Shown one piece after another: positions 1 through 64,000 of a DNA stretch of 64,000 nucleotides. The position numbers and the translations under genes are program-made. Location: positions 32,001 to 96,000 of the IMG/VR virus record IMGVR_UViG_3300044620_000592; one strand, 5' to 3'. The notes beneath the pieces were generated by a model. It was not told the origin of the DNA. It searched no databases and saw nothing but the letters and a program-made list of their open reading frames with translations. Positions within the stretch are counted from its first letter, which is position 1. The number at the start of each line of letters is the position of its first letter. Source of the stretch: a virus.

Positions 1-3000
1 TATGCCATAAATGGCAAATCCAGAAACAATATTTGATCTAGGGTCTTCGCCTTGAAGATACACATGCGTATCATATGCAACATTTGCAGAAGCAGATACA
101 ATTACTCTTGCGGTATATGGGTTGCTTTCAAATTTTAGAATGTCAATAGTATTAGGCTCGTCATCAATTATTCCGGTTGCAATTGGGGATAAAACTGTAA
201 CAGCTGGCTTTTTATCATATGTAACTTCATAATATCTAGCCTCTCTAATCTTTGTATCAATGGGTACTTCGTTAAGAATAGGAGTTCCAAACTTACCTCT
301 TTCTACATCCAAAAAGAAGTTATCCGATTTTGAACCATATCTGACAATCTCAGTTTGATTACCCTTAGTAAAGGCAAGAAAACCAACATTAGCAAACACA
401 GGTTCGTTAGTTGTTGATACCCTAATACCCGCAGTATCAGTTAAAATTTCAGTCTGCAGTTTAACAACACCTAAAGAAACACCATCATCAACAGTCCACA
501 AAGTTTCTGGCTGATCTGAAAGCTTTGATACGCTCGATATTTTTACAACAACTTTATTAGTCTGTATTTGAACATCCAAACTTGAATCTATTATGTTTGT
601 AGTATCGCTAAAGTCATATTGCTTTATAGCATGCTGATTAATTGATGGTTCAAAAAAACGGTTGTAGTGTTCATATCGGCCATAACCCTCTTCATCAATA
701 TAGAATCTCCCAAGGTCTGCAAGAGTGATTTCATCAATAGCCCCTCTTAAGTGCTCTTGCTCAGAGTACAGGTATGGAAAGACTGCGACATACTCAACCT
801 GAGATGAGATGTACCTGTCCAAAATTTCTCCTGAGGTAAGGCATCTTTTATAAATAGCGTATTCGTCAATAATAAATTGCCTTGCAATGGCAGGGGCAAC
901 CTCTTGTGTTGAGAATCTTGCGCCCCTACCTCCGATTGTTGTATCAAAAATATTTGTAACAATCGTGCCATTAATAACATCTGTATCTTTTAATTCACCA
1001 TTAACATAATAAGATAATGTTTTTGTTGCAACTTTATAGGTTACAGCAATATGATAAAACTCGGATTGCAAAAGTTCTGTATTATCCGAAACAAATGATG
1101 TAGTTGTAGTAGGGCCAGTTGTTTTAATTTTAAATCCATGACTTGATACATTGTTATAATAAAACTCAAAGCCATTTGTCGGATTAGAGTTAGCCCAAGA
1201 TGATAAATACTCGCCATCTCCAATGTCAAAATGACCATCATTAAATTTTGCAAGAAGTTCTATCGTAAAATCTTCTTCTTTTATTGCAATAGATGTGTGT
1301 GTAGGTATTCTAATGTAGCCATCGTCAATAAGAAGAATTCCTTTATCAGAATTATCAGAATCTATTCTTTGAGAATAACTTAATTGTGCATTGCTATGAA
1401 TAAAACCATCATTTTGATTATGGACTTCTGAGATATCATAGAGAGAGTACGAGGTAGGGACAGTGCCTGTTAAGTTTCTTGAACCTAAACCATCTCTTGC
1501 GACAACGGATCTAACTTGACTTGCAGGGATAAGAGCCTTTGTTGCTCCAATGAGGGAATGAAGGCTCATTGAAAAATTAGCATTTCCAGAACCATGAAAA
1601 AATTCAATTCTTATGCGGTAAGGATTTCCAGCGATTAATGAAATAGGGTTTGAGGCAAGAGAGATAGATGTATTTTCTTCACTTGAGCTGGCTAACAAAA
1701 GGTCGTCAAGGTACAGACGACCTCCCCCATTTAAGATATCAACAATAAGGCTTTGAGACCCAGTTGTTGTAGGGAAATAGTATCCATCAATAACGCCATT
1801 AAAATATTTTGCATAGGTAGCAGAATTAATAATGCTTACAAAAGTATAATTAGTTAAATTCAAAGCATTAAGTGATGGTTCCCCTGTCTCACGGGGTAAT
1901 GAAATATCAGGAGAATTTACTGTAAGGTCTGGAGCTGCGTAAGCGTTGATGCCTTTAATTCTTTCTTCTACTGATAGATTCTTTTCTAAGGCATCGGCTT
2001 TAATGGTTTTATATGTTAATTCTTTTCCTTCTCTCATACCCCAAAAACGACATCTTAACCCCGGAGCAAGTGTTGTCAAATTCCCATTTTTATCAATTGA
2101 ATCTTCACTAAATGAATATCTTGCAACTCCTCCGAGTTGAGATATCCCTCTGCTATAAGGAAGAACTTGTTTAAAATCTCCCTTGGGGAAGTTTCTTCTT
2201 GAAAGAAGGTTGTTAACAGCCTCGCTTACAGTCTTTCCTTCCAGTAAGAATCCATTTGTAAGTTTTTTTTCGGTTAAATACTTTGACCAATCACTTGCAG
2301 AAACAGATACTGTCATGTCAGAACTAGATGATGACCATTCATCAACGTAAAATTCCCCCATGCTGACATACTCGTATGGGTCAAATGTAACAACTGAGCC
2401 AGCAATGTGAGTTTCTGCATCCGTTTGACCAACTCCTCTTTCAGATACACTAACTGTGTTTGTTGATGTAACGGCATTGCAAAGAATAACTTCTCTATTT
2501 TCTTTATTTGGATTAATTGTAACAATAAAATTATTATTAACCCCTCCTGCTGGGAATATGTCAGAATTGTCAACTGTGAAAGATGATGCTGAATTACTCA
2601 TATTAGATCTTAAAACGGTGTTAGAAATTACATCATTTGTTTTTTTAATTCGCCATCCAGTTGAAACATTTATTTTTAAATCTTTTTTCATGTATTTTCC
2701 ATACAACGAAGAGTTATTAAAGATATTCCAATCTTTTCCTGTGTTATCTAACTTCAAAGTAAGCTTAGGACTTGAAGAACCGCCGATTGGGAGGTTGCTT
2801 TCATGAATGTCTCTTGCTCTTGAGATGCTGTAGTCAATTACATGGTCTGTAATATCGACTTCATATATTGGGGAAATTTCATGAATTCTTGCATAGTCTA
2901 ATCCATTCTTCGTAGAGAGAATAGTTATTTCAATTCTCTTTGCTAAAAATGAAGATGCTATAGCGTTATTACTATTTAAATAAACTTCTTTATAATACTC

Positions 3001-3576
3001 ATCATCATTTAAGGTGAATGTCTTATCTAAGATGTCGACTAATGAAGAGTTCTTTACTTTAACTCTAAAACTTTTAACTTGTCCATAGTATTCAGATGTT
3101 GTAATTTTAATCTTATTAACTTTTCTTTCTTCAAAAGCAAAAGTAATAACTGGCGATGAGGCAAATACGCCATTAGCAGCGCTTCTTGTTTTAGACCACC
3201 ACCCAAACTCATAATCGCCATCAAGTTTGCTATCTGTATCAACACTTGTTGGCATACAATGCCAAGTACCATCAGCCGTAATAATCTTGCCATTTTTAGC
3301 AAGAGCATCTGTTACGGCCCATGTAAAAGATTCTCTTTCGTAGCCATTAATCATCTGCTCTTCTGTGCAGTAATAACCAATTGAGCCTTCTGATTTTACA
3401 ATGTGAGCATCGGTATTGGTAATATTCGCATTCCCCGTCAGGGCATTTTCCAAGGTGATATGTCTGCTATCCAACAAGTCAATTGTAATTTTTGGCTTAA
3501 CATTCTGAGCTGTTGCTTCAATAGCATTATTGAAATAATTTGATAAATTTGCTCCATATGTATTTTTTGTTAACAT
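1..3576 (-). CDS. Large tail hub/central fibre protein with PA14-like and LamG/ConA-like domains (3' end outside window; absent from ORF track)
   Basis: ATG at 3576 overlaps the upstream stop (TAATG); spot-checked segments read in one open frame toward the window edge: MLTKNTYGANLS..., PA14-like GYYFPTTTGSQSLIV..GGRLYLDD..LIAGNPYRIRIEFFH, LamG-like FTIELLAKF..FYHIAVTY..YYVNGEL; lies just after TMP/Dit. Confidence 0.75.
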   Translation of the reverse strand, partial: MLTKNTYGANLSNYFNNAIEATAQNVKPKITIDLLDSRHITLENALTGNANITNTDAHIVKSEGSIGYYCTEEQMINGYERESFTWAVTDALAKNGKIITADGTWHCMPTSVDTDSKLDGDYEFGWWSKTRSAANGVFASSPVITFAFEERKVNKIKITTSEYYGQVKSFRVKVKNSSLVDILDKTFTLNDDEYYKEVYLNSNNAIASSFLAKRIEITILSTKNGLDYARIHEISPIYEVDITDHVIDYSISRARDIHESNLPIGGSSSPKLTLKLDNTGKDWNIFNNSSLYGKYMKKDLKINVSTGWRIKKTNDVISNTVLRSNMSNSASSFTVDNSDIFPAGGVNNNFIVTINPNKENREVILCNAVTSTNTVSVSERGVGQTDAETHIAGSVVTFDPYEYVSMGEFYVDEWSSSSSDMTVSVSASDWSKYLTEKKLTNGFLLEGKTVSEAVNNLLSRRNFPKGDFKQVLPYSRGISQLGGVARYSFSEDSIDKNGNLTTLAPGLRCRFWGMREGKELTYKTIKADALEKNLSVEERIKGINAYAAPDLTVNSPDISLPRETGEPSLNALNLTNYTFVSIINSATYAKYFNGVIDGYYFPTTTGSQSLIVDILNGGGRLYLDDLLLASSSEENTSISLASNPISLIAGNPYRIRIEFFHGSGNANFSMSLHSLIGATKALIPASQVRSVVARDGLGSRNLTGTVPTSYSLYDISEVHNQNDGFIHSNAQLSYSQRIDSDNSDKGILLIDDGYIRIPTHTSIAIKEEDFTIELLAKFNDGHFDIGDGEYLSSWANSNPTNGFEFYYNNVSSHGFKIKTTGPTTTTSFVSDNTELLQSEFYHIAVTYKVATKTLSYYVNGELKDTDVINGTIVTNIFDTTIGGRGARFSTQEVAPAIARQFIIDEYAIYKRCLTSGEILDRYISSQVEYVAVFPYLYSEQEHLRGAIDEITLADLGRFYIDEEGYGRYEHYNRFFEPSINQHAIKQYDFSDTTNIIDSSLDVQIQTNKVVVKISSVSKLSDQPETLWTVDDGVSLGVVKLQTEILTDTAGIRVSTTNEPVFANVGFLAFTKGNQTEIVRYGSKSDNFFLDVERGKFGTPILNEVPIDTKIREARYYEVTYDKKPAVTVLSPIATGIIDDEPNTIDILKFESNPYTARVIVSASANVAYDTHVYLQGEDPRSNIVSGFAIYGI

Positions 3577-4568
3577 TACACCTCTTCCAAAGTTAAATTA
3601 CAGTCATACAAGTATACACCTTCATTAACATATCTTCTAACAAGTGTCTCTGAATACCCCCTGACAAAGACTGTATAAGAGGTCTCAGTATACGCTGTAA
3701 GGCCATTCTCGTCTTGATTAAGGACTTTTAAAACATGTGCATCTGGGTCTTCAGCTATTGAGTTTAGAAAATCCCTGCCGTGTCTGAGGTCAACTGTGTC
3801 CTCCATTGAGTTAGGAAGCATTGACCAAGAAAGATTAAATGTTCTTCTTCCAGAACTTGTAGCTCTTTTATAGTATCTATTACTTCTATTATCCCAATTT
3901 CTATTTTCAATAAATAATGGAGACAATGAAGAATCAAAAACTCTATTGTGATTAGTCAATGGCTTATTGTCTAAAGTGAATAATGTTCTTATTGACGTAT
4001 CATCAATATAAGATGGAGAGAGCCTAATAGGGGGTTTTACAATTGACTTAACTATTATTGGCAACTGCGCTTCTAGAGTTGAAATTGTTTTAGTTCTAAA
4101 GTCTGCAGAAGCAGAAATTGAAGCAACTGATTTTAATAAGGTGAGTTTTATAGCACTTGTTGTCGAAGTAGAGACAATATGAGCATCTGATACGAATCTA
4201 GTCACCTTTTGGCATGAGGCCGATGCCGATGTTTCTATATTAACCGTAGAAGATGCTGTTGCTATTTTCTGAGTTGTCCCAGTAAGTTCAGATTGGATAT
4301 GAACAATTGATAAAACATTTAAAATCTCTAATAAGATTGTATCTTTTACTCCCTCAATTTCAATTGAGGATTGAATTTCAACAATCTTTCTTAGGAAGGG
4401 CGTATCAAAAGATGACTCTATTGCAATTGATGAAGATACACATGCAACACGGACAGCAGATGATTCAACTTGAGAATTTACTTGAATGAATGTTTCGACC
4501 TTGACTCCGCCAATATAGAAGTCAATATCATTAACTTTGGGGCTTATCTCGTAATATTCATCAGCCAT
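3576..4568 (-). CDS. Minor tail protein; C-terminal domain paralogous to adjacent Dit-like protein
   Basis: 330 aa; C-terminal LTNHNRVF..RRTFNLSWSMLPN..TVDLRHGRDFL matches the neighbour; position. Confidence 0.6.
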   Translation of the reverse strand: MADEYYEISPKVNDIDFYIGGVKVETFIQVNSQVESSAVRVACVSSSIAIESSFDTPFLRKIVEIQSSIEIEGVKDTILLEILNVLSIVHIQSELTGTTQKIATASSTVNIETSASASCQKVTRFVSDAHIVSTSTTSAIKLTLLKSVASISASADFRTKTISTLEAQLPIIVKSIVKPPIRLSPSYIDDTSIRTLFTLDNKPLTNHNRVFDSSLSPLFIENRNWDNRSNRYYKRATSSGRRTFNLSWSMLPNSMEDTVDLRHGRDFLNSIAEDPDAHVLKVLNQDENGLTAYTETSYTVFVRGYSETLVRRYVNEGVYLYDCNLTLEEV

Positions 4569-4987
4569 TATTGTTCACCCAATTCAACAGATACATCGTA
4601 ATAAGAGCATGCAGATTTTATATCTCTTCTTACTAACTTTTCAGTATAAGAATTAACAAAGCAAGTGTATGTCTTGAAGTCGTCTGCGGGAGAGAGCTTT
4701 ATTGAAACCGTTACTGTTCCTCTTGTATTTGCGAGGGCTGACAGATAGTCTCGACCTCTTCTCCCATCAACCGTGTGGTCAGTATTATTTGGAAGATATG
4801 TAAAATCTAAACTAAATGTTCTTTTATTCTTTCTAATGTATCTTCTAATTTTTCCTCTTGAAAGTTCAACATCAGATCCGGCCTGCTCAACGGATGAGTT
4901 AAACTTGCGATTATGTTCTGTAATCTCTTGTCCATTAATTGACAATAGATGGATTAGACCTGTCTGCTGGTTTGGAATTGGTGCCAT
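4568..4987 (-). CDS. Distal tail (Dit)-like protein
   Basis: 139 aa immediately after TMP; KRTFSLDFTYLP..TVDGRRG motif. Confidence 0.6.
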   Translation of the reverse strand: MAPIPNQQTGLIHLLSINGQEITEHNRKFNSSVEQAGSDVELSRGKIRRYIRKNKRTFSLDFTYLPNNTDHTVDGRRGRDYLSALANTRGTVTVSIKLSPADDFKTYTCFVNSYTEKLVRRDIKSACSYYDVSVELGEQ

Positions 4988-7900
4988 TATAGACCTCGAT
5001 TAATTCCGCTATAGGTTGAGATTGTTGTATTATTCAACCCCGCTGCTTTTTGATTTTGCGGAGCAATAGTAACATTATAGTCTTTCATCATTGACTCAAA
5101 CCACTGCTTTTCGCCAATAAAGTTCTCAACATAGATATGGGTTGTTGATGTGGAAGTAGATTGACCATTTACTGGACCAGAGTAAGATGGGGCTTTAGGA
5201 GTATTGAATCTCATGTTGTTCATTGCTTGCAAAGCAGCAATGCCAATGTTCTTAACTGCTGATGCATTGACTACATATTCACCGCCATGAAGAAGAGCAG
5301 GAACACCTTGCGAGCCAAATCCTGGAATTATTCCTCCATTAGCTCTGCTGATCAATCCGCCATTAAAATTACCAATTCCAAAATCATCTTCTTTATTTTT
5401 CATAGCCTTACGAAGAGCAATTCTGGCTAATGCAATCCTTTTCGTAGCAGCAGTAATTCTAGCTTCAATTTCAGGTGTTGAAATACCACCTCTTCCAACA
5501 GAAAATCCAAGTAAATTATTCCTTAATTCATTGGCACTTGTAGTGAAAGGTCTAGAGAACCCAGTAAAGCCTATTCCATTAAATGAATCACCACGCTCCA
5601 ACCTTTGAACAGCATCTGAGTAATCACCAATAATTTCAATACTTGGGTCTATTGATTTCATTGTTTCTGAAAGTTCAGATGCAACCTTAAAAGAATATTT
5701 GCTCATACTTCCAGGATAAATAACCTTTGCACCTAATGGCTTCATTACCATTTCATATATTGCACCAAGAATTCTATTAGAAGCAATTGATGCTAAAGTC
5801 GTTTGTTTTCCACTCGTATCGGCATAAGAATTCCACATTCCAACCTTAAAACCTGTAACGGGATAATGATTTTTATCATACATTTGACCGATTTCAAACG
5901 ACATTGAACTTAATTGTGAAATACCATCATCTAGAATTTGACCAACAGTAATTCTTCCAGAAGTAGCAGTATCCATTACTAGTGATGTTCTCATTTTGCC
6001 TAATAACTCTGGATCAACTACACCAGCTTTCATTAATGATTCAAATGAATCCATATTATTAAAAATAGGAGATTTTGTAAAAAACTTTTTATTAGAATAA
6101 ATTATTGCAGATCTTTGATAATGGTCCGTAAGCGAATTGGTTCTTTGTACAATTTGATTTACTATATTACTTGCATAATTAGGATCAACAATATGCTCTT
6201 GACTTCTTACTGCTTCAAAGAAATTAGACATAGTAAAATCGTTTTCTCTGAAGTCTTTCATCATTAGATCAATATGAGTTTTTCTTTTTGGCATATTTGC
6301 TGGCATATTAAATCCCATGCCTGACATATAATCATAGTGTTGTTCAATATATTTTCTTACAAATTGATTAGGGTTTTTACTATTTAAAAATAAATTTATT
6401 AAATCATCAAACTGCATAGGTCTAACTTGGTTCAAGTTGTCAATAGTTATTGCTGGGTAACTAAAAGCATTTCTATCACCCATAATTTGATCAATTAAAG
6501 TTTTAATTCCAACTTTTGTGCCAGGTTTTATAGCCCTTTTACCATTTGAAAGTATCCTTCCAGAATAGTCTTCAAAATCAATCATTGCTCTTGTAAAACT
6601 TCCAGTACGACCTTTTTTACTTTCTAAAATATTTGAAAGAACATTTTCTTTTATTAATCTATTTTGTTCAACTCTTAAGAAAGATGGGCTTACTAGATAG
6701 TCATTATACATAGAGAGCCAATCTTCACTAGTATTTCCAAAATTAGAGAAAGTTTTTGAAGGGATTAAATAGTCAGATATTTTAGAAATAATCTTTTTCT
6801 GTGGTTTTGGTGTTTTTGGTAGCCCTAATTTATTTCCATACCTTGTACCAAAAATTTTTGAAACTAAGTTTGGATAACTTCTAGTAGTTTGAGCTGGATT
6901 AAACTCCTTTATTGATTTAACCATTGGAGATCTTTCATCAAAATAGTGGAACCATGCTTCGGGACCAACTTTTATAGGCCTGCCAGCAATGTCGACAGTA
7001 GGAGTTGGCGGTTTAATAACCTCTTTTAAATGCCTTGCTTCAGAATAAATTCTGTTCAAAGGTTTGTTATTGTTAATAAATGTCCAATAACTATTTGATA
7101 AAGAATCTTGGACTCTTGGCAAGAAGGTGCTTGGGTTTCTTGGAGCGTTAAGCCCAAAGACAGTATCAGGTCCAATCAATGAAACAGCAGATTGAAGACC
7201 GGCTAAGGTTCTATCCTTACCACTAAGACCTTCATTATGAATATCAAATGTTCTTTCTAGAGGGAAATAAGCGCCAGTGATTGGGTTAAATTCAGTTAGG
7301 GTTTTTGCCAATCCAGCGCCTGCTCTTACCGATGGCAAATCCAACATGGTTGGTTTTCCACTTGGATGAACATGTTCATATTTTGGATTAGTAGCTCTAT
7401 TAAGCATAACTGCAGAACCTGTAAAGCCGGAACCAGTTTGTGAACCATATATCTCAGCCATCAATCGATTACTAGCCCAGTTTTTAGCAGCAACAAAAGG
7501 CTTCTTAACAGCCGACTTTATCTTTCCCCAGATACTCTTTTTCTGCTCTTGCGCTTGTTCTTTTGCCATTTCACCAATGCGTTGCATCTCAAAAGCGGAT
7601 AAAAAATCAGCCTTTCTAAAGTCAGCAGCAGATGCAGGTTTCTTTTCATCAGGCTTCTTGCCCTTTACAAGACCACCCTTGTAGTAGCCAAAAGCGCCTA
7701 CAGCGTCAGCATCAGGAGAATAGGCACCAAAGCTATCAAAATTTCTTGCATTTTTTGGCCCTTTTACTATTTTTTTAAAACTATCAATCCAAATAGGCTT
7801 ACTAAAAGGCATTGTAATCTTGTCGAATCCTTTAGGTTTGTTTCTAAAATAATTAACATAAGCATCTTTAGATGCTTTAGTATTAAATGCCCCCTTGTCG

Positions 7901-10900
7901 GAGCCAAAATTTTTAAATGGATCATATCCAAGTTGACTTATATAACTCATATTTGGGTTAAAGTTTTCTGGGAGAGGGAATTCCTGCTCAGGAGAACGGT
8001 ATTTCTTTAATTTTTCAGGTTTGCCTTTGAAAAGCCCTCTTTCAAGACTTAATAAATGACTTCTATCAAAACCGTGCTTACCTGTACCAAGTGGAGGATT
8101 TAGAAGCGTGGCCCCAGCAGGAAAACCAGGGGAATTTACTGGAACATTTCTTATCCAGCCAAATATTGCAATTCTATTTTTAACAACCATTTGTTGAAGT
8201 TTTGTTGCTAAGTCTGCTGTTTTTCCAAATTCAAGACCTCCATATGCAACCCATGTATCGTCAGCAGTACGCAAACCACCGCCCATCCATCCATCGCTTG
8301 TTTTTGCGCGACCAAACCAATCTGGTTTCTTACCCCAATTTTTTCCTCGGCTAGATTCGCCTTTGCCAATCGTATCCATATAGGCTTCAGTAAAACCACC
8401 ATTGTTTTGTTGCCAATTCCACTCTGCTTGTGCTGGATCTTCTTTTATCTTTTTATCGGGTGCTCTCTCAGGTGCTTTAGATTTACCACCCGTGACCATC
8501 TTCTTCGGTTTCTTAATAGCACCACCCTTTGCAAAAGAATCAATCATTCCACCATTTGCAAAAGGCTTTGGCTTATATGTTCCTTGGTTGATTTGTTGCA
8601 TCATTCCCCAGCCGTACTTGTTAACGGCTGAGTTTCTTACAACAAATTCACCACCATGAAGAATTGCTGGTATACCTTGCTGTACTGGGCCTTCTGTTGG
8701 GCCGCCCTTTGAGTATGGCAACATACCGCCCATTTCATAAAGTTTATATCCGTCATACCCTTCACTTCTGGAACCGGTGTTATAAGCATTCCTAACCATC
8801 GTAAGAATTCTTGAATTCTTCGTTTGCTTTATTGCAGGGTTTTCTGTAAGGAATTTTTTAAACTTATTAGCGGATGAATCGACTGGGGGTTTTGTGAAAA
8901 TTGTAAATGCGTCTGTAAGATAATCAACTAATAGATTTCTATCAGCATTGCGATAATTAGCAAACATAACGCGAGCCAGTTGATTTGGAGTAACTTTACC
9001 TTTTTTAAGATTATTAAGACCTGTTTCATTACCGGTTCCTCCCCCAGTGCCAGTTCCACCAGCGCCAGCTCCAGATCCACCAGCGCCAGTTCCACCACCA
9101 CCGCTACCACCGCTACTGCTAGACCCACCCGCACCAGCAGGGTTTACAATGTCTTGATAGGCTGTATATGTCGTTAGAAGTTTGGAGAAAGCTTCACTAT
9201 TTGTATCAATAACTGTTGTTAAAGTTTGTGAAAGGCCTGTGTACTTTCTTGTTAAGGCATCAATACTTGCGTCAATTGTCTTGCTCCAAATCCCAGTAGG
9301 ACCAAAAGGATTATTTTCAGTAAGTGTTTTGCCAATTGCTGCAAGAGAAGATGTCAAAGGACCAGAAGCATTAACTCCAAGTTGACCTAATGCGCCACCA
9401 AAGGATTCTGAAAAAACTGTTCCCATACTGTTAGCAATAGATTTTGCTCCAACAAAACCATTACCACCATCAATTAACTGATTGAGCATTGTGTTGAATT
9501 CTTCAGCAGTGGTTGGAGGGAATTGTGTAATCTTCTTTGCAGCCTCTGTAAAGGACTTAATCATTTCATCAAAGTACTTGGAAGCATTTTCTTTTGCTTC
9601 CTTGATTGAATCAATCATCACCTTACGGTTTTCTTCAGCAAGCTCCTTTACGCGCTCATCTCTAATTACACCAATACTCTTAGTATCTTCTGTGTCTTGC
9701 CTTGCCCCCGCATCGGCAATTGCTCTTGCTTCATCAATTTGCCCAGCATAAACTGCCATCGCATAATTACGTCTAGTATTAAGACGGTTAAGGGCTCTTT
9801 GCTCTTCGGCTTCTCTAAGTTTGTTTTGGTATTCTTGCTCTTTTGTAAGTTTTTCTTCAGCTTTTGCAACATCCTCAATTTTTTTAATTTGAGCATCATA
9901 AATTAAAAGAGATGCTTCTTTTTGATCTTTCAACGAGTTTGTTATAGATTCAACAACAGCAGTCATTGCATCCTTAATACGGCTTGCAATTTCTTCTTGG
10001 ACTTCTTTCTTGATGTCTTTTAGCGCTTGAGCTGCTCTCTTTGCTAATTCCTTAGCGCCTTCATCAGCGCCTTCAGATAAACCTTCACCAGTTGCATTGG
10101 CAATTTGCTCTTGCATTGGGTCTGTATCAACCTCAACATTATCGTCTTTCTTGCCCTTGCCGCCTAGTGTGACTTTTCCTTTTGAAGCATCAATACCGCC
10201 CTTCTTTAAACCACCAAGTTTGTTTTTGATACCCTTAGCAGATTTATCAATAAGGCCATTAACAGCACCTGTTGCTTTATCAACTGTGCTATTGACAACG
10301 CTAGTTGCTGAATCGACCATTCCTTTTGCGCCATTTACTACGCTTCTAAATTTATTATTAATACCTTTAAATTTGTCACCAATTCCAAAAGGTAGCATTG
10401 ATGCGAGTTTTAATACTCCAGTTATTGGCCAAACTAGATATTCAATCATCCCTTTAGCAAGAAGGCCAATAAGGCTAACAACTCCCTTTACAAGACCACC
10501 AGCAAGGCTGACTATAACTTTAAATCCAATTGCAAAAGCATTAACAAAAAATTCAGCAGCAAAAGCTACAGCAGCCATTAAGAAAGAGAATGCTTTCTTC
10601 CAATTACCTTGGAATAGCGATACAACTGCTCCAACAATGTTTATAATCATATAAAGGTATGGCTTAATGAACTTCTCAACAATCATTTTGAAAACATTAG
10701 CTACAAACTTAAAGACTACTGCAATACCAGAGAATGCTTTACCAAGACCTTGGACAGCACCTTCTGAGCCTTTTGCTCCGTTTCCAAAATGAGCAAACAA
10801 GTCAATAATAGGGCGGACAAGTTCAAGAACTGCATCTTTAACAGTAGTAAATGCCTCTTTAACAGTTTTAATTCCAGAAGATCCCGCTTTCTTAAAACTG

Positions 10901-13900
10901 TCTAGATTCTTCATTACAAGCATTACAGCAACGCCGATTGCAAGAATTATAATTCCAATACCAGAAGCGATAAGTGTTAACTTCATTATCTTCAGAGCAG
11001 CTGTCCCAAGATTTGTTGATGTTACAAAACCTTTCATCGCAGCAGACATTCTTGCAAAGAATCTTGGCGCTTCAACGCCAGCAGCAGCATGCTGCATTCT
11101 TAATGCAAGCATTGCATCTTTAGCGCCTTTTACACTCTTCTTGTATCCTTCTATTGGAGCAGTTGCAAGACCCTTGGCTGTACCGCCAAGTTCTTTTATT
11201 CTGTCGGGAGCAGCTTCTCTTGATCTTCCTACTGCTTCTGCGACTTGAGCAGCTCTTCCTTTAATTCCACCTCTGTAGATATCCGATGCTCTGTCAGCAG
11301 TAATTTCTCTGCCCTTATACATATTTTGCCCAGTGAATACATCAAGATCTAAATTTTTTCTACTAAGCGTTCTCTTGGCTAATGTTCTCTTTTCAAGAGT
11401 CTCTCTAGTATCCTCATAAGCCTGCAGAGCATCTTTCTCTCCAGTGGTCATTCTTCTAAAACGACCACTCGCTCCTCTGATACCGGCCGCTCCTGAAGTA
11501 ACACCAGATGCCTGCAGAGCGACTGCCTCCTGCACCATGTCGCCTACGGACTTTGAGAATCGACCACCAGGACCTCTACCACCTGTAGTTGGATAACCTT
11601 TAGCCAACAAACTTTGTTTGATCATCTCTTCAGTTTTTCTTAGGATTTCTCTTTCATCTGCATCCATTGGCCCCATACGACCACTGGGGCCTCTTACTCC
11701 CGCAGCGCCAGACATAACCCCAGTTTTCTGAAGCTTCAAAGCAGATTTCATTTGGGATGTAAAAGAAGGTTTTGCAGCAACAGGTGCGCCAGTAATTGGG
11801 TCAATAACTGAAGTACCAGTAATTGGAGCTAATGATTCTCTAACTGCTTTTTGAGCATTAACTTGTCTAGACAATGCCATTGGAGCAGTGCTTTGCTCTT
11901 GCAAAGCACCAGTCATTAATCCAATTTTATTTGCGAGTCTTCCAACCGGACCTTCACCAGATGCAAGAGTTGCAAGGAATGTCGCAAACTTCCCATTTGT
12001 ATTAACAACGGTATCACCAACAACAGTTAATGGCTTAGATAGTCTAAGCATTGCTGATGAACTAGCAACAGCTTCAACTGACAATGTTTTAAGGGATGGC
12101 AAAAAGGAGAGAAGGACTTTCGCAACGCTACCCATTGCAAGTCTAAACTGACCGAAGACAAAGATGAGTGGTCCAATTGCAGCAGTTGCTCCAGCAACAA
12201 GAAGAGCAACAGTTGATATTAATTGCTTAGTTCTACCATCAAGACTAGACCATGCAGTAATCAACTTATTTGAAATATCTGTAATTTTTTCTATTGCAGG
12301 TCTTGCCCCTTTGATGATATCAGTAGCAAAAGCTTTAAAGTTGTTTTTAAGAATTGATATTTGTGTGTCAAGAGAACCTAATGCGACATCTAATTCTCTT
12401 TGTGCAACCTCAGCAGCGTTGGCTGCGCCTGCAAGTTGAATAAAGCTAGCTCGACCAGCCTCCGTATTAACTTGACCAATTAAGTCTACTCCTTCTGTTC
12501 TTTGAGCTTTTACAATCTCATCAGTAACAGCTTGTCTAACTTTTCTAGCTTCTTTAACTTGCGCTAGAGTTACTCTACCAAAACCATCAATTTGCGCCGT
12601 TTCTCCCTCTTTAATCTGAGCTGTTGCAATTCTGGCAATAATTCCAATATCTTGATAACTCTTAATAAGAGGAAGGTTTGCATTAGATGACTTATTAGCC
12701 GAAATTATTGCTTGGTTTGCAAATCCTTGGAGTTTCTTTTCTGCAGACTCTAAACTTACAGTATTTGATTTAAGAACTTCATCAAAGTCTGCCATCTGAG
12801 CAAGTGCAACTTCCATTCTTGGACCTTGACGAACACCAAAAACTTTTGCAAAGAACTCCATTGCGCCTTCTTGACCTGCTGCGCTGTTCTTTAGTTCATT
12901 AAAACCATCAATAAGAGATTGAATAGCATCAAGACCAGTACCTTTAATTGCGGTAAAGTTAGTATCATACTCTTTTGATAATCTTCTAAACAAGTCAGCA
13001 TTTTGCTTTGTTGGAGCAACAAGTCTCTGCAAAGAAACTTTAATTGAGTTAGCGGATGCTCCAACTTCAAAACCAGCAGCCTTCATTGGAGCAAGCATTC
13101 CAGCAAGTTCAGTCATTGAAAGACCAAATGAGGAACCAGCAGCAGCGACTTCTGGGAAAGCATCTCCCAAGTCTCTTAGAGTCAATGCAGTTACGTTTTC
13201 AACAGAGTTGAAAAGATTTAATTGAGCAGTTGCTGCGCCGATTGCAGCAATTTCTCTTTCTTCAAAGGTCATCTTTCTAGATTGACCCGACATTTGCATA
13301 GCTCGCTGAGCTTGGAAGTAAAGGCTTTGTACAAGATCTTTGGCTGCACCAATATCCATGTCACCAAGTTTTTCAGTAACAGCAGCTAATTCAGTAATCT
13401 TTGCAATGCTCTCTTCGCTTTGGATACCTAATTCAGCAAAGTCTCCTGCCAATCCGACTGTTAAACTCTTGGCAAGACCGAATCTATTGCTAATTTTTCC
13501 AAGAGATTTATCAAGCCTGTCATAGCGATCAACCATTCCTTGAAGTTGCTTAGATTGCTCCTTAGTTGCCCCAACAAGGTCAACATTCATCTTCTTCGCA
13601 GCGGCCTCAAGATTTGGTGCAACATTTTCAAGAACTTTATTTAATCTTACAAATTCTTTATCAACTGACACAAGAGCTTGGAGACCGTATCTTGCAAAAC
13701 CAACCATTGGGGTTGTAAGACCAATAATAAGACTTCGACCAACGAACTGCGCATCCTTGCCAAGACGCTTCTGCTCTTGCGCTACGCTCTTTAAGTCCTC
13801 TGTAAGACCTCTTAGACGAATTCCCTTTAAAGCAGACTCATAAGCCTTAAGGTCGGAAACAGCGGCTTTTCTGAATGAGGCAGATGCTCCAGTAGCAAAC

Positions 13901-14190
13901 TTAAACTCTGTGCCCATTCCGGCAATTTCTTTTCTTACCCTTCCAATCTCATTGGTAAGAACAGAGTTGTTTCTAGAAAGTTGATCAATTGTTTTAGCGT
14001 GAGCTTTTAATGATGAGTCAGCAGAGCCTACAGCAGCAGAGAGAGCCTTGCTTCTTGCGCTAAGGTTGTTCATTGGGGCTACAGAACCCCTTACAACAGC
14101 ATTGAGCTGTTGCATAGCATTGCTAAGCTTATAAACATCCGCTACGCCCGCAGTCGCTACGGCAATTACAATATCTACATCACTAGCCAT
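4987..14190 (-). CDS. Tape measure protein (3067 aa) with probable C-terminal cargo domains
   Basis: Very long Ala/Gly-rich helical ORF after tail chaperones; TMP core (SLKVSLQRL-like SIKVSLQRL), hydrophobic segments, two PA(I/L)LHGGE(F/Y)VV motifs. Confidence 0.92.
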   Translation of the reverse strand: MASDVDIVIAVATAGVADVYKLSNAMQQLNAVVRGSVAPMNNLSARSKALSAAVGSADSSLKAHAKTIDQLSRNNSVLTNEIGRVRKEIAGMGTEFKFATGASASFRKAAVSDLKAYESALKGIRLRGLTEDLKSVAQEQKRLGKDAQFVGRSLIIGLTTPMVGFARYGLQALVSVDKEFVRLNKVLENVAPNLEAAAKKMNVDLVGATKEQSKQLQGMVDRYDRLDKSLGKISNRFGLAKSLTVGLAGDFAELGIQSEESIAKITELAAVTEKLGDMDIGAAKDLVQSLYFQAQRAMQMSGQSRKMTFEEREIAAIGAATAQLNLFNSVENVTALTLRDLGDAFPEVAAAGSSFGLSMTELAGMLAPMKAAGFEVGASANSIKVSLQRLVAPTKQNADLFRRLSKEYDTNFTAIKGTGLDAIQSLIDGFNELKNSAAGQEGAMEFFAKVFGVRQGPRMEVALAQMADFDEVLKSNTVSLESAEKKLQGFANQAIISANKSSNANLPLIKSYQDIGIIARIATAQIKEGETAQIDGFGRVTLAQVKEARKVRQAVTDEIVKAQRTEGVDLIGQVNTEAGRASFIQLAGAANAAEVAQRELDVALGSLDTQISILKNNFKAFATDIIKGARPAIEKITDISNKLITAWSSLDGRTKQLISTVALLVAGATAAIGPLIFVFGQFRLAMGSVAKVLLSFLPSLKTLSVEAVASSSAMLRLSKPLTVVGDTVVNTNGKFATFLATLASGEGPVGRLANKIGLMTGALQEQSTAPMALSRQVNAQKAVRESLAPITGTSVIDPITGAPVAAKPSFTSQMKSALKLQKTGVMSGAAGVRGPSGRMGPMDADEREILRKTEEMIKQSLLAKGYPTTGGRGPGGRFSKSVGDMVQEAVALQASGVTSGAAGIRGASGRFRRMTTGEKDALQAYEDTRETLEKRTLAKRTLSRKNLDLDVFTGQNMYKGREITADRASDIYRGGIKGRAAQVAEAVGRSREAAPDRIKELGGTAKGLATAPIEGYKKSVKGAKDAMLALRMQHAAAGVEAPRFFARMSAAMKGFVTSTNLGTAALKIMKLTLIASGIGIIILAIGVAVMLVMKNLDSFKKAGSSGIKTVKEAFTTVKDAVLELVRPIIDLFAHFGNGAKGSEGAVQGLGKAFSGIAVVFKFVANVFKMIVEKFIKPYLYMIINIVGAVVSLFQGNWKKAFSFLMAAVAFAAEFFVNAFAIGFKVIVSLAGGLVKGVVSLIGLLAKGMIEYLVWPITGVLKLASMLPFGIGDKFKGINNKFRSVVNGAKGMVDSATSVVNSTVDKATGAVNGLIDKSAKGIKNKLGGLKKGGIDASKGKVTLGGKGKKDDNVEVDTDPMQEQIANATGEGLSEGADEGAKELAKRAAQALKDIKKEVQEEIASRIKDAMTAVVESITNSLKDQKEASLLIYDAQIKKIEDVAKAEEKLTKEQEYQNKLREAEEQRALNRLNTRRNYAMAVYAGQIDEARAIADAGARQDTEDTKSIGVIRDERVKELAEENRKVMIDSIKEAKENASKYFDEMIKSFTEAAKKITQFPPTTAEEFNTMLNQLIDGGNGFVGAKSIANSMGTVFSESFGGALGQLGVNASGPLTSSLAAIGKTLTENNPFGPTGIWSKTIDASIDALTRKYTGLSQTLTTVIDTNSEAFSKLLTTYTAYQDIVNPAGAGGSSSSGGSGGGGTGAGGSGAGAGGTGTGGGTGNETGLNNLKKGKVTPNQLARVMFANYRNADRNLLVDYLTDAFTIFTKPPVDSSANKFKKFLTENPAIKQTKNSRILTMVRNAYNTGSRSEGYDGYKLYEMGGMLPYSKGGPTEGPVQQGIPAILHGGEFVVRNSAVNKYGWGMMQQINQGTYKPKPFANGGMIDSFAKGGAIKKPKKMVTGGKSKAPERAPDKKIKEDPAQAEWNWQQNNGGFTEAYMDTIGKGESSRGKNWGKKPDWFGRAKTSDGWMGGGLRTADDTWVAYGGLEFGKTADLATKLQQMVVKNRIAIFGWIRNVPVNSPGFPAGATLLNPPLGTGKHGFDRSHLLSLERGLFKGKPEKLKKYRSPEQEFPLPENFNPNMSYISQLGYDPFKNFGSDKGAFNTKASKDAYVNYFRNKPKGFDKITMPFSKPIWIDSFKKIVKGPKNARNFDSFGAYSPDADAVGAFGYYKGGLVKGKKPDEKKPASAADFRKADFLSAFEMQRIGEMAKEQAQEQKKSIWGKIKSAVKKPFVAAKNWASNRLMAEIYGSQTGSGFTGSAVMLNRATNPKYEHVHPSGKPTMLDLPSVRAGAGLAKTLTEFNPITGAYFPLERTFDIHNEGLSGKDRTLAGLQSAVSLIGPDTVFGLNAPRNPSTFLPRVQDSLSNSYWTFINNNKPLNRIYSEARHLKEVIKPPTPTVDIAGRPIKVGPEAWFHYFDERSPMVKSIKEFNPAQTTRSYPNLVSKIFGTRYGNKLGLPKTPKPQKKIISKISDYLIPSKTFSNFGNTSEDWLSMYNDYLVSPSFLRVEQNRLIKENVLSNILESKKGRTGSFTRAMIDFEDYSGRILSNGKRAIKPGTKVGIKTLIDQIMGDRNAFSYPAITIDNLNQVRPMQFDDLINLFLNSKNPNQFVRKYIEQHYDYMSGMGFNMPANMPKRKTHIDLMMKDFRENDFTMSNFFEAVRSQEHIVDPNYASNIVNQIVQRTNSLTDHYQRSAIIYSNKKFFTKSPIFNNMDSFESLMKAGVVDPELLGKMRTSLVMDTATSGRITVGQILDDGISQLSSMSFEIGQMYDKNHYPVTGFKVGMWNSYADTSGKQTTLASIASNRILGAIYEMVMKPLGAKVIYPGSMSKYSFKVASELSETMKSIDPSIEIIGDYSDAVQRLERGDSFNGIGFTGFSRPFTTSANELRNNLLGFSVGRGGISTPEIEARITAATKRIALARIALRKAMKNKEDDFGIGNFNGGLISRANGGIIPGFGSQGVPALLHGGEYVVNASAVKNIGIAALQAMNNMRFNTPKAPSYSGPVNGQSTSTSTTHIYVENFIGEKQWFESMMKDYNVTIAPQNQKAAGLNNTTISTYSGINRGL

Positions 14191-14238
14191 TTGGTACCTC
14201 TTAAATTATCGCATTTTATATTGCAAAACGCAATGAAT

Positions 14239-14577
14239 TTATCCAGCAATTTCAAAGCCAAGGCCAATTGGAATATCTCTATAGTTATCTGCGGTGATTG
14301 AGTTATCCTCTGGAGGAAGTGGATCGTACCAGTCATCATCAAAGTCAACTTCTCCTCCAAATGCAACAGCAGATGCTTTGATTGTTTTTGTATATTCATT
14401 ACCACATGCGCGGTAAAGCAAAAACAACTCATGCAAAAGCAAAGAGTCTTCTAATTCTTCTAAACTTTTCCACGCACCTATTTGTACAAAAACTTCTGAT
14501 TCATACTTCAATAGGGGAAGATCATCCCAAGCGGTTACTTCGCCTGAACTTGCTGACCCTCCCTCTACTGGTTTGGG
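14239..14577 (-). CDS. Tail assembly chaperone, -1 frameshifted C-terminal extension (gpGT-like)
   Basis: The -1 frame after C CCA AAC reads PVEGGSASSGEVTAWDDLPLLKYESEVF..., continuous with ORF 14239..14511. Confidence 0.85.
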   Translation of the reverse strand, partial: PKPVEGGSASSGEVTAWDDLPLLKYESEVFVQIGAWKSLEELEDSLLLHELFLLYRACGNEYTKTIKASAVAFGGEVDFDDDWYDPLPPEDNSITADNYRDIPIGLGFEIAG

Positions 14578-14879
14578 TCGCCACCCATAGCAACTGCCAT
14601 GAGTTCTTGGAATGAACGGAGGTCGAGAGCGTCTTCCAATGCATCATCATCAGCTGCCAACTCTGGGTCAACCTTCTTGAGTGCAATTTTTGCTGCTGCA
14701 ACCATCTTGTCAATGTCCTCATCTGTGAGGTTACCTTCGTCAGTTGTCTTCATATCATTTGCAACCTTCATAAAGTCTCTCAGTGAGCGAATGGTCAGGG
14801 GTTTAATTGTGCGAACTTTTCCGTCAGCAAACACAATGTCTGTACCCTTATACATATCTACATTCTTATTATTAGCCAT
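14565..14879 (-). CDS. Tail assembly chaperone (gpG-like)
   Basis: 104 aa between tail tube and TMP; IKPLTIRSLRDF; ends GGDPNQ over the slippery site. Confidence 0.85.
   Translation of the reverse strand: MANNKNVDMYKGTDIVFADGKVRTIKPLTIRSLRDFMKVANDMKTTDEGNLTDEDIDKMVAAAKIALKKVDPELAADDDALEDALDLRSFQELMAVAMGGDPNQ
14571..14577 (-). other. -1 ribosomal frameshift slippery heptamer C CCA AAC
   Basis: X XXY YYZ in the correct phase, one codon before the TAG, joining two ORFs. Confidence 0.85.
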
Positions 14880-14908
14880 TTTAAAATGTCCTACCTTTGT
14901 CTATAAAA

Positions 14909-14953
14909 AGGGAAAATCCCTTGTGCAATATATTATCACACAAGGGATTGCCC
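14909..14953 (-). terminator. Hairpin/terminator downstream of major tail gene
   Basis: Inverted repeat aatcccttgtg...cacaagggatt followed by a U-rich tract on the minus strand. Confidence 0.55.
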
Positions 14954-14978
14954 TAAGTACCAGTTTGTAGTTTTTTAA

Positions 14979-15572
14979 TTACAGGTCGTCAATAATCTTG
15001 CCGTACTCGTAGTTAGTGTCTGTTGACACTGGGAGGATACGGAAAGAGACTGCAAAGACGGATGCCTCTGCTCTCTTCATGCTGATTGTTGATGATTCCA
15101 TTGAGATTGCTCTCTTTGTTCTGAACTTACGCAACTTCGTTACTGAAGCAGTTGAACCAGGGGCATTGCCCTCGATTTGTACTGCCTTTTCGAATGGGTA
15201 AACGCCTTGTCCACCAAACTTGAAAGTTCTTGTATTTAAACCGTCAAGTGTATTAACGATGTCTGCGCCACTTGAGTCGCTGTTTGCGATTTCCGTGTTG
15301 TAGCTCCACGCAATAGCGAGGTTTCTCAATGTACCTTCAGCCATAGTTGTCTTAACCATAACCTTAACTTTCGATTGAATAACCTTTGCTGCGTCACCGA
15401 ATTGATCAACCTCAATGTCAACCATGTCTGGCTGCCAAGAGATTTCCACACCACCTTGGGTGTAGCCAACATCGGTAAGAGCATCGAAATCTACACCTGT
15501 CATTGTTGTGTTGGAAGCTCCAACTTTAACGACTGCTTCACCGACTACGATATTTGCTGCTTCTGTTGCCAT
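14979..15572 (-). CDS. Major tail (tube) protein
   Basis: 197 aa; NIVVGEA..DVGYTQGGVEISWQPDMVDIEVDQ typical of actinophage tail tube proteins; position. Confidence 0.85.
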   Translation of the reverse strand: MATEAANIVVGEAVVKVGASNTTMTGVDFDALTDVGYTQGGVEISWQPDMVDIEVDQFGDAAKVIQSKVKVMVKTTMAEGTLRNLAIAWSYNTEIANSDSSGADIVNTLDGLNTRTFKFGGQGVYPFEKAVQIEGNAPGSTASVTKLRKFRTKRAISMESSTISMKRAEASVFAVSFRILPVSTDTNYEYGKIIDDL

Positions 15573-15587
15573 TTTTTTTCTCCTAAA

Positions 15588-15782
15588 TTATTCGAGGAAG
15601 AAAATTTTCTTTCCTCTTCTGTCACGCCATTTAGCGATCTTTTTTACATGGTCTGGGTTGACCTCATCTTGCTTTCGACCTATTCCTAAGCCCTTTTGCC
15701 ATTCAAAATCGTAAGTTTTGGAACCCATCCTGACGGTATAACCTTCAGTTTTACCTATGTATGTAATAGTAGTATACTTCAT
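15588..15782 (-). CDS. Hypothetical protein (64 aa)
   Basis: Fills gap; upstream -10 TATGCT close to ATG. Confidence 0.6.
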   Translation of the reverse strand: MKYTTITYIGKTEGYTVRMGSKTYDFEWQKGLGIGRKQDEVNPDHVKKIAKWRDRRGKKIFFLE

Positions 15783-15803
15783 ATCTTATTAGCATACCAT
15801 ACT

Positions 15804-16220
15804 CTAATAAGAAGTTGAGTATATTCTAAAGCTTAAATCCATTTGATACCAGCCTTCTTTCTCCAAAGGCTCCAGCAACCCAGAACCTACAAATATTGCA
15901 GACTTAAATCTATGGTTACTACTCTCAATTCCACCACTATCTCCAATTGTATCACCTCTGCCCAAGAGATAAATCATTCTTTCAGATATTTTAAACATTC
16001 TATCAACATCACTATCATAAATTGAGTAAGTAATATTATCAAACCTATTCCAGTAGGACTCAACTGAAGGAATTGATGGATTAAAATAATAAACAATAAA
16101 CGGAGGAGGCTCTGTTCCATACCCAATAATTGGGAAGAAGTTCATGGTTTTTCCGGCAATCTGTTGAAGGACTGTATCTTCTTTTAGAAAAGTATTAACA
16201 TCATAAACACTTATTGTCAT
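15804..16220 (-). CDS. Tail terminator-like protein
   Basis: 138 aa; PPFIVY motif; position before tail tube. Confidence 0.65.
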   Translation of the reverse strand: MTISVYDVNTFLKEDTVLQQIAGKTMNFFPIIGYGTEPPPFIVYYFNPSIPSVESYWNRFDNITYSIYDSDVDRMFKISERMIYLLGRGDTIGDSGGIESSNHRFKSAIFVGSGLLEPLEKEGWYQMDLSFRIYSTSY

Positions 16221-16774
16221 CTTCCACCTGCTCTACTTCTAATTGATGGCAAATCTGACAAACCAGTTGAACCACCTCTTGGACCAAAGCCAAATCTCTT
16301 AATTGCATACTGCAAGTTCTCTAAAACAATTCTACGAGCATCCTGCTTCACTTCGTCAGCATGACCGCGCATGCTTGGTATCTTTGCAGACCATAAAGCA
16401 CTTGGGTATGGAGGAACAGACTCCGGCCTTAAAACCATTCTGTAAGCACCTCTAGATTTAACTCTATAGGCTTTTCGACCTTTCAAGAAAACCGAGGCAA
16501 CAATAAAGGCATCTGCTCCATTTCTTGTTTTCATACCTTTTTCTGGCTTAATTGTCAACTTATATCCTAAATCTCCACTTGGAGAAATTTCATATGCCAA
16601 GTATCTTGAAGCAGGATACATTGCATAAAGTTTTTGAGATATATTATCTGCGCTTCTGTACAAGCCAGATTGCTGAATTGACGCAATACGATTAGGAAAG
16701 CTATCAATCTTATTAATAAGCGCATCCATTTGCCTTGTTGCATTGGAGTTAATATTCATATTATACATTCTCAA
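16217..16774 (-). CDS. Tail completion/neck protein (HK97 gp10-like position)
   Basis: Basic 185 aa ORF between stopper and terminator; true start may be a later Met. Confidence 0.5.
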   Translation of the reverse strand: MRMYNMNINSNATRQMDALINKIDSFPNRIASIQQSGLYRSADNISQKLYAMYPASRYLAYEISPSGDLGYKLTIKPEKGMKTRNGADAFIVASVFLKGRKAYRVKSRGAYRMVLRPESVPPYPSALWSAKIPSMRGHADEVKQDARRIVLENLQYAIKRFGFGPRGGSTGLSDLPSIRSRAGGR

Positions 16775-17135
16775 CCACCCTTCTTGTAGTGATTAGATAA
16801 TGATGTAATTTGCCTTTATAGCCCATGTACTTGCGAATGCTTATAATCTCTAATGGTCCAGACTCAAGGACAACCCCGGCTCTATCCACGACATTTTGAA
16901 TCCGATTGTTGTAAGTAATATACTGAGCATCTTGGTGTGAGACATAAAACTCATACTGATCAATGTTGTCAATATATGGCTCAATTCTTCTTTCGCTTCG
17001 CTGGGATTGGAATACCGCAGGTATCGTAGCAGCCTTGCTAAAAGTTATTGTCTTTTGACCAGCAGCATTATTACTGGTTATTTTTTCGTATACATCAATC
17101 TTGTGTACAAATCTTAAATAAGTTTTTGCACTCAT
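16761..17135 (-). CDS. Head closure/stopper protein (SPP1 gp16-like)
   Basis: 124 aa; NAAGQK..GKLHHY pattern; position. Confidence 0.65.
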   Translation of the reverse strand: MSAKTYLRFVHKIDVYEKITSNNAAGQKTITFSKAATIPAVFQSQRSERRIEPYIDNIDQYEFYVSHQDAQYITYNNRIQNVVDRAGVVLESGPLEIISIRKYMGYKGKLHHYLITTRRVVENV

Positions 17136-18046
17136 TAGACAACATAATCCATCACAAACAATGTGTAATCCATAAGCAGAACATCAGCCTCGATGTTCCC
17201 AGTTGTCTCATAGAAAGAGTCTTTCATGTAAACAGTAAGAGCATCCATTTCAACTCTTGTCATGCCATGCATTCTGTATTCCGAATCATTATTCATTGCA
17301 TCGGCAATCAGCAAAGAAGCGGCCTGCTTAACATTGTCGGGAATAAATCTCCAGCCAAAGTTGCCAATAATCTGGTATGTAGAGTCAAGATCCCATTTGC
17401 CCAAAACAAAGACTTGCTCTGGCAGGGATGTCTTCCTAAAGCGGATGTTATAGGTTGTATCAAAATTGAAAGGCTGTCTTACCTTCTCAACTTTATCAAC
17501 CGTTTCACTAAGAAGGATTAATTCATCGCTTGTTCCAAAGTCTTGGATAACAGATACTAGATCAGAAACCGGAATTGGGAGTCTCATGCTCGAATAGTTA
17601 TTGCCATTCATCAGCAAGGTTTTATTTTCATAATATTCAAAAGACTGTCCACAGTAGGTGTCAATTGTATTTTTTACCCTTTTGGCAATTGCCTCAAACT
17701 TGGACTCAAATTCATTCTCAAGCTCTGGATATTCATCAAAGAACTCAGCTGCCGTAATGTAGGGGGTAAAGACATTGATGTACTTAGATTGGGTGTATGT
17801 CACCCCAGAAACCGCATAGGTGAAATCAGCCTTGTAACGCCCTGAGGAATTTAAAATATAGATTCCAGAGCTTTGTTGACCAAAGGTGATTGTATAAACC
17901 CCTGTGCCTGTTCTGGTGGCGCTGGTTGGTCCTGAAACCAAATCCCCAAGCTCATGATACAGGGATACCGATACCAGATTTGATGTTGGGTCACTTGGTA
18001 GCGTTAGCGTAAGGGTTTTAGATGTGTTGATCTTTACTTCATCCAT
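17135..18046 (-). CDS. Head-tail adaptor with N-terminal Ig-like domain
   Basis: 303 aa; IDTYCGQSF, GWRFIPDNVKQAASLL, TGNIEADVLL motifs. Confidence 0.75.
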   Translation of the reverse strand: MDEVKINTSKTLTLTLPSDPTSNLVSVSLYHELGDLVSGPTSATRTGTGVYTITFGQQSSGIYILNSSGRYKADFTYAVSGVTYTQSKYINVFTPYITAAEFFDEYPELENEFESKFEAIAKRVKNTIDTYCGQSFEYYENKTLLMNGNNYSSMRLPIPVSDLVSVIQDFGTSDELILLSETVDKVEKVRQPFNFDTTYNIRFRKTSLPEQVFVLGKWDLDSTYQIIGNFGWRFIPDNVKQAASLLIADAMNNDSEYRMHGMTRVEMDALTVYMKDSFYETTGNIEADVLLMDYTLFVMDYVV

Positions 18047-18087
18047 TATGCTTTAATTATACAGCATATAGGTTTAGTTGGTAAATC

Positions 18088-18378
18088 TCAAAACCCCCAA
18101 AAATGTTTCAATATCGATAAACTTGCCAAAACCACCCAAGCGACATTGAAAAGGATGATTGTTGGAAGGGTCTTGCGTGTTGAAGTCCAAATAAGAGCAA
18201 CGCTGGAAATGATGGCAAAAATATATAACCACCAGAATTGCTTGCCGAGAAGAAGCCCTGGGAAGATAATTGCAATCTTGGTAGCAAAGCCACAAGCCTC
18301 TACTGTATTAACACTTGTCCAGTATGAGCGATTACTCATGGTCTTGACAGCATTAATTATTTTTTGAAAAAATTCCAT
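18088..18378 (-). CDS. Small membrane protein (about 3 TM)
   Basis: 96 aa with hydrophobic stretches. Confidence 0.6.
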   Translation of the reverse strand: MEFFQKIINAVKTMSNRSYWTSVNTVEACGFATKIAIIFPGLLLGKQFWWLYIFAIISSVALIWTSTRKTLPTIILFNVAWVVLASLSILKHFWGF

Positions 18379-19166
18379 TTTTTATTTTCTTTTTCTAAAA
18401 TTTCTAAGTCTGTTGATTTTTGTTTTTTTCTATAAAACAAATTTCTATCAGGGGCAATCAAAGAACCTTCTCCAAGTCCTGAAGCCTCTAAGAATCTACT
18501 ATAACTCTCATTACCCCAAACAATTCTCTTAAAAGAATCACGCCTAGTGATGGGAACAAGGTATTGCATCGGAGTTCCTGCGGGGATAGTGAATTCCTTA
18601 TCTGTGGTTATGTTCAACACAACATGTATGTGATGGTAATAATCTGTATGCACAACCCCAGGTACAACCGTGTAGTTAGGATTTGGCTCATGCAACATTG
18701 GCAATGCCATTAATGAAACACCTTTGTGAGTAATATAAAGCCAAGGGGAAACCAGTTTGGGGTATTGCGCCGTTGGTATTTTCTTCAGAGTTGAGAACGG
18801 ACATCCTTCAGAACTTTCATTATCAAATCCTTCAACTGCAAATCCCTTATCCCCATACCTAGACAGTTTTAACTCAAAACGCTTGCCATCAATTGCTGGC
18901 CTTACCGTAACATCTGTCCATAGGGGGATGACAATTCCATGAGTTATATAATCATACGTTCCTTGGCATCGTCTAATTGAACCTTTTTTCTTTGAAAGAT
19001 TTTTCCACCATGAGGGGAGCTGACTCCAAGGGAGGTATGGGGGCAGATGCATCAAACGATTATCAGTAGGAATGACAACAATCTCACCACGCTTGGGCTT
19101 AGGAATGTCTTTTTTATATTGAATAATTTTATATTTGTATTTGCCTGAGCGCCTCAGCATGATCAA
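18357..19166 (-). CDS. Hypothetical protein, DUF6065-like/beta-clip family often found with phage oxygenases
   Basis: PSWWK..IRRCQG..KLVSPW..PGVVHTDYY..IPAGTPMQYLVP motifs. Confidence 0.55.
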   Translation of the reverse strand: MIMLRRSGKYKYKIIQYKKDIPKPKRGEIVVIPTDNRLMHLPPYLPWSQLPSWWKNLSKKKGSIRRCQGTYDYITHGIVIPLWTDVTVRPAIDGKRFELKLSRYGDKGFAVEGFDNESSEGCPFSTLKKIPTAQYPKLVSPWLYITHKGVSLMALPMLHEPNPNYTVVPGVVHTDYYHHIHVVLNITTDKEFTIPAGTPMQYLVPITRRDSFKRIVWGNESYSRFLEASGLGEGSLIAPDRNLFYRKKQKSTDLEILEKENKKWNFFKK

Positions 19167-20589
19167 CCTTTGCTTGTGATGTTTGGTCTAGTTTAATATC
19201 AGAAATCAATTTATGAACATATTCTTCTGTTCCGTATGCTTTTATCATTTCTCTAGCCTTTTTTGCTGAGAGCAGTTTTTGACCTTGAGCGACATGGTAA
19301 AAATGAGGAACCAAAAACATTTCATAATTGACCGATGGGATATCATACAAGAAAGGAGGTCTCTCTTGCCATAGTTCTAAAAGATTTGTTAAATACCCTG
19401 GCTTCTTCATTAACTTTTGCTGTCTCCACATTGGGGTATCATCTCTATCTGAGATGTAATGAAGGGATATCATTGCCAATATATTTTCCATCATCATATT
19501 CATCTTATTGTTATAATCTTCTTCTATCTTCTTAGAGCCGTGATTATAAGTACTCAAGTTATGCATTAAGTATCTTGCTTGTTGGATTGTTGAGCCAATA
19601 GATGTTGCCTCAATAGGTTCAACAAAAGCAGCAGCAAGACCTACTGCTACGCAATTCTTTGACCAGAATTTCTTCAAGTGACCAGGATCAAATTTAAAAC
19701 TTCTTTTTGGTTCAACTTCACGACCTAAAAGTTCAGACACTTCTCTAACTGCTTGATCATCGGTGCAGTGATTTGAAGAATAGATATATCCATTACCCCT
19801 TCTGTCTTGAGTTGGTATTTCAAAGACCCATCCATTGGCTATTGCTCTTGCCCTTGTGTATGGTCTAATCTGACCGGAAGGGTCACTTTCAGTTGGGAAA
19901 GCTATTGCAGAATCCATTTGTAGATAATCTTTATAAGAAACCCATTCGGTATTGCCAATCTCTGACATCAGAGTTCTTTTAAAGCCTGTAGCGTCAATCC
20001 AGAAATCAGACTCAAAAGCCTCAAGATTATCTAGAACAACAGAATCGATATATCCACTTTCTGGATTTAAATTAACCTTAATCACTTCTGCGTCAATTAT
20101 TTTAATATTTCTAATAACGCACAATTCAGATAAATAATTATTCAAAGCAAAAGTATCAAAATGGAATTGATTTACTGATTGATGAGGATGGTTTGCATTT
20201 ATTTTATTTTCAATAATTCCTCTAGAGATCATATTTTCAGTCAGAGTTTTTCCGTCTTGGATCAATCCGTTATAGGCAGCATAATATCCAACAGGCTCAT
20301 GAACTTCAGTCCTTGAAACACTGTGGATATAGTCAGGGGTATGATTAGTCCAGTTCTCAAAACGAATACCGTATTTATGAGTAGCTCGCGATTTAACAAT
20401 CATCTCTCCAAGCGGAATATCGCAAATGTCCATAAACATGCGCCAGTGCTCAGTTGAGCCTTCGCCAACCCCAACTATGCCAATTTTAGAAGAAGATATC
20501 ATATTTATCTCCCTAAATGGGAATGCTTTTCTTAACATTAATGCAGTAACAAGCCCAGCCGTTCCGCTACCTACAATTGTTATTTTCAC
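19129..20589 (-). CDS. Flavin-dependent halogenase (tryptophan halogenase family)
   Basis: GSGTAG FAD motif, GVGEGS, catalytic-Lys region ATHKYGIRF, WVFEIP (WxWxIP variant), FVEPIEATSI. Confidence 0.9.
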   Translation of the reverse strand: MKITIVGSGTAGLVTALMLRKAFPFREINMISSSKIGIVGVGEGSTEHWRMFMDICDIPLGEMIVKSRATHKYGIRFENWTNHTPDYIHSVSRTEVHEPVGYYAAYNGLIQDGKTLTENMISRGIIENKINANHPHQSVNQFHFDTFALNNYLSELCVIRNIKIIDAEVIKVNLNPESGYIDSVVLDNLEAFESDFWIDATGFKRTLMSEIGNTEWVSYKDYLQMDSAIAFPTESDPSGQIRPYTRARAIANGWVFEIPTQDRRGNGYIYSSNHCTDDQAVREVSELLGREVEPKRSFKFDPGHLKKFWSKNCVAVGLAAAFVEPIEATSIGSTIQQARYLMHNLSTYNHGSKKIEEDYNNKMNMMMENILAMISLHYISDRDDTPMWRQQKLMKKPGYLTNLLELWQERPPFLYDIPSVNYEMFLVPHFYHVAQGQKLLSAKKAREMIKAYGTEEYVHKLISDIKLDQTSQAKVDHAEALRQIQI

Positions 20590-21638
20590 AAATAAATCAA
20601 CCTTTCTATTGCAAGATTTGGATCAATTGCATAATCATCTTTATTATAACCTTTCGGACCCCTTATATCTTCAAGAAGATCAAAAAACCCTTTGCTTTCT
20701 GTATCAATATCATTTGCAAAACAGAATTGGTATACAACCTGTTCACAAATTCTTTTTTCTTCTTCAAGAATAGAGGAGGGAATTTGTGGTTTTTGTGGAT
20801 GGTTTAAAAACAAAGTGTTCAGCGACTTATATCTGCATTTATTATAGATATATTCTTTAAGAGATTCAGGCTCTTCAAAATTTTCGAATGGAATACTGGC
20901 TGAAAAATCAATTCCTTTTATATACCTAGCCAACTGCATATCAGGCTGTGAGGAAAGAATCTCCTCAAGAGTCTCTTGAGGCATATCGAGAGATTCCAAA
21001 AGCTTAACGGCTGCTAGGGCGATTTCCTCTGTGTTGTTGAATGGTTCTTTAGTTGACTCTGCCCATTCATGGATTAATTTAAACATCCCAGAAAGAGTTC
21101 GTGAACCAGAATACAAACTATGATGATCTGCATTTTTATTTTCTGTAGCTGTTGTTTCAAGTCTTGCAATATGGCCAATACCGCTAAAGTTTAAAATATT
21201 AAAAACTTTGGTATATGTGTACTGATTAGGAGCTGGCTCAAATGTAATACCGCCATACCTACCTGCATCACACCTTGTAAAATTAAATCTATTCACTTCA
21301 CTTCCATAATTTGAAGGAACAACACCGGAATTGGCAAAAATATAAAAATTAAATTTATCTAAACTTTTATTATTAAAAGTAGTAGCGCAATCTTCATATG
21401 TTGTTAGTTCAATAGGTCTAATTTGTTCACCCTTCTTGAAAATACAGTCATGAAAACTAACTGTTGCAAGAGGGTGAAAAGCAACTATTGAACCATTACT
21501 TATCGAAAAAATTTCATAACCAGAATCAAGATTAATATATCCATCTGGGGTGTTGAATTGAACTTCAAAATCATCAGTTAGGTCAGTAAAAGCGTAATAG
21601 TAGTATTTTGTTAAATCAGCTTCAAAGATATTTTTCAT
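20586..21638 (-). CDS. Hypothetical protein (~350 aa)
   Basis: Long ORF overlapping neighbours in operon. Confidence 0.65.
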   Translation of the reverse strand: MKNIFEADLTKYYYYAFTDLTDDFEVQFNTPDGYINLDSGYEIFSISNGSIVAFHPLATVSFHDCIFKKGEQIRPIELTTYEDCATTFNNKSLDKFNFYIFANSGVVPSNYGSEVNRFNFTRCDAGRYGGITFEPAPNQYTYTKVFNILNFSGIGHIARLETTATENKNADHHSLYSGSRTLSGMFKLIHEWAESTKEPFNNTEEIALAAVKLLESLDMPQETLEEILSSQPDMQLARYIKGIDFSASIPFENFEEPESLKEYIYNKCRYKSLNTLFLNHPQKPQIPSSILEEEKRICEQVVYQFCFANDIDTESKGFFDLLEDIRGPKGYNKDDYAIDPNLAIERLIYL

Positions 21639-22234
21639 ATAAACCACATTACCATACTATATTTTATACCATTCGTAACAGGGTGAGCTATATGGGTATA
21701 AGGAAAATTAGATGGGAATAAAACTAGACTATTCTTTTCTAATTTAATAGTTTTATTAAAGTATGGGAATTCCAACTCTCCTCCTTCAAAATCCTCACCA
21801 AAACATGCAACAAGGCTTAAAACCCTCTGGTTCTCTGAGCTATGGTCATGATGTGCATGATATTGAGCATTATTCTCATATTTAAGAAGTTGCATTCCAT
21901 CTGCTCCTCTCAAGAATAAATCATAGGATTTTCTATAATCCCAAATACACTGGTCAATTGATAGAAAAATTTTCTTATAAGAATCAGAAATCTCTTTTAT
22001 ATCCTCTACAACTTCATCCTGCAGAAGCGGGGATAAGGGGGCTTCAAGAGAGCTTCTATGTTCTGACTCTTGGGTACCGTAGTCACCCCCATCGCCAGTT
22101 ATAGATCTTTTCCAATCAAGATAGGGCCAAGGTTGTTGCGCTTGTTCTTCGAATTTTTCTATGAAGTTCCCAACATCAAAATAGTTTTTGTAAATCCAAA
22201 CGGCTGGCATTTCTTCTATTTTTTCAATCAACAT
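21635..22234 (-). CDS. 2OG-Fe(II) oxygenase, prolyl-4-hydroxylase-like
   Basis: YHAHHD..FEGGELEF..LFPSNFPYTHIAHPV..GIKYS (HxD...H triad). Confidence 0.88.
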   Translation of the reverse strand: MLIEKIEEMPAVWIYKNYFDVGNFIEKFEEQAQQPWPYLDWKRSITGDGGDYGTQESEHRSSLEAPLSPLLQDEVVEDIKEISDSYKKIFLSIDQCIWDYRKSYDLFLRGADGMQLLKYENNAQYHAHHDHSSENQRVLSLVACFGEDFEGGELEFPYFNKTIKLEKNSLVLFPSNFPYTHIAHPVTNGIKYSMVMWFI

Positions 22235-22625
22235 TATAACTAAAACTTTCTAATATGTTATTATTTTGAATAATATTACAATTCTTAATTCCACTAAGGT
22301 TCTCTAAAATTAAGAATCTAGCTTTATGCTTTTCACAAAGAATAGGTCTATATTCAACTTTATTTACTTCTAATAAAATACCTTTATTAAATGAAATAAA
22401 ATCATTTTCATAAGATACTACTTGATGAAAATGTTTTTTTGCATTTTTATTATAAAAAATATAATTATTTTCTGGGACTTCCAGCACTTGAGATTTGGTT
22501 CTATCAAAATCTAGATTTTTAATTCCATCAAAAAGACCAATGTTTACTGGTAGATTATTGTCTTTAGCCAATATTTGCGCTTCAGCAATATTAGATTCGT
22601 TTGGACAAAAAATTATCCTTCTCAT
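22224..22625 (-). CDS. Hypothetical protein
   Basis: 133 aa ORF in operon. Confidence 0.55.
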   Translation of the reverse strand: MRRIIFCPNESNIAEAQILAKDNNLPVNIGLFDGIKNLDFDRTKSQVLEVPENNYIFYNKNAKKHFHQVVSYENDFISFNKGILLEVNKVEYRPILCEKHKARFLILENLSGIKNCNIIQNNNILESFSYNVD

Positions 22626-22626
22626 T

Positions 22627-22860
22627 TTAAAGGTTCGAAATTTTCTCTTTAATTAAGTTATAGCGATTGTACAAAGTAAACAAGCGATACTCATTGCTTG
22701 GCGCTTCTCTTTCTGAGAGGGTACTTATTAGTGATTGGTCATAAGTATCAGGATCTTCACCAATGCTTAAAATTAAATTATAAATACTCATTTCAAGACC
22801 GGTTAAGGTAGATTCAAGAGCTTGCCTTTTTTGCTCATTTGTTAGTGAAAAATTAATCAT
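22627..22860 (-). CDS. Hypothetical protein
   Basis: 77 aa with SD (GGAG). Confidence 0.6.
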   Translation of the reverse strand: MINFSLTNEQKRQALESTLTGLEMSIYNLILSIGEDPDTYDQSLISTLSEREAPSNEYRLFTLYNRYNLIKEKISNL

Positions 22861-22868
22861 TATTACTC

Positions 22869-24392
22869 CTATGCGTTAAGAATGGTAAGAACAGTTCCAT
22901 CACTACCAGACACTCCACTAAGTGTACCACCAGAAACGCTTGTTGTCACGCTTACTGGCTGGGTTTCTGTTAGGATAAGAATTCCTCCACCACCGCCAGA
23001 TCGACCATTGGCACCTGCTGTTGTTGATCCATTTGTTCCGGAAGTTCCTGCAGATCCTGCAGAGCCTCCAGCGCCACCAGATACAGGAAAATGCCCAGTG
23101 TGTCTTGCTGAACCAGCATAGCGATAATCATCATTGCTATGAACACCTTGTTGGTCGTGCCTTCCTCTAGCCTGATGTCCTCCATCTACAGGGTTTCCTT
23201 TAAAATCTACATGGTCTGGGCAGTTGTCATGCTCATGATAATAAACTTCAAAAATTGCTCCGCTTGTGTGAGCATGGTTGTAGGCTGTCCCCCCGCTGTG
23301 ACCGAATGGACCTCCGATTGTATGGTTTAAACCATTTTGATGGAAATAATCAGAAGCCGAAGCTCGCGGATAATGTGTCGTTGAAGCATGCCCATAGGCG
23401 GGAGAAGAACCCCCATGATGATTAGCAGGGTAAAGACATGTAGCGCCATGATGAGTTGTTGTCCAATAACCAAATGCATGATTTGATTGTATAGCGGAGA
23501 CAGGAGTGGTCGGTAATGCAGGGGCGGGAGTGCTGGCATGTGCCCCATGTACACCATCACCAGTTCTGTAATGGGCAATGTTGTCAGTAGTGTAAGAAAG
23601 ATGTTCAGTTGGAGCTGCTGACCCCGGACTTCCTGCTGCTCCATTTGTTGCGCCCGTTCCGGTAGCAGATGAGCCTCCTGTTGAAGCATTTGAACCTCTA
23701 GACATGATAGTACCAGAGCCAGTAATTAATTTGGCAATGACAACAACAACACCGCCCCCTCTTGCTCCTAATCCGCCTGCTGCGGCTGGAGGCGTTGAAC
23801 CAGCAACGCCGTTTGTTCCAGGGGTTCCTGCAGATCCAGGACCGCCAGGTGCCAGTGCATTTCTATTAAGAGTGCCTGCCCCCCCTGGACCTCCTGAAGT
23901 CGCACCAGAGCCATTAGCAGCAGGAGTAACTGTTCCAGCAGCACCAGTTTCTCCACCTGCACCACCTGTGAAAGCATTGAAGTTTCCAGATGCACTTACA
24001 TGACCACCATTTAAAATATTTTCAACATAAGCGCGAACGCTTGAGGAAACTTGTGATGCTGTGTATGTTACACCAGCAGCATTTCCTCCAATTGAGTTTG
24101 TTGTACTTGTTGCAAGAGGAGTTGTTCCAGCAACTGTGCCAGTATTAACAGTTGCTCCAGTATCAATTCCAATAGTTCCATTAAGAGTCAATGTGTTTTT
24201 TACAAAGACTTTAAAACCATTTGTGTTAAGATGAACACTATTGTTTACTGTTAAATTATCGTAATACATATCTCTAGTAAGAGATGTATTTGAGGCAATT
24301 ACAACGGTGCCATCTTGACCGCCTCCATACACAGAGTCATTACCAATTCTTTGAACTTTTGCCGGTGAGTTGTATCTTTCTATGCCAGTCAT
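22869..24392 (-). CDS. Gly-rich virion fibre-like protein with His-rich insert
   Basis: YGGGQDGTVVI..YYDNLTV..TNGFKVFVK N-terminus, GGGVVVVIA and GGGGGILI glycine-rich folds, ~24 His in ~175 aa. Confidence 0.7.
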   Translation of the reverse strand: MTGIERYNSPAKVQRIGNDSVYGGGQDGTVVIASNTSLTRDMYYDNLTVNNSVHLNTNGFKVFVKNTLTLNGTIGIDTGATVNTGTVAGTTPLATSTTNSIGGNAAGVTYTASQVSSSVRAYVENILNGGHVSASGNFNAFTGGAGGETGAAGTVTPAANGSGATSGGPGGAGTLNRNALAPGGPGSAGTPGTNGVAGSTPPAAAGGLGARGGGVVVVIAKLITGSGTIMSRGSNASTGGSSATGTGATNGAAGSPGSAAPTEHLSYTTDNIAHYRTGDGVHGAHASTPAPALPTTPVSAIQSNHAFGYWTTTHHGATCLYPANHHGGSSPAYGHASTTHYPRASASDYFHQNGLNHTIGGPFGHSGGTAYNHAHTSGAIFEVYYHEHDNCPDHVDFKGNPVDGGHQARGRHDQQGVHSNDDYRYAGSARHTGHFPVSGGAGGSAGSAGTSGTNGSTTAGANGRSGGGGGILILTETQPVSVTTSVSGGTLSGVSGSDGTVLTILNA

Positions 24393-24393
24393 A

Positions 24394-25143
24394 TTAAACC
24401 AATTGAGAGTATATCACTGTACCATTGGCACAACCTGTACCACCTGTAACATCAGTTGTAAGACCTGATGGCAATGTTGCACCACTGGAAATAACGATTA
24501 TTACTCCACCGCCTCCTCCACCACTGCCAGCTAAGCCAGCAGCGTCAAAATAAGATGTAGCAGTTGCAGAGATATAACGAGATGCAATAATTAGAACTCC
24601 ACCACCTGCACCGCTAGAACCACCTGCACCACCTCTTAAGAACAGCGGGGTTGTATTGCTTGCATTAAGTACATAGCCTCTTACAGATTGAGTTGGCTGA
24701 TACCAATACCCTGTAAGAGTCGCTGAGTTTGCCAAGTCAGGCTTTACACCAGTGCCTCCTTGTGCAACGGTTGGAGGAGTTGCAGTTTGAGATGCGCTGT
24801 TACCGCCAAGACTATTGGTAACAGCCGTGTTAGTAGCACCGCCTCCTGAAATCGTTCCAGTTCCTGAGAAGCCAGTTGTCATCGTGTAATTATTCGCCGT
24901 TCCAACTCCGATAGTAGAGTTGGAGTTAAGTGTTAAAAGATTCTTTACAAAAACTCTATAACCAGCAGTGTTTAAAACAACATCAGAGTTGACAGTAAGA
25001 TTGTAATAAAACTTATCAGTTGTCAATGTTGTATTAGCAGAAATTGTTACTGTCCCATCAGAGCCAGTTCCATAAATTGGGTCTGGGGCATCGATAAATG
25101 ATCCAAAAGCGTTTAAAGCAGGGAACCTAGATATACCGGCCAT
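24394..25143 (-). CDS. Gly-rich virion protein, paralog of downstream gene
   Basis: YGTGSDGTVTI..YYNLTV..TAGYRVFVK; GGGGGGVIIVI. Confidence 0.7.
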   Translation of the reverse strand: MAGISRFPALNAFGSFIDAPDPIYGTGSDGTVTISANTTLTTDKFYYNLTVNSDVVLNTAGYRVFVKNLLTLNSNSTIGVGTANNYTMTTGFSGTGTISGGGATNTAVTNSLGGNSASQTATPPTVAQGGTGVKPDLANSATLTGYWYQPTQSVRGYVLNASNTTPLFLRGGAGGSSGAGGGVLIIASRYISATATSYFDAAGLAGSGGGGGGVIIVISSGATLPSGLTTDVTGGTGCANGTVIYSQLV

Positions 25144-25502
25144 TATGACTCCTCAACTCCAAAGATTGTCACATTCAATGCAGAGTTTGCAGAGCATAGG
25201 AATGTAATCTGATCACTTGTTGTATTGCTTGCCGTGTTACCATTATTGATTAAAACCATCGAGCAGTTAAAAGCAAGAGTTTCATTAGCATTAATAGTAA
25301 TATTGCTTAAGATATCGTGAGTATTCGCCTCAGCAACATTGAGGGGTTTTAAACGGATTGTTGCAGTTCTTGCAGATGCTGTTGTATTTGTAATAAGAAT
25401 TTGTTTAACGATTGTGGTTGTGTTAAGAGGGACAGTATAAGCAACAGCAGTAACTGTTGATATTTGTGTTGGGCCAGCTAATCTTTTCTGAATTACAGCC
25501 AT
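25143..25502 (-). CDS. Small beta-sandwich virion protein
   Basis: YTVP..TTIVKQILITN..VTIFGVE; similar to 30834..31166. Confidence 0.6.
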   Translation of the reverse strand: MAVIQKRLAGPTQISTVTAVAYTVPLNTTTIVKQILITNTTASARTATIRLKPLNVAEANTHDILSNITINANETLAFNCSMVLINNGNTASNTTSDQITFLCSANSALNVTIFGVEES

Positions 25503-26305
25503 TATATAACCTCCATATAGAATCTGATCATGTTGTCACGAACAGTATTTCTATTTACCCATAAACTACCATTATACTCCAAAACCTCTCCAGAAGATGG
25601 GGAATCGATGCTCACATCATGCATCCATTCAAGGTGATTATTTCCCGGAAGGACTCTGATAACTATTTGACCATTTGAGCTGCCAATGATTGTTACAAAG
25701 GCAACTGCGAAATCATGCTGTGGTTTTACTTTTGTTAATTTTCCTGCAACAGTTGGGTGAGCATAAAGAATATCTCCGGCAGCCCATGTTTCATCTCCAA
25801 CAGCAAGACCGCTAGATACAGTTCCTCTTGTGTCCAAACCACGCAATGTCCCAAAGCTCATTACTTCACCACTTTGACCATCCGTCAAGGTTTGAGTAAG
25901 AATTCCTATTGCCCTAAGTTCCGAATTTTCTGTTCCCGTTGTTTCAAAGGGGACTATGTTAATTCTTCCACTGCCTTCTGCTCCATTAGCGGAAACAAAA
26001 GTTCCTTTTACAATTGTTGAACCACTATCATTCCGAACAAGAAAGGTATTTGGGATACTACTGTTGACCCATTCTGTACCGTCATACATCAGACCTTGAT
26101 AAGTCAAAGGAGTATCTATTACAACATCTGTTAGTTCATCAAGTAACGATGCACCGCCCGAACTTCCGAACTCAACAATTGTATTAGAACTATTTTTATA
26201 ATAAAGTTTTCCATCAGCATAGTTAAGACCCAACTCACCGAATTCAAGGGAAGAGGGGACATTAGAAGCGGTACCTGAATTTTTAATTTTAATGGTATTA
26301 GCCAT
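25502..26305 (-). CDS. Fibre/decoration protein (Mtd/hyaluronidase-type N-terminus)
   Basis: MANTIKIK..PSSLEFGELGLNYADGKLY; LDELTDV repeats. Confidence 0.65.
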   Translation of the reverse strand: MANTIKIKNSGTASNVPSSLEFGELGLNYADGKLYYKNSSNTIVEFGSSGGASLLDELTDVVIDTPLTYQGLMYDGTEWVNSSIPNTFLVRNDSGSTIVKGTFVSANGAEGSGRINIVPFETTGTENSELRAIGILTQTLTDGQSGEVMSFGTLRGLDTRGTVSSGLAVGDETWAAGDILYAHPTVAGKLTKVKPQHDFAVAFVTIIGSSNGQIVIRVLPGNNHLEWMHDVSIDSPSSGEVLEYNGSLWVNRNTVRDNMIRFYMEVI

Positions 26306-26317
26306 TACTTCCTCCTA

Positions 26318-27415
26318 CTAGAAAGTACCGCCATCTACTGTATCAGACCATGCAGGTACACCTGCTACAACTTTTAAGAACTGACCTGTTGTTCCGATTC
26401 CAAGATTAGAAAGGGTGTTCCCAGATGAGGAGTAAAGTAAATCACCAGTTGTGTAAGAAGTAAGACCAGTACCACCAGATGTTGAAGCAATTGCTGTGCC
26501 ATTCCATACACCAGTCACAATAGTGCCAAGTGTAGTCAAACTTGAGTATATGACTCCTGACCCTAAAGTTGTATTTGAAAGAACTGAAGTTCCAGCGATT
26601 TCGTAAACTTTTCCTGCAACGAGATTTAAATCTTCAGATGAAGTCCATGCGTCTGTTGCATCAACCCAGTTGAAGGTTTTGTTTGTTGCGCCAAGAATTG
26701 TAATACCAGCGCCATCAGCCGTTGTATCTGTTGGAGTAGCAACATTTGCAAGAACAATATTCTTATCCTCAACAACCAGAGTTGCGGTATTAAGAGTTGT
26801 TGTATTCCCATTAACAATCAAGTCTCCTGTAACGGTAAGTGTATTTCCAATTGTTACATCATCTGGAAGACCAATTGTTACAGCACCAGTCCAAGGACCA
26901 GTGCCAGTGCCAGAGACAGTAACTTCATTTGATGTTCCTGTGACTGATGTAACAGCAGCTGTTCCAAGATCGCTAATTTGTGAACCAGTAATTGAAATCG
27001 TTGTATTACCAGCAGCAGTTAGACGACCATCTCCTTGTACAGTGAATGTAGCAACAGTATTTGCACTACCATAAGAACCGACTGTGACTGCTGTATTGCC
27101 AAGAGTAACTCCAGAAATTGCATTGTCAACATAAAGTTTTGTTGCAGCATGAGTGTTTGCTGTTGGAGTAGGTACAAGAACAAGACCATTGAAAGTCTTA
27201 TTTCCTGATACTGTTTGAACACCAGAGAGGGTCAAATATGCGCCTGCACCACCAATTGCCTCTACTGTTGTAGCAGTGCCTCCTGCACCGCCTGAACCTT
27301 TACCGTAGTAAAGAACATCATCTACTTCGTTATATGCAAGCTCTGCATTCTCTAACGAACCTGGAGCCCCAGCATTACCGGAGCCTCTTCTTTTAATTCT
27401 AATTGTATTTGCCAT
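26318..27415 (-). CDS. Tail/neck fibre protein
   Basis: MANTIRIKR..LENAELAYN; HAATKLYVD; GDLIVNGNTTTLNT..VEDKNIVL; ends DGGTF. Confidence 0.7.
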   Translation of the reverse strand: MANTIRIKRRGSGNAGAPGSLENAELAYNEVDDVLYYGKGSGGAGGTATTVEAIGGAGAYLTLSGVQTVSGNKTFNGLVLVPTPTANTHAATKLYVDNAISGVTLGNTAVTVGSYGSANTVATFTVQGDGRLTAAGNTTISITGSQISDLGTAAVTSVTGTSNEVTVSGTGTGPWTGAVTIGLPDDVTIGNTLTVTGDLIVNGNTTTLNTATLVVEDKNIVLANVATPTDTTADGAGITILGATNKTFNWVDATDAWTSSEDLNLVAGKVYEIAGTSVLSNTTLGSGVIYSSLTTLGTIVTGVWNGTAIASTSGGTGLTSYTTGDLLYSSSGNTLSNLGIGTTGQFLKVVAGVPAWSDTVDGGTF

Positions 27416-27690
27416 TAATAATTTCCTCCGTCTAATAGCGTGTTTGCAATTGAGTGAACATGGTCACTTCTGCTAAACAGGGTTGACACCCCAGAAGAAG
27501 CTGCTCTTGCAATATCCGCTGGATCTCCACCACTTAAAAAAGGCTCACCACCCAAAACGATTGTTGCGGGGGCGGCCAAAACTGTTGTAACCTCAGATGA
27601 CTGAACACTAAGCGCAGTGATATCTGATTCTGAAATTGTTACATTGGTAATATCACCAGACGTAACAGTTACATAGGTAACTTCACCCAT
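27415..27690 (-). CDS. Small structural protein
   Basis: Start re-called at MGEVTYV; SRSDHVH and DGGNY motifs. Confidence 0.55.
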   Translation of the reverse strand: MGEVTYVTVTSGDITNVTISESDITALSVQSSEVTTVLAAPATIVLGGEPFLSGGDPADIARAASSGVSTLFSRSDHVHSIANTLLDGGNY

Positions 27691-28015
27691 GATTAACCTC
27701 TCTTGAAACAACTGCTGTTCCACTTATCAAAGTGGTTACAATTGAACCGTTAAGCTCTTGCAAGTCATAAATATATGAACCAGCATCTATGTTAGATGTT
27801 TGCTCTGGAGTTAAACTAAATGTTAAAACACCGTTAGCAGCATTTGTAATTGCCGTTGTGAATGTTACAGCAGTATCTGAAGACTTACTCTTCCTAAGTT
27901 GAGCAGTATATACACGCCCTGTTATATTAATAGCAGTATTACTACTATTTCTAATCCTTAATTCGTGGAGATATGTATCTCCTTGATATATACTAATTTC
28001 TCTTTTAGCAGCCAT
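27683..28015 (-). CDS. Ig-like/baseplate-type small virion protein
   Basis: ISIYQGDTY..SLTPEQT..YIYDLQ. Confidence 0.6.
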   Translation of the reverse strand: MAAKREISIYQGDTYLHELRIRNSSNTAINITGRVYTAQLRKSKSSDTAVTFTTAITNAANGVLTFSLTPEQTSNIDAGSYIYDLQELNGSIVTTLISGTAVVSREVNHG

Positions 28016-28017
28016 CG

Positions 28018-28098
28018 TTAGCAGTCACATTCCTCGCAACCACAATCGCATTGGTCAACACACTCACAACCGCAAGCACATGTTTTGTTTCTAGACAT
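28018..28098 (-). CDS. Metallothionein-like Cys-rich micropeptide (26 aa, 9 Cys)
   Basis: SD AGGAG then MSRNKTCACGCECVDQCDCGCEECDC*; fills the intergenic gap exactly. Confidence 0.7.
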   Translation of the reverse strand: MSRNKTCACGCECVDQCDCGCEECDC

Positions 28099-28110
28099 AG
28101 AATCTCCTAA

Positions 28111-28644
28111 TTAAGCAGCACCAGGCTTAGGCAATGCTCTCCAAGCTGCTTCAAACTTTGCAGCGTCTTTTGCCATCTCTGGAGAAAGCTCTAAATGTAA
28201 CCACTTCCCTCCAAAACTACCAGCATTATCAGACTCGGTAAAAATTTTTACCCCAGCCTCATTCTCACCTCTTGAGCACCTAAATCCGCGACCATACCCT
28301 TGATTCTTGTCCTTAGGGTTTGCATCAAATGCATAGTCATGAATTTCTTCAATACCTAACTCTTTAGTGTACTTAATGAACCAGTTCCACATTTCGACTC
28401 CAACTTTACGGTCTTTGTAGCCGATGTCGCATGCTGCACCAGTTGCGTGAACGCTCAGGAATTTCTCCATGCCTGGGTCGCCAATCTTTTTACCAGCGGT
28501 CTTGGAATTTCTCATCAATCTTGGGACATAAATCCCCATGTTGGAAGTTTTCCATCTTTTTCCACAAAGTTCAACTAACTTCTGGGTTCCAGGCTGTGCG
28601 CCCTTACCATCAAAACTTGGATAATAGCTATACTTTCTTGGCAT
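28111..28644 (-). CDS. Endolysin-like Zn peptidase (M15/LAS fold)
   Basis: R..SVHATGAACD..WLHLE (H-x6-D...HxE-type ligands); next to holin-like genes. Confidence 0.7.
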   Translation of the reverse strand: MPRKYSYYPSFDGKGAQPGTQKLVELCGKRWKTSNMGIYVPRLMRNSKTAGKKIGDPGMEKFLSVHATGAACDIGYKDRKVGVEMWNWFIKYTKELGIEEIHDYAFDANPKDKNQGYGRGFRCSRGENEAGVKIFTESDNAGSFGGKWLHLELSPEMAKDAAKFEAAWRALPKPGAA

Positions 28645-28844
28645 TATTTACCAGCCTTGACTTTACCAAATGCTAAATCATTTGGGTTTACATAGCGTAA
28701 AATCACTGGAAGAGCTGCAGCCCAGAGTGCGTTTGCAGCCATCTTTACATCACCGGTTGAAACATAGACAGCAACAGCTGCGCCTAAAACACTTCTACCG
28801 TAGGAGGCAATCATTGCCTTATTTTCTTCTGAAATCTTAATCAT
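28644..28844 (-). CDS. Holin-like protein
   Basis: 66 aa; SYGRSVLGAA..PVILRYVNPNDLAFG. Confidence 0.65.
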   Translation of the reverse strand: MIKISEENKAMIASYGRSVLGAAVAVYVSTGDVKMAANALWAAALPVILRYVNPNDLAFGKVKAGK

Positions 28845-28894
28845 AAAATTCTCCTTTGCGGCCTAAAACCACTTATTTACAGTATACATTAGTC

Positions 28895-29137
28895 TCATTC
28901 TTCAGGCTTACTTTTTGCCTTGCTGAATATTGACTCAATTTCATCTTCAGATAACTTTCCGTCATCAAGAAAGGCATTTGCAAGACCTTCTACGACTTTA
29001 GCAACACCGCCAATTCCGGCCATAAAAATAGCCTTTGGCAAGCTAACGCCAGCAACAGCACCAGCGCCAATAACGCCAAGACCTGATGCACCGAAAACAG
29101 CAAGTATTCTCAATAGGATATTATTTACACTAGACAT
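28895..29137 (-). CDS. Holin-like membrane protein
   Basis: 80 aa; two hydrophobic helices then FLDDGKLSEDEI. Confidence 0.55.
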   Translation of the reverse strand: MSSVNNILLRILAVFGASGLGVIGAGAVAGVSLPKAIFMAGIGGVAKVVEGLANAFLDDGKLSEDEIESIFSKAKSKPEE

Positions 29138-29304
29138 TAATCCTCCTTTTTAATTAATACACCAAACATATGAACAACAAAAGCAGCAACAGTTAGCCAC
29201 AATCCATAAGTTTGAGTTTTACCAGATAATGTAATTAAAACAATTACACCTCCGGATAATGTCCATGCCAAAGCATGGAGTTCGTTTAAGATTTTTTTAA
29301 ACAT
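29137..29304 (-). CDS. Small 2-TM membrane protein (55 aa, not in ORF track)
   Basis: MFKKILNELHALAWTLSGGVIVLITLSG..MFGVLIKKED*; TAATG overlaps at both ends. Confidence 0.65.
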   Translation of the reverse strand: MFKKILNELHALAWTLSGGVIVLITLSGKTQTYGLWLTVAAFVVHMFGVLIKKED

Positions 29305-30809
29305 TATTTTCTCCTTGATCGACTGCTACCTCGATCTCCATTTCCAGAACCACCATCTCCTGATGGTCCACCAGCACCTCCACCTGATGGCGCAGAACCG
29401 CCTCCAGAGGGCATGGGAGCCGTTGTAATCGTTGTTAACACCGTTGTTACGGCAATCAGGGCTCTTCTTGCTTTTACATCTATCTCAGAACCTGTAGGAA
29501 CATAATCATCAAGCCCCTCTCCAAAGATGTCAATTTCTGTTTCAAATTCTTCTTTGATGTCATTTGGGGCATTCGTCAGGGCTTCAACAAGGGCATTCTC
29601 TTGCTCTAACGACAAGTCAGAAACTGTTATCTCAGCAAAAATTTCCCCGGCTTGCTCTGGAGTGATGCTCTCCAAGACTTTTTCACTTGTCGCAAGTTCA
29701 CTTGCTTGATCTGAAGACAGTTCAGAGTCAAGAATTTTATCAACAATATTTGCTACTTCTTCTTGCGATACTGAATCTGAATCAATAGCACTTATAACTT
29801 CAGTAACCTGCTCATCATTTAGCCTTTCATTTGAATTAAGTATCTCAATAACTTCTTGAACAATAGCTGCTGTTGGAGCAATTGTTGTTGTCGTAGTTGT
29901 AGTAGGTGCTACTGTTGTAGAAACGACTGTGGTTGTTGTAGTTGTTGGAATTGGCACAGTTGTTGGAGCAATTGTTGGAAATACAAAAACACTTGTAGTT
30001 GTAGGCGGTATAGTTGTTGTTGATGAAGTTGTTGTGCTTGTGGTTGTTGTGGTTGATGTTGTACTTGTGGTTGTCGTAGGGATTGGCAAAGTCAATCCAG
30101 ATACCTCATTGCTCCAACCCGAATAGACCGGAATAGAGTCGTTATCAGCACGAACTTTAAACTTATATTCAGTATTTGGTGCAAGATCCTCAACGACTGT
30201 AGATGTTTGAATGGATGACGCTGCCCAGCCAGTAAGCCAATTGTCATTTGAGAAAAAAACAGCATATCTTTCCACCTGTACATTGGATTGTTCTGGGGCA
30301 TCCCATGATAAATAAACTTTGTTTTGGTTTGTAGATGTGACTATAAGATTCTGTGGACTATTCAAATATGGAGCAATAGTGGTTGTAGTTGTACTGCTCG
30401 TTGTGGTGCTTGAAGTTGTTGTTGATGGAATTTGAGTTGGTACCGAGTCGGTTTCAATATCGTAGAAATTTCCATACCACCTATTAGGGTCTCCACAGCA
30501 AACACCTGTGCGTAAACGATAGGTTCCAGATTCTTGCACATTATAAGAAATATAGGAATCTAAACCAAAATGGTCATCATTCGCAGCTAACAGCCCGTCA
30601 TTGCTGTCGTAAAGCCAAAACATGCTGTCAATCCCGTATTGCTGAGCGGTTGCTCGCACGGTGAAGGTTGTTCCAGATTCAAGTTGGAAATAAAAATCTC
30701 CAGCACTTTCAGTTCTAAAAGTCTCGGCTTTGGCGGGGCTTGAAAAGAAGGATAAGATTAATATAGGTGCTAATAACCATGAGCCTTTTTTAAATCTTAA
30801 TCTTCTCAC
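29304..30809 (-). CDS. Exported protein: signal peptide, PPC-like domain, FN3 domain, Thr-rich linkers, acidic helical region, C-terminal hydrophobic segment
   Basis: PAKA cleavage site; DSMFWLYD..ANDD; LSWDAP..LAPNTEYKFKVRA; poly-Thr runs. Confidence 0.75.
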   Translation of the reverse strand: MRRLRFKKGSWLLAPILILSFFSSPAKAETFRTESAGDFYFQLESGTTFTVRATAQQYGIDSMFWLYDSNDGLLAANDDHFGLDSYISYNVQESGTYRLRTGVCCGDPNRWYGNFYDIETDSVPTQIPSTTTSSTTTSSTTTTTIAPYLNSPQNLIVTSTNQNKVYLSWDAPEQSNVQVERYAVFFSNDNWLTGWAASSIQTSTVVEDLAPNTEYKFKVRADNDSIPVYSGWSNEVSGLTLPIPTTTTSTTSTTTTTSTTTSSTTTIPPTTTSVFVFPTIAPTTVPIPTTTTTTVVSTTVAPTTTTTTTIAPTAAIVQEVIEILNSNERLNDEQVTEVISAIDSDSVSQEEVANIVDKILDSELSSDQASELATSEKVLESITPEQAGEIFAEITVSDLSLEQENALVEALTNAPNDIKEEFETEIDIFGEGLDDYVPTGSEIDVKARRALIAVTTVLTTITTAPMPSGGGSAPSGGGAGGPSGDGGSGNGDRGSSRSRRK

Positions 30810-30833
30810 ATAACAATAATACTAGATTATTGA

Positions 30834-31166
30834 TTAAGCGGAATACTCAACTCCACTAATGGTAAAAGTACATTTATTATTGGCATTTACAACATGAATT
30901 TTATATCCAGAGTCTAAAACTGTTGTTGTATCAACAGAAACAGTCTCACTAGCGTTAATTGTAAAAGATTTAAAGAGTGCATTATTATTTCCAGGAGTTC
31001 CAGAAGGAGTTAAGATGTGCATATCAAATAATACAGAAGCACCTGTCGTATTGCATATAGTAATTGTTTTTAAGATTGTATAAGAACCTGTGTCTGTTGA
31101 CACGGTATAAACATTGGATGCTGTATCGTTTCCAATATATAAAGATTTTGGTGTTAAATTAGCCAT
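30834..31166 (-). CDS. Small beta-sandwich virion protein
   Basis: VYTV..ILKTITICN..TISGVEY. Confidence 0.6.
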   Translation of the reverse strand: MANLTPKSLYIGNDTASNVYTVSTDTGSYTILKTITICNTTGASVLFDMHILTPSGTPGNNNALFKSFTINASETVSVDTTTVLDSGYKIHVVNANNKCTFTISGVEYSA

Positions 31167-31510
31167 TAGACCCCCATCCAGTTAAGTATTTGATTATCAT
31201 ATACAGTTGTATTCATTGATTGAACAGTAGTCGCATCAAGAACATGATCTACTAATTCACCAACTGTATGATCTATTGCAGTTGTGCCATCGTAACCTCT
31301 GCTTAAAACAGTAAATGTATTAGCACTTCTGCTTGATATTAAAACCTTTTCTTCATATGGGTTTCCACGACCTATTGACACAACGAAGCTGTTTAAATCG
31401 CCAGATGGAAATGTTGAGCCATCTGTCACAGAGAAAGATGTAGCGGAGTTTGAAATATTCGCACTTAAAGCCTGTGCAACAACTGCACCAGCAAATTCTC
31501 TTCTTTCCAT
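31166..31510 (-). CDS. Structural protein
   Basis: EEKVL..RGYDGTTAIDHTVG motif. Confidence 0.6.
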   Translation of the reverse strand: MERREFAGAVVAQALSANISNSATSFSVTDGSTFPSGDLNSFVVSIGRGNPYEEKVLISSRSANTFTVLSRGYDGTTAIDHTVGELVDHVLDATTVQSMNTTVYDNQILNWMGV

Positions 31511-31518
31511 ATTACCTC

Positions 31519-31905
31519 TTAGTCAATTGTGATATCAAGATCGCCAGTTGCAACTCTAAGAGTGTCACCAGCGTCAAGAACTTTGTTTGCAGTTAATGTT
31601 CCGTAAACTAAAAGATTTCCACCTGTGCTGTTGTCCATGATTCCAATTGCAACGATTGTGCATGCTGGCATGTCAGGGAAATCAATGTTTGCATTGTTTG
31701 ATGTAGCACCACCGCTTGAGGCGGTAAAAAGACCTGCAAGGGCTTTTCTTGAATAAGAAGCACCAGTTGCTTCTGTGCCCGCTGTTGAATCAGTTGGAGC
31801 AGTTGTAAACAACGCTAGATGAGTTGTTGGCATTGTATATGATGTAGTTCCAACTACATGATCAAGAATTTTGTTTTCAGCATAATCGCTAAGGCTACCT
31901 GCCAT
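31519..31905 (-). CDS. Virion structural protein
   Basis: LSDYAENKILDH..LALFTTAPTD..GGNLLVYG..GDLDITID. Confidence 0.65.
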   Translation of the reverse strand: MAGSLSDYAENKILDHVVGTTSYTMPTTHLALFTTAPTDSTAGTEATGASYSRKALAGLFTASSGGATSNNANIDFPDMPACTIVAIGIMDNSTGGNLLVYGTLTANKVLDAGDTLRVATGDLDITID

Positions 31906-31907
31906 AA

Positions 31908-32231
31908 TTAATCCTCCTTAGAATTAAGATAATCTTCCAATTCTAACTGATCTGGAAGTCTGAAGTTTTCAAGGGTAAGAAGGAAAGCGGCCTCTGCTTC
32001 TGATACTTCTTGAATATTGTTTTGTCTTGTAAAATGAACTTCACCGGAAACATAAGATGCACCGCTCTCAAATATAACAACAACTTTGCCAGATTCAGTT
32101 TTAACTTCTTCAGCCTTTTTTTCGGCTTTGGCTTTTGGAGCAGCAGCTTTTTTGGCTGGTGCTTTCTTTACAGTGTTCTTTTCTTCTTTACCAGAAGTAA
32201 CATCTGTGCTTTTAATAACATTATCACTCAT
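31908..32231 (-). CDS. Hypothetical protein with KKAPAKKAA low-complexity segment
   Basis: Start re-called at MSDNVIK; upstream part overlaps the MCP terminator. Confidence 0.6.
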   Translation of the reverse strand: MSDNVIKSTDVTSGKEEKNTVKKAPAKKAAAPKAKAEKKAEEVKTESGKVVVIFESGASYVSGEVHFTRQNNIQEVSEAEAAFLLTLENFRLPDQLELEDYLNSKED

Positions 32232-32264
32232 AGGTAATAGATTACCACATATGTTTAAATAATG

Positions 32265-32296
32265 CGAGAAGGAGAGGATTTCTCCTCTCCTTCCGC
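32265..32296 (-). terminator. Terminator hairpin after major capsid gene
   Basis: gaaggagagga-tttc-tcctctccttc inverted repeat. Confidence 0.6.
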
Positions 32297-32317
32297 ACAC
32301 ATTTTTAGTTATGAATA

Positions 32318-33349
32318 TTAGAGGCTACGAAGCTTAACATTCTTACCGATTACATAAGAATCAGCATTTTCAATGTTAGATCCAACTCTCATGAATTGTG
32401 TATATTCAATCGTGTCGGTCTTTGGCTTGAACTGACGGTAAACGGTAATGTCACGGTGGATACCAATGATGCGGTTGTTAGGGAATGTTAATTCAACATG
32501 ACCATGTGAACCAGCAGCACCAGAGTAATCACCAGATACTGTTTCTGGCATCAAAGGAACTTCAAGCAATGGAATACCGAATGGTGCGATACCAGTTGAA
32601 CCTGGACCGCCATTTGCTCTCATAGCTCCCTGAAGGAATGCCATATCACCAACGGTAGATGCTGGTGATGGTGCGCCTGCTGTTGCAGCAGTTGCGGAGT
32701 TTGGATTACCCAAGCTATAAATGGTGTCTTGCACAACACCCGAACCGGTGAAGAATCTCAATTCATTTCTGCGCTGGAGATACTTGGTTGGGAGGTTGCG
32801 GAGGATACGGTCGTATGTAGCGCGGGAAACTTGGTTTCCTGCCTCATCTACGGTACGGCCATTTGCCTTTGCAAGCTTGATAAAGCCATCAAGAGCCTTA
32901 ATAAGACCATTGTTGGAGGAGGTGTTACCATTGATGAACAAGTCGTCAAGGTCGTTGGCTGTCTGACGAGCCATAACCTGTGCGATGTGATCTTCAAGAG
33001 AAGCACCCTCGATGTTGTCCTCTAAGGACTCTGTTGACACAGCCCAATCAAGACGAAGCTTGACAGTGCTTAATGAAACCTTGCTGAATGTTACAGCAGC
33101 ATTGGTGCCATCGTCAGTTGCCTCGGTTGCCTTGGAAAGCAAACGAGTACCAACAGAAACCTTATCGATTTCCATTTGTGGTGTACGCATGCGAACGACT
33201 CTAGCGTTCTGCATGAGTACGGATTGGTCAATAACGTAATCTAAGAAGCGGTTGGACTGAGCTGGCTTTAACAAACCACCTGAATCATTGCCAACAACGC
33301 CCGTTGTTACTTCATTAGCCTTTGAAAGAATTTCTTCTTGTGATGCCAT
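32318..33349 (-). CDS. Major capsid protein (HK97 fold)
   Basis: 343 aa; GGLLKPAQSNRFLDY, SLEDNIEG, ANDLDDLFINGN. Confidence 0.9.
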   Translation of the reverse strand: MASQEEILSKANEVTTGVVGNDSGGLLKPAQSNRFLDYVIDQSVLMQNARVVRMRTPQMEIDKVSVGTRLLSKATEATDDGTNAAVTFSKVSLSTVKLRLDWAVSTESLEDNIEGASLEDHIAQVMARQTANDLDDLFINGNTSSNNGLIKALDGFIKLAKANGRTVDEAGNQVSRATYDRILRNLPTKYLQRRNELRFFTGSGVVQDTIYSLGNPNSATAATAGAPSPASTVGDMAFLQGAMRANGGPGSTGIAPFGIPLLEVPLMPETVSGDYSGAAGSHGHVELTFPNNRIIGIHRDITVYRQFKPKTDTIEYTQFMRVGSNIENADSYVIGKNVKLRSL

Positions 33350-33366
33350 ATATTTTTTCCTCCTAC

Positions 33367-34938
33367 TTATGACTTATAACCCAGGGCGCTAATAACGCTC
33401 TGTGGCAAATACATGTTTCCCCAGATAGAATCTGACTTAGCGAGCTCATCGCCCTCTTCCTCTTCTTCTTCCGGATCAACGCTTTTCTTGATAGCACCAG
33501 CGTCAGCAAACTTGCTGACTTGCTCTTCTGTTTCAGCGAGAGCCTTTTCTGCTGCTTCTAATTTTTCTTGAAGCTCAATTGTGTTGGCTTCAAAACCCTT
33601 TGCAATATTGTCGATCTTTTCGTTAAGCGAAGCCTCAACCTCTTCTTTGATAGAAGTAGCGAAGTTAGCCAGTTTGTCATCAACAACAGCACTAAGAGCA
33701 TCTTTAAGGACTTCAATATCCATATTTTCCTCCTGTGTGTTAATAGTAACTTCAACTTGGGTTGAAGCATCCTCTTGAACATCTGGGACAAGCCAATTGA
33801 CCATACGCTTTAAAAGCGATAATCTATTTATTTCTTGTTCATTCATGTTTAAGACCTTATCATAGTTTACATCATTCTGCAATGTTTCATCTTGCGTTTT
33901 AATGATTTCTACTAGTTCTTCCATTTTATAAGAACTCATTTCTTTTTTCTCCTTTTTCTTTTTTGGTGTTGTAGGTGTAATAAATTGATTACCCTGTGTT
34001 GGATTTTTAATTCCAGAACCCATACCGGAAGAAGTAACTTCTCCTTCCTTTTCCATTTCAGAATCAACAGACTTCTCTTTTGTGTTCTGATATCTCTCAA
34101 GGAGTCTTCTTCCTTTTGCTGCTAATTCCGCAGCGTCTTGAGCATTCTGAGGAACTGGTTCGCCCCATGCAGCAGCAGAAAGAGCCAATCTTGTTGGCTC
34201 TCCATTTGGCTTTTTCATTGGGCCAGATGGGTTTGTAAAAAATCTTGTTAAAAAAGAGCCTTTTCTACGCATTTTTTCAGGAGTATCTGCTCGCCCCTTT
34301 ACCCCTGGTTTAAGGTTTGCACCTTCTGTTTCTTTGAAGTGAGCACGACCAGCAGCGGTAAGTCCACCTTTTGGATCCTTGAGAGGGGCTTTTGCTTTTT
34401 CAATATCAAAATCAATTCCTTCAACAACATCAAGGATGTAATCCAAATTTCCATCCGTATCCATTTTGATAATGTCAACAGTCGCAAGCGCATTGGCTGG
34501 GTTGTCGACTAAACTCAACTCACCTAATGTATATTTTTTAATAACATTAACTGGTCTTCCTCTAAACATCTTTTCTGTAGACTCAGCCTTTTCCATAATC
34601 TTTCCACCAATAGAAAATGCTTGAAGAGTTCCATCGAGAATTTTTTCCCAAGTATCTTGGGCTCCCTTTGATATGTAAGCACTTACTTTAATAGCCTTAT
34701 ATCTTTCACCATCTTCAGATTCAATCTCAACTGGTTCATAACTAATAGCCTTGCCTACGGCAATGGGGTGGTGCATTTCTCGGATATTTCCACCCCAGTT
34801 TTTAAATGCCTCAAGAGAAGCATTGAATTCAACAATGTCTCCAGATTTATCAATATTATCAGCAGTTGCAATACCGCTTACAATTCTTTCCTCTTTTTTG
34901 ATCATATCAATTGGGAAAGATAAATTAAAGTTTTCCAT
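33367..34938 (-). CDS. Prohead maturation protease-scaffold fusion with inserted basic (DUF6321-like) domain
   Basis: IREMH (His), FSIGG (Ser), ELSLVDNPAN; coiled-coil acidic C-terminus; insert KDPKGGLTAAGR..RRKGSFLTRF. Confidence 0.85.
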   Translation of the reverse strand: MENFNLSFPIDMIKKEERIVSGIATADNIDKSGDIVEFNASLEAFKNWGGNIREMHHPIAVGKAISYEPVEIESEDGERYKAIKVSAYISKGAQDTWEKILDGTLQAFSIGGKIMEKAESTEKMFRGRPVNVIKKYTLGELSLVDNPANALATVDIIKMDTDGNLDYILDVVEGIDFDIEKAKAPLKDPKGGLTAAGRAHFKETEGANLKPGVKGRADTPEKMRRKGSFLTRFFTNPSGPMKKPNGEPTRLALSAAAWGEPVPQNAQDAAELAAKGRRLLERYQNTKEKSVDSEMEKEGEVTSSGMGSGIKNPTQGNQFITPTTPKKKKEKKEMSSYKMEELVEIIKTQDETLQNDVNYDKVLNMNEQEINRLSLLKRMVNWLVPDVQEDASTQVEVTINTQEENMDIEVLKDALSAVVDDKLANFATSIKEEVEASLNEKIDNIAKGFEANTIELQEKLEAAEKALAETEEQVSKFADAGAIKKSVDPEEEEEEGDELAKSDSIWGNMYLPQSVISALGYKS

Positions 34939-34980
34939 AAAGACCTCGTAATCTTAAATTATACACTATAAAGCGTATCT

Positions 34981-35247
34981 TTAACCAAAAGCCATTACAG
35001 CGATTGTTACGCCAGATGTAATTACTTGAAACTTTGTATAGTCTCCATACAATTCAACATAGCCAGCATTGCCTTCGGCAGTTGAGGGAATTAGTACCCT
35101 CAATGGTCCACCATTGACTTCGACAACAGCATCTGTTGCATTGCTTGCATTGTAAAATTTAATAGAAGATGTATGTCTTCCAACACTTACTTCACCATCG
35201 GTGCTTGTAACACTTGTGTCTGAATAGACTAAAGTTTGTTCACTCAT
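34981..35247 (-). CDS. Small structural protein
   Basis: Start re-called at MSEQTLV; between portal and protease. Confidence 0.55.
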   Translation of the reverse strand: MSEQTLVYSDTSVTSTDGEVSVGRHTSSIKFYNASNATDAVVEVNGGPLRVLIPSTAEGNAGYVELYGDYTKFQVITSGVTIAVMAFG

Positions 35248-36871
35248 TATTTTCTCCTTCAAATACCTTAACGGTATCTACATTATCGCCAGAATCTTGA
35301 TTCTGACCTCTTTCTGCTTGGTCTCCTGAGCCTTGAACACCAGGGGGTGTTGAACCTGCATCAGACCTAGATTTTGGCGGAAGTGAGGCAGCGTTGTTAG
35401 AATTACCTATCGGTGCGCCAGCAGCTTCCTTTTTAACATTTGTTGGGTATGGAAGAACATCATCTCCACTCTTGCGCTCTGGCAATCCAACCTTGCCTCT
35501 AACCTCGTTAGGTGACATAACCTCTGTTCTGAGATATCTGTCGTAGATTCTTGACTCCATCTCTTCATCCATAAGGTCAATCTTCTTAAGTTTAAATTGA
35601 AGTAAATCAGTAAATTCAGCAACAATTCTATTAATCTTCTTTTCAATTACCGCTTGGTCTGGACCAATAACCTGCATCTTAAATGTCTTATCAGCATCTC
35701 TTGAAACAGCCAAGTTTGCGTTATCGTAGACACCGACTTTTGGAGCAGGAACTCTGTTTGCAACAAGTATTTCATCACGGTTTGATTTGCGGTATTTGTC
35801 AAATGAAGCATCCTGAATACCGGCCTCAAGTTTTTCAAACTTAATATCAGTATCTGAACCTACAGATGCAGGGATTGGAATAATCAATGTTCCATGATTT
35901 CGACCCTTAACTTCATTTCTAAAATAGTTAACAAGCTCTTGTTTTGAGCGTTGACTAATCTTTGCACCTTTTAGAATGATTGCATAACGAGGAATTGCCT
36001 TGTTTTCAAAGTAGTCAATATTGTATTCTTTTGCAAACTTATCTCCAACAATCGCAGCAGCAGCTGACACTGCCGATGGAATCCCGTAATATGTGTGATT
36101 TGGAGAATACATTTTAAAGTGAATAATCTCGTTAGGATTTGGATCCATGTTGATTGGGTCTTCAGTTTCTGTATCTTGGAAGTTTCTAAAATACACTGCC
36201 TGAATCTTATTGCTTCTAGAAATCTGAACATAGCCATCACGATTTCTTCTAACGCGAACCATTGTGCCGGGTATATGACCTATATAACCAATCTTTCCAG
36301 CGTTATTGCGACCAATTTCTAAATAGCCATTGCCAATGGTAAGAACATCTTGCCAAACGCGAACCATAGTTTCAATAAGGGTTTCTTCAATGTTAAGATT
36401 TTCAAATATCTCATCAAGATCTTCTTTTAAATCCTGCATTTGTCTTCTTGTTCTATCGAGTTTTGCTCTGTCGTCTTGGACTCTTTCAATTTTTCTTTTT
36501 GCTTTTAATGTTTCATTAAACTCAAAACCAAGACCAACAGTGTTCATAACTCTTGCGTTAATTGCAGCATAGTGAATTGAACTTTGATCATATAGATGAG
36601 CAAGATTGTCTAAATCATATGGAGGATTAATAATATCCCAAAGAGAATATCCATTAACAACTAATGGATCAACATATTTAGTCTGTGTGCCATCTGTGCC
36701 CTCATATTTTTTCTGAAGGCGTGATGCTTTTCTCTTCATTCTTGGAGAAAGAGAATCAATCTTTACATTTAAGAAGGGGTCTGTAATTTTCTTCTCAACC
36801 TCAAAAGAGCTATAAGAAATATCATCAAGCTCCTGTGATTCTTCTTCTTGTACGACTTCCCATTTTTGCAT
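35240..36871 (-). CDS. Portal protein
   Basis: 543 aa; GNGYLEIGR, EIIHFK..YYGIP, YFENKAIPRYAIILKG, MSPNEVR. Confidence 0.9.
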   Translation of the reverse strand: MQKWEVVQEEESQELDDISYSSFEVEKKITDPFLNVKIDSLSPRMKRKASRLQKKYEGTDGTQTKYVDPLVVNGYSLWDIINPPYDLDNLAHLYDQSSIHYAAINARVMNTVGLGFEFNETLKAKRKIERVQDDRAKLDRTRRQMQDLKEDLDEIFENLNIEETLIETMVRVWQDVLTIGNGYLEIGRNNAGKIGYIGHIPGTMVRVRRNRDGYVQISRSNKIQAVYFRNFQDTETEDPINMDPNPNEIIHFKMYSPNHTYYGIPSAVSAAAAIVGDKFAKEYNIDYFENKAIPRYAIILKGAKISQRSKQELVNYFRNEVKGRNHGTLIIPIPASVGSDTDIKFEKLEAGIQDASFDKYRKSNRDEILVANRVPAPKVGVYDNANLAVSRDADKTFKMQVIGPDQAVIEKKINRIVAEFTDLLQFKLKKIDLMDEEMESRIYDRYLRTEVMSPNEVRGKVGLPERKSGDDVLPYPTNVKKEAAGAPIGNSNNAASLPPKSRSDAGSTPPGVQGSGDQAERGQNQDSGDNVDTVKVFEGENNE

Positions 36872-37209
36872 TAAATAATCCTTTTATGAGCAAAGTGAGC
36901 ATCAAGATAATCTTCAAATGGGTCTGCGACTAGACCATTTGATAATCTTTCTGCTTGGTCATCTCTTTCTGATGCAGAAATTTTTCTAGCACCGGCAACC
37001 CAACTAGCATGACCGGAATCAGAACCAGTCCAATATCGAGCAGCTTCAGCGACTTTTTTTTCAATTATCGGATCATTCATCAATCCCTCAGCACAAAGAA
37101 CACCATCACCGTCTGATAAAGGAAGACCGTCTTCCATAATCCAAACGCATACGCCATATGCTCTTTCGGGAACCCAAATTTTTTTATCCTTGATAATATC
37201 AAAACTCAT
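36871..37209 (-). CDS. Conserved hypothetical protein upstream of portal
   Basis: 112 aa; GVCVWIMEDG..DQAERLSNGLVADP. Confidence 0.6.
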   Translation of the reverse strand: MSFDIIKDKKIWVPERAYGVCVWIMEDGLPLSDGDGVLCAEGLMNDPIIEKKVAEAARYWTGSDSGHASWVAGARKISASERDDQAERLSNGLVADPFEDYLDAHFAHKRII

Positions 37210-37271
37210 ATGTGTACAATTCTACATCACTTTTAATAAATTATCTACACACAGATGACACTTTTGAATCA

Positions 37272-39344
37272 TTATTGCGAAATGTTGTCTTTAATAAGTT
37301 TAATTTCGCAAGAATCTGTTGTGCAATATGCCTCACCAACTGCGTCAGCAGCCATACCAGCGTAAACACCAGCAAAGTCAATTGGGAATAAATCTAATGT
37401 TTCTTTAGAATATTCCTCCTCTGTAATTTGAGTATAAGGCATTTGAGGGTATGTAAAGTTTCCAGATGGAAGGAATGAAACAGTTTTAAGTTGTCCATCA
37501 TACATATGAAGTACAGTACCTACATATTCTTTTTCAGTTTCTGAGTCAAATGAGATAGTTACTGATACTGAGTTATCTGACCAATACCTCTGAGCTACAG
37601 ATGCAATTGCCATTTTTTCAAAAATAGTAACATCTTTCTCTGCTCGCTTAGCGTCAGATTTAATTGGGAAGAATACAACACTTGTTGTGTCTGGTGATTC
37701 AGATGCAGGCTCCACTCTATAATTAGCCATTTTAAACAGCGGAAGCATTGGGTCATCATTGCCAAATCGAATAGCGCGAAGGAAATACTTACCACCCGGA
37801 GTCCAATGGACACCTGGAGATTCACCGGCCAAGATTGAAACCGTGCCAGATGGCTTAACGGTTGTCATCTTGATTGATTCACGAATGCCAAACCACTCTG
37901 AGTACACATTGTCATATCTCTTAACAACCTCATAGCCTTGGTCCATCCATTCACGAAGTACAGGGATTCCATGAATATCAGCAAAGTTTGCAATACCAGA
38001 CATTGATGCACCAATACGGCGATTTCTCTGCATGATTGCATTTGTCTTTTCCCAGTGAGTAGGAAGTAGTGTTACAGTCTTTGCATAGAGATATGCGAAT
38101 TTCAAAGTGCGCTTATAGTCCTCAAGTGACTCATGACGATTTAAATAAGTCTCAACGAGCGTACAGCACTCATACGACTCAAGCGACTGCTCAGCACAGG
38201 GGTTATATCCAGCAACACGCCAGTCCTTGTTGTTTGGTGGATCAATAAGACGACCATACTTACGAGACATATCCATCCAGATAACACCTGGCTCTCCATT
38301 AAGAGCAATGCCATCAACAATGTTTGAAATATCTGCACCGACTGTTGTTTCAATTGAATTGTTACTCATCCAACCCCAGCCTGGATTTTCTGGATCATAG
38401 GAGTTTCTTTCTGGGTATACTTCTGAGTTTTTAAGATTTAATGTTTCAGGTGTGTTTCGACCAATAAACAATTCTGCCGAACGGCGAACATTGCCAGAAA
38501 CAACACAAACTCCAATGAGATTTCCCAAGTCTGCAATATCAACAGTCGTTAACTTTTCACCAGCACGACCTTCAAACTTTTTCTTAATTGCATTGTGCAG
38601 TTTGATTAAAGGCTCTGGACCAGAAGCAGTTCCACCGAAAGTTGCAATAGGTGAACCATAAGGGCGAATAAGGCTATAGTCAAAGTTGATAGGGCTTTGA
38701 TCAGGCTTAAGATATGAGTTGATCAAATCCCCAGTTGCTCTTGCCCAACTCTCACGATCATCAGCAATAATGTCAAGAATAGGAGTTTTTTTTGGCTCAT
38801 AGATTGTAAATTCTTTATCAGAGCCTTTATCGTCAAAGCCAACACCAATTCCAAGCATTGATGCTTCCATCAAGAATGTAAAAGGCTCTGCCGGATTATC
38901 TTTGCTCATTTCAGATGTAGATACAAAAGCACAGTTCTGAAGAGCTGCTGAGTTCTTGTGAACATTGACAAGTGGAGTTCCCATAATCCAAAGACCACGA
39001 CCGGGGGGTGTCCACTTCAAGTTGAAAAGGCGATCAAAGGCCTCTTTTGCACTAGCCTGAGCCTTAACCCCATTCCAAGGAAGACGATTTTTTTTGCAAT
39101 GATCTTTTTGCAATGAGTACATTCCATTAATGACTCTTTCGCAAACATCAACCCAAGTCTCTTTTGCTCCGTCAGCTTTCTTGCGAGAATATGTACGAAG
39201 GAAAGTAATCTCTCCAACAGAATTCCCTGCTGCGTCTCTGTAGCCAAAAGGCGCAGTTTTATCATTGTACGATGAAACAAAATCATCGCTCAATTTAAAT
39301 GAAAAAAGAGGCGTTGAAGCCTCTGAAAAATGTGTAGTAACCAT
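37272..39344 (-). CDS. nrdJ: Class II (adenosylcobalamin-dependent) ribonucleoside-triphosphate reductase
   Basis: RTYSR, PPGRGLW, GNVRRSA, NPCAEQSLESYECCTL, TVKPSGT, C-terminal CTTDSC. Confidence 0.93.
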   Translation of the reverse strand: MVTTHFSEASTPLFSFKLSDDFVSSYNDKTAPFGYRDAAGNSVGEITFLRTYSRKKADGAKETWVDVCERVINGMYSLQKDHCKKNRLPWNGVKAQASAKEAFDRLFNLKWTPPGRGLWIMGTPLVNVHKNSAALQNCAFVSTSEMSKDNPAEPFTFLMEASMLGIGVGFDDKGSDKEFTIYEPKKTPILDIIADDRESWARATGDLINSYLKPDQSPINFDYSLIRPYGSPIATFGGTASGPEPLIKLHNAIKKKFEGRAGEKLTTVDIADLGNLIGVCVVSGNVRRSAELFIGRNTPETLNLKNSEVYPERNSYDPENPGWGWMSNNSIETTVGADISNIVDGIALNGEPGVIWMDMSRKYGRLIDPPNNKDWRVAGYNPCAEQSLESYECCTLVETYLNRHESLEDYKRTLKFAYLYAKTVTLLPTHWEKTNAIMQRNRRIGASMSGIANFADIHGIPVLREWMDQGYEVVKRYDNVYSEWFGIRESIKMTTVKPSGTVSILAGESPGVHWTPGGKYFLRAIRFGNDDPMLPLFKMANYRVEPASESPDTTSVVFFPIKSDAKRAEKDVTIFEKMAIASVAQRYWSDNSVSVTISFDSETEKEYVGTVLHMYDGQLKTVSFLPSGNFTYPQMPYTQITEEEYSKETLDLFPIDFAGVYAGMAADAVGEAYCTTDSCEIKLIKDNISQ

Positions 39345-39415
39345 GTCAACTCCTAAATATATGTAAAGACAATACTACCAAAAGAAGTTCATGCTCGCAC
39401 TAGATAATGCTTGGG

Positions 39416-40429
39416 TCAATTGAATGTATTTTGATAATCTTTGTATCTTTCAAGAATCTTATCAGCAACAGAATCCCAAGACCATTCAGAATGAATAATT
39501 CTTGCAGACTTCATAGCAAAGTCTGAAATTTCATCATATTCATTAACAACACTTTGCATGGTTTTTAAAAGTTCGTCAATATCTGGAGAGGCCCATAGAC
39601 CTGTATCATCATTGTATACATGGTCATGCCAAGAGGCTTTTGTCATTGTTGCTGAAATAGGAATACCCAGATGGGCATAGTCTGTACAGCCAGTAGCGTT
39701 TGTAATAATGGTTGGAAGTCCTGTAGCCATTGACTCTAAAGGAATCAAGCCAAAACCTTCTCCGCTTGTTGGATAAACCATACAATGACATTTATGATAA
39801 AGCCGTACTAATTCATCCGTAGTAAAGATGTCTGGTATCCCAACAATTTGAGGATGCTCAATTGCATTTACCAAATTACCATTAATATAAACTTCTGCAT
39901 GACAGAAGTTGTTATATTTAAGAACTAGCCTATAATCATCATCACCATCATAGAGTTCTAGGAAAGCGTCTACAACAAGTTGTGCATTCTTTCTTTTAGA
40001 ATCTCCACCGACATGAAGGAATACAAATCTATTTGTTAACTCTCTCTCATAAATTTCCCATTCTGGAGTAACTCCATGAGGTATTACATGAATATTTGTA
40101 TGAACCTTATTCTGAAGATAGATATCTTTAACAAAATTAGATGTTGCCCAGATTTCATCACACTGAGACATATGGTAAAACCAGTTTTTTGGTACTTTAG
40201 TTGACTCCCAAGGAGTATAACCTACTTTATATTTATTTTTTAATCTATAATATAAAGGACTACAAAAGTTAATGTGATAATCAATTTCTTCTCTGCTATA
40301 AAAAACAGCAGTTTCTTTTTTCTGAAGAGCCAAGATGGTATTAATACCAGCATTGTAATAACCTTGGCTATACCAAAGTTCTCCAGATTCATCTAAATTG
40401 TTGAGGCTAAACCAGCTAATTTTATTCAT
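39416..40429 (-). CDS. Glycosyltransferase family 4 (GT-B)
   Basis: YTPWEST, RKN, GEGFGLIPLESMATG (E-x7-E). Confidence 0.88.
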   Translation of the reverse strand: MNKISWFSLNNLDESGELWYSQGYYNAGINTILALQKKETAVFYSREEIDYHINFCSPLYYRLKNKYKVGYTPWESTKVPKNWFYHMSQCDEIWATSNFVKDIYLQNKVHTNIHVIPHGVTPEWEIYERELTNRFVFLHVGGDSKRKNAQLVVDAFLELYDGDDDYRLVLKYNNFCHAEVYINGNLVNAIEHPQIVGIPDIFTTDELVRLYHKCHCMVYPTSGEGFGLIPLESMATGLPTIITNATGCTDYAHLGIPISATMTKASWHDHVYNDDTGLWASPDIDELLKTMQSVVNEYDEISDFAMKSARIIHSEWSWDSVADKILERYKDYQNTFN

Positions 40430-40439
40430 TAATCTTTAC

Positions 40440-40673
40440 TTATATTTGATCTTCAGCAAATGCGTTTAAACATACTACACCTTTTGCAATCAATGCATGG
40501 GCAGTTTCTTCAGAAATTTCACAAGTAATTGGGCGATCAGAGTACATACATCTTGTCGCAGCCATATAAAAATCACCAAAACTAAATACAGTAATGTGAT
40601 CAGGGTCAACAATAATGGCAGGGCCGTAGTCATCAGACTCAACAACCGCAATTATTTCCATAGTATCAATCAT
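40440..40673 (-). CDS. Hypothetical protein
   Basis: Acidic ORF; likely start MIDTMEII. Confidence 0.55.
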   Translation of the reverse strand: MIDTMEIIAVVESDDYGPAIIVDPDHITVFSFGDFYMAATRCMYSDRPITCEISEETAHALIAKGVVCLNAFAEDQI

Positions 40674-40857
40674 AGCATTCTTATAATTCTTTATAAACAA
40701 TATAATCTAAGTACTATAAGTACTTAAAGCACACTTAGCATACTAGGAGTACTACGCATGCTGACATGCTTTAGCATACAGCAGTTGTCAAATCAATGTG
40801 TCCAAGAAAAGACTTTTTTTAAAGAATTTTTTGAATTCTTCATGGTAGGATTTCATC

Positions 40858-41556
40858 ATGAGTTACAAGAATACAGTATTTGATGTTTTAGATCACGGAG
40901 AAGTTGAACTTTTAGATGTGATGGGCAACGATGTTGCCATTGTTAACGCAGCGAAGGTTTCTTTTGCTGCACAGGTCAAGGAGATGGATGAATCTTCAAT
41001 TGGCTTAATTAATTACCTTATGAAGAATAAGCATGCTACTCCGTTTGAGCATGTTATTTTTAAGTTTAGAATTAAGGCTCCAATTTTTGTAACGAGAGAG
41101 TGGATGAGACATAGATGGTCATCATTTAACGAAATGAGTATGAGATATCATGTTCCTCCAGTTATTGATTATTATATTCCTGCTTATGACAAAATTAGAA
41201 AGCAAACTGGAAAACCCGGCGCTTATAAGTTTGAAGAAATTGAAGATCTAGAAGTTAAGGAACTTGTATATTACAACTTTCAAAATGTAATCAATCAGGC
41301 AGATAAGGCTTATCACACTCTTCTAGAGGCCGGTGTTGCTAAAGAGATTGCTCGATGTGTACTGCCAGTAACTCAATATACAGAGTTTATTTGGACAGTC
41401 AATGCAAGATCTTTAATTAATTTCTTGAGCTTGAGAAATGAAGAAGCTGCTCAGTACGAGATTAGAGAGTTTGCGGAGATTATTGAGATGTTGTTTGCTT
41501 ATGCTCTACCATTTACTCACATGGCTTTTACAGGTTCTGGCAGAACAGCAATTTAA
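40858..41556 (+). CDS. thyX: FAD-dependent thymidylate synthase
   Basis: HATPFEH, RHRWSSFNEMSMRY signature, AQYEIR; leaderless -10 TAGGAT. Confidence 0.95.
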   Translation: MSYKNTVFDVLDHGEVELLDVMGNDVAIVNAAKVSFAAQVKEMDESSIGLINYLMKNKHATPFEHVIFKFRIKAPIFVTREWMRHRWSSFNEMSMRYHVPPVIDYYIPAYDKIRKQTGKPGAYKFEEIEDLEVKELVYYNFQNVINQADKAYHTLLEAGVAKEIARCVLPVTQYTEFIWTVNARSLINFLSLRNEEAAQYEIREFAEIIEMLFAYALPFTHMAFTGSGRTAI

Positions 41557-41559
41557 TAA

Positions 41560-41838
41560 ATGAGGGTTGTTAATTATCCGCATGATTATGAATTAAATGA
41601 TATTCATAGCTTATCAATAACAATTAAAGCCGTTCCATTTGAGGGTTACTTTGTACCAGCATTTGTAATTACATCTCCAGAGGATGACTATGAAATAACA
41701 ATTGACGAGCTTAACTGTTTAATGGATGGTATTGAGATTGCAACGAAGAAAATTGACGATATAATAGATTTTATATTAAGAAATAAGGTTTTTAATCAAA
41801 AGGAGGAACCAGATGTTGATGGGGAGAGTGATTCCTGA
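41560..41838 (+). CDS. Hypothetical protein
   Basis: 92 aa in operon. Confidence 0.55.
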   Translation: MRVVNYPHDYELNDIHSLSITIKAVPFEGYFVPAFVITSPEDDYEITIDELNCLMDGIEIATKKIDDIIDFILRNKVFNQKEEPDVDGESDS

Positions 41839-42100
41839 TTTTCCATATCCGGTAAAGCTATGTCCATACTGCAATCGTCAGCTTGTAGTGGTTAATGCCA
41901 TTCATTGGCATGAAGACCCATATCAGTTTAAAGCCGTGTATTTAGACCCTAATCCAAAATGTCCGGTCTATGATGAAGAAGCTCTTCAGGCTTATGCGAG
42001 AATTTATTACACATCTGAAGATGCTTTCAATTACTTTAGAGATGTCCAGATTCCTGTCCAAAGATGGAGTCAAGAAGATTTATATTCTATTTATCAATAG
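41813..42100 (+). CDS. Hypothetical Zn-ribbon-like protein
   Basis: CPYC motif. Confidence 0.55.
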   Translation: MLMGRVIPDFPYPVKLCPYCNRQLVVVNAIHWHEDPYQFKAVYLDPNPKCPVYDEEALQAYARIYYTSEDAFNYFRDVQIPVQRWSQEDLYSIYQ

Positions 42101-42123
42101 TTTAATGGTATAATTAGTCTACT

Positions 42124-43104
42124 ATGCCTGTAAATCCTTGCTCTGAAAATGGAAACCCCGGATTTAAATGGGGAGATAGTGGAAAGTGCTATATCTACAC
42201 TCGCGGTGACACGGAATCGATGGGTGAGGCAAAGCGCAAGGCAACTGTTCAGGGACTTGCAACTGGCGAGTATGAATCCGAGAAGTCCTTTGATGAAGAG
42301 CAGTTGGAGCAAACTTTAAAGTCATTAAAAGAATGGTTTAAAGAAAAATGGGTTGACATCTCAAGACCAAAACCCGGTGGTGGATTTGAACCTTGCGGTC
42401 GTAGCGATGCAAGCACTGGTAAATATCCAAAGTGCGTTCCTGCGTCAAGGGCAGCTCAAATGAGTCCTGAGCAGATTGCGTCTGCTGTACGTAGGAAAAG
42501 AACTGCTGAGGCAACTCAAGCAAGAGATGGCAAGAAGCCAATATATGTGTCTACAGATAAAGAAAAAATAGAAAAAGCCAATACTCCTATTGATCCTGAA
42601 CTTTATGCAAGGGTTAAAGCGGAGGCAAAGGCTAAATTCGATGTATATCCTTCAGCCTATGCAAATGCATGGCTTGTTCGAGAATATAAAAAAAGAGGAG
42701 GAGGTTACAGAGTGACAAAAGAAAATGTGGAAAAAGTCGCAGAAGATCTTGCAGAAGAAGAAGCTGCACTTGCAGATGCTTTAATAACAATTGCATCAAA
42801 TTATGGCAAGTTTAATGAAGATGAAACCGGCATTTGGGCTGGCTATGATGAGCCAGACGAAAATGAGGTTAAAGACATTGGAGTTAAATGTGCGAATTGT
42901 GTTCTATATGAGGGTGATGGCATTTGTAAAATTATTGCCCAAAAAGTAGAAGAAGAAGGAAAATGCAGATTTGCTGTAATTCCAGATGGACTCGTAAAAC
43001 CAGAAATGGAAGATGAATACGAAGAAGAGGATGACGAAGAAGAAGATTCAATGTCTACCCTCGTCTCTATGCTTAGAGATTTATTAAATAATAAGGAGAA
43101 ATAA
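42124..43104 (+). CDS. Multi-domain protein (DUF5872-like basic domains plus C-terminal 4-Cys HiPIP-like domain)
   Basis: LKEWFKEKW..KCVP; PSAYANAWLVREYKKRGGGY; CANC..C..C; promoter GGTATAAT upstream. Confidence 0.6.
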   Translation: MPVNPCSENGNPGFKWGDSGKCYIYTRGDTESMGEAKRKATVQGLATGEYESEKSFDEEQLEQTLKSLKEWFKEKWVDISRPKPGGGFEPCGRSDASTGKYPKCVPASRAAQMSPEQIASAVRRKRTAEATQARDGKKPIYVSTDKEKIEKANTPIDPELYARVKAEAKAKFDVYPSAYANAWLVREYKKRGGGYRVTKENVEKVAEDLAEEEAALADALITIASNYGKFNEDETGIWAGYDEPDENEVKDIGVKCANCVLYEGDGICKIIAQKVEEEGKCRFAVIPDGLVKPEMEDEYEEEDDEEEDSMSTLVSMLRDLLNNKEK

Positions 43105-43105
43105 A

Positions 43106-43486
43106 ATGAAATACAACATTGATAAAATGATTCAAGATCATGACGCAATGAAGTCTTGGCATGAGGGTATGGCTAAATCAGCCGCCGATAGCATGCAGGA
43201 CCATATCAAAGCAGCTGCTTGGCATAACTCACAGGCTGACATTATGAAGTCTATGATGAGCGAAGTACCTCTTGATCCAGAAAAGAAGGTTACAACCATT
43301 CCTACCGCTGGATCAGCACAAACACCAGTTTCTGGTGCCGGTATGACAGCACCAACAAAGCAGATTGCTCTTGACCCAGAAGTTAAGAAGTCTGACTTGG
43401 TTGCTATTCTTAGCGAGCATGTAGCTGAATATGGCGATTTCGACATGGAAGTTGAAGCCATTGCTAAATTCCTTTTGAACGACTAA
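43106..43486 (+). CDS. Hypothetical protein
   Basis: 126 aa with SD AGGAG. Confidence 0.6.
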   Translation: MKYNIDKMIQDHDAMKSWHEGMAKSAADSMQDHIKAAAWHNSQADIMKSMMSEVPLDPEKKVTTIPTAGSAQTPVSGAGMTAPTKQIALDPEVKKSDLVAILSEHVAEYGDFDMEVEAIAKFLLND

Positions 43487-43677
43487 TGGATGCAAGCATT
43501 ATTGGTGTAGTAATTGCAGGAGTGTTTTCTGTTCTTGTTACTCTTATTCAGAAAACAAGAAAAGAAAATAAAGAAGATCATAACATGGTCTACGACTCAC
43601 TTCAAAACTTACACGATGATGTTCGTTCGGTTAATGAGAAATTAGATAATCATATTGATTGGCATTTGAATAAATAA
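43486..43677 (+). CDS. Small single-TM coiled-coil protein (holin-associated type)
   Basis: N-terminal TM then ENKEDH..KLDNHIDWH. Confidence 0.55.
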   Translation: MDASIIGVVIAGVFSVLVTLIQKTRKENKEDHNMVYDSLQNLHDDVRSVNEKLDNHIDWHLNK

Positions 43678-43685
43678 AAAGTCTA

Positions 43686-43749
43686 GAGCGTCTCTTGGTA
43701 GTGATATTTCGAAAGATTATTACTAACTCCAAGAGACGCTCTTTTTTTT
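43686..43749 (+). terminator. Intrinsic terminator
   Basis: agagcgtctcttgg...ccaagagacgctct followed by T-run. Confidence 0.75.
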
Positions 43750-43814
43750 GCAAACTCGATGAAAATGCCCTGATTATCTGATATGATTCTTGAACATCTC
43801 AACAAAAGGAAGAA

Positions 43815-44240
43815 ATGCTTACAAAAGAACAAGAAAACAATCTCATTTCAAGAATCCCAAAAGGAACGATTGAAGAAGATTTGCGTGTTGCCTACTCTGT
43901 TATTGCTGGTTTGAGAGATGATAAATCACCAGCACAAGTTTCTGCTTACTACTCAGCTTCAATCGAATCTGTGAACAAATGGTTCCAGTTCTTTGAGGTT
44001 GAAATTCCCGATGGCGCGTCTAAGAAGGGCAAAGGTCGAAAGGGTAAAGACTTGTCGGCCTATATGAAAAACAATACCGGAAGAGTAATTACTCCAAAAA
44101 TTGTTGCTGACGAGGTTGGGATATCTTTACCTACTTTTTATAATTATTATAATGCAAATAGGCACTTGTTTAAAAAAGTAAAAAGAGGAGAGTTCCAAAT
44201 TGCAGATCCAAAACAAGAAAGAGCGGAGAATAAGAAATGA
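43815..44240 (+). CDS. HTH DNA-binding protein
   Basis: ITPKIVADEVGISLPTFYNYY helix-turn-helix pattern. Confidence 0.6.
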   Translation: MLTKEQENNLISRIPKGTIEEDLRVAYSVIAGLRDDKSPAQVSAYYSASIESVNKWFQFFEVEIPDGASKKGKGRKGKDLSAYMKNNTGRVITPKIVADEVGISLPTFYNYYNANRHLFKKVKRGEFQIADPKQERAENKK

Positions 44241-44926
44241 GTTTGATTGAAAAGTCTTTGGCTGTTGATAGCAAAGTATTTGAAACATGGGAAGATGCTG
44301 ACAAATTTTGTGTATCTAAAATTTTTAGATTTTCAGAGCAGTGTGGTAATGCTTCTTTGTCACAGTGTATTGAACTTGTTGTAAATTCATCCACTATTTC
44401 TAATAACAACATATTTGCTTATATGACATTTAGAACAGATAATGAAATTGACTTCCTTAAAAGCATTATTGATCAATACCTAGAATCAGGGCTTGAAATG
44501 CTTGAGCCAAATTCTTTTAGCAGTCATGAAGAGTTGCAAACTGTTATTGAAGCACATCAAGCGATGTTTCTTCTCATGGCTCATAGCGCTATCAAGCTTT
44601 TTGACCAGCTTCAGAATGATGAAAGATACAAATCTTTTATAAATGTATTTCTCTCAGAAACAATGATTGCAGAAACTGTTGCAAAAAAACAGCGTGATTA
44701 TGGCCCAAACAATGTTTCAAAATTTGGAGTTTCCGGATTAGTTGTAAGAATTCACGATAAAATTGCAAGACTCGATAATCTCCTTTCTTCATCTAGGAAA
44801 GGACAGAACTCTGTAAAGAACGAAACTGTCTTTGATACATTGCTTGACATTGTTGGCTATTCAACGGTTGCTCTGCTTTGGGTTAATGGCTGGTTTCTCA
44901 CACCTATGAGTATTGATAAGCCATGA
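44237..44926 (+). CDS. DUF1599/nucleotide-modification-associated domain protein
   Basis: KKQRDYG..GLVVRIHDKIARL..DTLLDIVGYS. Confidence 0.7.
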   Translation: MSLIEKSLAVDSKVFETWEDADKFCVSKIFRFSEQCGNASLSQCIELVVNSSTISNNNIFAYMTFRTDNEIDFLKSIIDQYLESGLEMLEPNSFSSHEELQTVIEAHQAMFLLMAHSAIKLFDQLQNDERYKSFINVFLSETMIAETVAKKQRDYGPNNVSKFGVSGLVVRIHDKIARLDNLLSSSRKGQNSVKNETVFDTLLDIVGYSTVALLWVNGWFLTPMSIDKP

Positions 44927-45528
44927 CAACAATTGTTGGAATACAGGGTGATGGGTATTCACTGATTTGTACAGACTCAAGAGTTTCTTCATTTGATGAG
45001 GGAGGCATGGCCTACCAGATTACGACTCTTGGAACTGGAACATCAAAAGTTGCACAAAACGGTAGATACCTACTTGGAGCTGCTGGTGATGTTAGAGCTA
45101 TCAATATTCTTCATCATGTATTTATTCCACCAGCGCCTCCTTTTTCAGAAGGTGGTGTAAAACTAGATCATTTTATTACTCAGAAGTTTATTCCACAGCT
45201 TAGGAACTGTTTTGAAAATACTGGATATGCAATGCCAGATAATGACGCTAAAGATCATATTGCAGAACATTCATCTCAAATTCTTGTAGTTGTAAATGGT
45301 ACTATATATATTATTGATGGAGACTATTCTTGGACTTCGGACAAGACTGGAATCTATGCAATAGGAACTGGCTCATCGTATGCGCTTGGGGCATTATATG
45401 CATTGTCAAATGGAAAAGAAATGACAATGCCAAAAGCCAAAGTAGCAATTAATAAAGCTTTATCAATCGCTTCTAAATTTGATCCGTATACAGGGGCTCC
45501 GTTCCAAACTTTTATACAGGAGCAATAA
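44923..45528 (+). CDS. HslV/proteasome-subunit-like Ntn hydrolase
   Basis: N-terminal MTTIVGIQG, DSR, GAAGD, AIGTGSSYALGAL. Confidence 0.8.
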   Translation: MTTIVGIQGDGYSLICTDSRVSSFDEGGMAYQITTLGTGTSKVAQNGRYLLGAAGDVRAINILHHVFIPPAPPFSEGGVKLDHFITQKFIPQLRNCFENTGYAMPDNDAKDHIAEHSSQILVVVNGTIYIIDGDYSWTSDKTGIYAIGTGSSYALGALYALSNGKEMTMPKAKVAINKALSIASKFDPYTGAPFQTFIQEQ

Positions 45529-45701
45529 TGCCGACATACCAATATAAGTGTCTTAATGGTCATGAATTTGAAGAGACTCGAAAGATAAACGAAGACCAAA
45601 AAATAACCCTCTGTTCAGAGTGCGGACACGCTCTTAAGCAGGTATACTCATCACCGGGTATCCAGCTTAAAGGCGGGGGCTTCTATCGTAATAATCGATA
45701 G
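45528..45701 (+). CDS. FmdB-family Zn-ribbon protein (57 aa, not in ORF track)
   Basis: MPTYQYKCLNGHEFE..CSECG..FKG-like QLKGGGFY. Confidence 0.75.
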   Translation: MPTYQYKCLNGHEFEETRKINEDQKITLCSECGHALKQVYSSPGIQLKGGGFYRNNR

Positions 45702-45772
45702 TGTATAATTATTACGACACCTCTGTGTCTGTTGCGCGAGTGCAGGCTACCTTGAGGATCGTTATAGTTACG

Positions 45773-45811
45773 CCAAAGCCCCGTGTTTAAAAGCATGGGG
45801 CTTTGGTTTTT
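45773..45811 (+). terminator. Intrinsic terminator
   Basis: ccaaagccccgtg...catggggctttgg then TTTTT. Confidence 0.7.
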
Positions 45812-45822
45812 ATAGGAGAAAT

Positions 45823-47058
45823 ATGGCTATTAATGTAAATGATATGGAACTACCTTATGTTCCGGCAAAGATTATTAAATCAGATTTAGATGCATACGAT
45901 CAATTTCTTATTGGAATTGATGCGCGTGAAAAAAGTTGGATTGCAACAACTAATCTTTCATATATAATTTTAGATCATGATCATTCTTTTAAAATGTCAA
46001 GAGATACAAGATGGCATAATGGCTTATCACTTTTAAGTGATTTAAATCCTCATTTTGATGAAAAAACAAAAGAAGGTCGAAGAAAAATAATTATAAATCT
46101 TGAAGGTAATGACCATCTGAGATTGAAGAGAATTATTGGACCAGTCTTTTCTCCTAAAAATGCAGACTCATTAAGGCCAGATATGGAAAAAGCCATTAAT
46201 GAGATTATTGATGCCGTTATTGAAAGTGGTGAATGTGATTTACAAAAGGATATATTTAATAAATATCCGTCATATATTATTACAAAAATACTTGGTATTC
46301 CAAATTCTGATTGGGAAGAGTTTAGTAGATGGGCTGATATTACATTTAGTACATTTGCAGGCAACTATGACCAAGATCCAGAAGAAGTTCGCAATACGCA
46401 AAAGAAACTTGATAAGTACACTCAAAATTTAGTATATGAAAAAAGAAACAATCTTGGAAATGACCTTGTGTCGATGTTAATCACTGCAGAATCCGATGGG
46501 GAAAAATTAACCGATTCTGAGATTGTGCATTTAATTCAAGCGGTTTTAATGGGTGGACTTGATACGACAAAGCATCAGTTAGGTCTTATTTCAATAATGT
46601 TAGCAGACCAGCCAGAACTAATTGATATGTTATCTAAAGATATAAATGTTCAAGAAATTATTGAAGAGTCAATTCGGTTAGATGGTGTATTTAAATATGT
46701 GATAAGAGTTGCATCTGAAGATATTGAATATAATGGCGTTTTGTTCCCTAAGGGTACAATTATCTCTCCAGCATTAATGGTTGGTAATTACGATGAGTCG
46801 ACATTTAATGATGCTGGAAGCTTTATGGTAGATAGACCAAACAGGAAGGGCGCAACTCTTTCATTCGGAGCTGGAATTCATTATTGCCTAGGTGCATCTA
46901 TAGCAAGAGCTCAGATACAAGAAGCTATGAGGGCTATTGCAAAAAGAATGCCGGACTATCAGATCAATGGGGATGTTGTGTATAAGAAAGCATATGAAGC
47001 AGTATGGGGAGCCAGATCCCTCCCTGTTAAATTTACTCCAGGGAATAAAAATGCCTGA
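45823..47058 (+). CDS. Cytochrome P450 (bacterial soluble type)
   Basis: I-helix GGLDTT, K-helix EESIR (ExxR), heme motif FGAGIHYCLG; SD AGGAG. Confidence 0.93.
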   Translation: MAINVNDMELPYVPAKIIKSDLDAYDQFLIGIDAREKSWIATTNLSYIILDHDHSFKMSRDTRWHNGLSLLSDLNPHFDEKTKEGRRKIIINLEGNDHLRLKRIIGPVFSPKNADSLRPDMEKAINEIIDAVIESGECDLQKDIFNKYPSYIITKILGIPNSDWEEFSRWADITFSTFAGNYDQDPEEVRNTQKKLDKYTQNLVYEKRNNLGNDLVSMLITAESDGEKLTDSEIVHLIQAVLMGGLDTTKHQLGLISIMLADQPELIDMLSKDINVQEIIEESIRLDGVFKYVIRVASEDIEYNGVLFPKGTIISPALMVGNYDESTFNDAGSFMVDRPNRKGATLSFGAGIHYCLGASIARAQIQEAMRAIAKRMPDYQINGDVVYKKAYEAVWGARSLPVKFTPGNKNA

Positions 47059-47707
47059 GTTAAATGCAAACACACCACCAATTCATTGCTATGTGAGGGG
47101 CAACTTTTTGACGAACCAAAAACACAGTCATGATATGAAGTTCCCTGTTGTTATCTTTGGTGTCGCTTCTATTACAGATAGAGCACCGGTATTTCATTTT
47201 CTTATGGAAGATGGCGGAGTTTGGTGGAGAGCGCCAATTAGTGCTTTCTGTATGAGGGAAGATAGCCCTGTTGTTGATATTCACGATTTAGTGATGTGGA
47301 ACTGTTTCTCTCCATACATCACTGTCACCACATTTGAGCACATGCGAGGCAGATCAATGACCTATGTGGACCGGCATAAAGAAGATGTAAATGGAAAATA
47401 CCTATTCACTCTAGACTGGCATCATCCGGATAACAATATTGTTGACTCTAATTATTCAATTAACTCAGCCAATCATAAATGCGGTCATGTGATTGAGCGA
47501 GAAGATGGTAACTTTGCTATCCAACCTAACAATCGTGTGCATCTTTGGGATCCTTCACATACAACCAAAAAAGGTGTTCATCTGATTGACCGTGAAGTAA
47601 GTGATTACATCTGGGGAGTTGAAGATGGCTCTAAATGGTTGACATCCGATGATTACGCATATAATTACGATGTTCAGAATGTGGAGAATAAAAAAAATGT
47701 CAAATGA
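47051..47707 (+). CDS. Conserved phage hypothetical protein
   Basis: Start re-called at MPELNANTPP; WNCFS, YLFTLDW, HKCGH, QPNNR. Confidence 0.65.
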   Translation: MPELNANTPPIHCYVRGNFLTNQKHSHDMKFPVVIFGVASITDRAPVFHFLMEDGGVWWRAPISAFCMREDSPVVDIHDLVMWNCFSPYITVTTFEHMRGRSMTYVDRHKEDVNGKYLFTLDWHHPDNNIVDSNYSINSANHKCGHVIEREDGNFAIQPNNRVHLWDPSHTTKKGVHLIDREVSDYIWGVEDGSKWLTSDDYAYNYDVQNVENKKNVK

Positions 47708-47978
47708 ATATGAGGCAACAATTCGTGATATGCAAAAGAGCATTGACGAATACGAAAAGAATCTGAGCAACTGGATGAAGGTAGCAGAAAAGTACTCAAT
47801 TGACGCTACACTTGCTAAGATGGAAAGGGATACATATCTTTCCATGATGAAAGAAGTTCACAGGGCAGTAGCCAATGTAGGCCCGGTTCCTCAATACCAC
47901 GCCCATGTGATGAGAAAACATCGGGCTGAATGGCCTACACTGTGGAAAGCTATTGATAGGATTCTTGATAGTCTTTAA
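47697..47978 (+). CDS. Hypothetical coiled-coil protein
   Basis: Start MSNEYEAT; EWPTLWKAID. Confidence 0.55.
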   Translation: MSNEYEATIRDMQKSIDEYEKNLSNWMKVAEKYSIDATLAKMERDTYLSMMKEVHRAVANVGPVPQYHAHVMRKHRAEWPTLWKAIDRILDSL

Positions 47979-47981
47979 CTC

Positions 47982-48053
47982 TCGGAGATTGTGTAATTGG
48001 CAGCACAAATGGTTTTGGTCCATTTAGTCAGGGTTCGAGTCCTTGTCTCCGAA
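47982..48053 (+). tRNA. tRNA-Gln (UUG)
   Basis: Acceptor TCGGAGA/TCTCCGA, anticodon arm AATGG-TTTTGGT-CCATT, T-loop GGTTCGAGTCC; no encoded CCA. Confidence 0.9.
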
Positions 48054-48055
48054 CT

Positions 48056-48268
48056 ATGGAAAATAAAAAACAAACAACTTCAGTTACAACCATTCTACTG
48101 GTTGTATTTGTAGTATTAAAGTTAACCAATAATATTGACTGGTCATGGTGGTGGGTATTGTCCCCCATCTGGATTCCAATTGCCTTTATTGCAGTAATTG
48201 CAATATCCATTGGGATTCTAATGGCTTTGTTTGGGAGTAGGGAAGTTCATGAGTCTAACGGTAATTGA
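48056..48268 (+). CDS. Small membrane protein (WSWWWVLSPIW family)
   Basis: Two hydrophobic helices around LKLT..IDWSWWWVLSP. Confidence 0.7.
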   Translation: MENKKQTTSVTTILLVVFVVLKLTNNIDWSWWWVLSPIWIPIAFIAVIAISIGILMALFGSREVHESNGN

Positions 48269-48821
48269 AGATTTCATCCTCAAAGATAAACAAGACGAGC
48301 TTGAGGCTTATGTAAAGGACTCAAAGTTCCCTTACCGCTTTCATAAGATTCATAACTATGGGGCTGGAGGCGCAGCTTGGGGAGAAGATCTCCAACTGAC
48401 CCATCATCTGATGATGTATGGGGAACATGACGTATCTCCACACTTCCCTATCATTGCTCCGTTGTATGACACCCTTACAAAATTGTATGGCAGTATCACC
48501 TTCTTCAGAGCGAAGGTCAACTGTACCTTCCCTAGCGTCACAATGTCTCCATATGCCCCTCAGGAGCCCCATGTCGATTTAAAATACGAGGATGGTCGTT
48601 CTGTTCCACACCTCGTATGTTTGTATTATATAAATAATGCGGATGGCCCGACATATTTTTATGACGGGAATGGTAGAATTACACATAAGATTGAACCCGA
48701 TAAGGGAACGGCGGTGATTTTTGATGGTAGTATTATGCATGCGGGCAGCAATCCGGTTAACTTCCCTTATCGATTCGCTTTTAACATTAATTTTAGGCAA
48801 GGTACAAGCGAAAAGCTTTGA
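48249..48821 (+). CDS. 2OG-Fe(II) oxygenase
   Basis: Start MSLTVIEDF; PHVD..LYYINNADGPT..FDGSIMHAG..RFAFNINF. Confidence 0.8.
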   Translation: MSLTVIEDFILKDKQDELEAYVKDSKFPYRFHKIHNYGAGGAAWGEDLQLTHHLMMYGEHDVSPHFPIIAPLYDTLTKLYGSITFFRAKVNCTFPSVTMSPYAPQEPHVDLKYEDGRSVPHLVCLYYINNADGPTYFYDGNGRITHKIEPDKGTAVIFDGSIMHAGSNPVNFPYRFAFNINFRQGTSEKL

Positions 48822-49096
48822 TATGATGATAAACAACAGCAAGGGTGGCCCAAAAAGGTACTATTCGCATGGCAAGCGTAGGAGCAATCGTGGCTTCCCC
48901 CAAAATTCGAAGGGTCACCGACTTTCCCACCTTATCCCAGCAAATTATGTCTATGTATATCCCATTAGAGAGAGTATGGAATGATAGAAAACATCATCAG
49001 TGGAGTTATCCTAGCCTCTATAGGAGTCTTATTCTATATTACTAATAAGACTGAAAAAAATTAAACCCGAAATTCAATTATAAAGAAAGAATTATT

Positions 49097-49489
49097 ATGT
49101 TAAATATTATTAAGAAACTAAACAAACTCATTTCCAAGAGTAAAAAAATTGAAGTTGAGACTCCTTCTGTGTTCTCTAATGAGAAATACGAAGAGATTCA
49201 AGCATTTGTATATAGAGACCTCGATCTAATCAAGAAGAAAGCTGCATACGCAGCATATATTCAGAATCTCCCCGAACCTTTATCTGCTGAAGCCCAAGAA
49301 AAGATTAGACTCCGCAAGATTGAGCTCTCTCAAACAGTCGATAAGATGATTAGAGCCCATAAACCCGCACTTGACAAGCTTGCGAAGTCTGAGACACCCA
49401 AGAGAATCGAAATCAATCTTCCTGAGTATGTTTTGGAAATCGACCAATCCCCGATTCCCCGACATCCCCGAACCCCCAAATCATTGTGA
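49097..49489 (+). CDS. Hypothetical protein
   Basis: 130 aa with upstream AAGAAAG. Confidence 0.5.
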   Translation: MLNIIKKLNKLISKSKKIEVETPSVFSNEKYEEIQAFVYRDLDLIKKKAAYAAYIQNLPEPLSAEAQEKIRLRKIELSQTVDKMIRAHKPALDKLAKSETPKRIEINLPEYVLEIDQSPIPRHPRTPKSL

Positions 49490-49789
49490 GACGAATATTC
49501 TTCAAAAATTTAATAAAAATTTTTGATGGCAAACTCCCAATCCGATATTATCGAAAATTTTAGTATATATCGATGCAATGCTATGCATGCTTTCAGCTGC
49601 GAACATCCGGGGACTGTTCGCAGGGTCAATGGTTAGGGGATACCCCTAGGGGTATAGGGGATCATTTTTTATGCACTCCCGTGCATAATCATTCACCGAA
49701 ACCCTTTATTTACAAGGGTGCGCCACCCCTAATGCATGCCCTAATGAATGACTTGCGAAGGGGGGGCGGGGGCGTGTAACCTTTCAGGT

Positions 49790-50284
49790 ATGGCAACTAA
49801 GTCAGTCCCAACCAAGAGCAAGGCGCGCGTCGTGCGCTCTGCCACCCCTACCGTTACCAAGAGCGCCGTACTAGCGCATTTGGCAACCGCCCGCACAGCG
49901 AACAAGGCGAAAGGCGTGAAAGCCTTTTACACGGGAGCGCAAGCCGATTCCCTCGCCTCTGCCGTTGCCCGTGCCCACAAGTTCCCCACACTCACCGAGG
50001 CGGGTCTTGTGGTCAAGGGTGCAAGCGTTCCCAAGACCGCCCAAGACGGGGCAGACCGCCGAGCCTTTGCCCGTGCGAACCGTGCCACCCTTGTCAATGT
50101 CTCCGACATTCTTGGCGAGAGCAAGAACGGGGAAATTACCCATGACCGCCCTGAGAACACCGTGCGTGTTCGCTTGGCAAGTATCGCCAAGGCTCTTGGC
50201 TTGCCAGCGGACACCTACTACGCCGTAAGGGCGGAGGCATACGCCGAGGGCGAGACCCCAAAGGTCTACATCCTCCGCAAATAG
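49790..50284 (+). CDS. Basic Ala/Lys/Arg-rich early protein, DRPEN family (cassette)
   Basis: Start re-called at MATKSVP after TTGCGA-18-TAACCT-7; GC-rich; terminator at 50303-50334. Confidence 0.7.
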   Translation: MATKSVPTKSKARVVRSATPTVTKSAVLAHLATARTANKAKGVKAFYTGAQADSLASAVARAHKFPTLTEAGLVVKGASVPKTAQDGADRRAFARANRATLVNVSDILGESKNGEITHDRPENTVRVRLASIAKALGLPADTYYAVRAEAYAEGETPKVYILRK

Positions 50285-50369
50285 CGGAGGGTGAACCCTC
50301 ACGGGGGCGAGAGTCGCAAGGCTCTCGCCCCTTTCCCCTTTTATGGGGAGTGCTGCAAAACTCCAGGAC

Positions 50370-50383
50370 CGAACGTCTGTTCG
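50370..50383. promoter_or_regulatory. LexA (SOS/Cheo) box, Gram-positive/actinobacterial type
   Basis: CGAAC-GTCT-GTTCG matches CGAAC-N4-GTTCG. Confidence 0.55.
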
Positions 50384-50601
50384 CCCGGCGCGCGGGAGGA
50401 GCTTCGCACTTTGATCCCGTGTTAGTGTAACTTTAGACAGGGCGTGTAATTTTAGTACAAAAATCTTTATGCCCGTGTAATATTACAGCTGATACCTTTA
50501 TGGAAACTGTGTAACATTACACACTGTGTAACTCTAGGTATCCGTGTAATATTAGCTCCAGGAAGTTTATGAAAAAGATCCGTGTAATCTTAGAAATAGT
50601 G

Positions 50602-50630
50602 TTGTATTCCTCTTAGTAATCCTGTAAGGT
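50602..50630 (+). promoter_or_regulatory. Sigma70-type leaderless promoter (representative of cassette promoters)
   Basis: TTGTAT-17-TAAGGT-6-ATG; similar at 52551 (TTGCAT-17-TATCCT), 53027 (TTGTTC..TAGGAT), 53638 (TTGACG-17-TACAGT). Confidence 0.65.
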
Positions 50631-50636
50631 AACACT

Positions 50637-50852
50637 ATGAATAATTTCACGATAAGCATTAAAGAGACCGCCAAGACGATGGAGTTCACCATCACATTCG
50701 AGGAGCCTTATCGCACAGACGATAAGTTTGCCGCGAATGGTGCGCGTGTTCGTATTTGGGACTTCATTCAGAGGAACCGTATCCAGTACAGCCGACACAC
50801 TAAGACCAAGCGTGTTGATGACTACTCATTCACAATGGGTATTTGGAAGTAG
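50637..50852 (+). CDS. Small hypothetical protein (cassette)
   Basis: 71 aa; own promoter; terminator 50865-50895. Confidence 0.65.
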   Translation: MNNFTISIKETAKTMEFTITFEEPYRTDDKFAANGARVRIWDFIQRNRIQYSRHTKTKRVDDYSFTMGIWK

Positions 50853-51333
50853 GGGGATACACACAGGGAGGGGGCCGCTTGGCCCCCTTCTTTTTGTCTC
50901 CAGCTTCGTGTAACATTACAACCCTGTGTAACATTACAGAACTACCTAGTAGTGCAGGTAGGTGTAACATTACAAAACTCTCAAATTGTAGTATGCGCTA
51001 CAAATCGTGTGTGTAACATTACACAAGGTACCTTTATGGGATTGCTCACGCGGGTGGAGCTCCCCAGTTTCACGTAGGAGACGCACCCGCGAGAGAATAA
51101 GGTAGTTTCTACCATAATTGAGTATGAAATTGTAATCGGGCTTGTAATATTACAAGTCTTTCCGTTATTCAATTCCCTACTACATTCGCTAGGTAAAGTC
51201 AAGTCATTATGGGCATTTTCCCAGCTGGATTTTTTCTAGATTATTTTCCCTAAATGCGTAACTTTACACAGTTTGTCGGGTAGTATTTTCTTGTTGGCAA
51301 TTCCGCCAACTTGTCCCGAAAGGTAGTGCCGAA

Positions 51334-51744
51334 ATGTCTAAGCGTCATCAAGCACAATGGAAGAAGCGCAAGGCTTCTTATCTCAAGCAAATAGCCGAAG
51401 CCAATAAGGTGAACGCTAGTCGGGGAGTAAAGCAATTTTACTTTTCCGATGACCTAATCAACCTCATCGTTGATGCCGATTTTGCGCCAGTTATGCCAGT
51501 TGATATGTTGGGTCGTTCATTCGTTCAGGGTGAGGCTAGGCGTTCATTCTGTATTGAAATTGACGCTATGCCAGTTGAGGTTGAGAACGCTACCCGAAAG
51601 GCTACGACCGACCGACCCGAAAATGCAGTTCGGGCTAATCTGTTGAGTTTCATGAAACTCATCGGAAAGAATGAGTATTACGCCATTCGGGGAGAGTCGT
51701 ACCGTGAGGGTGAGATTCCGCCAGTTTGGGTTGTTCGGGTCTAG
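51334..51744 (+). CDS. Basic early protein, DRPEN family paralog (cassette)
   Basis: DRPENAVRANL..YYAIRGESYREGEIPPVWVVR; SD GAAAGG; terminator 51761-51786. Confidence 0.7.
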   Translation: MSKRHQAQWKKRKASYLKQIAEANKVNASRGVKQFYFSDDLINLIVDADFAPVMPVDMLGRSFVQGEARRSFCIEIDAMPVEVENATRKATTDRPENAVRANLLSFMKLIGKNEYYAIRGESYREGEIPPVWVVRV

Positions 51745-51760
51745 TCCCCGAACACTTACG

Positions 51761-51786
51761 GAAGCCCCCCGAAAGGGGGGCTTTTT
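51761..51786 (+). terminator. Intrinsic terminator
   Basis: aagcccccc-gaaa-ggggggctt then T-run. Confidence 0.8.
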
Positions 51787-51996
51787 CGTTTCCCCAAAAA
51801 AGGCCGGTACCTTGTAAAGTTACACCCAGTGTAATATTACAAAAAGAACCTTTATGTGGAGTGTGTAATTTTACGAGAAATAACTTTATGGAAGGCTAAA
51901 ACTTTTTTCGTGTAATATTTGGGAAATGCTTGCAATTGCTTTTCCAGCTGGTAGTATTTCTAATACAAGGCAATAGCCCATAGAGAAAGATAAGAA

Positions 51997-52287
51997 ATGA
52001 AAGTTCAAGAATTACAGACACCAAATCTTGTAGAGTTGGTAATGCCATATGAGATGTATAGATTTCTTCTTTACTGCATGGCTACCTATGAAAATCCAAA
52101 AGACACCGACATGAAGCAGGTCTACAAGAATTGCTGGGAGTTTGCAGAGTCTCTCGGTGCAGAGTCACCCCATCACTTCATTTCAGAGAATGATGGTTTC
52201 ATGAAACTTTACCACCACCAGCTGGTAGTGCTTAGAGGACAGGCAGAAGCACAAGCCGAAAAGGTTGCAAAGGTAATCAAAAAGTAG
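51997..52287 (+). CDS. Hypothetical protein (cassette)
   Basis: 96 aa; promoter TTGCAA-16-TAGTAT; hairpin ggtagagag-gaaa-ctctctacc downstream. Confidence 0.65.
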   Translation: MKVQELQTPNLVELVMPYEMYRFLLYCMATYENPKDTDMKQVYKNCWEFAESLGAESPHHFISENDGFMKLYHHQLVVLRGQAEAQAEKVAKVIKK

Positions 52288-52586
52288 TAGGGAAGGTAGA
52301 GAGGAAACTCTCTACCGGCCTGCAATTGTGTAATATTACAAACCTGTGTAATATTACATGCCGTTGCTTTATGGCGGGCAGGTGTAATGCCTTGTTTTAT
52401 CAAACATTACACCTGCTGTAACATTACACGAAGCTGGATGAAATAGAGTGTGTAATTTAAGACTGTGTAACTTTATGGGATCGTGTAACATTAGCCAATT
52501 GCATTATGGAACTAATCCAAAAAATATTTCCTGGAATATTAGAAATTGACTTGCATAGCTTGTGTAATATTTGTATCCTTACAGGT

Positions 52587-52832
52587 ATGAGTTACACACA
52601 ACTTTCACGCCCATACCGCCTAGAGTTCAAGCCCCGTATGCAGACAATTTTTGCTCGCATGATTGTCTGTAACAATTGCCGACCTGCTGGCGAGAAATTG
52701 CTGGCTGGTCATATGTTCTTCGGCGCTCTCAGCGTCAAGCACCTTGACCGCTTCGCAGATGTCAAGTGCGACTTCTGCGAGAACGAAATCTGCAAGGAGC
52801 CTGCTCCCTGCAAGTGCCACCGCTGCAAATAG
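52587..52832 (+). CDS. Cys-rich Zn-finger-like small protein (cassette)
   Basis: Leaderless start MSYTQLSRP; CNNC, CDFC, CKEPAPCKCHRC. Confidence 0.65.
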   Translation: MSYTQLSRPYRLEFKPRMQTIFARMIVCNNCRPAGEKLLAGHMFFGALSVKHLDRFADVKCDFCENEICKEPAPCKCHRCK

Positions 52833-53061
52833 CGGGGCTAAAGTTACAGGGAGTGCCCTCCCTCCCTGTAACACTTCCAGGGCCATGTAATGTTACACAC
52901 CAGTTGTAATATTACGCGAAGCTGGATAGATTTGAGTGTGTAAGTTTACACACCGGGTAAGGTCTGATCGTGTAACATTAGCCCCCGGGCTTTATGGAAA
53001 TTTTTTCTGTAACATTAGAAATAGAGTTGTTCTTTGTGTTTGGTTCTGTTAGGATTTCCTC

Positions 53062-53403
53062 ATGACCTACTCACCTAAGCCCTATCAGACCACTTCTGCG
53101 CTTCAAGCCGACCACAAGTATTTCCGTACTTTGGTCATGCTTGGAGACATTACTATCTCATCAGAAGGCATCATAGATATGACCGTCAATGATGCACCTA
53201 CTAGCATCTACTCTTTCCTTCATAATGAGGTAGAAGAAAAGTTGTTCAATGTCTATGACACTTACTGCCTTGGCGGTTATGAAGATGAGACACTCGCAAT
53301 GATTCAGCGCAAAGAATTAAAGATGTCAATGGTTGAGTTTTACACTCGCCAAATCCGTTACGCAATGGATGAGATTTATGACGAACTAGTGAAGAGGGGG
53401 TAG
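53062..53403 (+). CDS. Hypothetical protein (cassette)
   Basis: 113 aa; leaderless TAGGAT-6-ATG. Confidence 0.65.
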   Translation: MTYSPKPYQTTSALQADHKYFRTLVMLGDITISSEGIIDMTVNDAPTSIYSFLHNEVEEKLFNVYDTYCLGGYEDETLAMIQRKELKMSMVEFYTRQIRYAMDEIYDELVKRG

Positions 53404-53673
53404 AATTACACGGAGAGTCCCCTAGTATTACACTAGGGGATTTCTCCCCCGGCTTTGTGTAACATTACATACCTAATCTTACAGGCGGGCGTAAGTCGCT
53501 TCACCACAGCTATTACGCCCGCAGTAATATTACACGGAGCTGGATGGATTTGAGTGTGTAAGTTAAGATCGTGTAACTTTATGTAGTTGTATTATGCAAT
53601 CTATTAAAAAATATCTTTGTGTAATATTTGGAAATGCTTGACGGAGCTAATGTTACACATTACAGTGGTACAC

Positions 53674-53889
53674 ATGAAGTCAGCGATAGCAACCGAAAAG
53701 TTACACAAAATCTGCACCGACAGCACCAACTGCCAGTGCCCTATTATTACAGAGGACAAGGCTTGTTCTATTGTTACACTCATTAACGAGTTTGTAACTG
53801 AAACAAATCCCGTAGCAATTACCTTTGACAAGGCAGAAGATTACGACAAGTTCCTCGCTTATATTACACTAGCAAGTTTGAGGGGGTGA
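53674..53889 (+). CDS. Small Cys-containing protein (cassette)
   Basis: Leaderless start MKSAIATEK. Confidence 0.6.
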   Translation: MKSAIATEKLHKICTDSTNCQCPIITEDKACSIVTLINEFVTETNPVAITFDKAEDYDKFLAYITLASLRG

Positions 53890-53897
53890 AAAATTAC

Positions 53898-54041
53898 ATG
53901 AGTACAGATGAAATCGTTTTGTTCTTTTCCGTCTTTGGATTCCTTTGCGGATATGGCACTTGCGCCTTTGGAAATGCATTGGCTAAAGCTACACCGGTCA
54001 AAAATTACAGACCTTACGACTGGGCGATAGACGGGGAGTAA
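53898..54041 (+). CDS. Small membrane peptide (47 aa, not in ORF track)
   Basis: MSTDEIVLFFSVFGFLCGYG..PYDWAIDGE*. Confidence 0.55.
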   Translation: MSTDEIVLFFSVFGFLCGYGTCAFGNALAKATPVKNYRPYDWAIDGE

Positions 54042-54247
54042 AATTACAGATCTCCCAAAAGTTACACGGTTCCTAATGTTACAGGGGCCGTGTTTCTTTT
54101 TGTCCCGGAACTGTAATATTACGCACCTTGTAATATTACATAGATGTCCGGAAAATGCAGTAGATAATTGTTTGCTGTAATATTAGGAAATGGTTGTTTT
54201 GGCCTTGGCTATTTGGTAGTGTTTCATTTATGAAAGGAGGTAGTCAT

Positions 54248-54373
54248 ATGAAGCTTGCAGTGCTTTACCCGAACGGGTACAAGTCTCCAATTTCGGAGGA
54301 GCAGGTCGCGAAGCACGGGCTGCGAGTAGGAATGCTCACACCGTTCACGCGCTTGCCAATCGTGGAACTCTAG
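54248..54373 (+). CDS. Small protein (41 aa, not in ORF track; cassette)
   Basis: Strong SD AAAGGAGG; MKLAVLYPNGYKSP..LPIVEL*; promoter TTGTTT-17-TAGTGT; hairpin after. Confidence 0.65.
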   Translation: MKLAVLYPNGYKSPISEEQVAKHGLRVGMLTPFTRLPIVEL

Positions 54374-54744
54374 AGTTACACGGTGAGAACGGGGAGGGTC
54401 GAATGACCCTCCCCTATTCTTACAGAGCACTGTGTAACATTACAAGGGCGGGCGTAAGGTTCACACTCTTGTAACCTTACGCCCGCGTGTAAGATTACAC
54501 CATGCGAGTAGATTTTAGTATGTGATTGTAATATTACATAGCCTGGCTTTATGGCGTGTAATTTTAGAACTGATCGTGTAACTTTAGGTAAGCTATGTAA
54601 CATTAGATAAAACTCTGTAACTTTACCTGTAACAATAGGAAATAGCCTATCTGTTCACTTACTGTTCACCTAGATTCCACCTTCTGTTTACCTTGGGCTG
54701 TTATCTTGGTAAATGTCAAGGGGAAGCACCTCCGAGACACCAAA

Positions 54745-54760
54745 TGTTTCACGTGAAACA
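54745..54760. promoter_or_regulatory. parS-like site (perfect consensus palindrome)
   Basis: TGTTTCACGTGAAACA, extended palindrome 54743-54762. Confidence 0.75.
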
Positions 54761-54785
54761 TTGGTCAAGCCGAAAGGTAGTCATA

Positions 54786-55082
54786 ATGGAATTCGAGTTT
54801 ATCGATGAGAACGAAATCGAGGCAGTACGCCGAGGTCGTAAGTCAAATGTCTCAGCCGAACTGGTTGAAGCATTCCGCACAATGCCCAAGGGCAAGGCAG
54901 TCAAGGTCAAGGGTCTCAGCGTAGACCCGAAGTCGGAAGACTTCAAGAATGACAAGGCTACCGCCTCCGCTACCATCCGTACCGCAGGTCGCTTGGCAGG
55001 CGTGAAGGTCTCCATCTCATGGAGCCCCGAAGGTATCCCTCAGGTGACCACCAAGGTCGCCAAGGCTGCAAAAGTCAAGTAG
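54786..55082 (+). CDS. Small basic protein, FEFI-RGRK family paralog 1
   Basis: Start re-called at MEFEFIDENEIEAVRRGRKS after SD GAAAGG. Confidence 0.75.
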   Translation: MEFEFIDENEIEAVRRGRKSNVSAELVEAFRTMPKGKAVKVKGLSVDPKSEDFKNDKATASATIRTAGRLAGVKVSISWSPEGIPQVTTKVAKAAKVK

Positions 55083-55121
55083 CCCAAGTTCGCTTGGAGG
55101 GGTCGGGACACCCCTCCAAGC

Positions 55122-55215
55122 ACAGGGGCTGAAGTAGGTGCATGGTGCATGGGGAGACCCCATGACAGCGGTTAGGATGTTTCCGCCATGAAACACACTT
55201 ACCTCAGTCCCCTGT
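55122..55215 (+). ncRNA. Candidate structured RNA element
   Basis: Outer helix acaggggctgaagtaggtg / cacttacctcagtcccctgt enclosing two inner hairpins. Confidence 0.35.
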
Positions 55216-55696
55216 CCCCCCAGGATCTGTGTAATATTACAGACTGTGTAATATTACGAGCGGGTGTAATTTTACTTACCTGTGAAAATTACACCCGTGC
55301 AAATTGTGTAATATTACAGGGTATTTTTAGTGTGCGTTTGTAATATTACAGTACCCCTGGAGCTACGCTCGATCGTGTAACTTTAGAAGCTGTGTAACAT
55401 TAGCCGTGTAACTTTATGCGCGTGTAATACTAGACCGATCGTGTAACATTAGAAGCTTGCACACTACAACCAACTTTTTTAATTATTTGGGTTGTTGGTG
55501 AGGAAATGCGAAATATGGCGATATCGTTCTACTTGTCAGATTGACACTCGGTTAGGTTCGGGGTTAGGCGGGGCGCAAGCCCCTAGCAATTTCCCCCCCT
55601 AATGGTTCTGATAGACATGAGTGATGGATAGTAAGTAACACTATCGTTCCGAAAGTTACACTCGTACAATTTATTACACGAAAGGCAGTAACCATT

Positions 55697-55993
55697 ATGG
55701 ACTTTGAGTTCATTGACGAAAACGAGATTGAGAGCGTTAAGCGTGGTCGCAAGTCCAACGCTAGCCCCGAACTCGTAAAGGCACTATCAGAGGTTCCAGC
55801 AGGCAAGGTTGTAAAAATTACAGCAATGTCAGTTGACCCAGCCTCTGAGGACTTTAAGAACGACAAGGCAACAATGTCGGCAAGCATTCGCACGGCTGGC
55901 AAGTTGGCAGGCGTAAAGGTTTCCATTTCATGGAGTCCAGCAGGCGTTCCACAAGTCAAAGTGTCTAAGCCTAAGGCTAAGGCTGGCAAGTAA
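55697..55993 (+). CDS. Small basic protein, FEFI-RGRK family paralog 2
   Basis: MDFEFIDENEIESVKRGRKS..DFKNDKAT..IRTAGKLAGVKVSISWSP. Confidence 0.8.
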   Translation: MDFEFIDENEIESVKRGRKSNASPELVKALSEVPAGKVVKITAMSVDPASEDFKNDKATMSASIRTAGKLAGVKVSISWSPAGVPQVKVSKPKAKAGK

Positions 55994-56020
55994 TCGCTGG
56001 GTCTAATTGACCTACCGATA

Positions 56021-56059
56021 GGAACAACCCCCGTGAGTGTTCTTCACGGGGGTTGTTCT
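56021..56059 (+). terminator. Terminator hairpin
   Basis: gaacaacccccgtga / tcacgggggttgttc. Confidence 0.65.
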
Positions 56060-56465
56060 GCGTACCCATGAAAGTCCGGCCGGAGGAAGATCTATTATTA
56101 CACGACACCTAATATTACAGAGGTTCTATTATTACACCGGATCTAAAATTACAGAGCTCCAGGAATCCAGCTTGTGTAATATTACAGCCAGCACCTTTAT
56201 GTAATATTACATAGCTCGATGGGTGTAAGTTGATATCCCCCGTCAACTTACACCCATGTAATATTACAGAGAATTCTATTAGATTATAATATATATTATG
56301 AATTAGATTAAGCTTTATCTAATCTATAACTTTATGTAACCTTTATGTGTAACATTACACGCATCTTTATGTGGTGTAATGTTACAACCTGGTACAATAA
56401 AAAAACGGATCAGTTTCCTGACCCGTTTCTTTAACTTTTGGAATGAGTATTGTTTTATTTAATTC

Positions 56466-56819
56466 TTAAGCGATTTTCTTAAGAAATGGGACATTATTTA
56501 CATCCCAAATAATGCCAACTTTTGCCCAACCTGAAGCTTTTGCCTGAGAGCGAAGAATTGCTGAATTCTTTGCTTTGGCATTTTTCTTCTCTTCAAGTGT
56601 AACAATTTCGTTATCCAATGCGAACATTGGAACACGAACAGTTTGCCCAACTTTTGCTTTACTCAAAAAAGCAACCAATTCAGGAACAACATGAGCCTTA
56701 CGCCCACGCTTTACTGATTCAATTTCTTCTTCATTAATGAACTCAAATTGCATGTTCATTTCCTTCTCATTTTCTTCTGGATTTTCTTCAGGATTTCCTG
56801 AAGTATTTTTTGAAGCCAT
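56466..56819 (-). CDS. Small basic protein, FEFI-RGRK family paralog 3 (inverted cassette)
   Basis: MQFEFINEEEIESVKRGRKAHVVPEL; own promoter TTGTTG-17-TAAGGT on minus strand. Confidence 0.75.
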   Translation of the reverse strand: MASKNTSGNPEENPEENEKEMNMQFEFINEEEIESVKRGRKAHVVPELVAFLSKAKVGQTVRVPMFALDNEIVTLEEKKNAKAKNSAILRSQAKASGWAKVGIIWDVNNVPFLKKIA

Positions 56820-57254
56820 TTTCTTACTCTTTCTTTTATTTAATTAACTCATTCCTTGAGTCAATGTCCACCTTACCGCCTAAACGTAGCAACAACAACC
56901 TATCCAAAAAATTAACAATTAAAAACTTAATTACCGAGCTTATTCTTCATCCATTTTCCGATCTGTTGTTTTAGCAGCTAGCGGGGGTTGTGTAATATTA
57001 CGTTAGTGTAATATTACAAAATACTCAAATTATAGTGTGTAATATTACGTTGATCACCTTTATGGAGATCTAAAAGATTATCTAATTTATTATCTAATCT
57101 TTTATTGCCTGGTACCTTTATGGGAGCTCATTTAATTCCCCTAAAGAAACATTATTCCTAAGGTTGGTAATCTAATTATCAGACGGTAGGATATTTATAG
57201 GCTGACATTTAGCCGAAAAACCAAATCTATTTCCTAACGTGAAAGATAATCCAA

Positions 57255-57716
57255 ATGACCACCGAACCAATTGACGAAATGTTTATTGCAATCCATAGTC
57301 TTACATTATGTATTGAAGTAGAAATTACTACAACAGAACATTTCCTTAAAACTGAAATTGAATATTCAAAAATTAATGGATATCAAACACAGATCAATTT
57401 CCTAACCCGATTTAGCGAGATATTCGATAAAGTTATCTCTAAGCCTTTCTATGAGAAAGTCTTTATTCCAAATATGGAAGAAAAAATGGATGCCGATACA
57501 ATGGATTTCCTTTTTAGCTATAGCTATCTTAAGAATTTCTTTAAGGAATTCCATAAGGCTAACATTCTTCTAACAAAACACTTTAAGGATGCCTATACCC
57601 TAAGCGAAGTCAATAACGATATTCGTAACGCTTATCCAGGTATTGGTCATAATCCCGAACTCTTCCCTCATCAGGAACTAATTCAATATCTAGGTTCAAT
57701 GGGTAAAGGGAAGTAA
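57255..57716 (+). CDS. Hypothetical protein (cassette)
   Basis: 153 aa; promoter TTGGTA..TAGGAT upstream. Confidence 0.65.
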   Translation: MTTEPIDEMFIAIHSLTLCIEVEITTTEHFLKTEIEYSKINGYQTQINFLTRFSEIFDKVISKPFYEKVFIPNMEEKMDADTMDFLFSYSYLKNFFKEFHKANILLTKHFKDAYTLSEVNNDIRNAYPGIGHNPELFPHQELIQYLGSMGKGK

Positions 57717-57721
57717 AAACA

Positions 57722-58207
57722 ATGTCAAACTTTGAAACAATATTCAATAATCCAGAAAAAGCAATGGCTATCATTTTTCATATGACTAATAGCCATGAAA
57801 TAGCTGCTCAAACCATTACCGATATTCATAAAGGTATTCTTAAGGCAACTGAAATTGTTAACCAAACTTCTAACTTTCTCGAAAAGTTAAATTTTATGAA
57901 GATTCCTCAGACAATGATTGATAATCTTGAAAAGGCTAATAATGCACGTGATTCTTTTGCTAATATCCTAGAGAATCTAAAAGCTGAAAGGATAGATTAT
58001 GATAAATACATCATGGAAATCTATTCCTTAACTCTTGAGCTTTGCATAATTGGTCAACAAATTACTGCTGTTTTTGGTAATACTGATGAATTCGGAATTG
58101 ACCATTTATTTCCTAATCGTGAATCTTTCTTCAAAGAGATATACGATCTATTTACCGAGCTTTCATTTCAGTCAAAAGACGTAGTTCAAGAATACGCTAG
58201 TCTTTAG
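57722..58207 (+). CDS. Hypothetical helical protein
   Basis: 161 aa; terminator ggggcagg-tttt-cctgcccc-TTTTTT at 58225-58250. Confidence 0.65.
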   Translation: MSNFETIFNNPEKAMAIIFHMTNSHEIAAQTITDIHKGILKATEIVNQTSNFLEKLNFMKIPQTMIDNLEKANNARDSFANILENLKAERIDYDKYIMEIYSLTLELCIIGQQITAVFGNTDEFGIDHLFPNRESFFKEIYDLFTELSFQSKDVVQEYASL

Positions 58208-58951
58208 CCAATTCTTTAGAGAAAGGGGCAGGTTTTCCTGCCCCTTTTTTCATGCCTGCAATCATGTGTAACATTACACCAATTGTAATATTACAGGAAC
58301 CCTGCTGGAATAGAGTGTGTAATATTACACCGCTATTCTTTATGGAAATCAAATCCAAATACTAATGTTTATCCAAATCCTAACATCCGGCCAACTTTAT
58401 GGCGGGCAATAGGCTTACCTAATATGGGATCTAAAGTCCGGGTCTATTCAGAACCTAATTAACTACCTATAGATAGGTATTACATCATTGTAATTCCCAT
58501 ATTTAGCACCTCAAAACGCACACTAAAATTCTCACAAATAAAAACGACGTTATTTATGAGTATTTTACTGTCTTTTTGATTGATTTAATAGACAATTAGT
58601 CTATTTATTACTTATTTTATAACATTTATCTATCTTTATGGGGGGTACAAATAACCGAAATTATGGCTATTGGGGGGTTTATATAGATATATATCCCTAT
58701 AGATAGGAGAATACATAGATAGGTCTACACCAGTTTATTAATAAGATCTGTACCTTTATTTAGAACGCTTTACAGCATCATTAATAGATTTGGACCCTTC
58801 TGAGAATCTATTCCTTGGTACTTCGCTGAATACCTTAAAGGAATCTATTCATCTATCTATATCTTATCCCTATGAATACTTCTATCTATACTTCTTCTAG
58901 AGGTATATCTTAGTTATAACCCGGAAATCAGGGTTTATTCGTAGAATACTT

Positions 58952-59062
58952 CTACTCCGATTCGCAATCATGACCGTAATACCATTCATTAGCCTCTTCT
59001 TCATCCAATAGATCAAACAATCTATCGCATTCCGGGCATTCCATCTTTGTTTTAACCTTCAT
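58952..59062 (-). CDS. Small Zn-finger peptide (36 aa, not in ORF track)
   Basis: MKVKTKMECPECDRLFDLLDEEEANEWYYGHDCESE*. Confidence 0.65.
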   Translation of the reverse strand: MKVKTKMECPECDRLFDLLDEEEANEWYYGHDCESE

Positions 59063-59071
59063 ATCTTTTCC

Positions 59072-59275
59072 TTATCCTATGACCATAAACAATAGGTCAA
59101 ATAAGACCCAACAGATAGACACAACCATCATCAAAGGCAATAGAAAGGCTGAAACCGTATCCATCTCCTTATATGAATCAACCGAATTCCTATCCATCTT
59201 CCAAAGTGCATATAGCAATACCACTCCCAATATATTCAAAATAATCATTCCATACCCTTTCGTATGTTTATGCAT
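59072..59275 (-). CDS. Small 2-TM membrane protein
   Basis: Hydrophobic ORF; true start probably MIILNILG. Confidence 0.5.
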   Translation of the reverse strand: MHKHTKGYGMIILNILGVVLLYALWKMDRNSVDSYKEMDTVSAFLLPLMMVVSICWVLFDLLFMVIG

Positions 59276-59511
59276 GATCCCGTATGGATATGCATTTCCT
59301 TGTATTCACATATAGTATCTTTTGGCCACTTTTGCCAATCCATACCAATATCAAAAGCCCCCTCCTAATCTCTCCTCATTGGCTACTGAATAGCTTTCTA
59401 AGGGTCTTAAAGATTAGAAAAGGGCAATCACATAGCCCATTTTCTTTTTTACAATATTGAATGGTATTAGAAATAATCCTAAGTACAATTAATATTAAGT
59501 ATTAGGGTTAT

Positions 59512-59781
59512 TTACTTGACAATATCATGGCTAACCATTTGGTCATTAAGAGGCTCAACGATAAGTCCAACTCCATCTTTTGTCATACCAAAGATGCAAC
59601 CCGAATCATTTCCTTCAGGATCAGATGAAGCATAAATCATACTTCCATCTTCAAAGACAATCGCTACTGGAAAGCCTCCCCAACTATTTTCCCAACCTTC
59701 AGCGTCAAGCTCAAGTTTATTCATCATTCTAACTTCAGTTACTTTTAAGCCTACTGGATAGGCTACTTTCTTTTTTGTCAT
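59512..59781 (-). CDS. Hypothetical protein
   Basis: 89 aa; YASSDPEGNDSG. Confidence 0.65.
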   Translation of the reverse strand: MTKKKVAYPVGLKVTEVRMMNKLELDAEGWENSWGGFPVAIVFEDGSMIYASSDPEGNDSGCIFGMTKDGVGLIVEPLNDQMVSHDIVK

Positions 59782-59798
59782 TATTCTTTCCTTTTGTT

Positions 59799-60308
59799 TT
59801 AACCGATGTAATCGCCATAGGCATTAAAATATTGTTCTAAATCATCTAATTTTCCACACCATTCTGATGGGTCTCTAGAATCATGAATATTCTGCAATTC
59901 ATTAACCAATTTTAAAGAATTATTGGTAGTAAACCATACTGGGTTAGATTGCTTAATAGCATCCCAAATGTGATTTTTTTGGCTAACCAATTCACCTTCG
60001 AAATAGTCATAATAGAAACTATCAGCAATGAGCCAACCAGCAGCACATTTCATATCTGGAGCTTGACCAGCAATCAGATTATCTAGAATTTCAGATTCCC
60101 ATTCCAAAAGGCTATCTAAATCATCAGGTGGTTCGGATTGTGTAATGATATCCTCTGCTTTATTCCTAGCTTTATCAATAAGATCAGCTGAATAACCACG
60201 ATATACACAATTGTCAGTTAAATCTTTTGATTGCTCATCTTGGTCAAGAAGCATCATTTTTACATATTTAAATGCTTCTTTATCGTTTGTGATTACATTA
60301 TTCATCAT
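59799..60308 (-). CDS. Hypothetical protein
   Basis: Likely start MMNNVIT; CVYRG..KCAAGWLI..LQNIHD. Confidence 0.6.
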   Translation of the reverse strand: MMNNVITNDKEAFKYVKMMLLDQDEQSKDLTDNCVYRGYSADLIDKARNKAEDIITQSEPPDDLDSLLEWESEILDNLIAGQAPDMKCAAGWLIADSFYYDYFEGELVSQKNHIWDAIKQSNPVWFTTNNSLKLVNELQNIHDSRDPSEWCGKLDDLEQYFNAYGDYIG

Positions 60309-60498
60309 CTTCATCCTCTTCCATTTCAACTTCATCACCCTCAATGACGGTAAAAAGACCATTCAAATAAGTCTTCAACTGGTTAGGGGTAACATTGCCT
60401 AATTCTGCTTCCATCTCCGCAAGGATAAATTCAGCAATATCCTTATCCTTTGGGATTTGAGCAATGTAACGGCCAACTACATAGTATTGTTTAAGCAT
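60298..60498 (-). CDS. Small acidic hypothetical protein
   Basis: Start re-called at MLKQYYVV. Confidence 0.55.
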   Translation of the reverse strand: MLKQYYVVGRYIAQIPKDKDIAEFILAEMEAELGNVTPNQLKTYLNGLFTVIEGDEVEMEEDEDDE

Positions 60499-60511
60499 TG
60501 TATTTTCTTTC

Positions 60512-60724
60512 TTATTGTGGTTTTGGGATACAGGTTCGTGAACAAAATGAGGAGTTATTTTCTTCATAAATAACTCCCTTAATCAATTGTCTTGAACAGG
60601 TTGGGCAAATAAAAGGTTCAGCATTTTTTGAACCAAAATACATAACGGCTTTGCCAAGCAAAACCTTAGTCATTTCCTTACTTTGCCCTGCAATTGGTTT
60701 CGCAGGCTTTTTCTTAGTTGCCAT
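60512..60724 (-). CDS. Small Zn-finger protein
   Basis: CPTC..FCSRTC; SD AGGAG. Confidence 0.65.
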   Translation of the reverse strand: MATKKKPAKPIAGQSKEMTKVLLGKAVMYFGSKNAEPFICPTCSRQLIKGVIYEENNSSFCSRTCIPKPQ

Positions 60725-60725
60725 G

Positions 60726-61217
60726 TTATTCTCCTATTTTTTCTGATGTGGTAAATGAATTCTCAAACTCAATCTTTGCTTCTCTAAGGAAGGCTCTGAT
60801 TTCTTTTTCAGTAACTAAAGTATCTCTGTAACCTCTAGAATGATCCGAAGCGTAACTCTTAGCGATTCTCTTAGCCCAAACCGTTTCTGACTCTGTAGAA
60901 ACATTCGTGCTCAATCCGAAATGCTTTATAATAACCTTAGGTGTCAGGTATGTCTTAATGGTTTCTTCCCCATTCCATACACTATAAAGACAGAAGTTAT
61001 CGTACTTTTCAAATAACTTCCATCTTGCATAGAAATCCGGACCATTTTTGTAATTGATATTACCAATCCCTAATGCCATAGAACCAAATACTAATGATTT
61101 AGTTTCTACATTTAAATCTTCCTGTTCGCCAGGAAGTCCTACATTAATCTTTGTCCAAAGCTCATCTGGATAATCTTTGAAATACTTTACATTTTCTGTT
61201 GACCAATTTAAAGTCAT
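60726..61217 (-). CDS. Hypothetical protein
   Basis: 163 aa; HFGLSTNVS. Confidence 0.65.
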   Translation of the reverse strand: MTLNWSTENVKYFKDYPDELWTKINVGLPGEQEDLNVETKSLVFGSMALGIGNINYKNGPDFYARWKLFEKYDNFCLYSVWNGEETIKTYLTPKVIIKHFGLSTNVSTESETVWAKRIAKSYASDHSRGYRDTLVTEKEIRAFLREAKIEFENSFTTSEKIGE

Positions 61218-61227
61218 TTTATTTTCC

Positions 61228-61374
61228 TTACTCTATTTCTTCTGCTTCTGCGGAGAAATCTCTGTTTTTGATTTCTCCATTAATTAACATATCTTTTGCT
61301 ATCTCTTCAGCAATAGCACTATTGCCAGCTTCAACATCTACTGATGTCCAAATTGATACTCTATAGGTTTGCAT
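61228..61374 (-). CDS. Small acidic DpnD/PcfM-like protein (48 aa, not in ORF track)
   Basis: MQTYRVSIWTSVDVEAGNSAIAEEIA.. Confidence 0.55.
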   Translation of the reverse strand: MQTYRVSIWTSVDVEAGNSAIAEEIAKDMLINGEIKNRDFSAEAEEIE

Positions 61375-61723
61375 ACTTTTTCAATTCGTCAAGTAAAGAC
61401 GCAGGAATATCTGTATCGTTACCTTCATCATCAACTTGACCAAAGAATACAACATCACCTGCAATGTAATCCCCAAGCAAAACTCTTTGCCCAGAGTTAT
61501 ACCAAAGTTCAGTAGCGGTTTTGTTTTCTTCTAACCCCAAGAATTTACCTTCTTCATTGATATAGCAAAAGTATGGCTTATCACCAAAGCTAACCGCCTC
61601 GATATAACCACCTACAACTTCACCAATTTGTGTGTAAAAGCCATTGTAAAGAAATTCTTCAACTTCTCCATTTACTCTTACAATTGTTCCTACAATCATA
61701 TTATTTTCCTTATCTGTTGTCAT
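61361..61723 (-). CDS. DUF3846-domain protein
   Basis: VVGGYIEAV..INEEGKFLGL..IAGDVVF. Confidence 0.7.
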   Translation of the reverse strand: MTTDKENNMIVGTIVRVNGEVEEFLYNGFYTQIGEVVGGYIEAVSFGDKPYFCYINEEGKFLGLEENKTATELWYNSGQRVLLGDYIAGDVVFFGQVDDEGNDTDIPASLLDELKKYANL

Positions 61724-61724
61724 T

Positions 61725-62144
61725 TTAGTAAAGACCTAACTCTTCTCTTTGCTCATCTGAAATCATTGTTACAACACTTCTGCTGCCCATTGAGTCATGA
61801 TGAGATAATGAATACTCAATGCGATCATTGAATACTTTTCCTTTAATATGCCATCCACTATTAACTGTCATAAGATTCAATAAAGATTCTGCATCTTTTG
61901 CTTGACCATATCCACTATGATTTCCATCCCATAATGCTAAGTTGGATACTTTCCACCACATTGTTTCATTTTGTTCAAACAATCCTGAAGTAATATCCTG
62001 AAAGTCTTCTAATGCAGATTCCCAGCATTCACCTTCACAATCAATTTCCAATGCCTCAAACATTACAAAATCATCATTGTAATCTCCATCAGCACACATG
62101 CATTCATTACTGAATGCGAACTCATATACTTTTTCTGTTTCCAT
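61725..62144 (-). CDS. Hypothetical acidic protein
   Basis: Start re-called at METEKVYEF; SHHD. Confidence 0.6.
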   Translation of the reverse strand: METEKVYEFAFSNECMCADGDYNDDFVMFEALEIDCEGECWESALEDFQDITSGLFEQNETMWWKVSNLALWDGNHSGYGQAKDAESLLNLMTVNSGWHIKGKVFNDRIEYSLSHHDSMGSRSVVTMISDEQREELGLY

Positions 62145-62320
62145 TATTTGATAATCCTTTGATAATCTTGTATAGCAAAGATGCAAGCAATCTCTCCATT
62201 GCCTAAATCTTTAACATCTCCATTGCCTAATAGTGTTTCGTAAATTTTATTGATAGCTTCATTCTCACTTTCGGATTCAATAAAATATGCAGCAGTTGTT
62301 ATTACTGTATAACCGGGCAT
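62144..62320 (-). CDS. Small acidic protein (58 aa, not in ORF track)
   Basis: MPGYTVITTAAYFIESESENEAINKI..; TAATG overlaps. Confidence 0.55.
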   Translation of the reverse strand: MPGYTVITTAAYFIESESENEAINKIYETLLGNGDVKDLGNGEIACIFAIQDYQRIIK

Positions 62321-62571
62321 TAGTATTCCTCTCCACTTTCATCTTGAAAAATCAAATCACTAACATCTGTTCTATGTCCCCAACCACAACTAAAGTCATC
62401 TCTTGCCATTTCGTGAATCATTTCAATTACATCATCTAATGTAATCTCCAGTTCATTATCGCTATCTCTATTGTCTTCTCTGATTTGCTCAACGACTTTT
62501 TCGACATCATAAGAGATAACTTTAGTTACATTAATTCTCTCCGGCCATTCTTCTGGTAATTCATTGTCCAT
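62320..62571 (-). CDS. Hypothetical acidic protein
   Basis: 83 aa. Confidence 0.6.
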   Translation of the reverse strand: MDNELPEEWPERINVTKVISYDVEKVVEQIREDNRDSDNELEITLDDVIEMIHEMARDDFSCGWGHRTDVSDLIFQDESGEEY

Positions 62572-62854
62572 TGCTTAACGCCTTTCTAAATACAAAGTCA
62601 ACTCTTTTGTCCCAAGCTTCATAAACTTCTTTCTTAAACACATTGTTAACAGAACGAAGATTTAAAATATTAGTAATCTCATGTTTGATAGCTTGAACTT
62701 CTTCAATAGTCCATTCTCTACTTGCAACATAAGATTTAACTTCTTGTACGCTTGCTTCACCTTTTTTGTATGCTGAATAATCATCAGTCATATTGTAATA
62801 CCAATCTGCTCTCATAATCATTTGAGCAATATCTAATGCTTCCATTGAATTCAT
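62561..62854 (-). CDS. Hypothetical protein
   Basis: 97 aa; ADWYYNMTDDYSAYKKG. Confidence 0.6.
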   Translation of the reverse strand: MNSMEALDIAQMIMRADWYYNMTDDYSAYKKGEASVQEVKSYVASREWTIEEVQAIKHEITNILNLRSVNNVFKKEVYEAWDKRVDFVFRKALSNGQ

Positions 62855-63015
62855 TTTTTAATCTCCATAGTGTCGTAAAAGTCAAAGTCTTTATAAATTT
62901 CATCACATTCAATGCCATCATTTTCTAGAATATTAATTGCATCTTTTTCATCTTCAGCATCAATATAATAAATTTCAGCATAGTGATAGTTTTTAACTAC
63001 TTGATATGTTTTCAT
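62851..63015 (-). CDS. Small acidic DpnD/PcfM-like protein (54 aa, not in ORF track)
   Basis: MKTYQVVKNYHYAEIYYIDAEDEKDAI.. Confidence 0.6.
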   Translation of the reverse strand: MKTYQVVKNYHYAEIYYIDAEDEKDAINILENDGIECDEIYKDFDFYDTMEIKK

Positions 63016-63182
63016 TACTTTTCCCATCTTCTAGTAATTAATACATGAACTGTATCTTCATCAAGATTTCTATATTCAAATGGATCATCTAAGATCATTT
63101 CTAAAGCTTGCTCCTTATTCTCTGCTATAACTTCATACACAAGAGTATAAGTATAGTCTTCATAAATTTTATAACTAGGCAT
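63015..63182 (-). CDS. Small acidic DpnD/PcfM-like protein (55 aa, not in ORF track)
   Basis: MPSYKIYEDYTYTLVYEVIAENKEQALE.. Confidence 0.6.
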   Translation of the reverse strand: MPSYKIYEDYTYTLVYEVIAENKEQALEMILDDPFEYRNLDEDTVHVLITRRWEK

Positions 63183-63183
63183 A

Positions 63184-63324
63184 TCAGTCCCTTGGGAATG
63201 GAATATTATATTGAGATTTAATTATCTCAATAATTTCATCAATACATTCACCATCTGTAATCTCTTCTCCCGGCAATTGCAATACTTCAACAATCCGTTC
63301 AACGATTTCTTTGTCTTTACTCAC
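63184..63324 (-). CDS. Small acidic protein (46 aa, not in ORF track)
   Basis: GTG start VSKDKEIVERI..TDGECIDEI. Confidence 0.5.
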   Translation of the reverse strand: MSKDKEIVERIVEVLQLPGEEITDGECIDEIIEIIKSQYNIPFPRD

Positions 63325-63569
63325 TTCTTCTCCATAGTTCTATTCTGTGCGATAATTGCAAATGTTGTTGATAACTGTGCATGAATCTGTGCTTCAACCA
63401 AAGAGAAAGGAGTTGTATTAAAAAATACTCCTTTTTGTGGTTTAGTTGAAAGCATTAACTCACTTGCACATTCAGCATGAAAAATTGACAATGCTTCAAA
63501 GTTTTCTGTTTCAATATAATTGTCTTGAACTTCAATATCGTTCTCTGACCAACTAAGTATTGTTCTCAT
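63321..63569 (-). CDS. Hypothetical protein
   Basis: 82 aa. Confidence 0.55.
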   Translation of the reverse strand: MRTILSWSENDIEVQDNYIETENFEALSIFHAECASELMLSTKPQKGVFFNTTPFSLVEAQIHAQLSTTFAIIAQNRTMEKK

Positions 63570-63583
63570 ATTATTTCTTTCTA

Positions 63584-64000
63584 TTAAAATTGACGTGTGT
63601 CAAAGTTATTTTTTGTATGGAATGTGATTGTAAAACAACCATTATCTTCGTCAGGTAATTCAACTTCAGTGATATTTAACCACCAATCATTTTTATCATC
63701 TCTGACAACAACTTGGATATCTTCACTAATCGTGTCCAAAATAGCCTTCAATTCTTTTACTGTAATTGTTGGGCTAAAGCCGTCTGTTTTGATTGAAAAC
63801 TTTTCGCAAATGTTATCAAACCATTTAGCGTACTCATAAATCCATTCATCAAAAGAACCATTAAAAGGGTAACTATCTCCAGTCGTACCATTATCCTCAG
63901 TTGATAATTTCTCCCAAGCATGAGTTAATTTCATAATGGGTTCCCAAAGAGCACCAGCAGCTTCTATAAATTGTTTTCTTACAATGTGATTGTTTTCCAT
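63584..64000 (-). CDS. Hypothetical protein (start at window edge)
   Basis: 138 aa; YPFNGSFDEW and TVKELKAILD segments. Confidence 0.6.
   Translation of the reverse strand: MENNHIVRKQFIEAAGALWEPIMKLTHAWEKLSTEDNGTTGDSYPFNGSFDEWIYEYAKWFDNICEKFSIKTDGFSPTITVKELKAILDTISEDIQVVVRDDKNDWWLNITEVELPDEDNGCFTITFHTKNNFDTRQF

Follow-up and report, generated by a model that had tools for sequence, protein, structure and literature searches.

The cassette array

The phage is an uncultured one from lake water, with actinobacteria as its host group. Positions given here are those of the window, the whole stretch of 64,000 nucleotides that was analysed, from a genome of 105,669 bp. On the plus strand at 49790..58400 lies an array of 14 small ORFs and 12 spacers with a coding share of 51%. 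Each of the tiny genes (about 14) has its own predicted promoter and its own terminator, and the spacers between them are packed with one 12-base palindrome, the 12-bp dyad TGTAAYATTACA, which we call the box. The exact sequence gives 44 strand matches, equivalent to 28 distinct positions, all between 50476 and 58329, where shuffled sequences give a mean of 0.04, and a scan of the entire genome found no exact copy outside the array. Allowing up to two mismatches raises the number in the array to about 55, with five to six scattered elsewhere. All 28 exact and 57 loose boxes are inside the 12 spacers and none is inside the 14 ORFs, with distances between boxes clustering at 16-19 bp and 30-39 bp. 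The cassette array with conserved palindromic spacers that was put forward in a preliminary description of this DNA is thus real; its estimate of about 28 perfect or near-perfect 12-mers agrees with the exact count, the only sites elsewhere being the few loose ones, and all eight of the box pairs that it listed are present at the positions it gave.

The GC content of the cassettes ranges from 0.31 to 0.61, against 0.38 for the genome. The first gene, F2a (49790..50284, plus strand as are all genes but one, 164 aa, GC 0.61), is a paralog of F2b (51334..51744, 136 aa), and its homologs come first in the array in most relatives. F2a has no Pfam or PHROG match, and the AF2 model of F2b (pLDDT 87.5) gave no significant fold match. 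Between the two is an ORFan of 71 aa (50637..50852) that looks leaderless, as its -10 sits 6 nt before the ATG. The gene at 51997..52287 (96 aa) is conserved in the related genomes G002 and G003 and appears to be missing from some lake contigs (joint 51874>52471). It is followed by a Cys-rich ORFan (52587..52832, 81 aa, GC 0.52) and a leaderless-like ORFan (53062..53403, 113 aa), neither found among the relatives fetched, and by a pair of small ORFs of 71 and 47 aa (53674..54041) in which TTACA half-sites are unusually numerous on the plus strand. The last cassette (57255..58207, GC 0.31-0.33) has two genes, of 153 and 161 aa.

The F1 family has paralogs A (54786..55082, 98 aa, GC 0.55) and B (55697..55993, 98 aa, GC 0.49) on the plus strand and C (56466..56819, 117 aa, GC 0.36) on the minus strand. 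Paralog B falls with more than 100 metagenomic clusters, every one hypothetical, and its AF2 model (pLDDT 83) had no fold match. The F1 and F2 models also had no match among DNA-binding folds (best Z 5.7 and 4.7), and the F1 and F2 sequences do not visibly track box type across lineages. The inverted cassette and the recurring paralogs had been reported before and both are confirmed, but the suggestion that the inversion fits shuffling is not supported, as every relative has the inverted copy and keeps the 98-aa paralog as two direct copies and one inverted one, a conserved architecture.

Composition of the spacers

The spacers tend to follow one order: a terminator comes first, then two boxes 16-19 bp apart, in many cases a box-hairpin-box module, then box-N8-CTTTATGG, degenerate boxes and a promoter. 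CTTTATGG is strand-specific and lies 8 bp past a box. CTTTATG occurs 19 times on the plus strand of the array and once on the minus strand, without enrichment elsewhere, and in 11 spacer copies it is exactly 8 bp downstream of a box. The other elements previously listed, AGCTGGA..AGTGTGTAA, GATCGTGTAAC and a promoter-proximal TGTAA box, likewise recur (families D2, D10 and D16), and the terminators described in the spacers are reflected in 18 terminator-like hairpins in the array against 9.2 expected. Scanning for the strict sigma-70 consensus of E. coli gave 13 hits against 25 expected, which is no enrichment, but the promoter predicted to close each spacer is sigma-A-like and often leaderless, and modules accepted on the geometry TTGnnn-N16/17-TAnnnT, rather than on the strict consensus, are present at six cassettes with a degenerate box and GGAAAT in front. 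In the five box-hairpin-box modules the flanking boxes pair with each other and the folding z lies between -4.8 and -8.6.

All of the spacers described here are read on the plus strand except spacer 10, to which we give no strand. Spacer 1 (50285..50636) has two exact and five loose boxes, two copies of CTTTATG and a promoter-proximal box at 50583. Spacer 2 (50853..51333) has a terminator, the pair 50909/50927 among five exact boxes, and box-N8-CTTTATGG at 51012, while spacer 3 (51745..51996) has a terminator, the pair 51813/51830, two copies of box-N8-CTTTATG and a promoter module at 51911. A conserved 72-nt segment of family D2 is found in spacer 4 (52288..52586), together with the pair 52329/52347 and a box-hairpin-box at 52347-52428 (z -4.9); in spacer 5 (52833..53061), with the pair 52886/52905, a GATC-type box, CTTTATGG and a promoter module at 53008; and in spacer 6 (53404..53673), with a box-hairpin-box at 53458-53534 (z -4.8) and a promoter module at 53620. 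Spacer 8 (54374..54785) comprises a terminator, a box-hairpin-box at 54433-54499 (z -7.3), box-N8-CTTTATGG at 54527, five degenerate boxes and a promoter module at 54628. Spacer 9 (55083..55696) has the pair 55230/55247, a box-hairpin-box (z -6.2) and nine loose boxes. Spacer 10 (55994..56465), which separates the convergent paralogs B and C of F1, has five exact boxes, four copies of CTTTATG, four right-half-site boxes at an exact 17-bp period (56091-56153) and a box-hairpin-box at 56200-56268 (z -8.6). Spacer 11 (56820..57254) has boxes at 56991, 57007 and 57038 and two copies of CTTTATGG, and spacer 12 (58208..58400), at the distal end of the array, has a terminator, CTTTATGG and boxes at 58267, 58284 and 58318, a terminal triple with which the arrays of relatives likewise close.

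Related phages and a second locus

About 15 related contigs of lake phages keep the spacer grammar at a protein identity of only 35-70%. The box itself varies by lineage, being TGTAAYATTACA, TGTAAGNTTAC, TCTAACGTTAGA or YTTAACGTTAAR, with distant relatives having another palindrome such as TCTAACGTTAGA, but the lineages do not differ in position, spacing, CTTTATG or promoter geometry. Box type differs even between L047 and L015, despite about 82% identity in aligned DNA.

Exact boxes outside the arrays are found only at G001:79412, G006:12849 and G007:37257, all in one orthologous intergenic spacer about 20 kb from the array, and the same spacer in G010, G002 and the present genome has near-boxes matching their own lineage. 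This second locus, with a box that matches the lineage in each case, points to a putative lineage-specific trans-acting binder. The protein-binding lattice that was one of the two functions first proposed for the spacers is a favoured reading on sequence comparison, since the box changes with the lineage on a constant architecture and the second locus changes with it.

Gain, loss and exchange of cassettes

All three of the array indels mapped between close relatives are flanked by box-cluster direct repeats, of 25 bp (G002 10997-11388), 83 bp (G003 12728-13480) and 71 bp (L015 6011-7027). G003 has the second gene of the 57255..58207 cassette and G002 lacks it, with an 83-bp box-cluster repeat on the two sides of the gap. 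A further case is the cassette at 54109..54538 (plus strand), consisting of a box pair, promoter, 41-aa gene (54248-54373), terminator, box-hairpin-box and box. This block of 430-432 bp is 95.6% identical to G002 against a background of about 77% between the two phages, and the G002 copy is in a different place, between paralogs A and B. It ends at boxes, and identity collapses beyond them. Skip joints, and one joint of inversion type, also fall at boxes in lake contigs, although the flanks are short and related phages are a possible source.

The earlier proposal that spacers are joints for gain, loss and exchange is thus upheld, and variable cassette content with breakpoints inside spacers, which it proposed to look for in related contigs, is seen at the three mapped indels. 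Comparison shows whole cassettes deleted, inserted and swapped, apparently by general homologous recombination between the control sequences of 25-85 bp that all spacers have in common. RecA and RuvC are both encoded in the genome.

Function of the spacers

We put at about one in two the probability that the spacers are co-regulated operator/promoter elements that double as homologous-recombination joints. The array would then hold the accessory genes of a lytic actinophage from lake water, in self-contained cassettes for host takeover or anti-defence; we infer the promoters, the timing and the early status of these genes alike. Each spacer would be a composite control element, with an intrinsic terminator as its first part, then 12-bp dyad operators in arrays with a period of about 17 bp, the invariant CTTTATGG, and, at a promoter of sigma-A type, a degenerate box adjoining GGAAAT and the -35. 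A dimeric, lineage-specific and probably phage-encoded protein would bind the boxes cooperatively and switch all of the cassette promoters together, along with the promoter of one distant operon with the same box, most likely for timed shut-off or activation. Any swapped cassette would remain correctly wired to the common control elements.

It is unlikely, though deserving of discussion, that the boxes and CTTTATGG are promoter parts read by host machinery or a host factor without a phage-specific binder. They could in that case resemble UP elements or be bound by a WhiB/sigma-A complex, by a host global regulator or by a nucleoid protein, and the lineage differences in the box would mirror different hosts. 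A degenerate box does adjoin the -35 at six cassettes, CTTTATG is invariant in all lineages, the phage encodes a WhiB, leaderless-type promoters suit an actinobacterial host, and cellular factors can use such sites, because isolated pairs of the same 12-mer occur in unrelated bacterial genomes. However the switch of box type between L047 and L015 argues against this, as does the lack of a phage-encoded sigma factor, and the majority of boxes, perfect dyads arranged in arrays, stand a long way upstream of any promoter or between convergent genes.

The box-hairpin-box modules fold as long stems, so some elements could work in RNA. That the elements act mainly in RNA, with two boxes around an inner hairpin giving long duplex stems in read-through transcripts, we consider decidedly unlikely. 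Such stems would part the cassette mRNAs by way of RNase III processing, stabilisation or antitermination, for which the separation of T7 early mRNAs is a model, and the five modules, with their z values and paired flanking boxes, do lie directly 3' of terminators. But the module is present in only about half of the spacers, a 12-mer dyad on its own could not give a useful hairpin in RNA, hairpins are missing between the boxes of pairs and of 17-bp-period runs, boxes also precede promoters and occur at the second locus, and there was no match to Rfam families.

A role of the box lattice in DNA handling rather than transcription is in our opinion very unlikely. The boxes could be origin iterons, partition or packaging sites, or bear a protective or compacting coat on the genome end that enters first. 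The periodicity of about 17 bp and the low coding density fit this, and contig depth over the array, about twice that of the flanks in one run, gives a weak hint that the array is a terminal repeat; the distant relatives in cluster BE1 of Streptomyces phages (portal 44% identical) have terminal repeats of about 11 kb (PMC5764925). In two other runs the depth ratio was however 1.2-1.6, the sites do not form one cluster but recur through 12 spacers, with promoters and terminators in a fixed register, and the second site precedes a distant operon.

Finally, dedicated site-specific recombination at the boxes, integron-like or attC-like with cassettes moving as circles, has in its favour that boxes coincide with cassette boundaries and that there is one inversion-type joint at palindromes, but is extremely improbable given that no integrase or resolvase is encoded (six-frame searches for tyrosine and serine recombinases, whose positive controls worked, found none, and neither did a Pfam sweep), that breakpoints are spread within 25-85-bp repeats and not at one fixed position, that no cassette lacks a promoter of its own, and that there were no circle-type joints in four runs. 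Of the two modes of shuffling offered in the preliminary description, the integron-like one is not sustained and the best reading of the sequences is a PeSL-like mode.

Comparison with known systems

The array motifs had no match in the literature within reach of our search. With regard to overall layout, SPO1 and T5 have host-takeover or pre-early gene modules in long terminal repeats, and these modules and those of BE1 resemble the array in having about a dozen small ORFan operons in one block, each with its own promoter and terminator. The array block may also lie in a terminal repeat, as hinted by depth, but we know of no box lattice or cassette-exchange grammar in those modules. Integron cassettes share ordered small accessory genes, imperfectly palindromic sites between them and variable content, but have IntI, attC sites of 57-141 bp rather than clustered 12-bp boxes, and one shared Pc in place of a promoter and terminator per cassette.

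Short inverted repeats at phage promoters are also known from Aca-repressed anti-CRISPR promoters, where a small phage regulator tunes early accessory genes from strong promoters, and from the phiC31 repressor, with its many near-identical intergenic copies of conserved inverted repeats. In contrast to both, the array has no linked HTH regulator, far more sites, periodicity, and CTTTATGG in the composite. The stoperators of Cluster A mycobacteriophages, which PMC4351075 discusses and which are bound by the immunity repressor (L5 gp71), are similar in being tens of copies of a short conserved intergenic site in an actinophage, with orientation bias of the flanks and a site sequence that varies by group (immunity groups there, lineages here). 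They are however asymmetric 13-mers across a whole temperate genome, whereas the boxes are dyads limited to one 8-kb array and one distant site, in a phage without integrase or recognisable repressor.

Cluster O mycobacteriophages have more than 30 copies of an invariant 17-bp dyad-symmetric repeat whose binder and function are undescribed (PMC4351075), and are like the present phage in being apparently lytic actinophages with invariant dyad repeats. Those repeats are genome-wide, with one third inside genes, unlinked to promoters and seldom at indels (PMC4351075), whereas the boxes lie between genes without exception, keep a register with promoters and terminators, and are present at every mapped indel (n=3).

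The closest working mode would be that of the PeSL (promoter-early stem-loop) elements, which T4-type phages carry as mobile regulatory cassettes (Arbiol et al. 2010, PMC2839356), with an operator layer added. Both have repeated composite promoter-plus-terminator motifs upstream of ORFans in a plastic region, and in both the indels of close relatives break in the motifs and motif recombination shuffles genes. They differ in that PeSL belong to T4-type myoviruses and the array to an actinobacterial siphovirus-like phage, and in that mini-circles were not seen for the array. Peculiar to the array are the 12-bp dyad boxes in periodic arrays, the invariant CTTTATGG, and a box sequence that is lineage-specific and marks a distant locus as well.

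Distribution of the box

The array of small-gene cassettes (window 49790-58400) consists of 14 ORFs and 12 spacers that carry the 12-bp dyad we refer to as the box. The box, TGTAAYATTACA, is present at 28 positions (chance expectation 0.04), all within window 50476-58329, and no further copy was found outside the array in the 105,669-bp genome, which bears out the proposal in the preliminary description of a 12-mer confined to the array; the eight box pairs listed there are also all present. With two mismatches allowed there are about 55 sites in the array, which is 51% coding, and exact and loose boxes alike are all in the 12 spacers, with none in the 14 ORFs. Box-to-box distances cluster at 16-19 bp and at about 32-35 bp. 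The core of the box is palindromic and its flanks are directional, GTGTAAYATTA being found 29 times on the plus strand and 4 times on the minus strand. CTTTATG has 19 copies in the array on the plus strand and 1 on the minus, and 11 copies are exactly 8 bp past a box. Longer recurring segments of the spacers, 24-72 nt in length, form families. No concentration of GATC was found in the array.

A 71-aa ORF of uncertain coding status (window 53674-53889) has four TTACA half-sites on the plus strand where about 0.35 are expected, and no homologue in the relatives. Where the array meets a long convergent minus-strand block there is a 670-bp non-coding stretch (window 58400-59071), with ATAGATAGG-type and AAATCC-type short repeats, another CTTTATGG, and 75% identity to the related contigs G002 and G003; it could be an origin or genome-end region.

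Organisation of the spacers

The common spacer order that had been claimed does recur. An intrinsic terminator is followed by a box pair, in about half of the spacers by a GC-rich inner hairpin between two boxes, then by a box, 8 bp and CTTTATGG, by degenerate boxes with the right half TTAG and often with GATC before them, and by a final degenerate box fused to GGAAAT, after which come TTGnnn, 16-17 bp, TAnnnT and the gene. There are 18 terminator-like hairpins in the array as against 9.2 expected, and these predicted terminators are located after cassette stops. The box-hairpin-box stems have folding z scores of -4.8 to -8.6, and all matches in an Rfam scan were under the gathering scores.

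The arrangement box-GGAAAT-TTGnnn-N16/17-TAnnnT is found six times, and every one of the cassettes comes with a promoter-like module and a predicted terminator. We treat the promoters as putative because a strict scan of the array with the sigma-70 consensus, which is that of E. coli, gave no enrichment. Three of the cassette genes start 6-7 nt past the -10 element, and thus look leaderless.

With regard to the element box-N8-CTTTATGG, the suggestion that CTTTATGG is the start of a mini-ORF gives inconsistent lengths. A promoter reading was also rejected, as the spacings do not fit a sigma-70, ECF sigma, single-subunit polymerase or leaderless promoter, TAnnnT is present in only about half of the copies, and the phage has no gene for an RNA polymerase or a sigma factor.

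Related phages have their own boxes

Neither megablast with the array nor tblastn with F1, a 98-aa family of cassette paralogues (A, window 54786-55082; B, 55697-55993; C, 56466-56819, inverted), gave a match among 50,697 phage records. A scan of IMG/VR with the box pair gave seven related contigs, and a scan with the F1 protein gave eleven more loci. In the seven contigs the boxes are clustered and CTTTATG is strand-specific. All relatives share a layout in which variable ORFan cassettes are followed by three F1 genes, two in direct and one in inverted orientation, and then by a terminal box cluster and convergent genes. The inverted cassette had been taken as a trace of shuffling, but the same inverted F1 copy is present in every relative and is thus part of a fixed architecture.

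The more distant members have another 12-bp palindrome and retain CTTTATG with its 8-bp offset, as well as the geometry of the promoters. The box is TCTAACGTTAGA in L050 and L051 (16 and 11 perfect copies respectively), YTTAACGTTAAR in L044, and TGTAAGNTTAC in L042 and L045-L049. In each related record the boxes are restricted to the array and one extra site.

At window 56091-56153 there are four boxes at an exact 17-bp period, in which the right half-site alone is conserved. The left halves of these four boxes, like the right halves (TTAG-type) of the boxes next to promoters, resemble the half-site of the TCTAACGTTAGA lineages. Two half-site flavours may exist, and with them two binders or heterodimers.

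Beyond the phages, our genome-contig scan gave isolated single pairs of the same 12-mer in unrelated bacteria only. These pairs, 16-20 bp apart in L029, L034, L035 and L036 (Xenorhabdus, Coriobacteriales and a gammaproteobacterium), are probably operators of cellular regulators. A search for the motifs in the searchable literature gave coincidental matches only.

A second box locus

The extra box sites in three relatives (G001:79412, G006:12849 and G007:37257) are all in one orthologous intergenic spacer, and in each case the site is the box of that lineage. Lineage-matched near-boxes are in the same spacer in G010, G002 and the studied genome (L026), where two hybrid boxes are on the minus strand at L026:4265-4673 (genome coordinates, outside the window). 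The spacer follows a distant F1-like gene (113-121 aa) and a gene of about 290 aa, which in L026 are a 113-aa F1 paralogue (L026:5561-5902) and a 284-aa gene, and it precedes an operon that encodes a protein with an F1-type N-terminus.

Two unlinked loci thus change box together, as a trans-acting binder that co-evolves with its sites would predict. We see this joint change as the strongest argument for a protein-binding role of the boxes.

None of the F1, F2 and F1-like proteins examined is supported by the data as the binder (the F2 paralogues F2a and F2b are at window 49790-50284 and 51334-51744). A further candidate would be a 98-aa weak-HTH ORF (genome 9597-9893). F1 and the F1-like protein are near-invariant across box types, so that if they do bind DNA it is more likely that they would read the invariant part of the spacers.

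The 130-aa protein encoded at L026:2973-3365 (minus strand) has an acidic FEFIDE-type N-terminal peptide as in F1 and is otherwise unrelated to it. Its counterparts in G001 and G006 have the same peptide, which may serve as a short docking motif for a common partner.

Cassette proteins

The array has ORFan cassettes, the content of which differs between relatives, and Pfam and PHROG scans of every cassette protein, of F1d and of the neighbours gave nothing above threshold. F1 is represented in more than 100 metagenomic clusters, every one hypothetical, and has an invariant RGRK motif. Foldseek gave no match at E<=0.001 for the models of F1 (pLDDT 83) or F2 (pLDDT 87.5), the best VIA Z scores, 5.7 for F1 (to RepE) and 4.7 for F2, were both inside the noise range, and the sole return from the ESM Atlas was an unnamed viral cluster with a score of 0.79. 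An AT-hook or Lsr2-like reading of RGRK is at best a lead, as there is no family match and the boxes of some lineages have a CG core.

The cassettes range in GC content from 0.31 to 0.61, and the F1 paralogues from 0.55 through 0.49 to 0.36. Nine of the 14 cassette ORFs, mostly the GC-richer ones, stop with TAG; low-GC ORFs stop with TAA.

Exchange of cassettes

The proposal that spacers act as PeSL-like joints, that is like the promoter-early stem-loop cassettes of T4-type phages, is supported, with breakpoints in the motifs for three of three indels and for one transferred block. Between the arrays of G002 and G003, which share about 91% identity, there are two cassette indels, each bounded by a box-containing direct repeat, of 25 bp and 83 bp. 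The third is a 1-kb two-gene cassette of L015 that is missing from G001; the repeat at its borders is 71 bp long and includes four boxes. In the case of the transferred block, window 54109-54538 has 95.6% identity to G002 against a background of 77%, and both ends are at boxes; it is before paralogue A in the studied phage and between A and B in G002. In contigs from other lakes there are joints at which cassettes are skipped, and one joint, at palindromes, between opposite strands, all with short flanks; no back-joining joints were seen in the assembled contigs of four runs.

The integron-like alternative is not supported. Integrons have the tyrosine recombinase IntI adjoining the array, and promoterless cassettes served by one common promoter. 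In contrast, six-frame searches in which the positive controls worked for 14 of 14 genomes found no tyrosine recombinase domain (PF00589), no serine recombinase or resolvase is encoded, and a promoter-like module and a predicted terminator accompany every cassette. Because these recombinases are absent and the phage encodes RecA and RuvC, the parsimonious mechanism would be homologous recombination between the repeated control sequences, which would move cassettes as described for PeSLs, and not site-specific exchange of the integron type.

Comparison with known systems

The stoperators of Cluster A mycobacteriophages are also among the nearest known systems. They belong to temperate phages that have an immunity repressor and genes for integration or partition, and are asymmetric sites in one orientation across early and late operons. 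The sites of the array, in contrast, are dyads within 8 kb plus one distant spacer, with only the flanks directional, and no integrase, and no repressor-type family in a Pfam sweep of 78 ORFs and about 30 others, was found. The array thus lacks the defining features of stoperators as it does those of integrons.

The other two nearest systems are the PeSLs (PMC2839356) and, in Cluster O mycobacteriophages, repeats of a 17-bp dyad (PMC4351075). PeSLs combine a terminating stem-loop with an early promoter that is sigma-70-like and AT-rich upstream, and are found before ORFans in a hyperplastic region, with indel or replacement breakpoints in the motifs and excised mini-circles (PMC2839356). The array resembles them in its terminator-like hairpins, ORFan cassettes, variable content and breakpoints in motifs, and differs from them in phage type. 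It goes beyond them in having a lineage-specific lattice of putative operators and a putative second regulated locus.

We suggest, with a probability of only about 0.15, that the array is an integrase-free cassette platform which freshwater actinophages of a large family have in common. A regulator that evolves together with its sites would use the lineage box as operator, and the box would double as a compatibility barcode, such that cassettes pass only between phages with the same box type and arrive pre-wired. The invariant part of the spacer would be read by architectural proteins, the F1 triple and the product of the F1-like gene next to the second locus.

If the more general reading holds, of co-regulated control spacers that are also recombination joints, there is a readable regulatory grammar for abundant uncultured lake actinophages, and any box-framed small gene becomes a candidate for a role in host takeover or anti-defence, so that metagenomes could be mined cheaply for such genes. 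The box variants and matching second-locus copies would then be a naturally occurring collection of operator specificities, of use in the search for a new DNA-binding family and perhaps as orthogonal parts. The PeSL idea, of regulatory repeats as recombination joints that move pre-wired genes, would extend past T4-type phages, with support here from the mapped breakpoints and one clear recent transfer.

The phage and its possible terminal repeat

The window is bases 32001-96000 of an IMG/VR virus record rated complete. The phage encodes portal, protease, major head protein, ribonucleotide reductase, Pol III alpha, DnaB, RecA, RuvC, C5-methylase, WhiB, ThyX, Dam and primase, and its portal shares 44% identity with the portals of Streptomyces siphoviruses in cluster BE. 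The tape-measure protein (window 4987-14190, minus strand; PhageMin_Tail and transglycosylase-like domain) is 3067 aa, which implies a very long tail. WhiB and the leaderless-looking promoters point to a low-GC freshwater actinobacterium as host. Array DNA is present in 19 lake-water metagenome runs, and there was no RNA run with array DNA among the sequencing runs listed. Unusual auxiliary genes are tryptophan-halogenase-like (window 19129-20589), proteasome-subunit-like (44923-45528), cytochrome P450 (45823-47058) and 2OG-Fe(II) oxygenase (48231-48821), the last directly upstream of the array and kept in relatives. There is a tRNA-Gln at window 47982-48054.

The takeover modules of SPO1 and T5 are blocks within a direct terminal repeat, and are hence present twice per virion genome. 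The array resembles them as many small operons, each with a promoter-like module and terminator. In Logan contigs of metagenome run X7 the k-mer depth is 17-19 inside window 49400-58850 as against 8-9 in both flanks, and in assembled contigs the ratio of array to flank depth is about 2 in X7 and 1.2-1.6 in runs X3 and X4. The cause could be a direct terminal repeat, about 9 kb long and collapsed, or the presence of two strains that share the array. Contigs of all four runs break near window 58850-58980, and BE1 relatives have terminal repeats of about 11 kb (PMC5764925).
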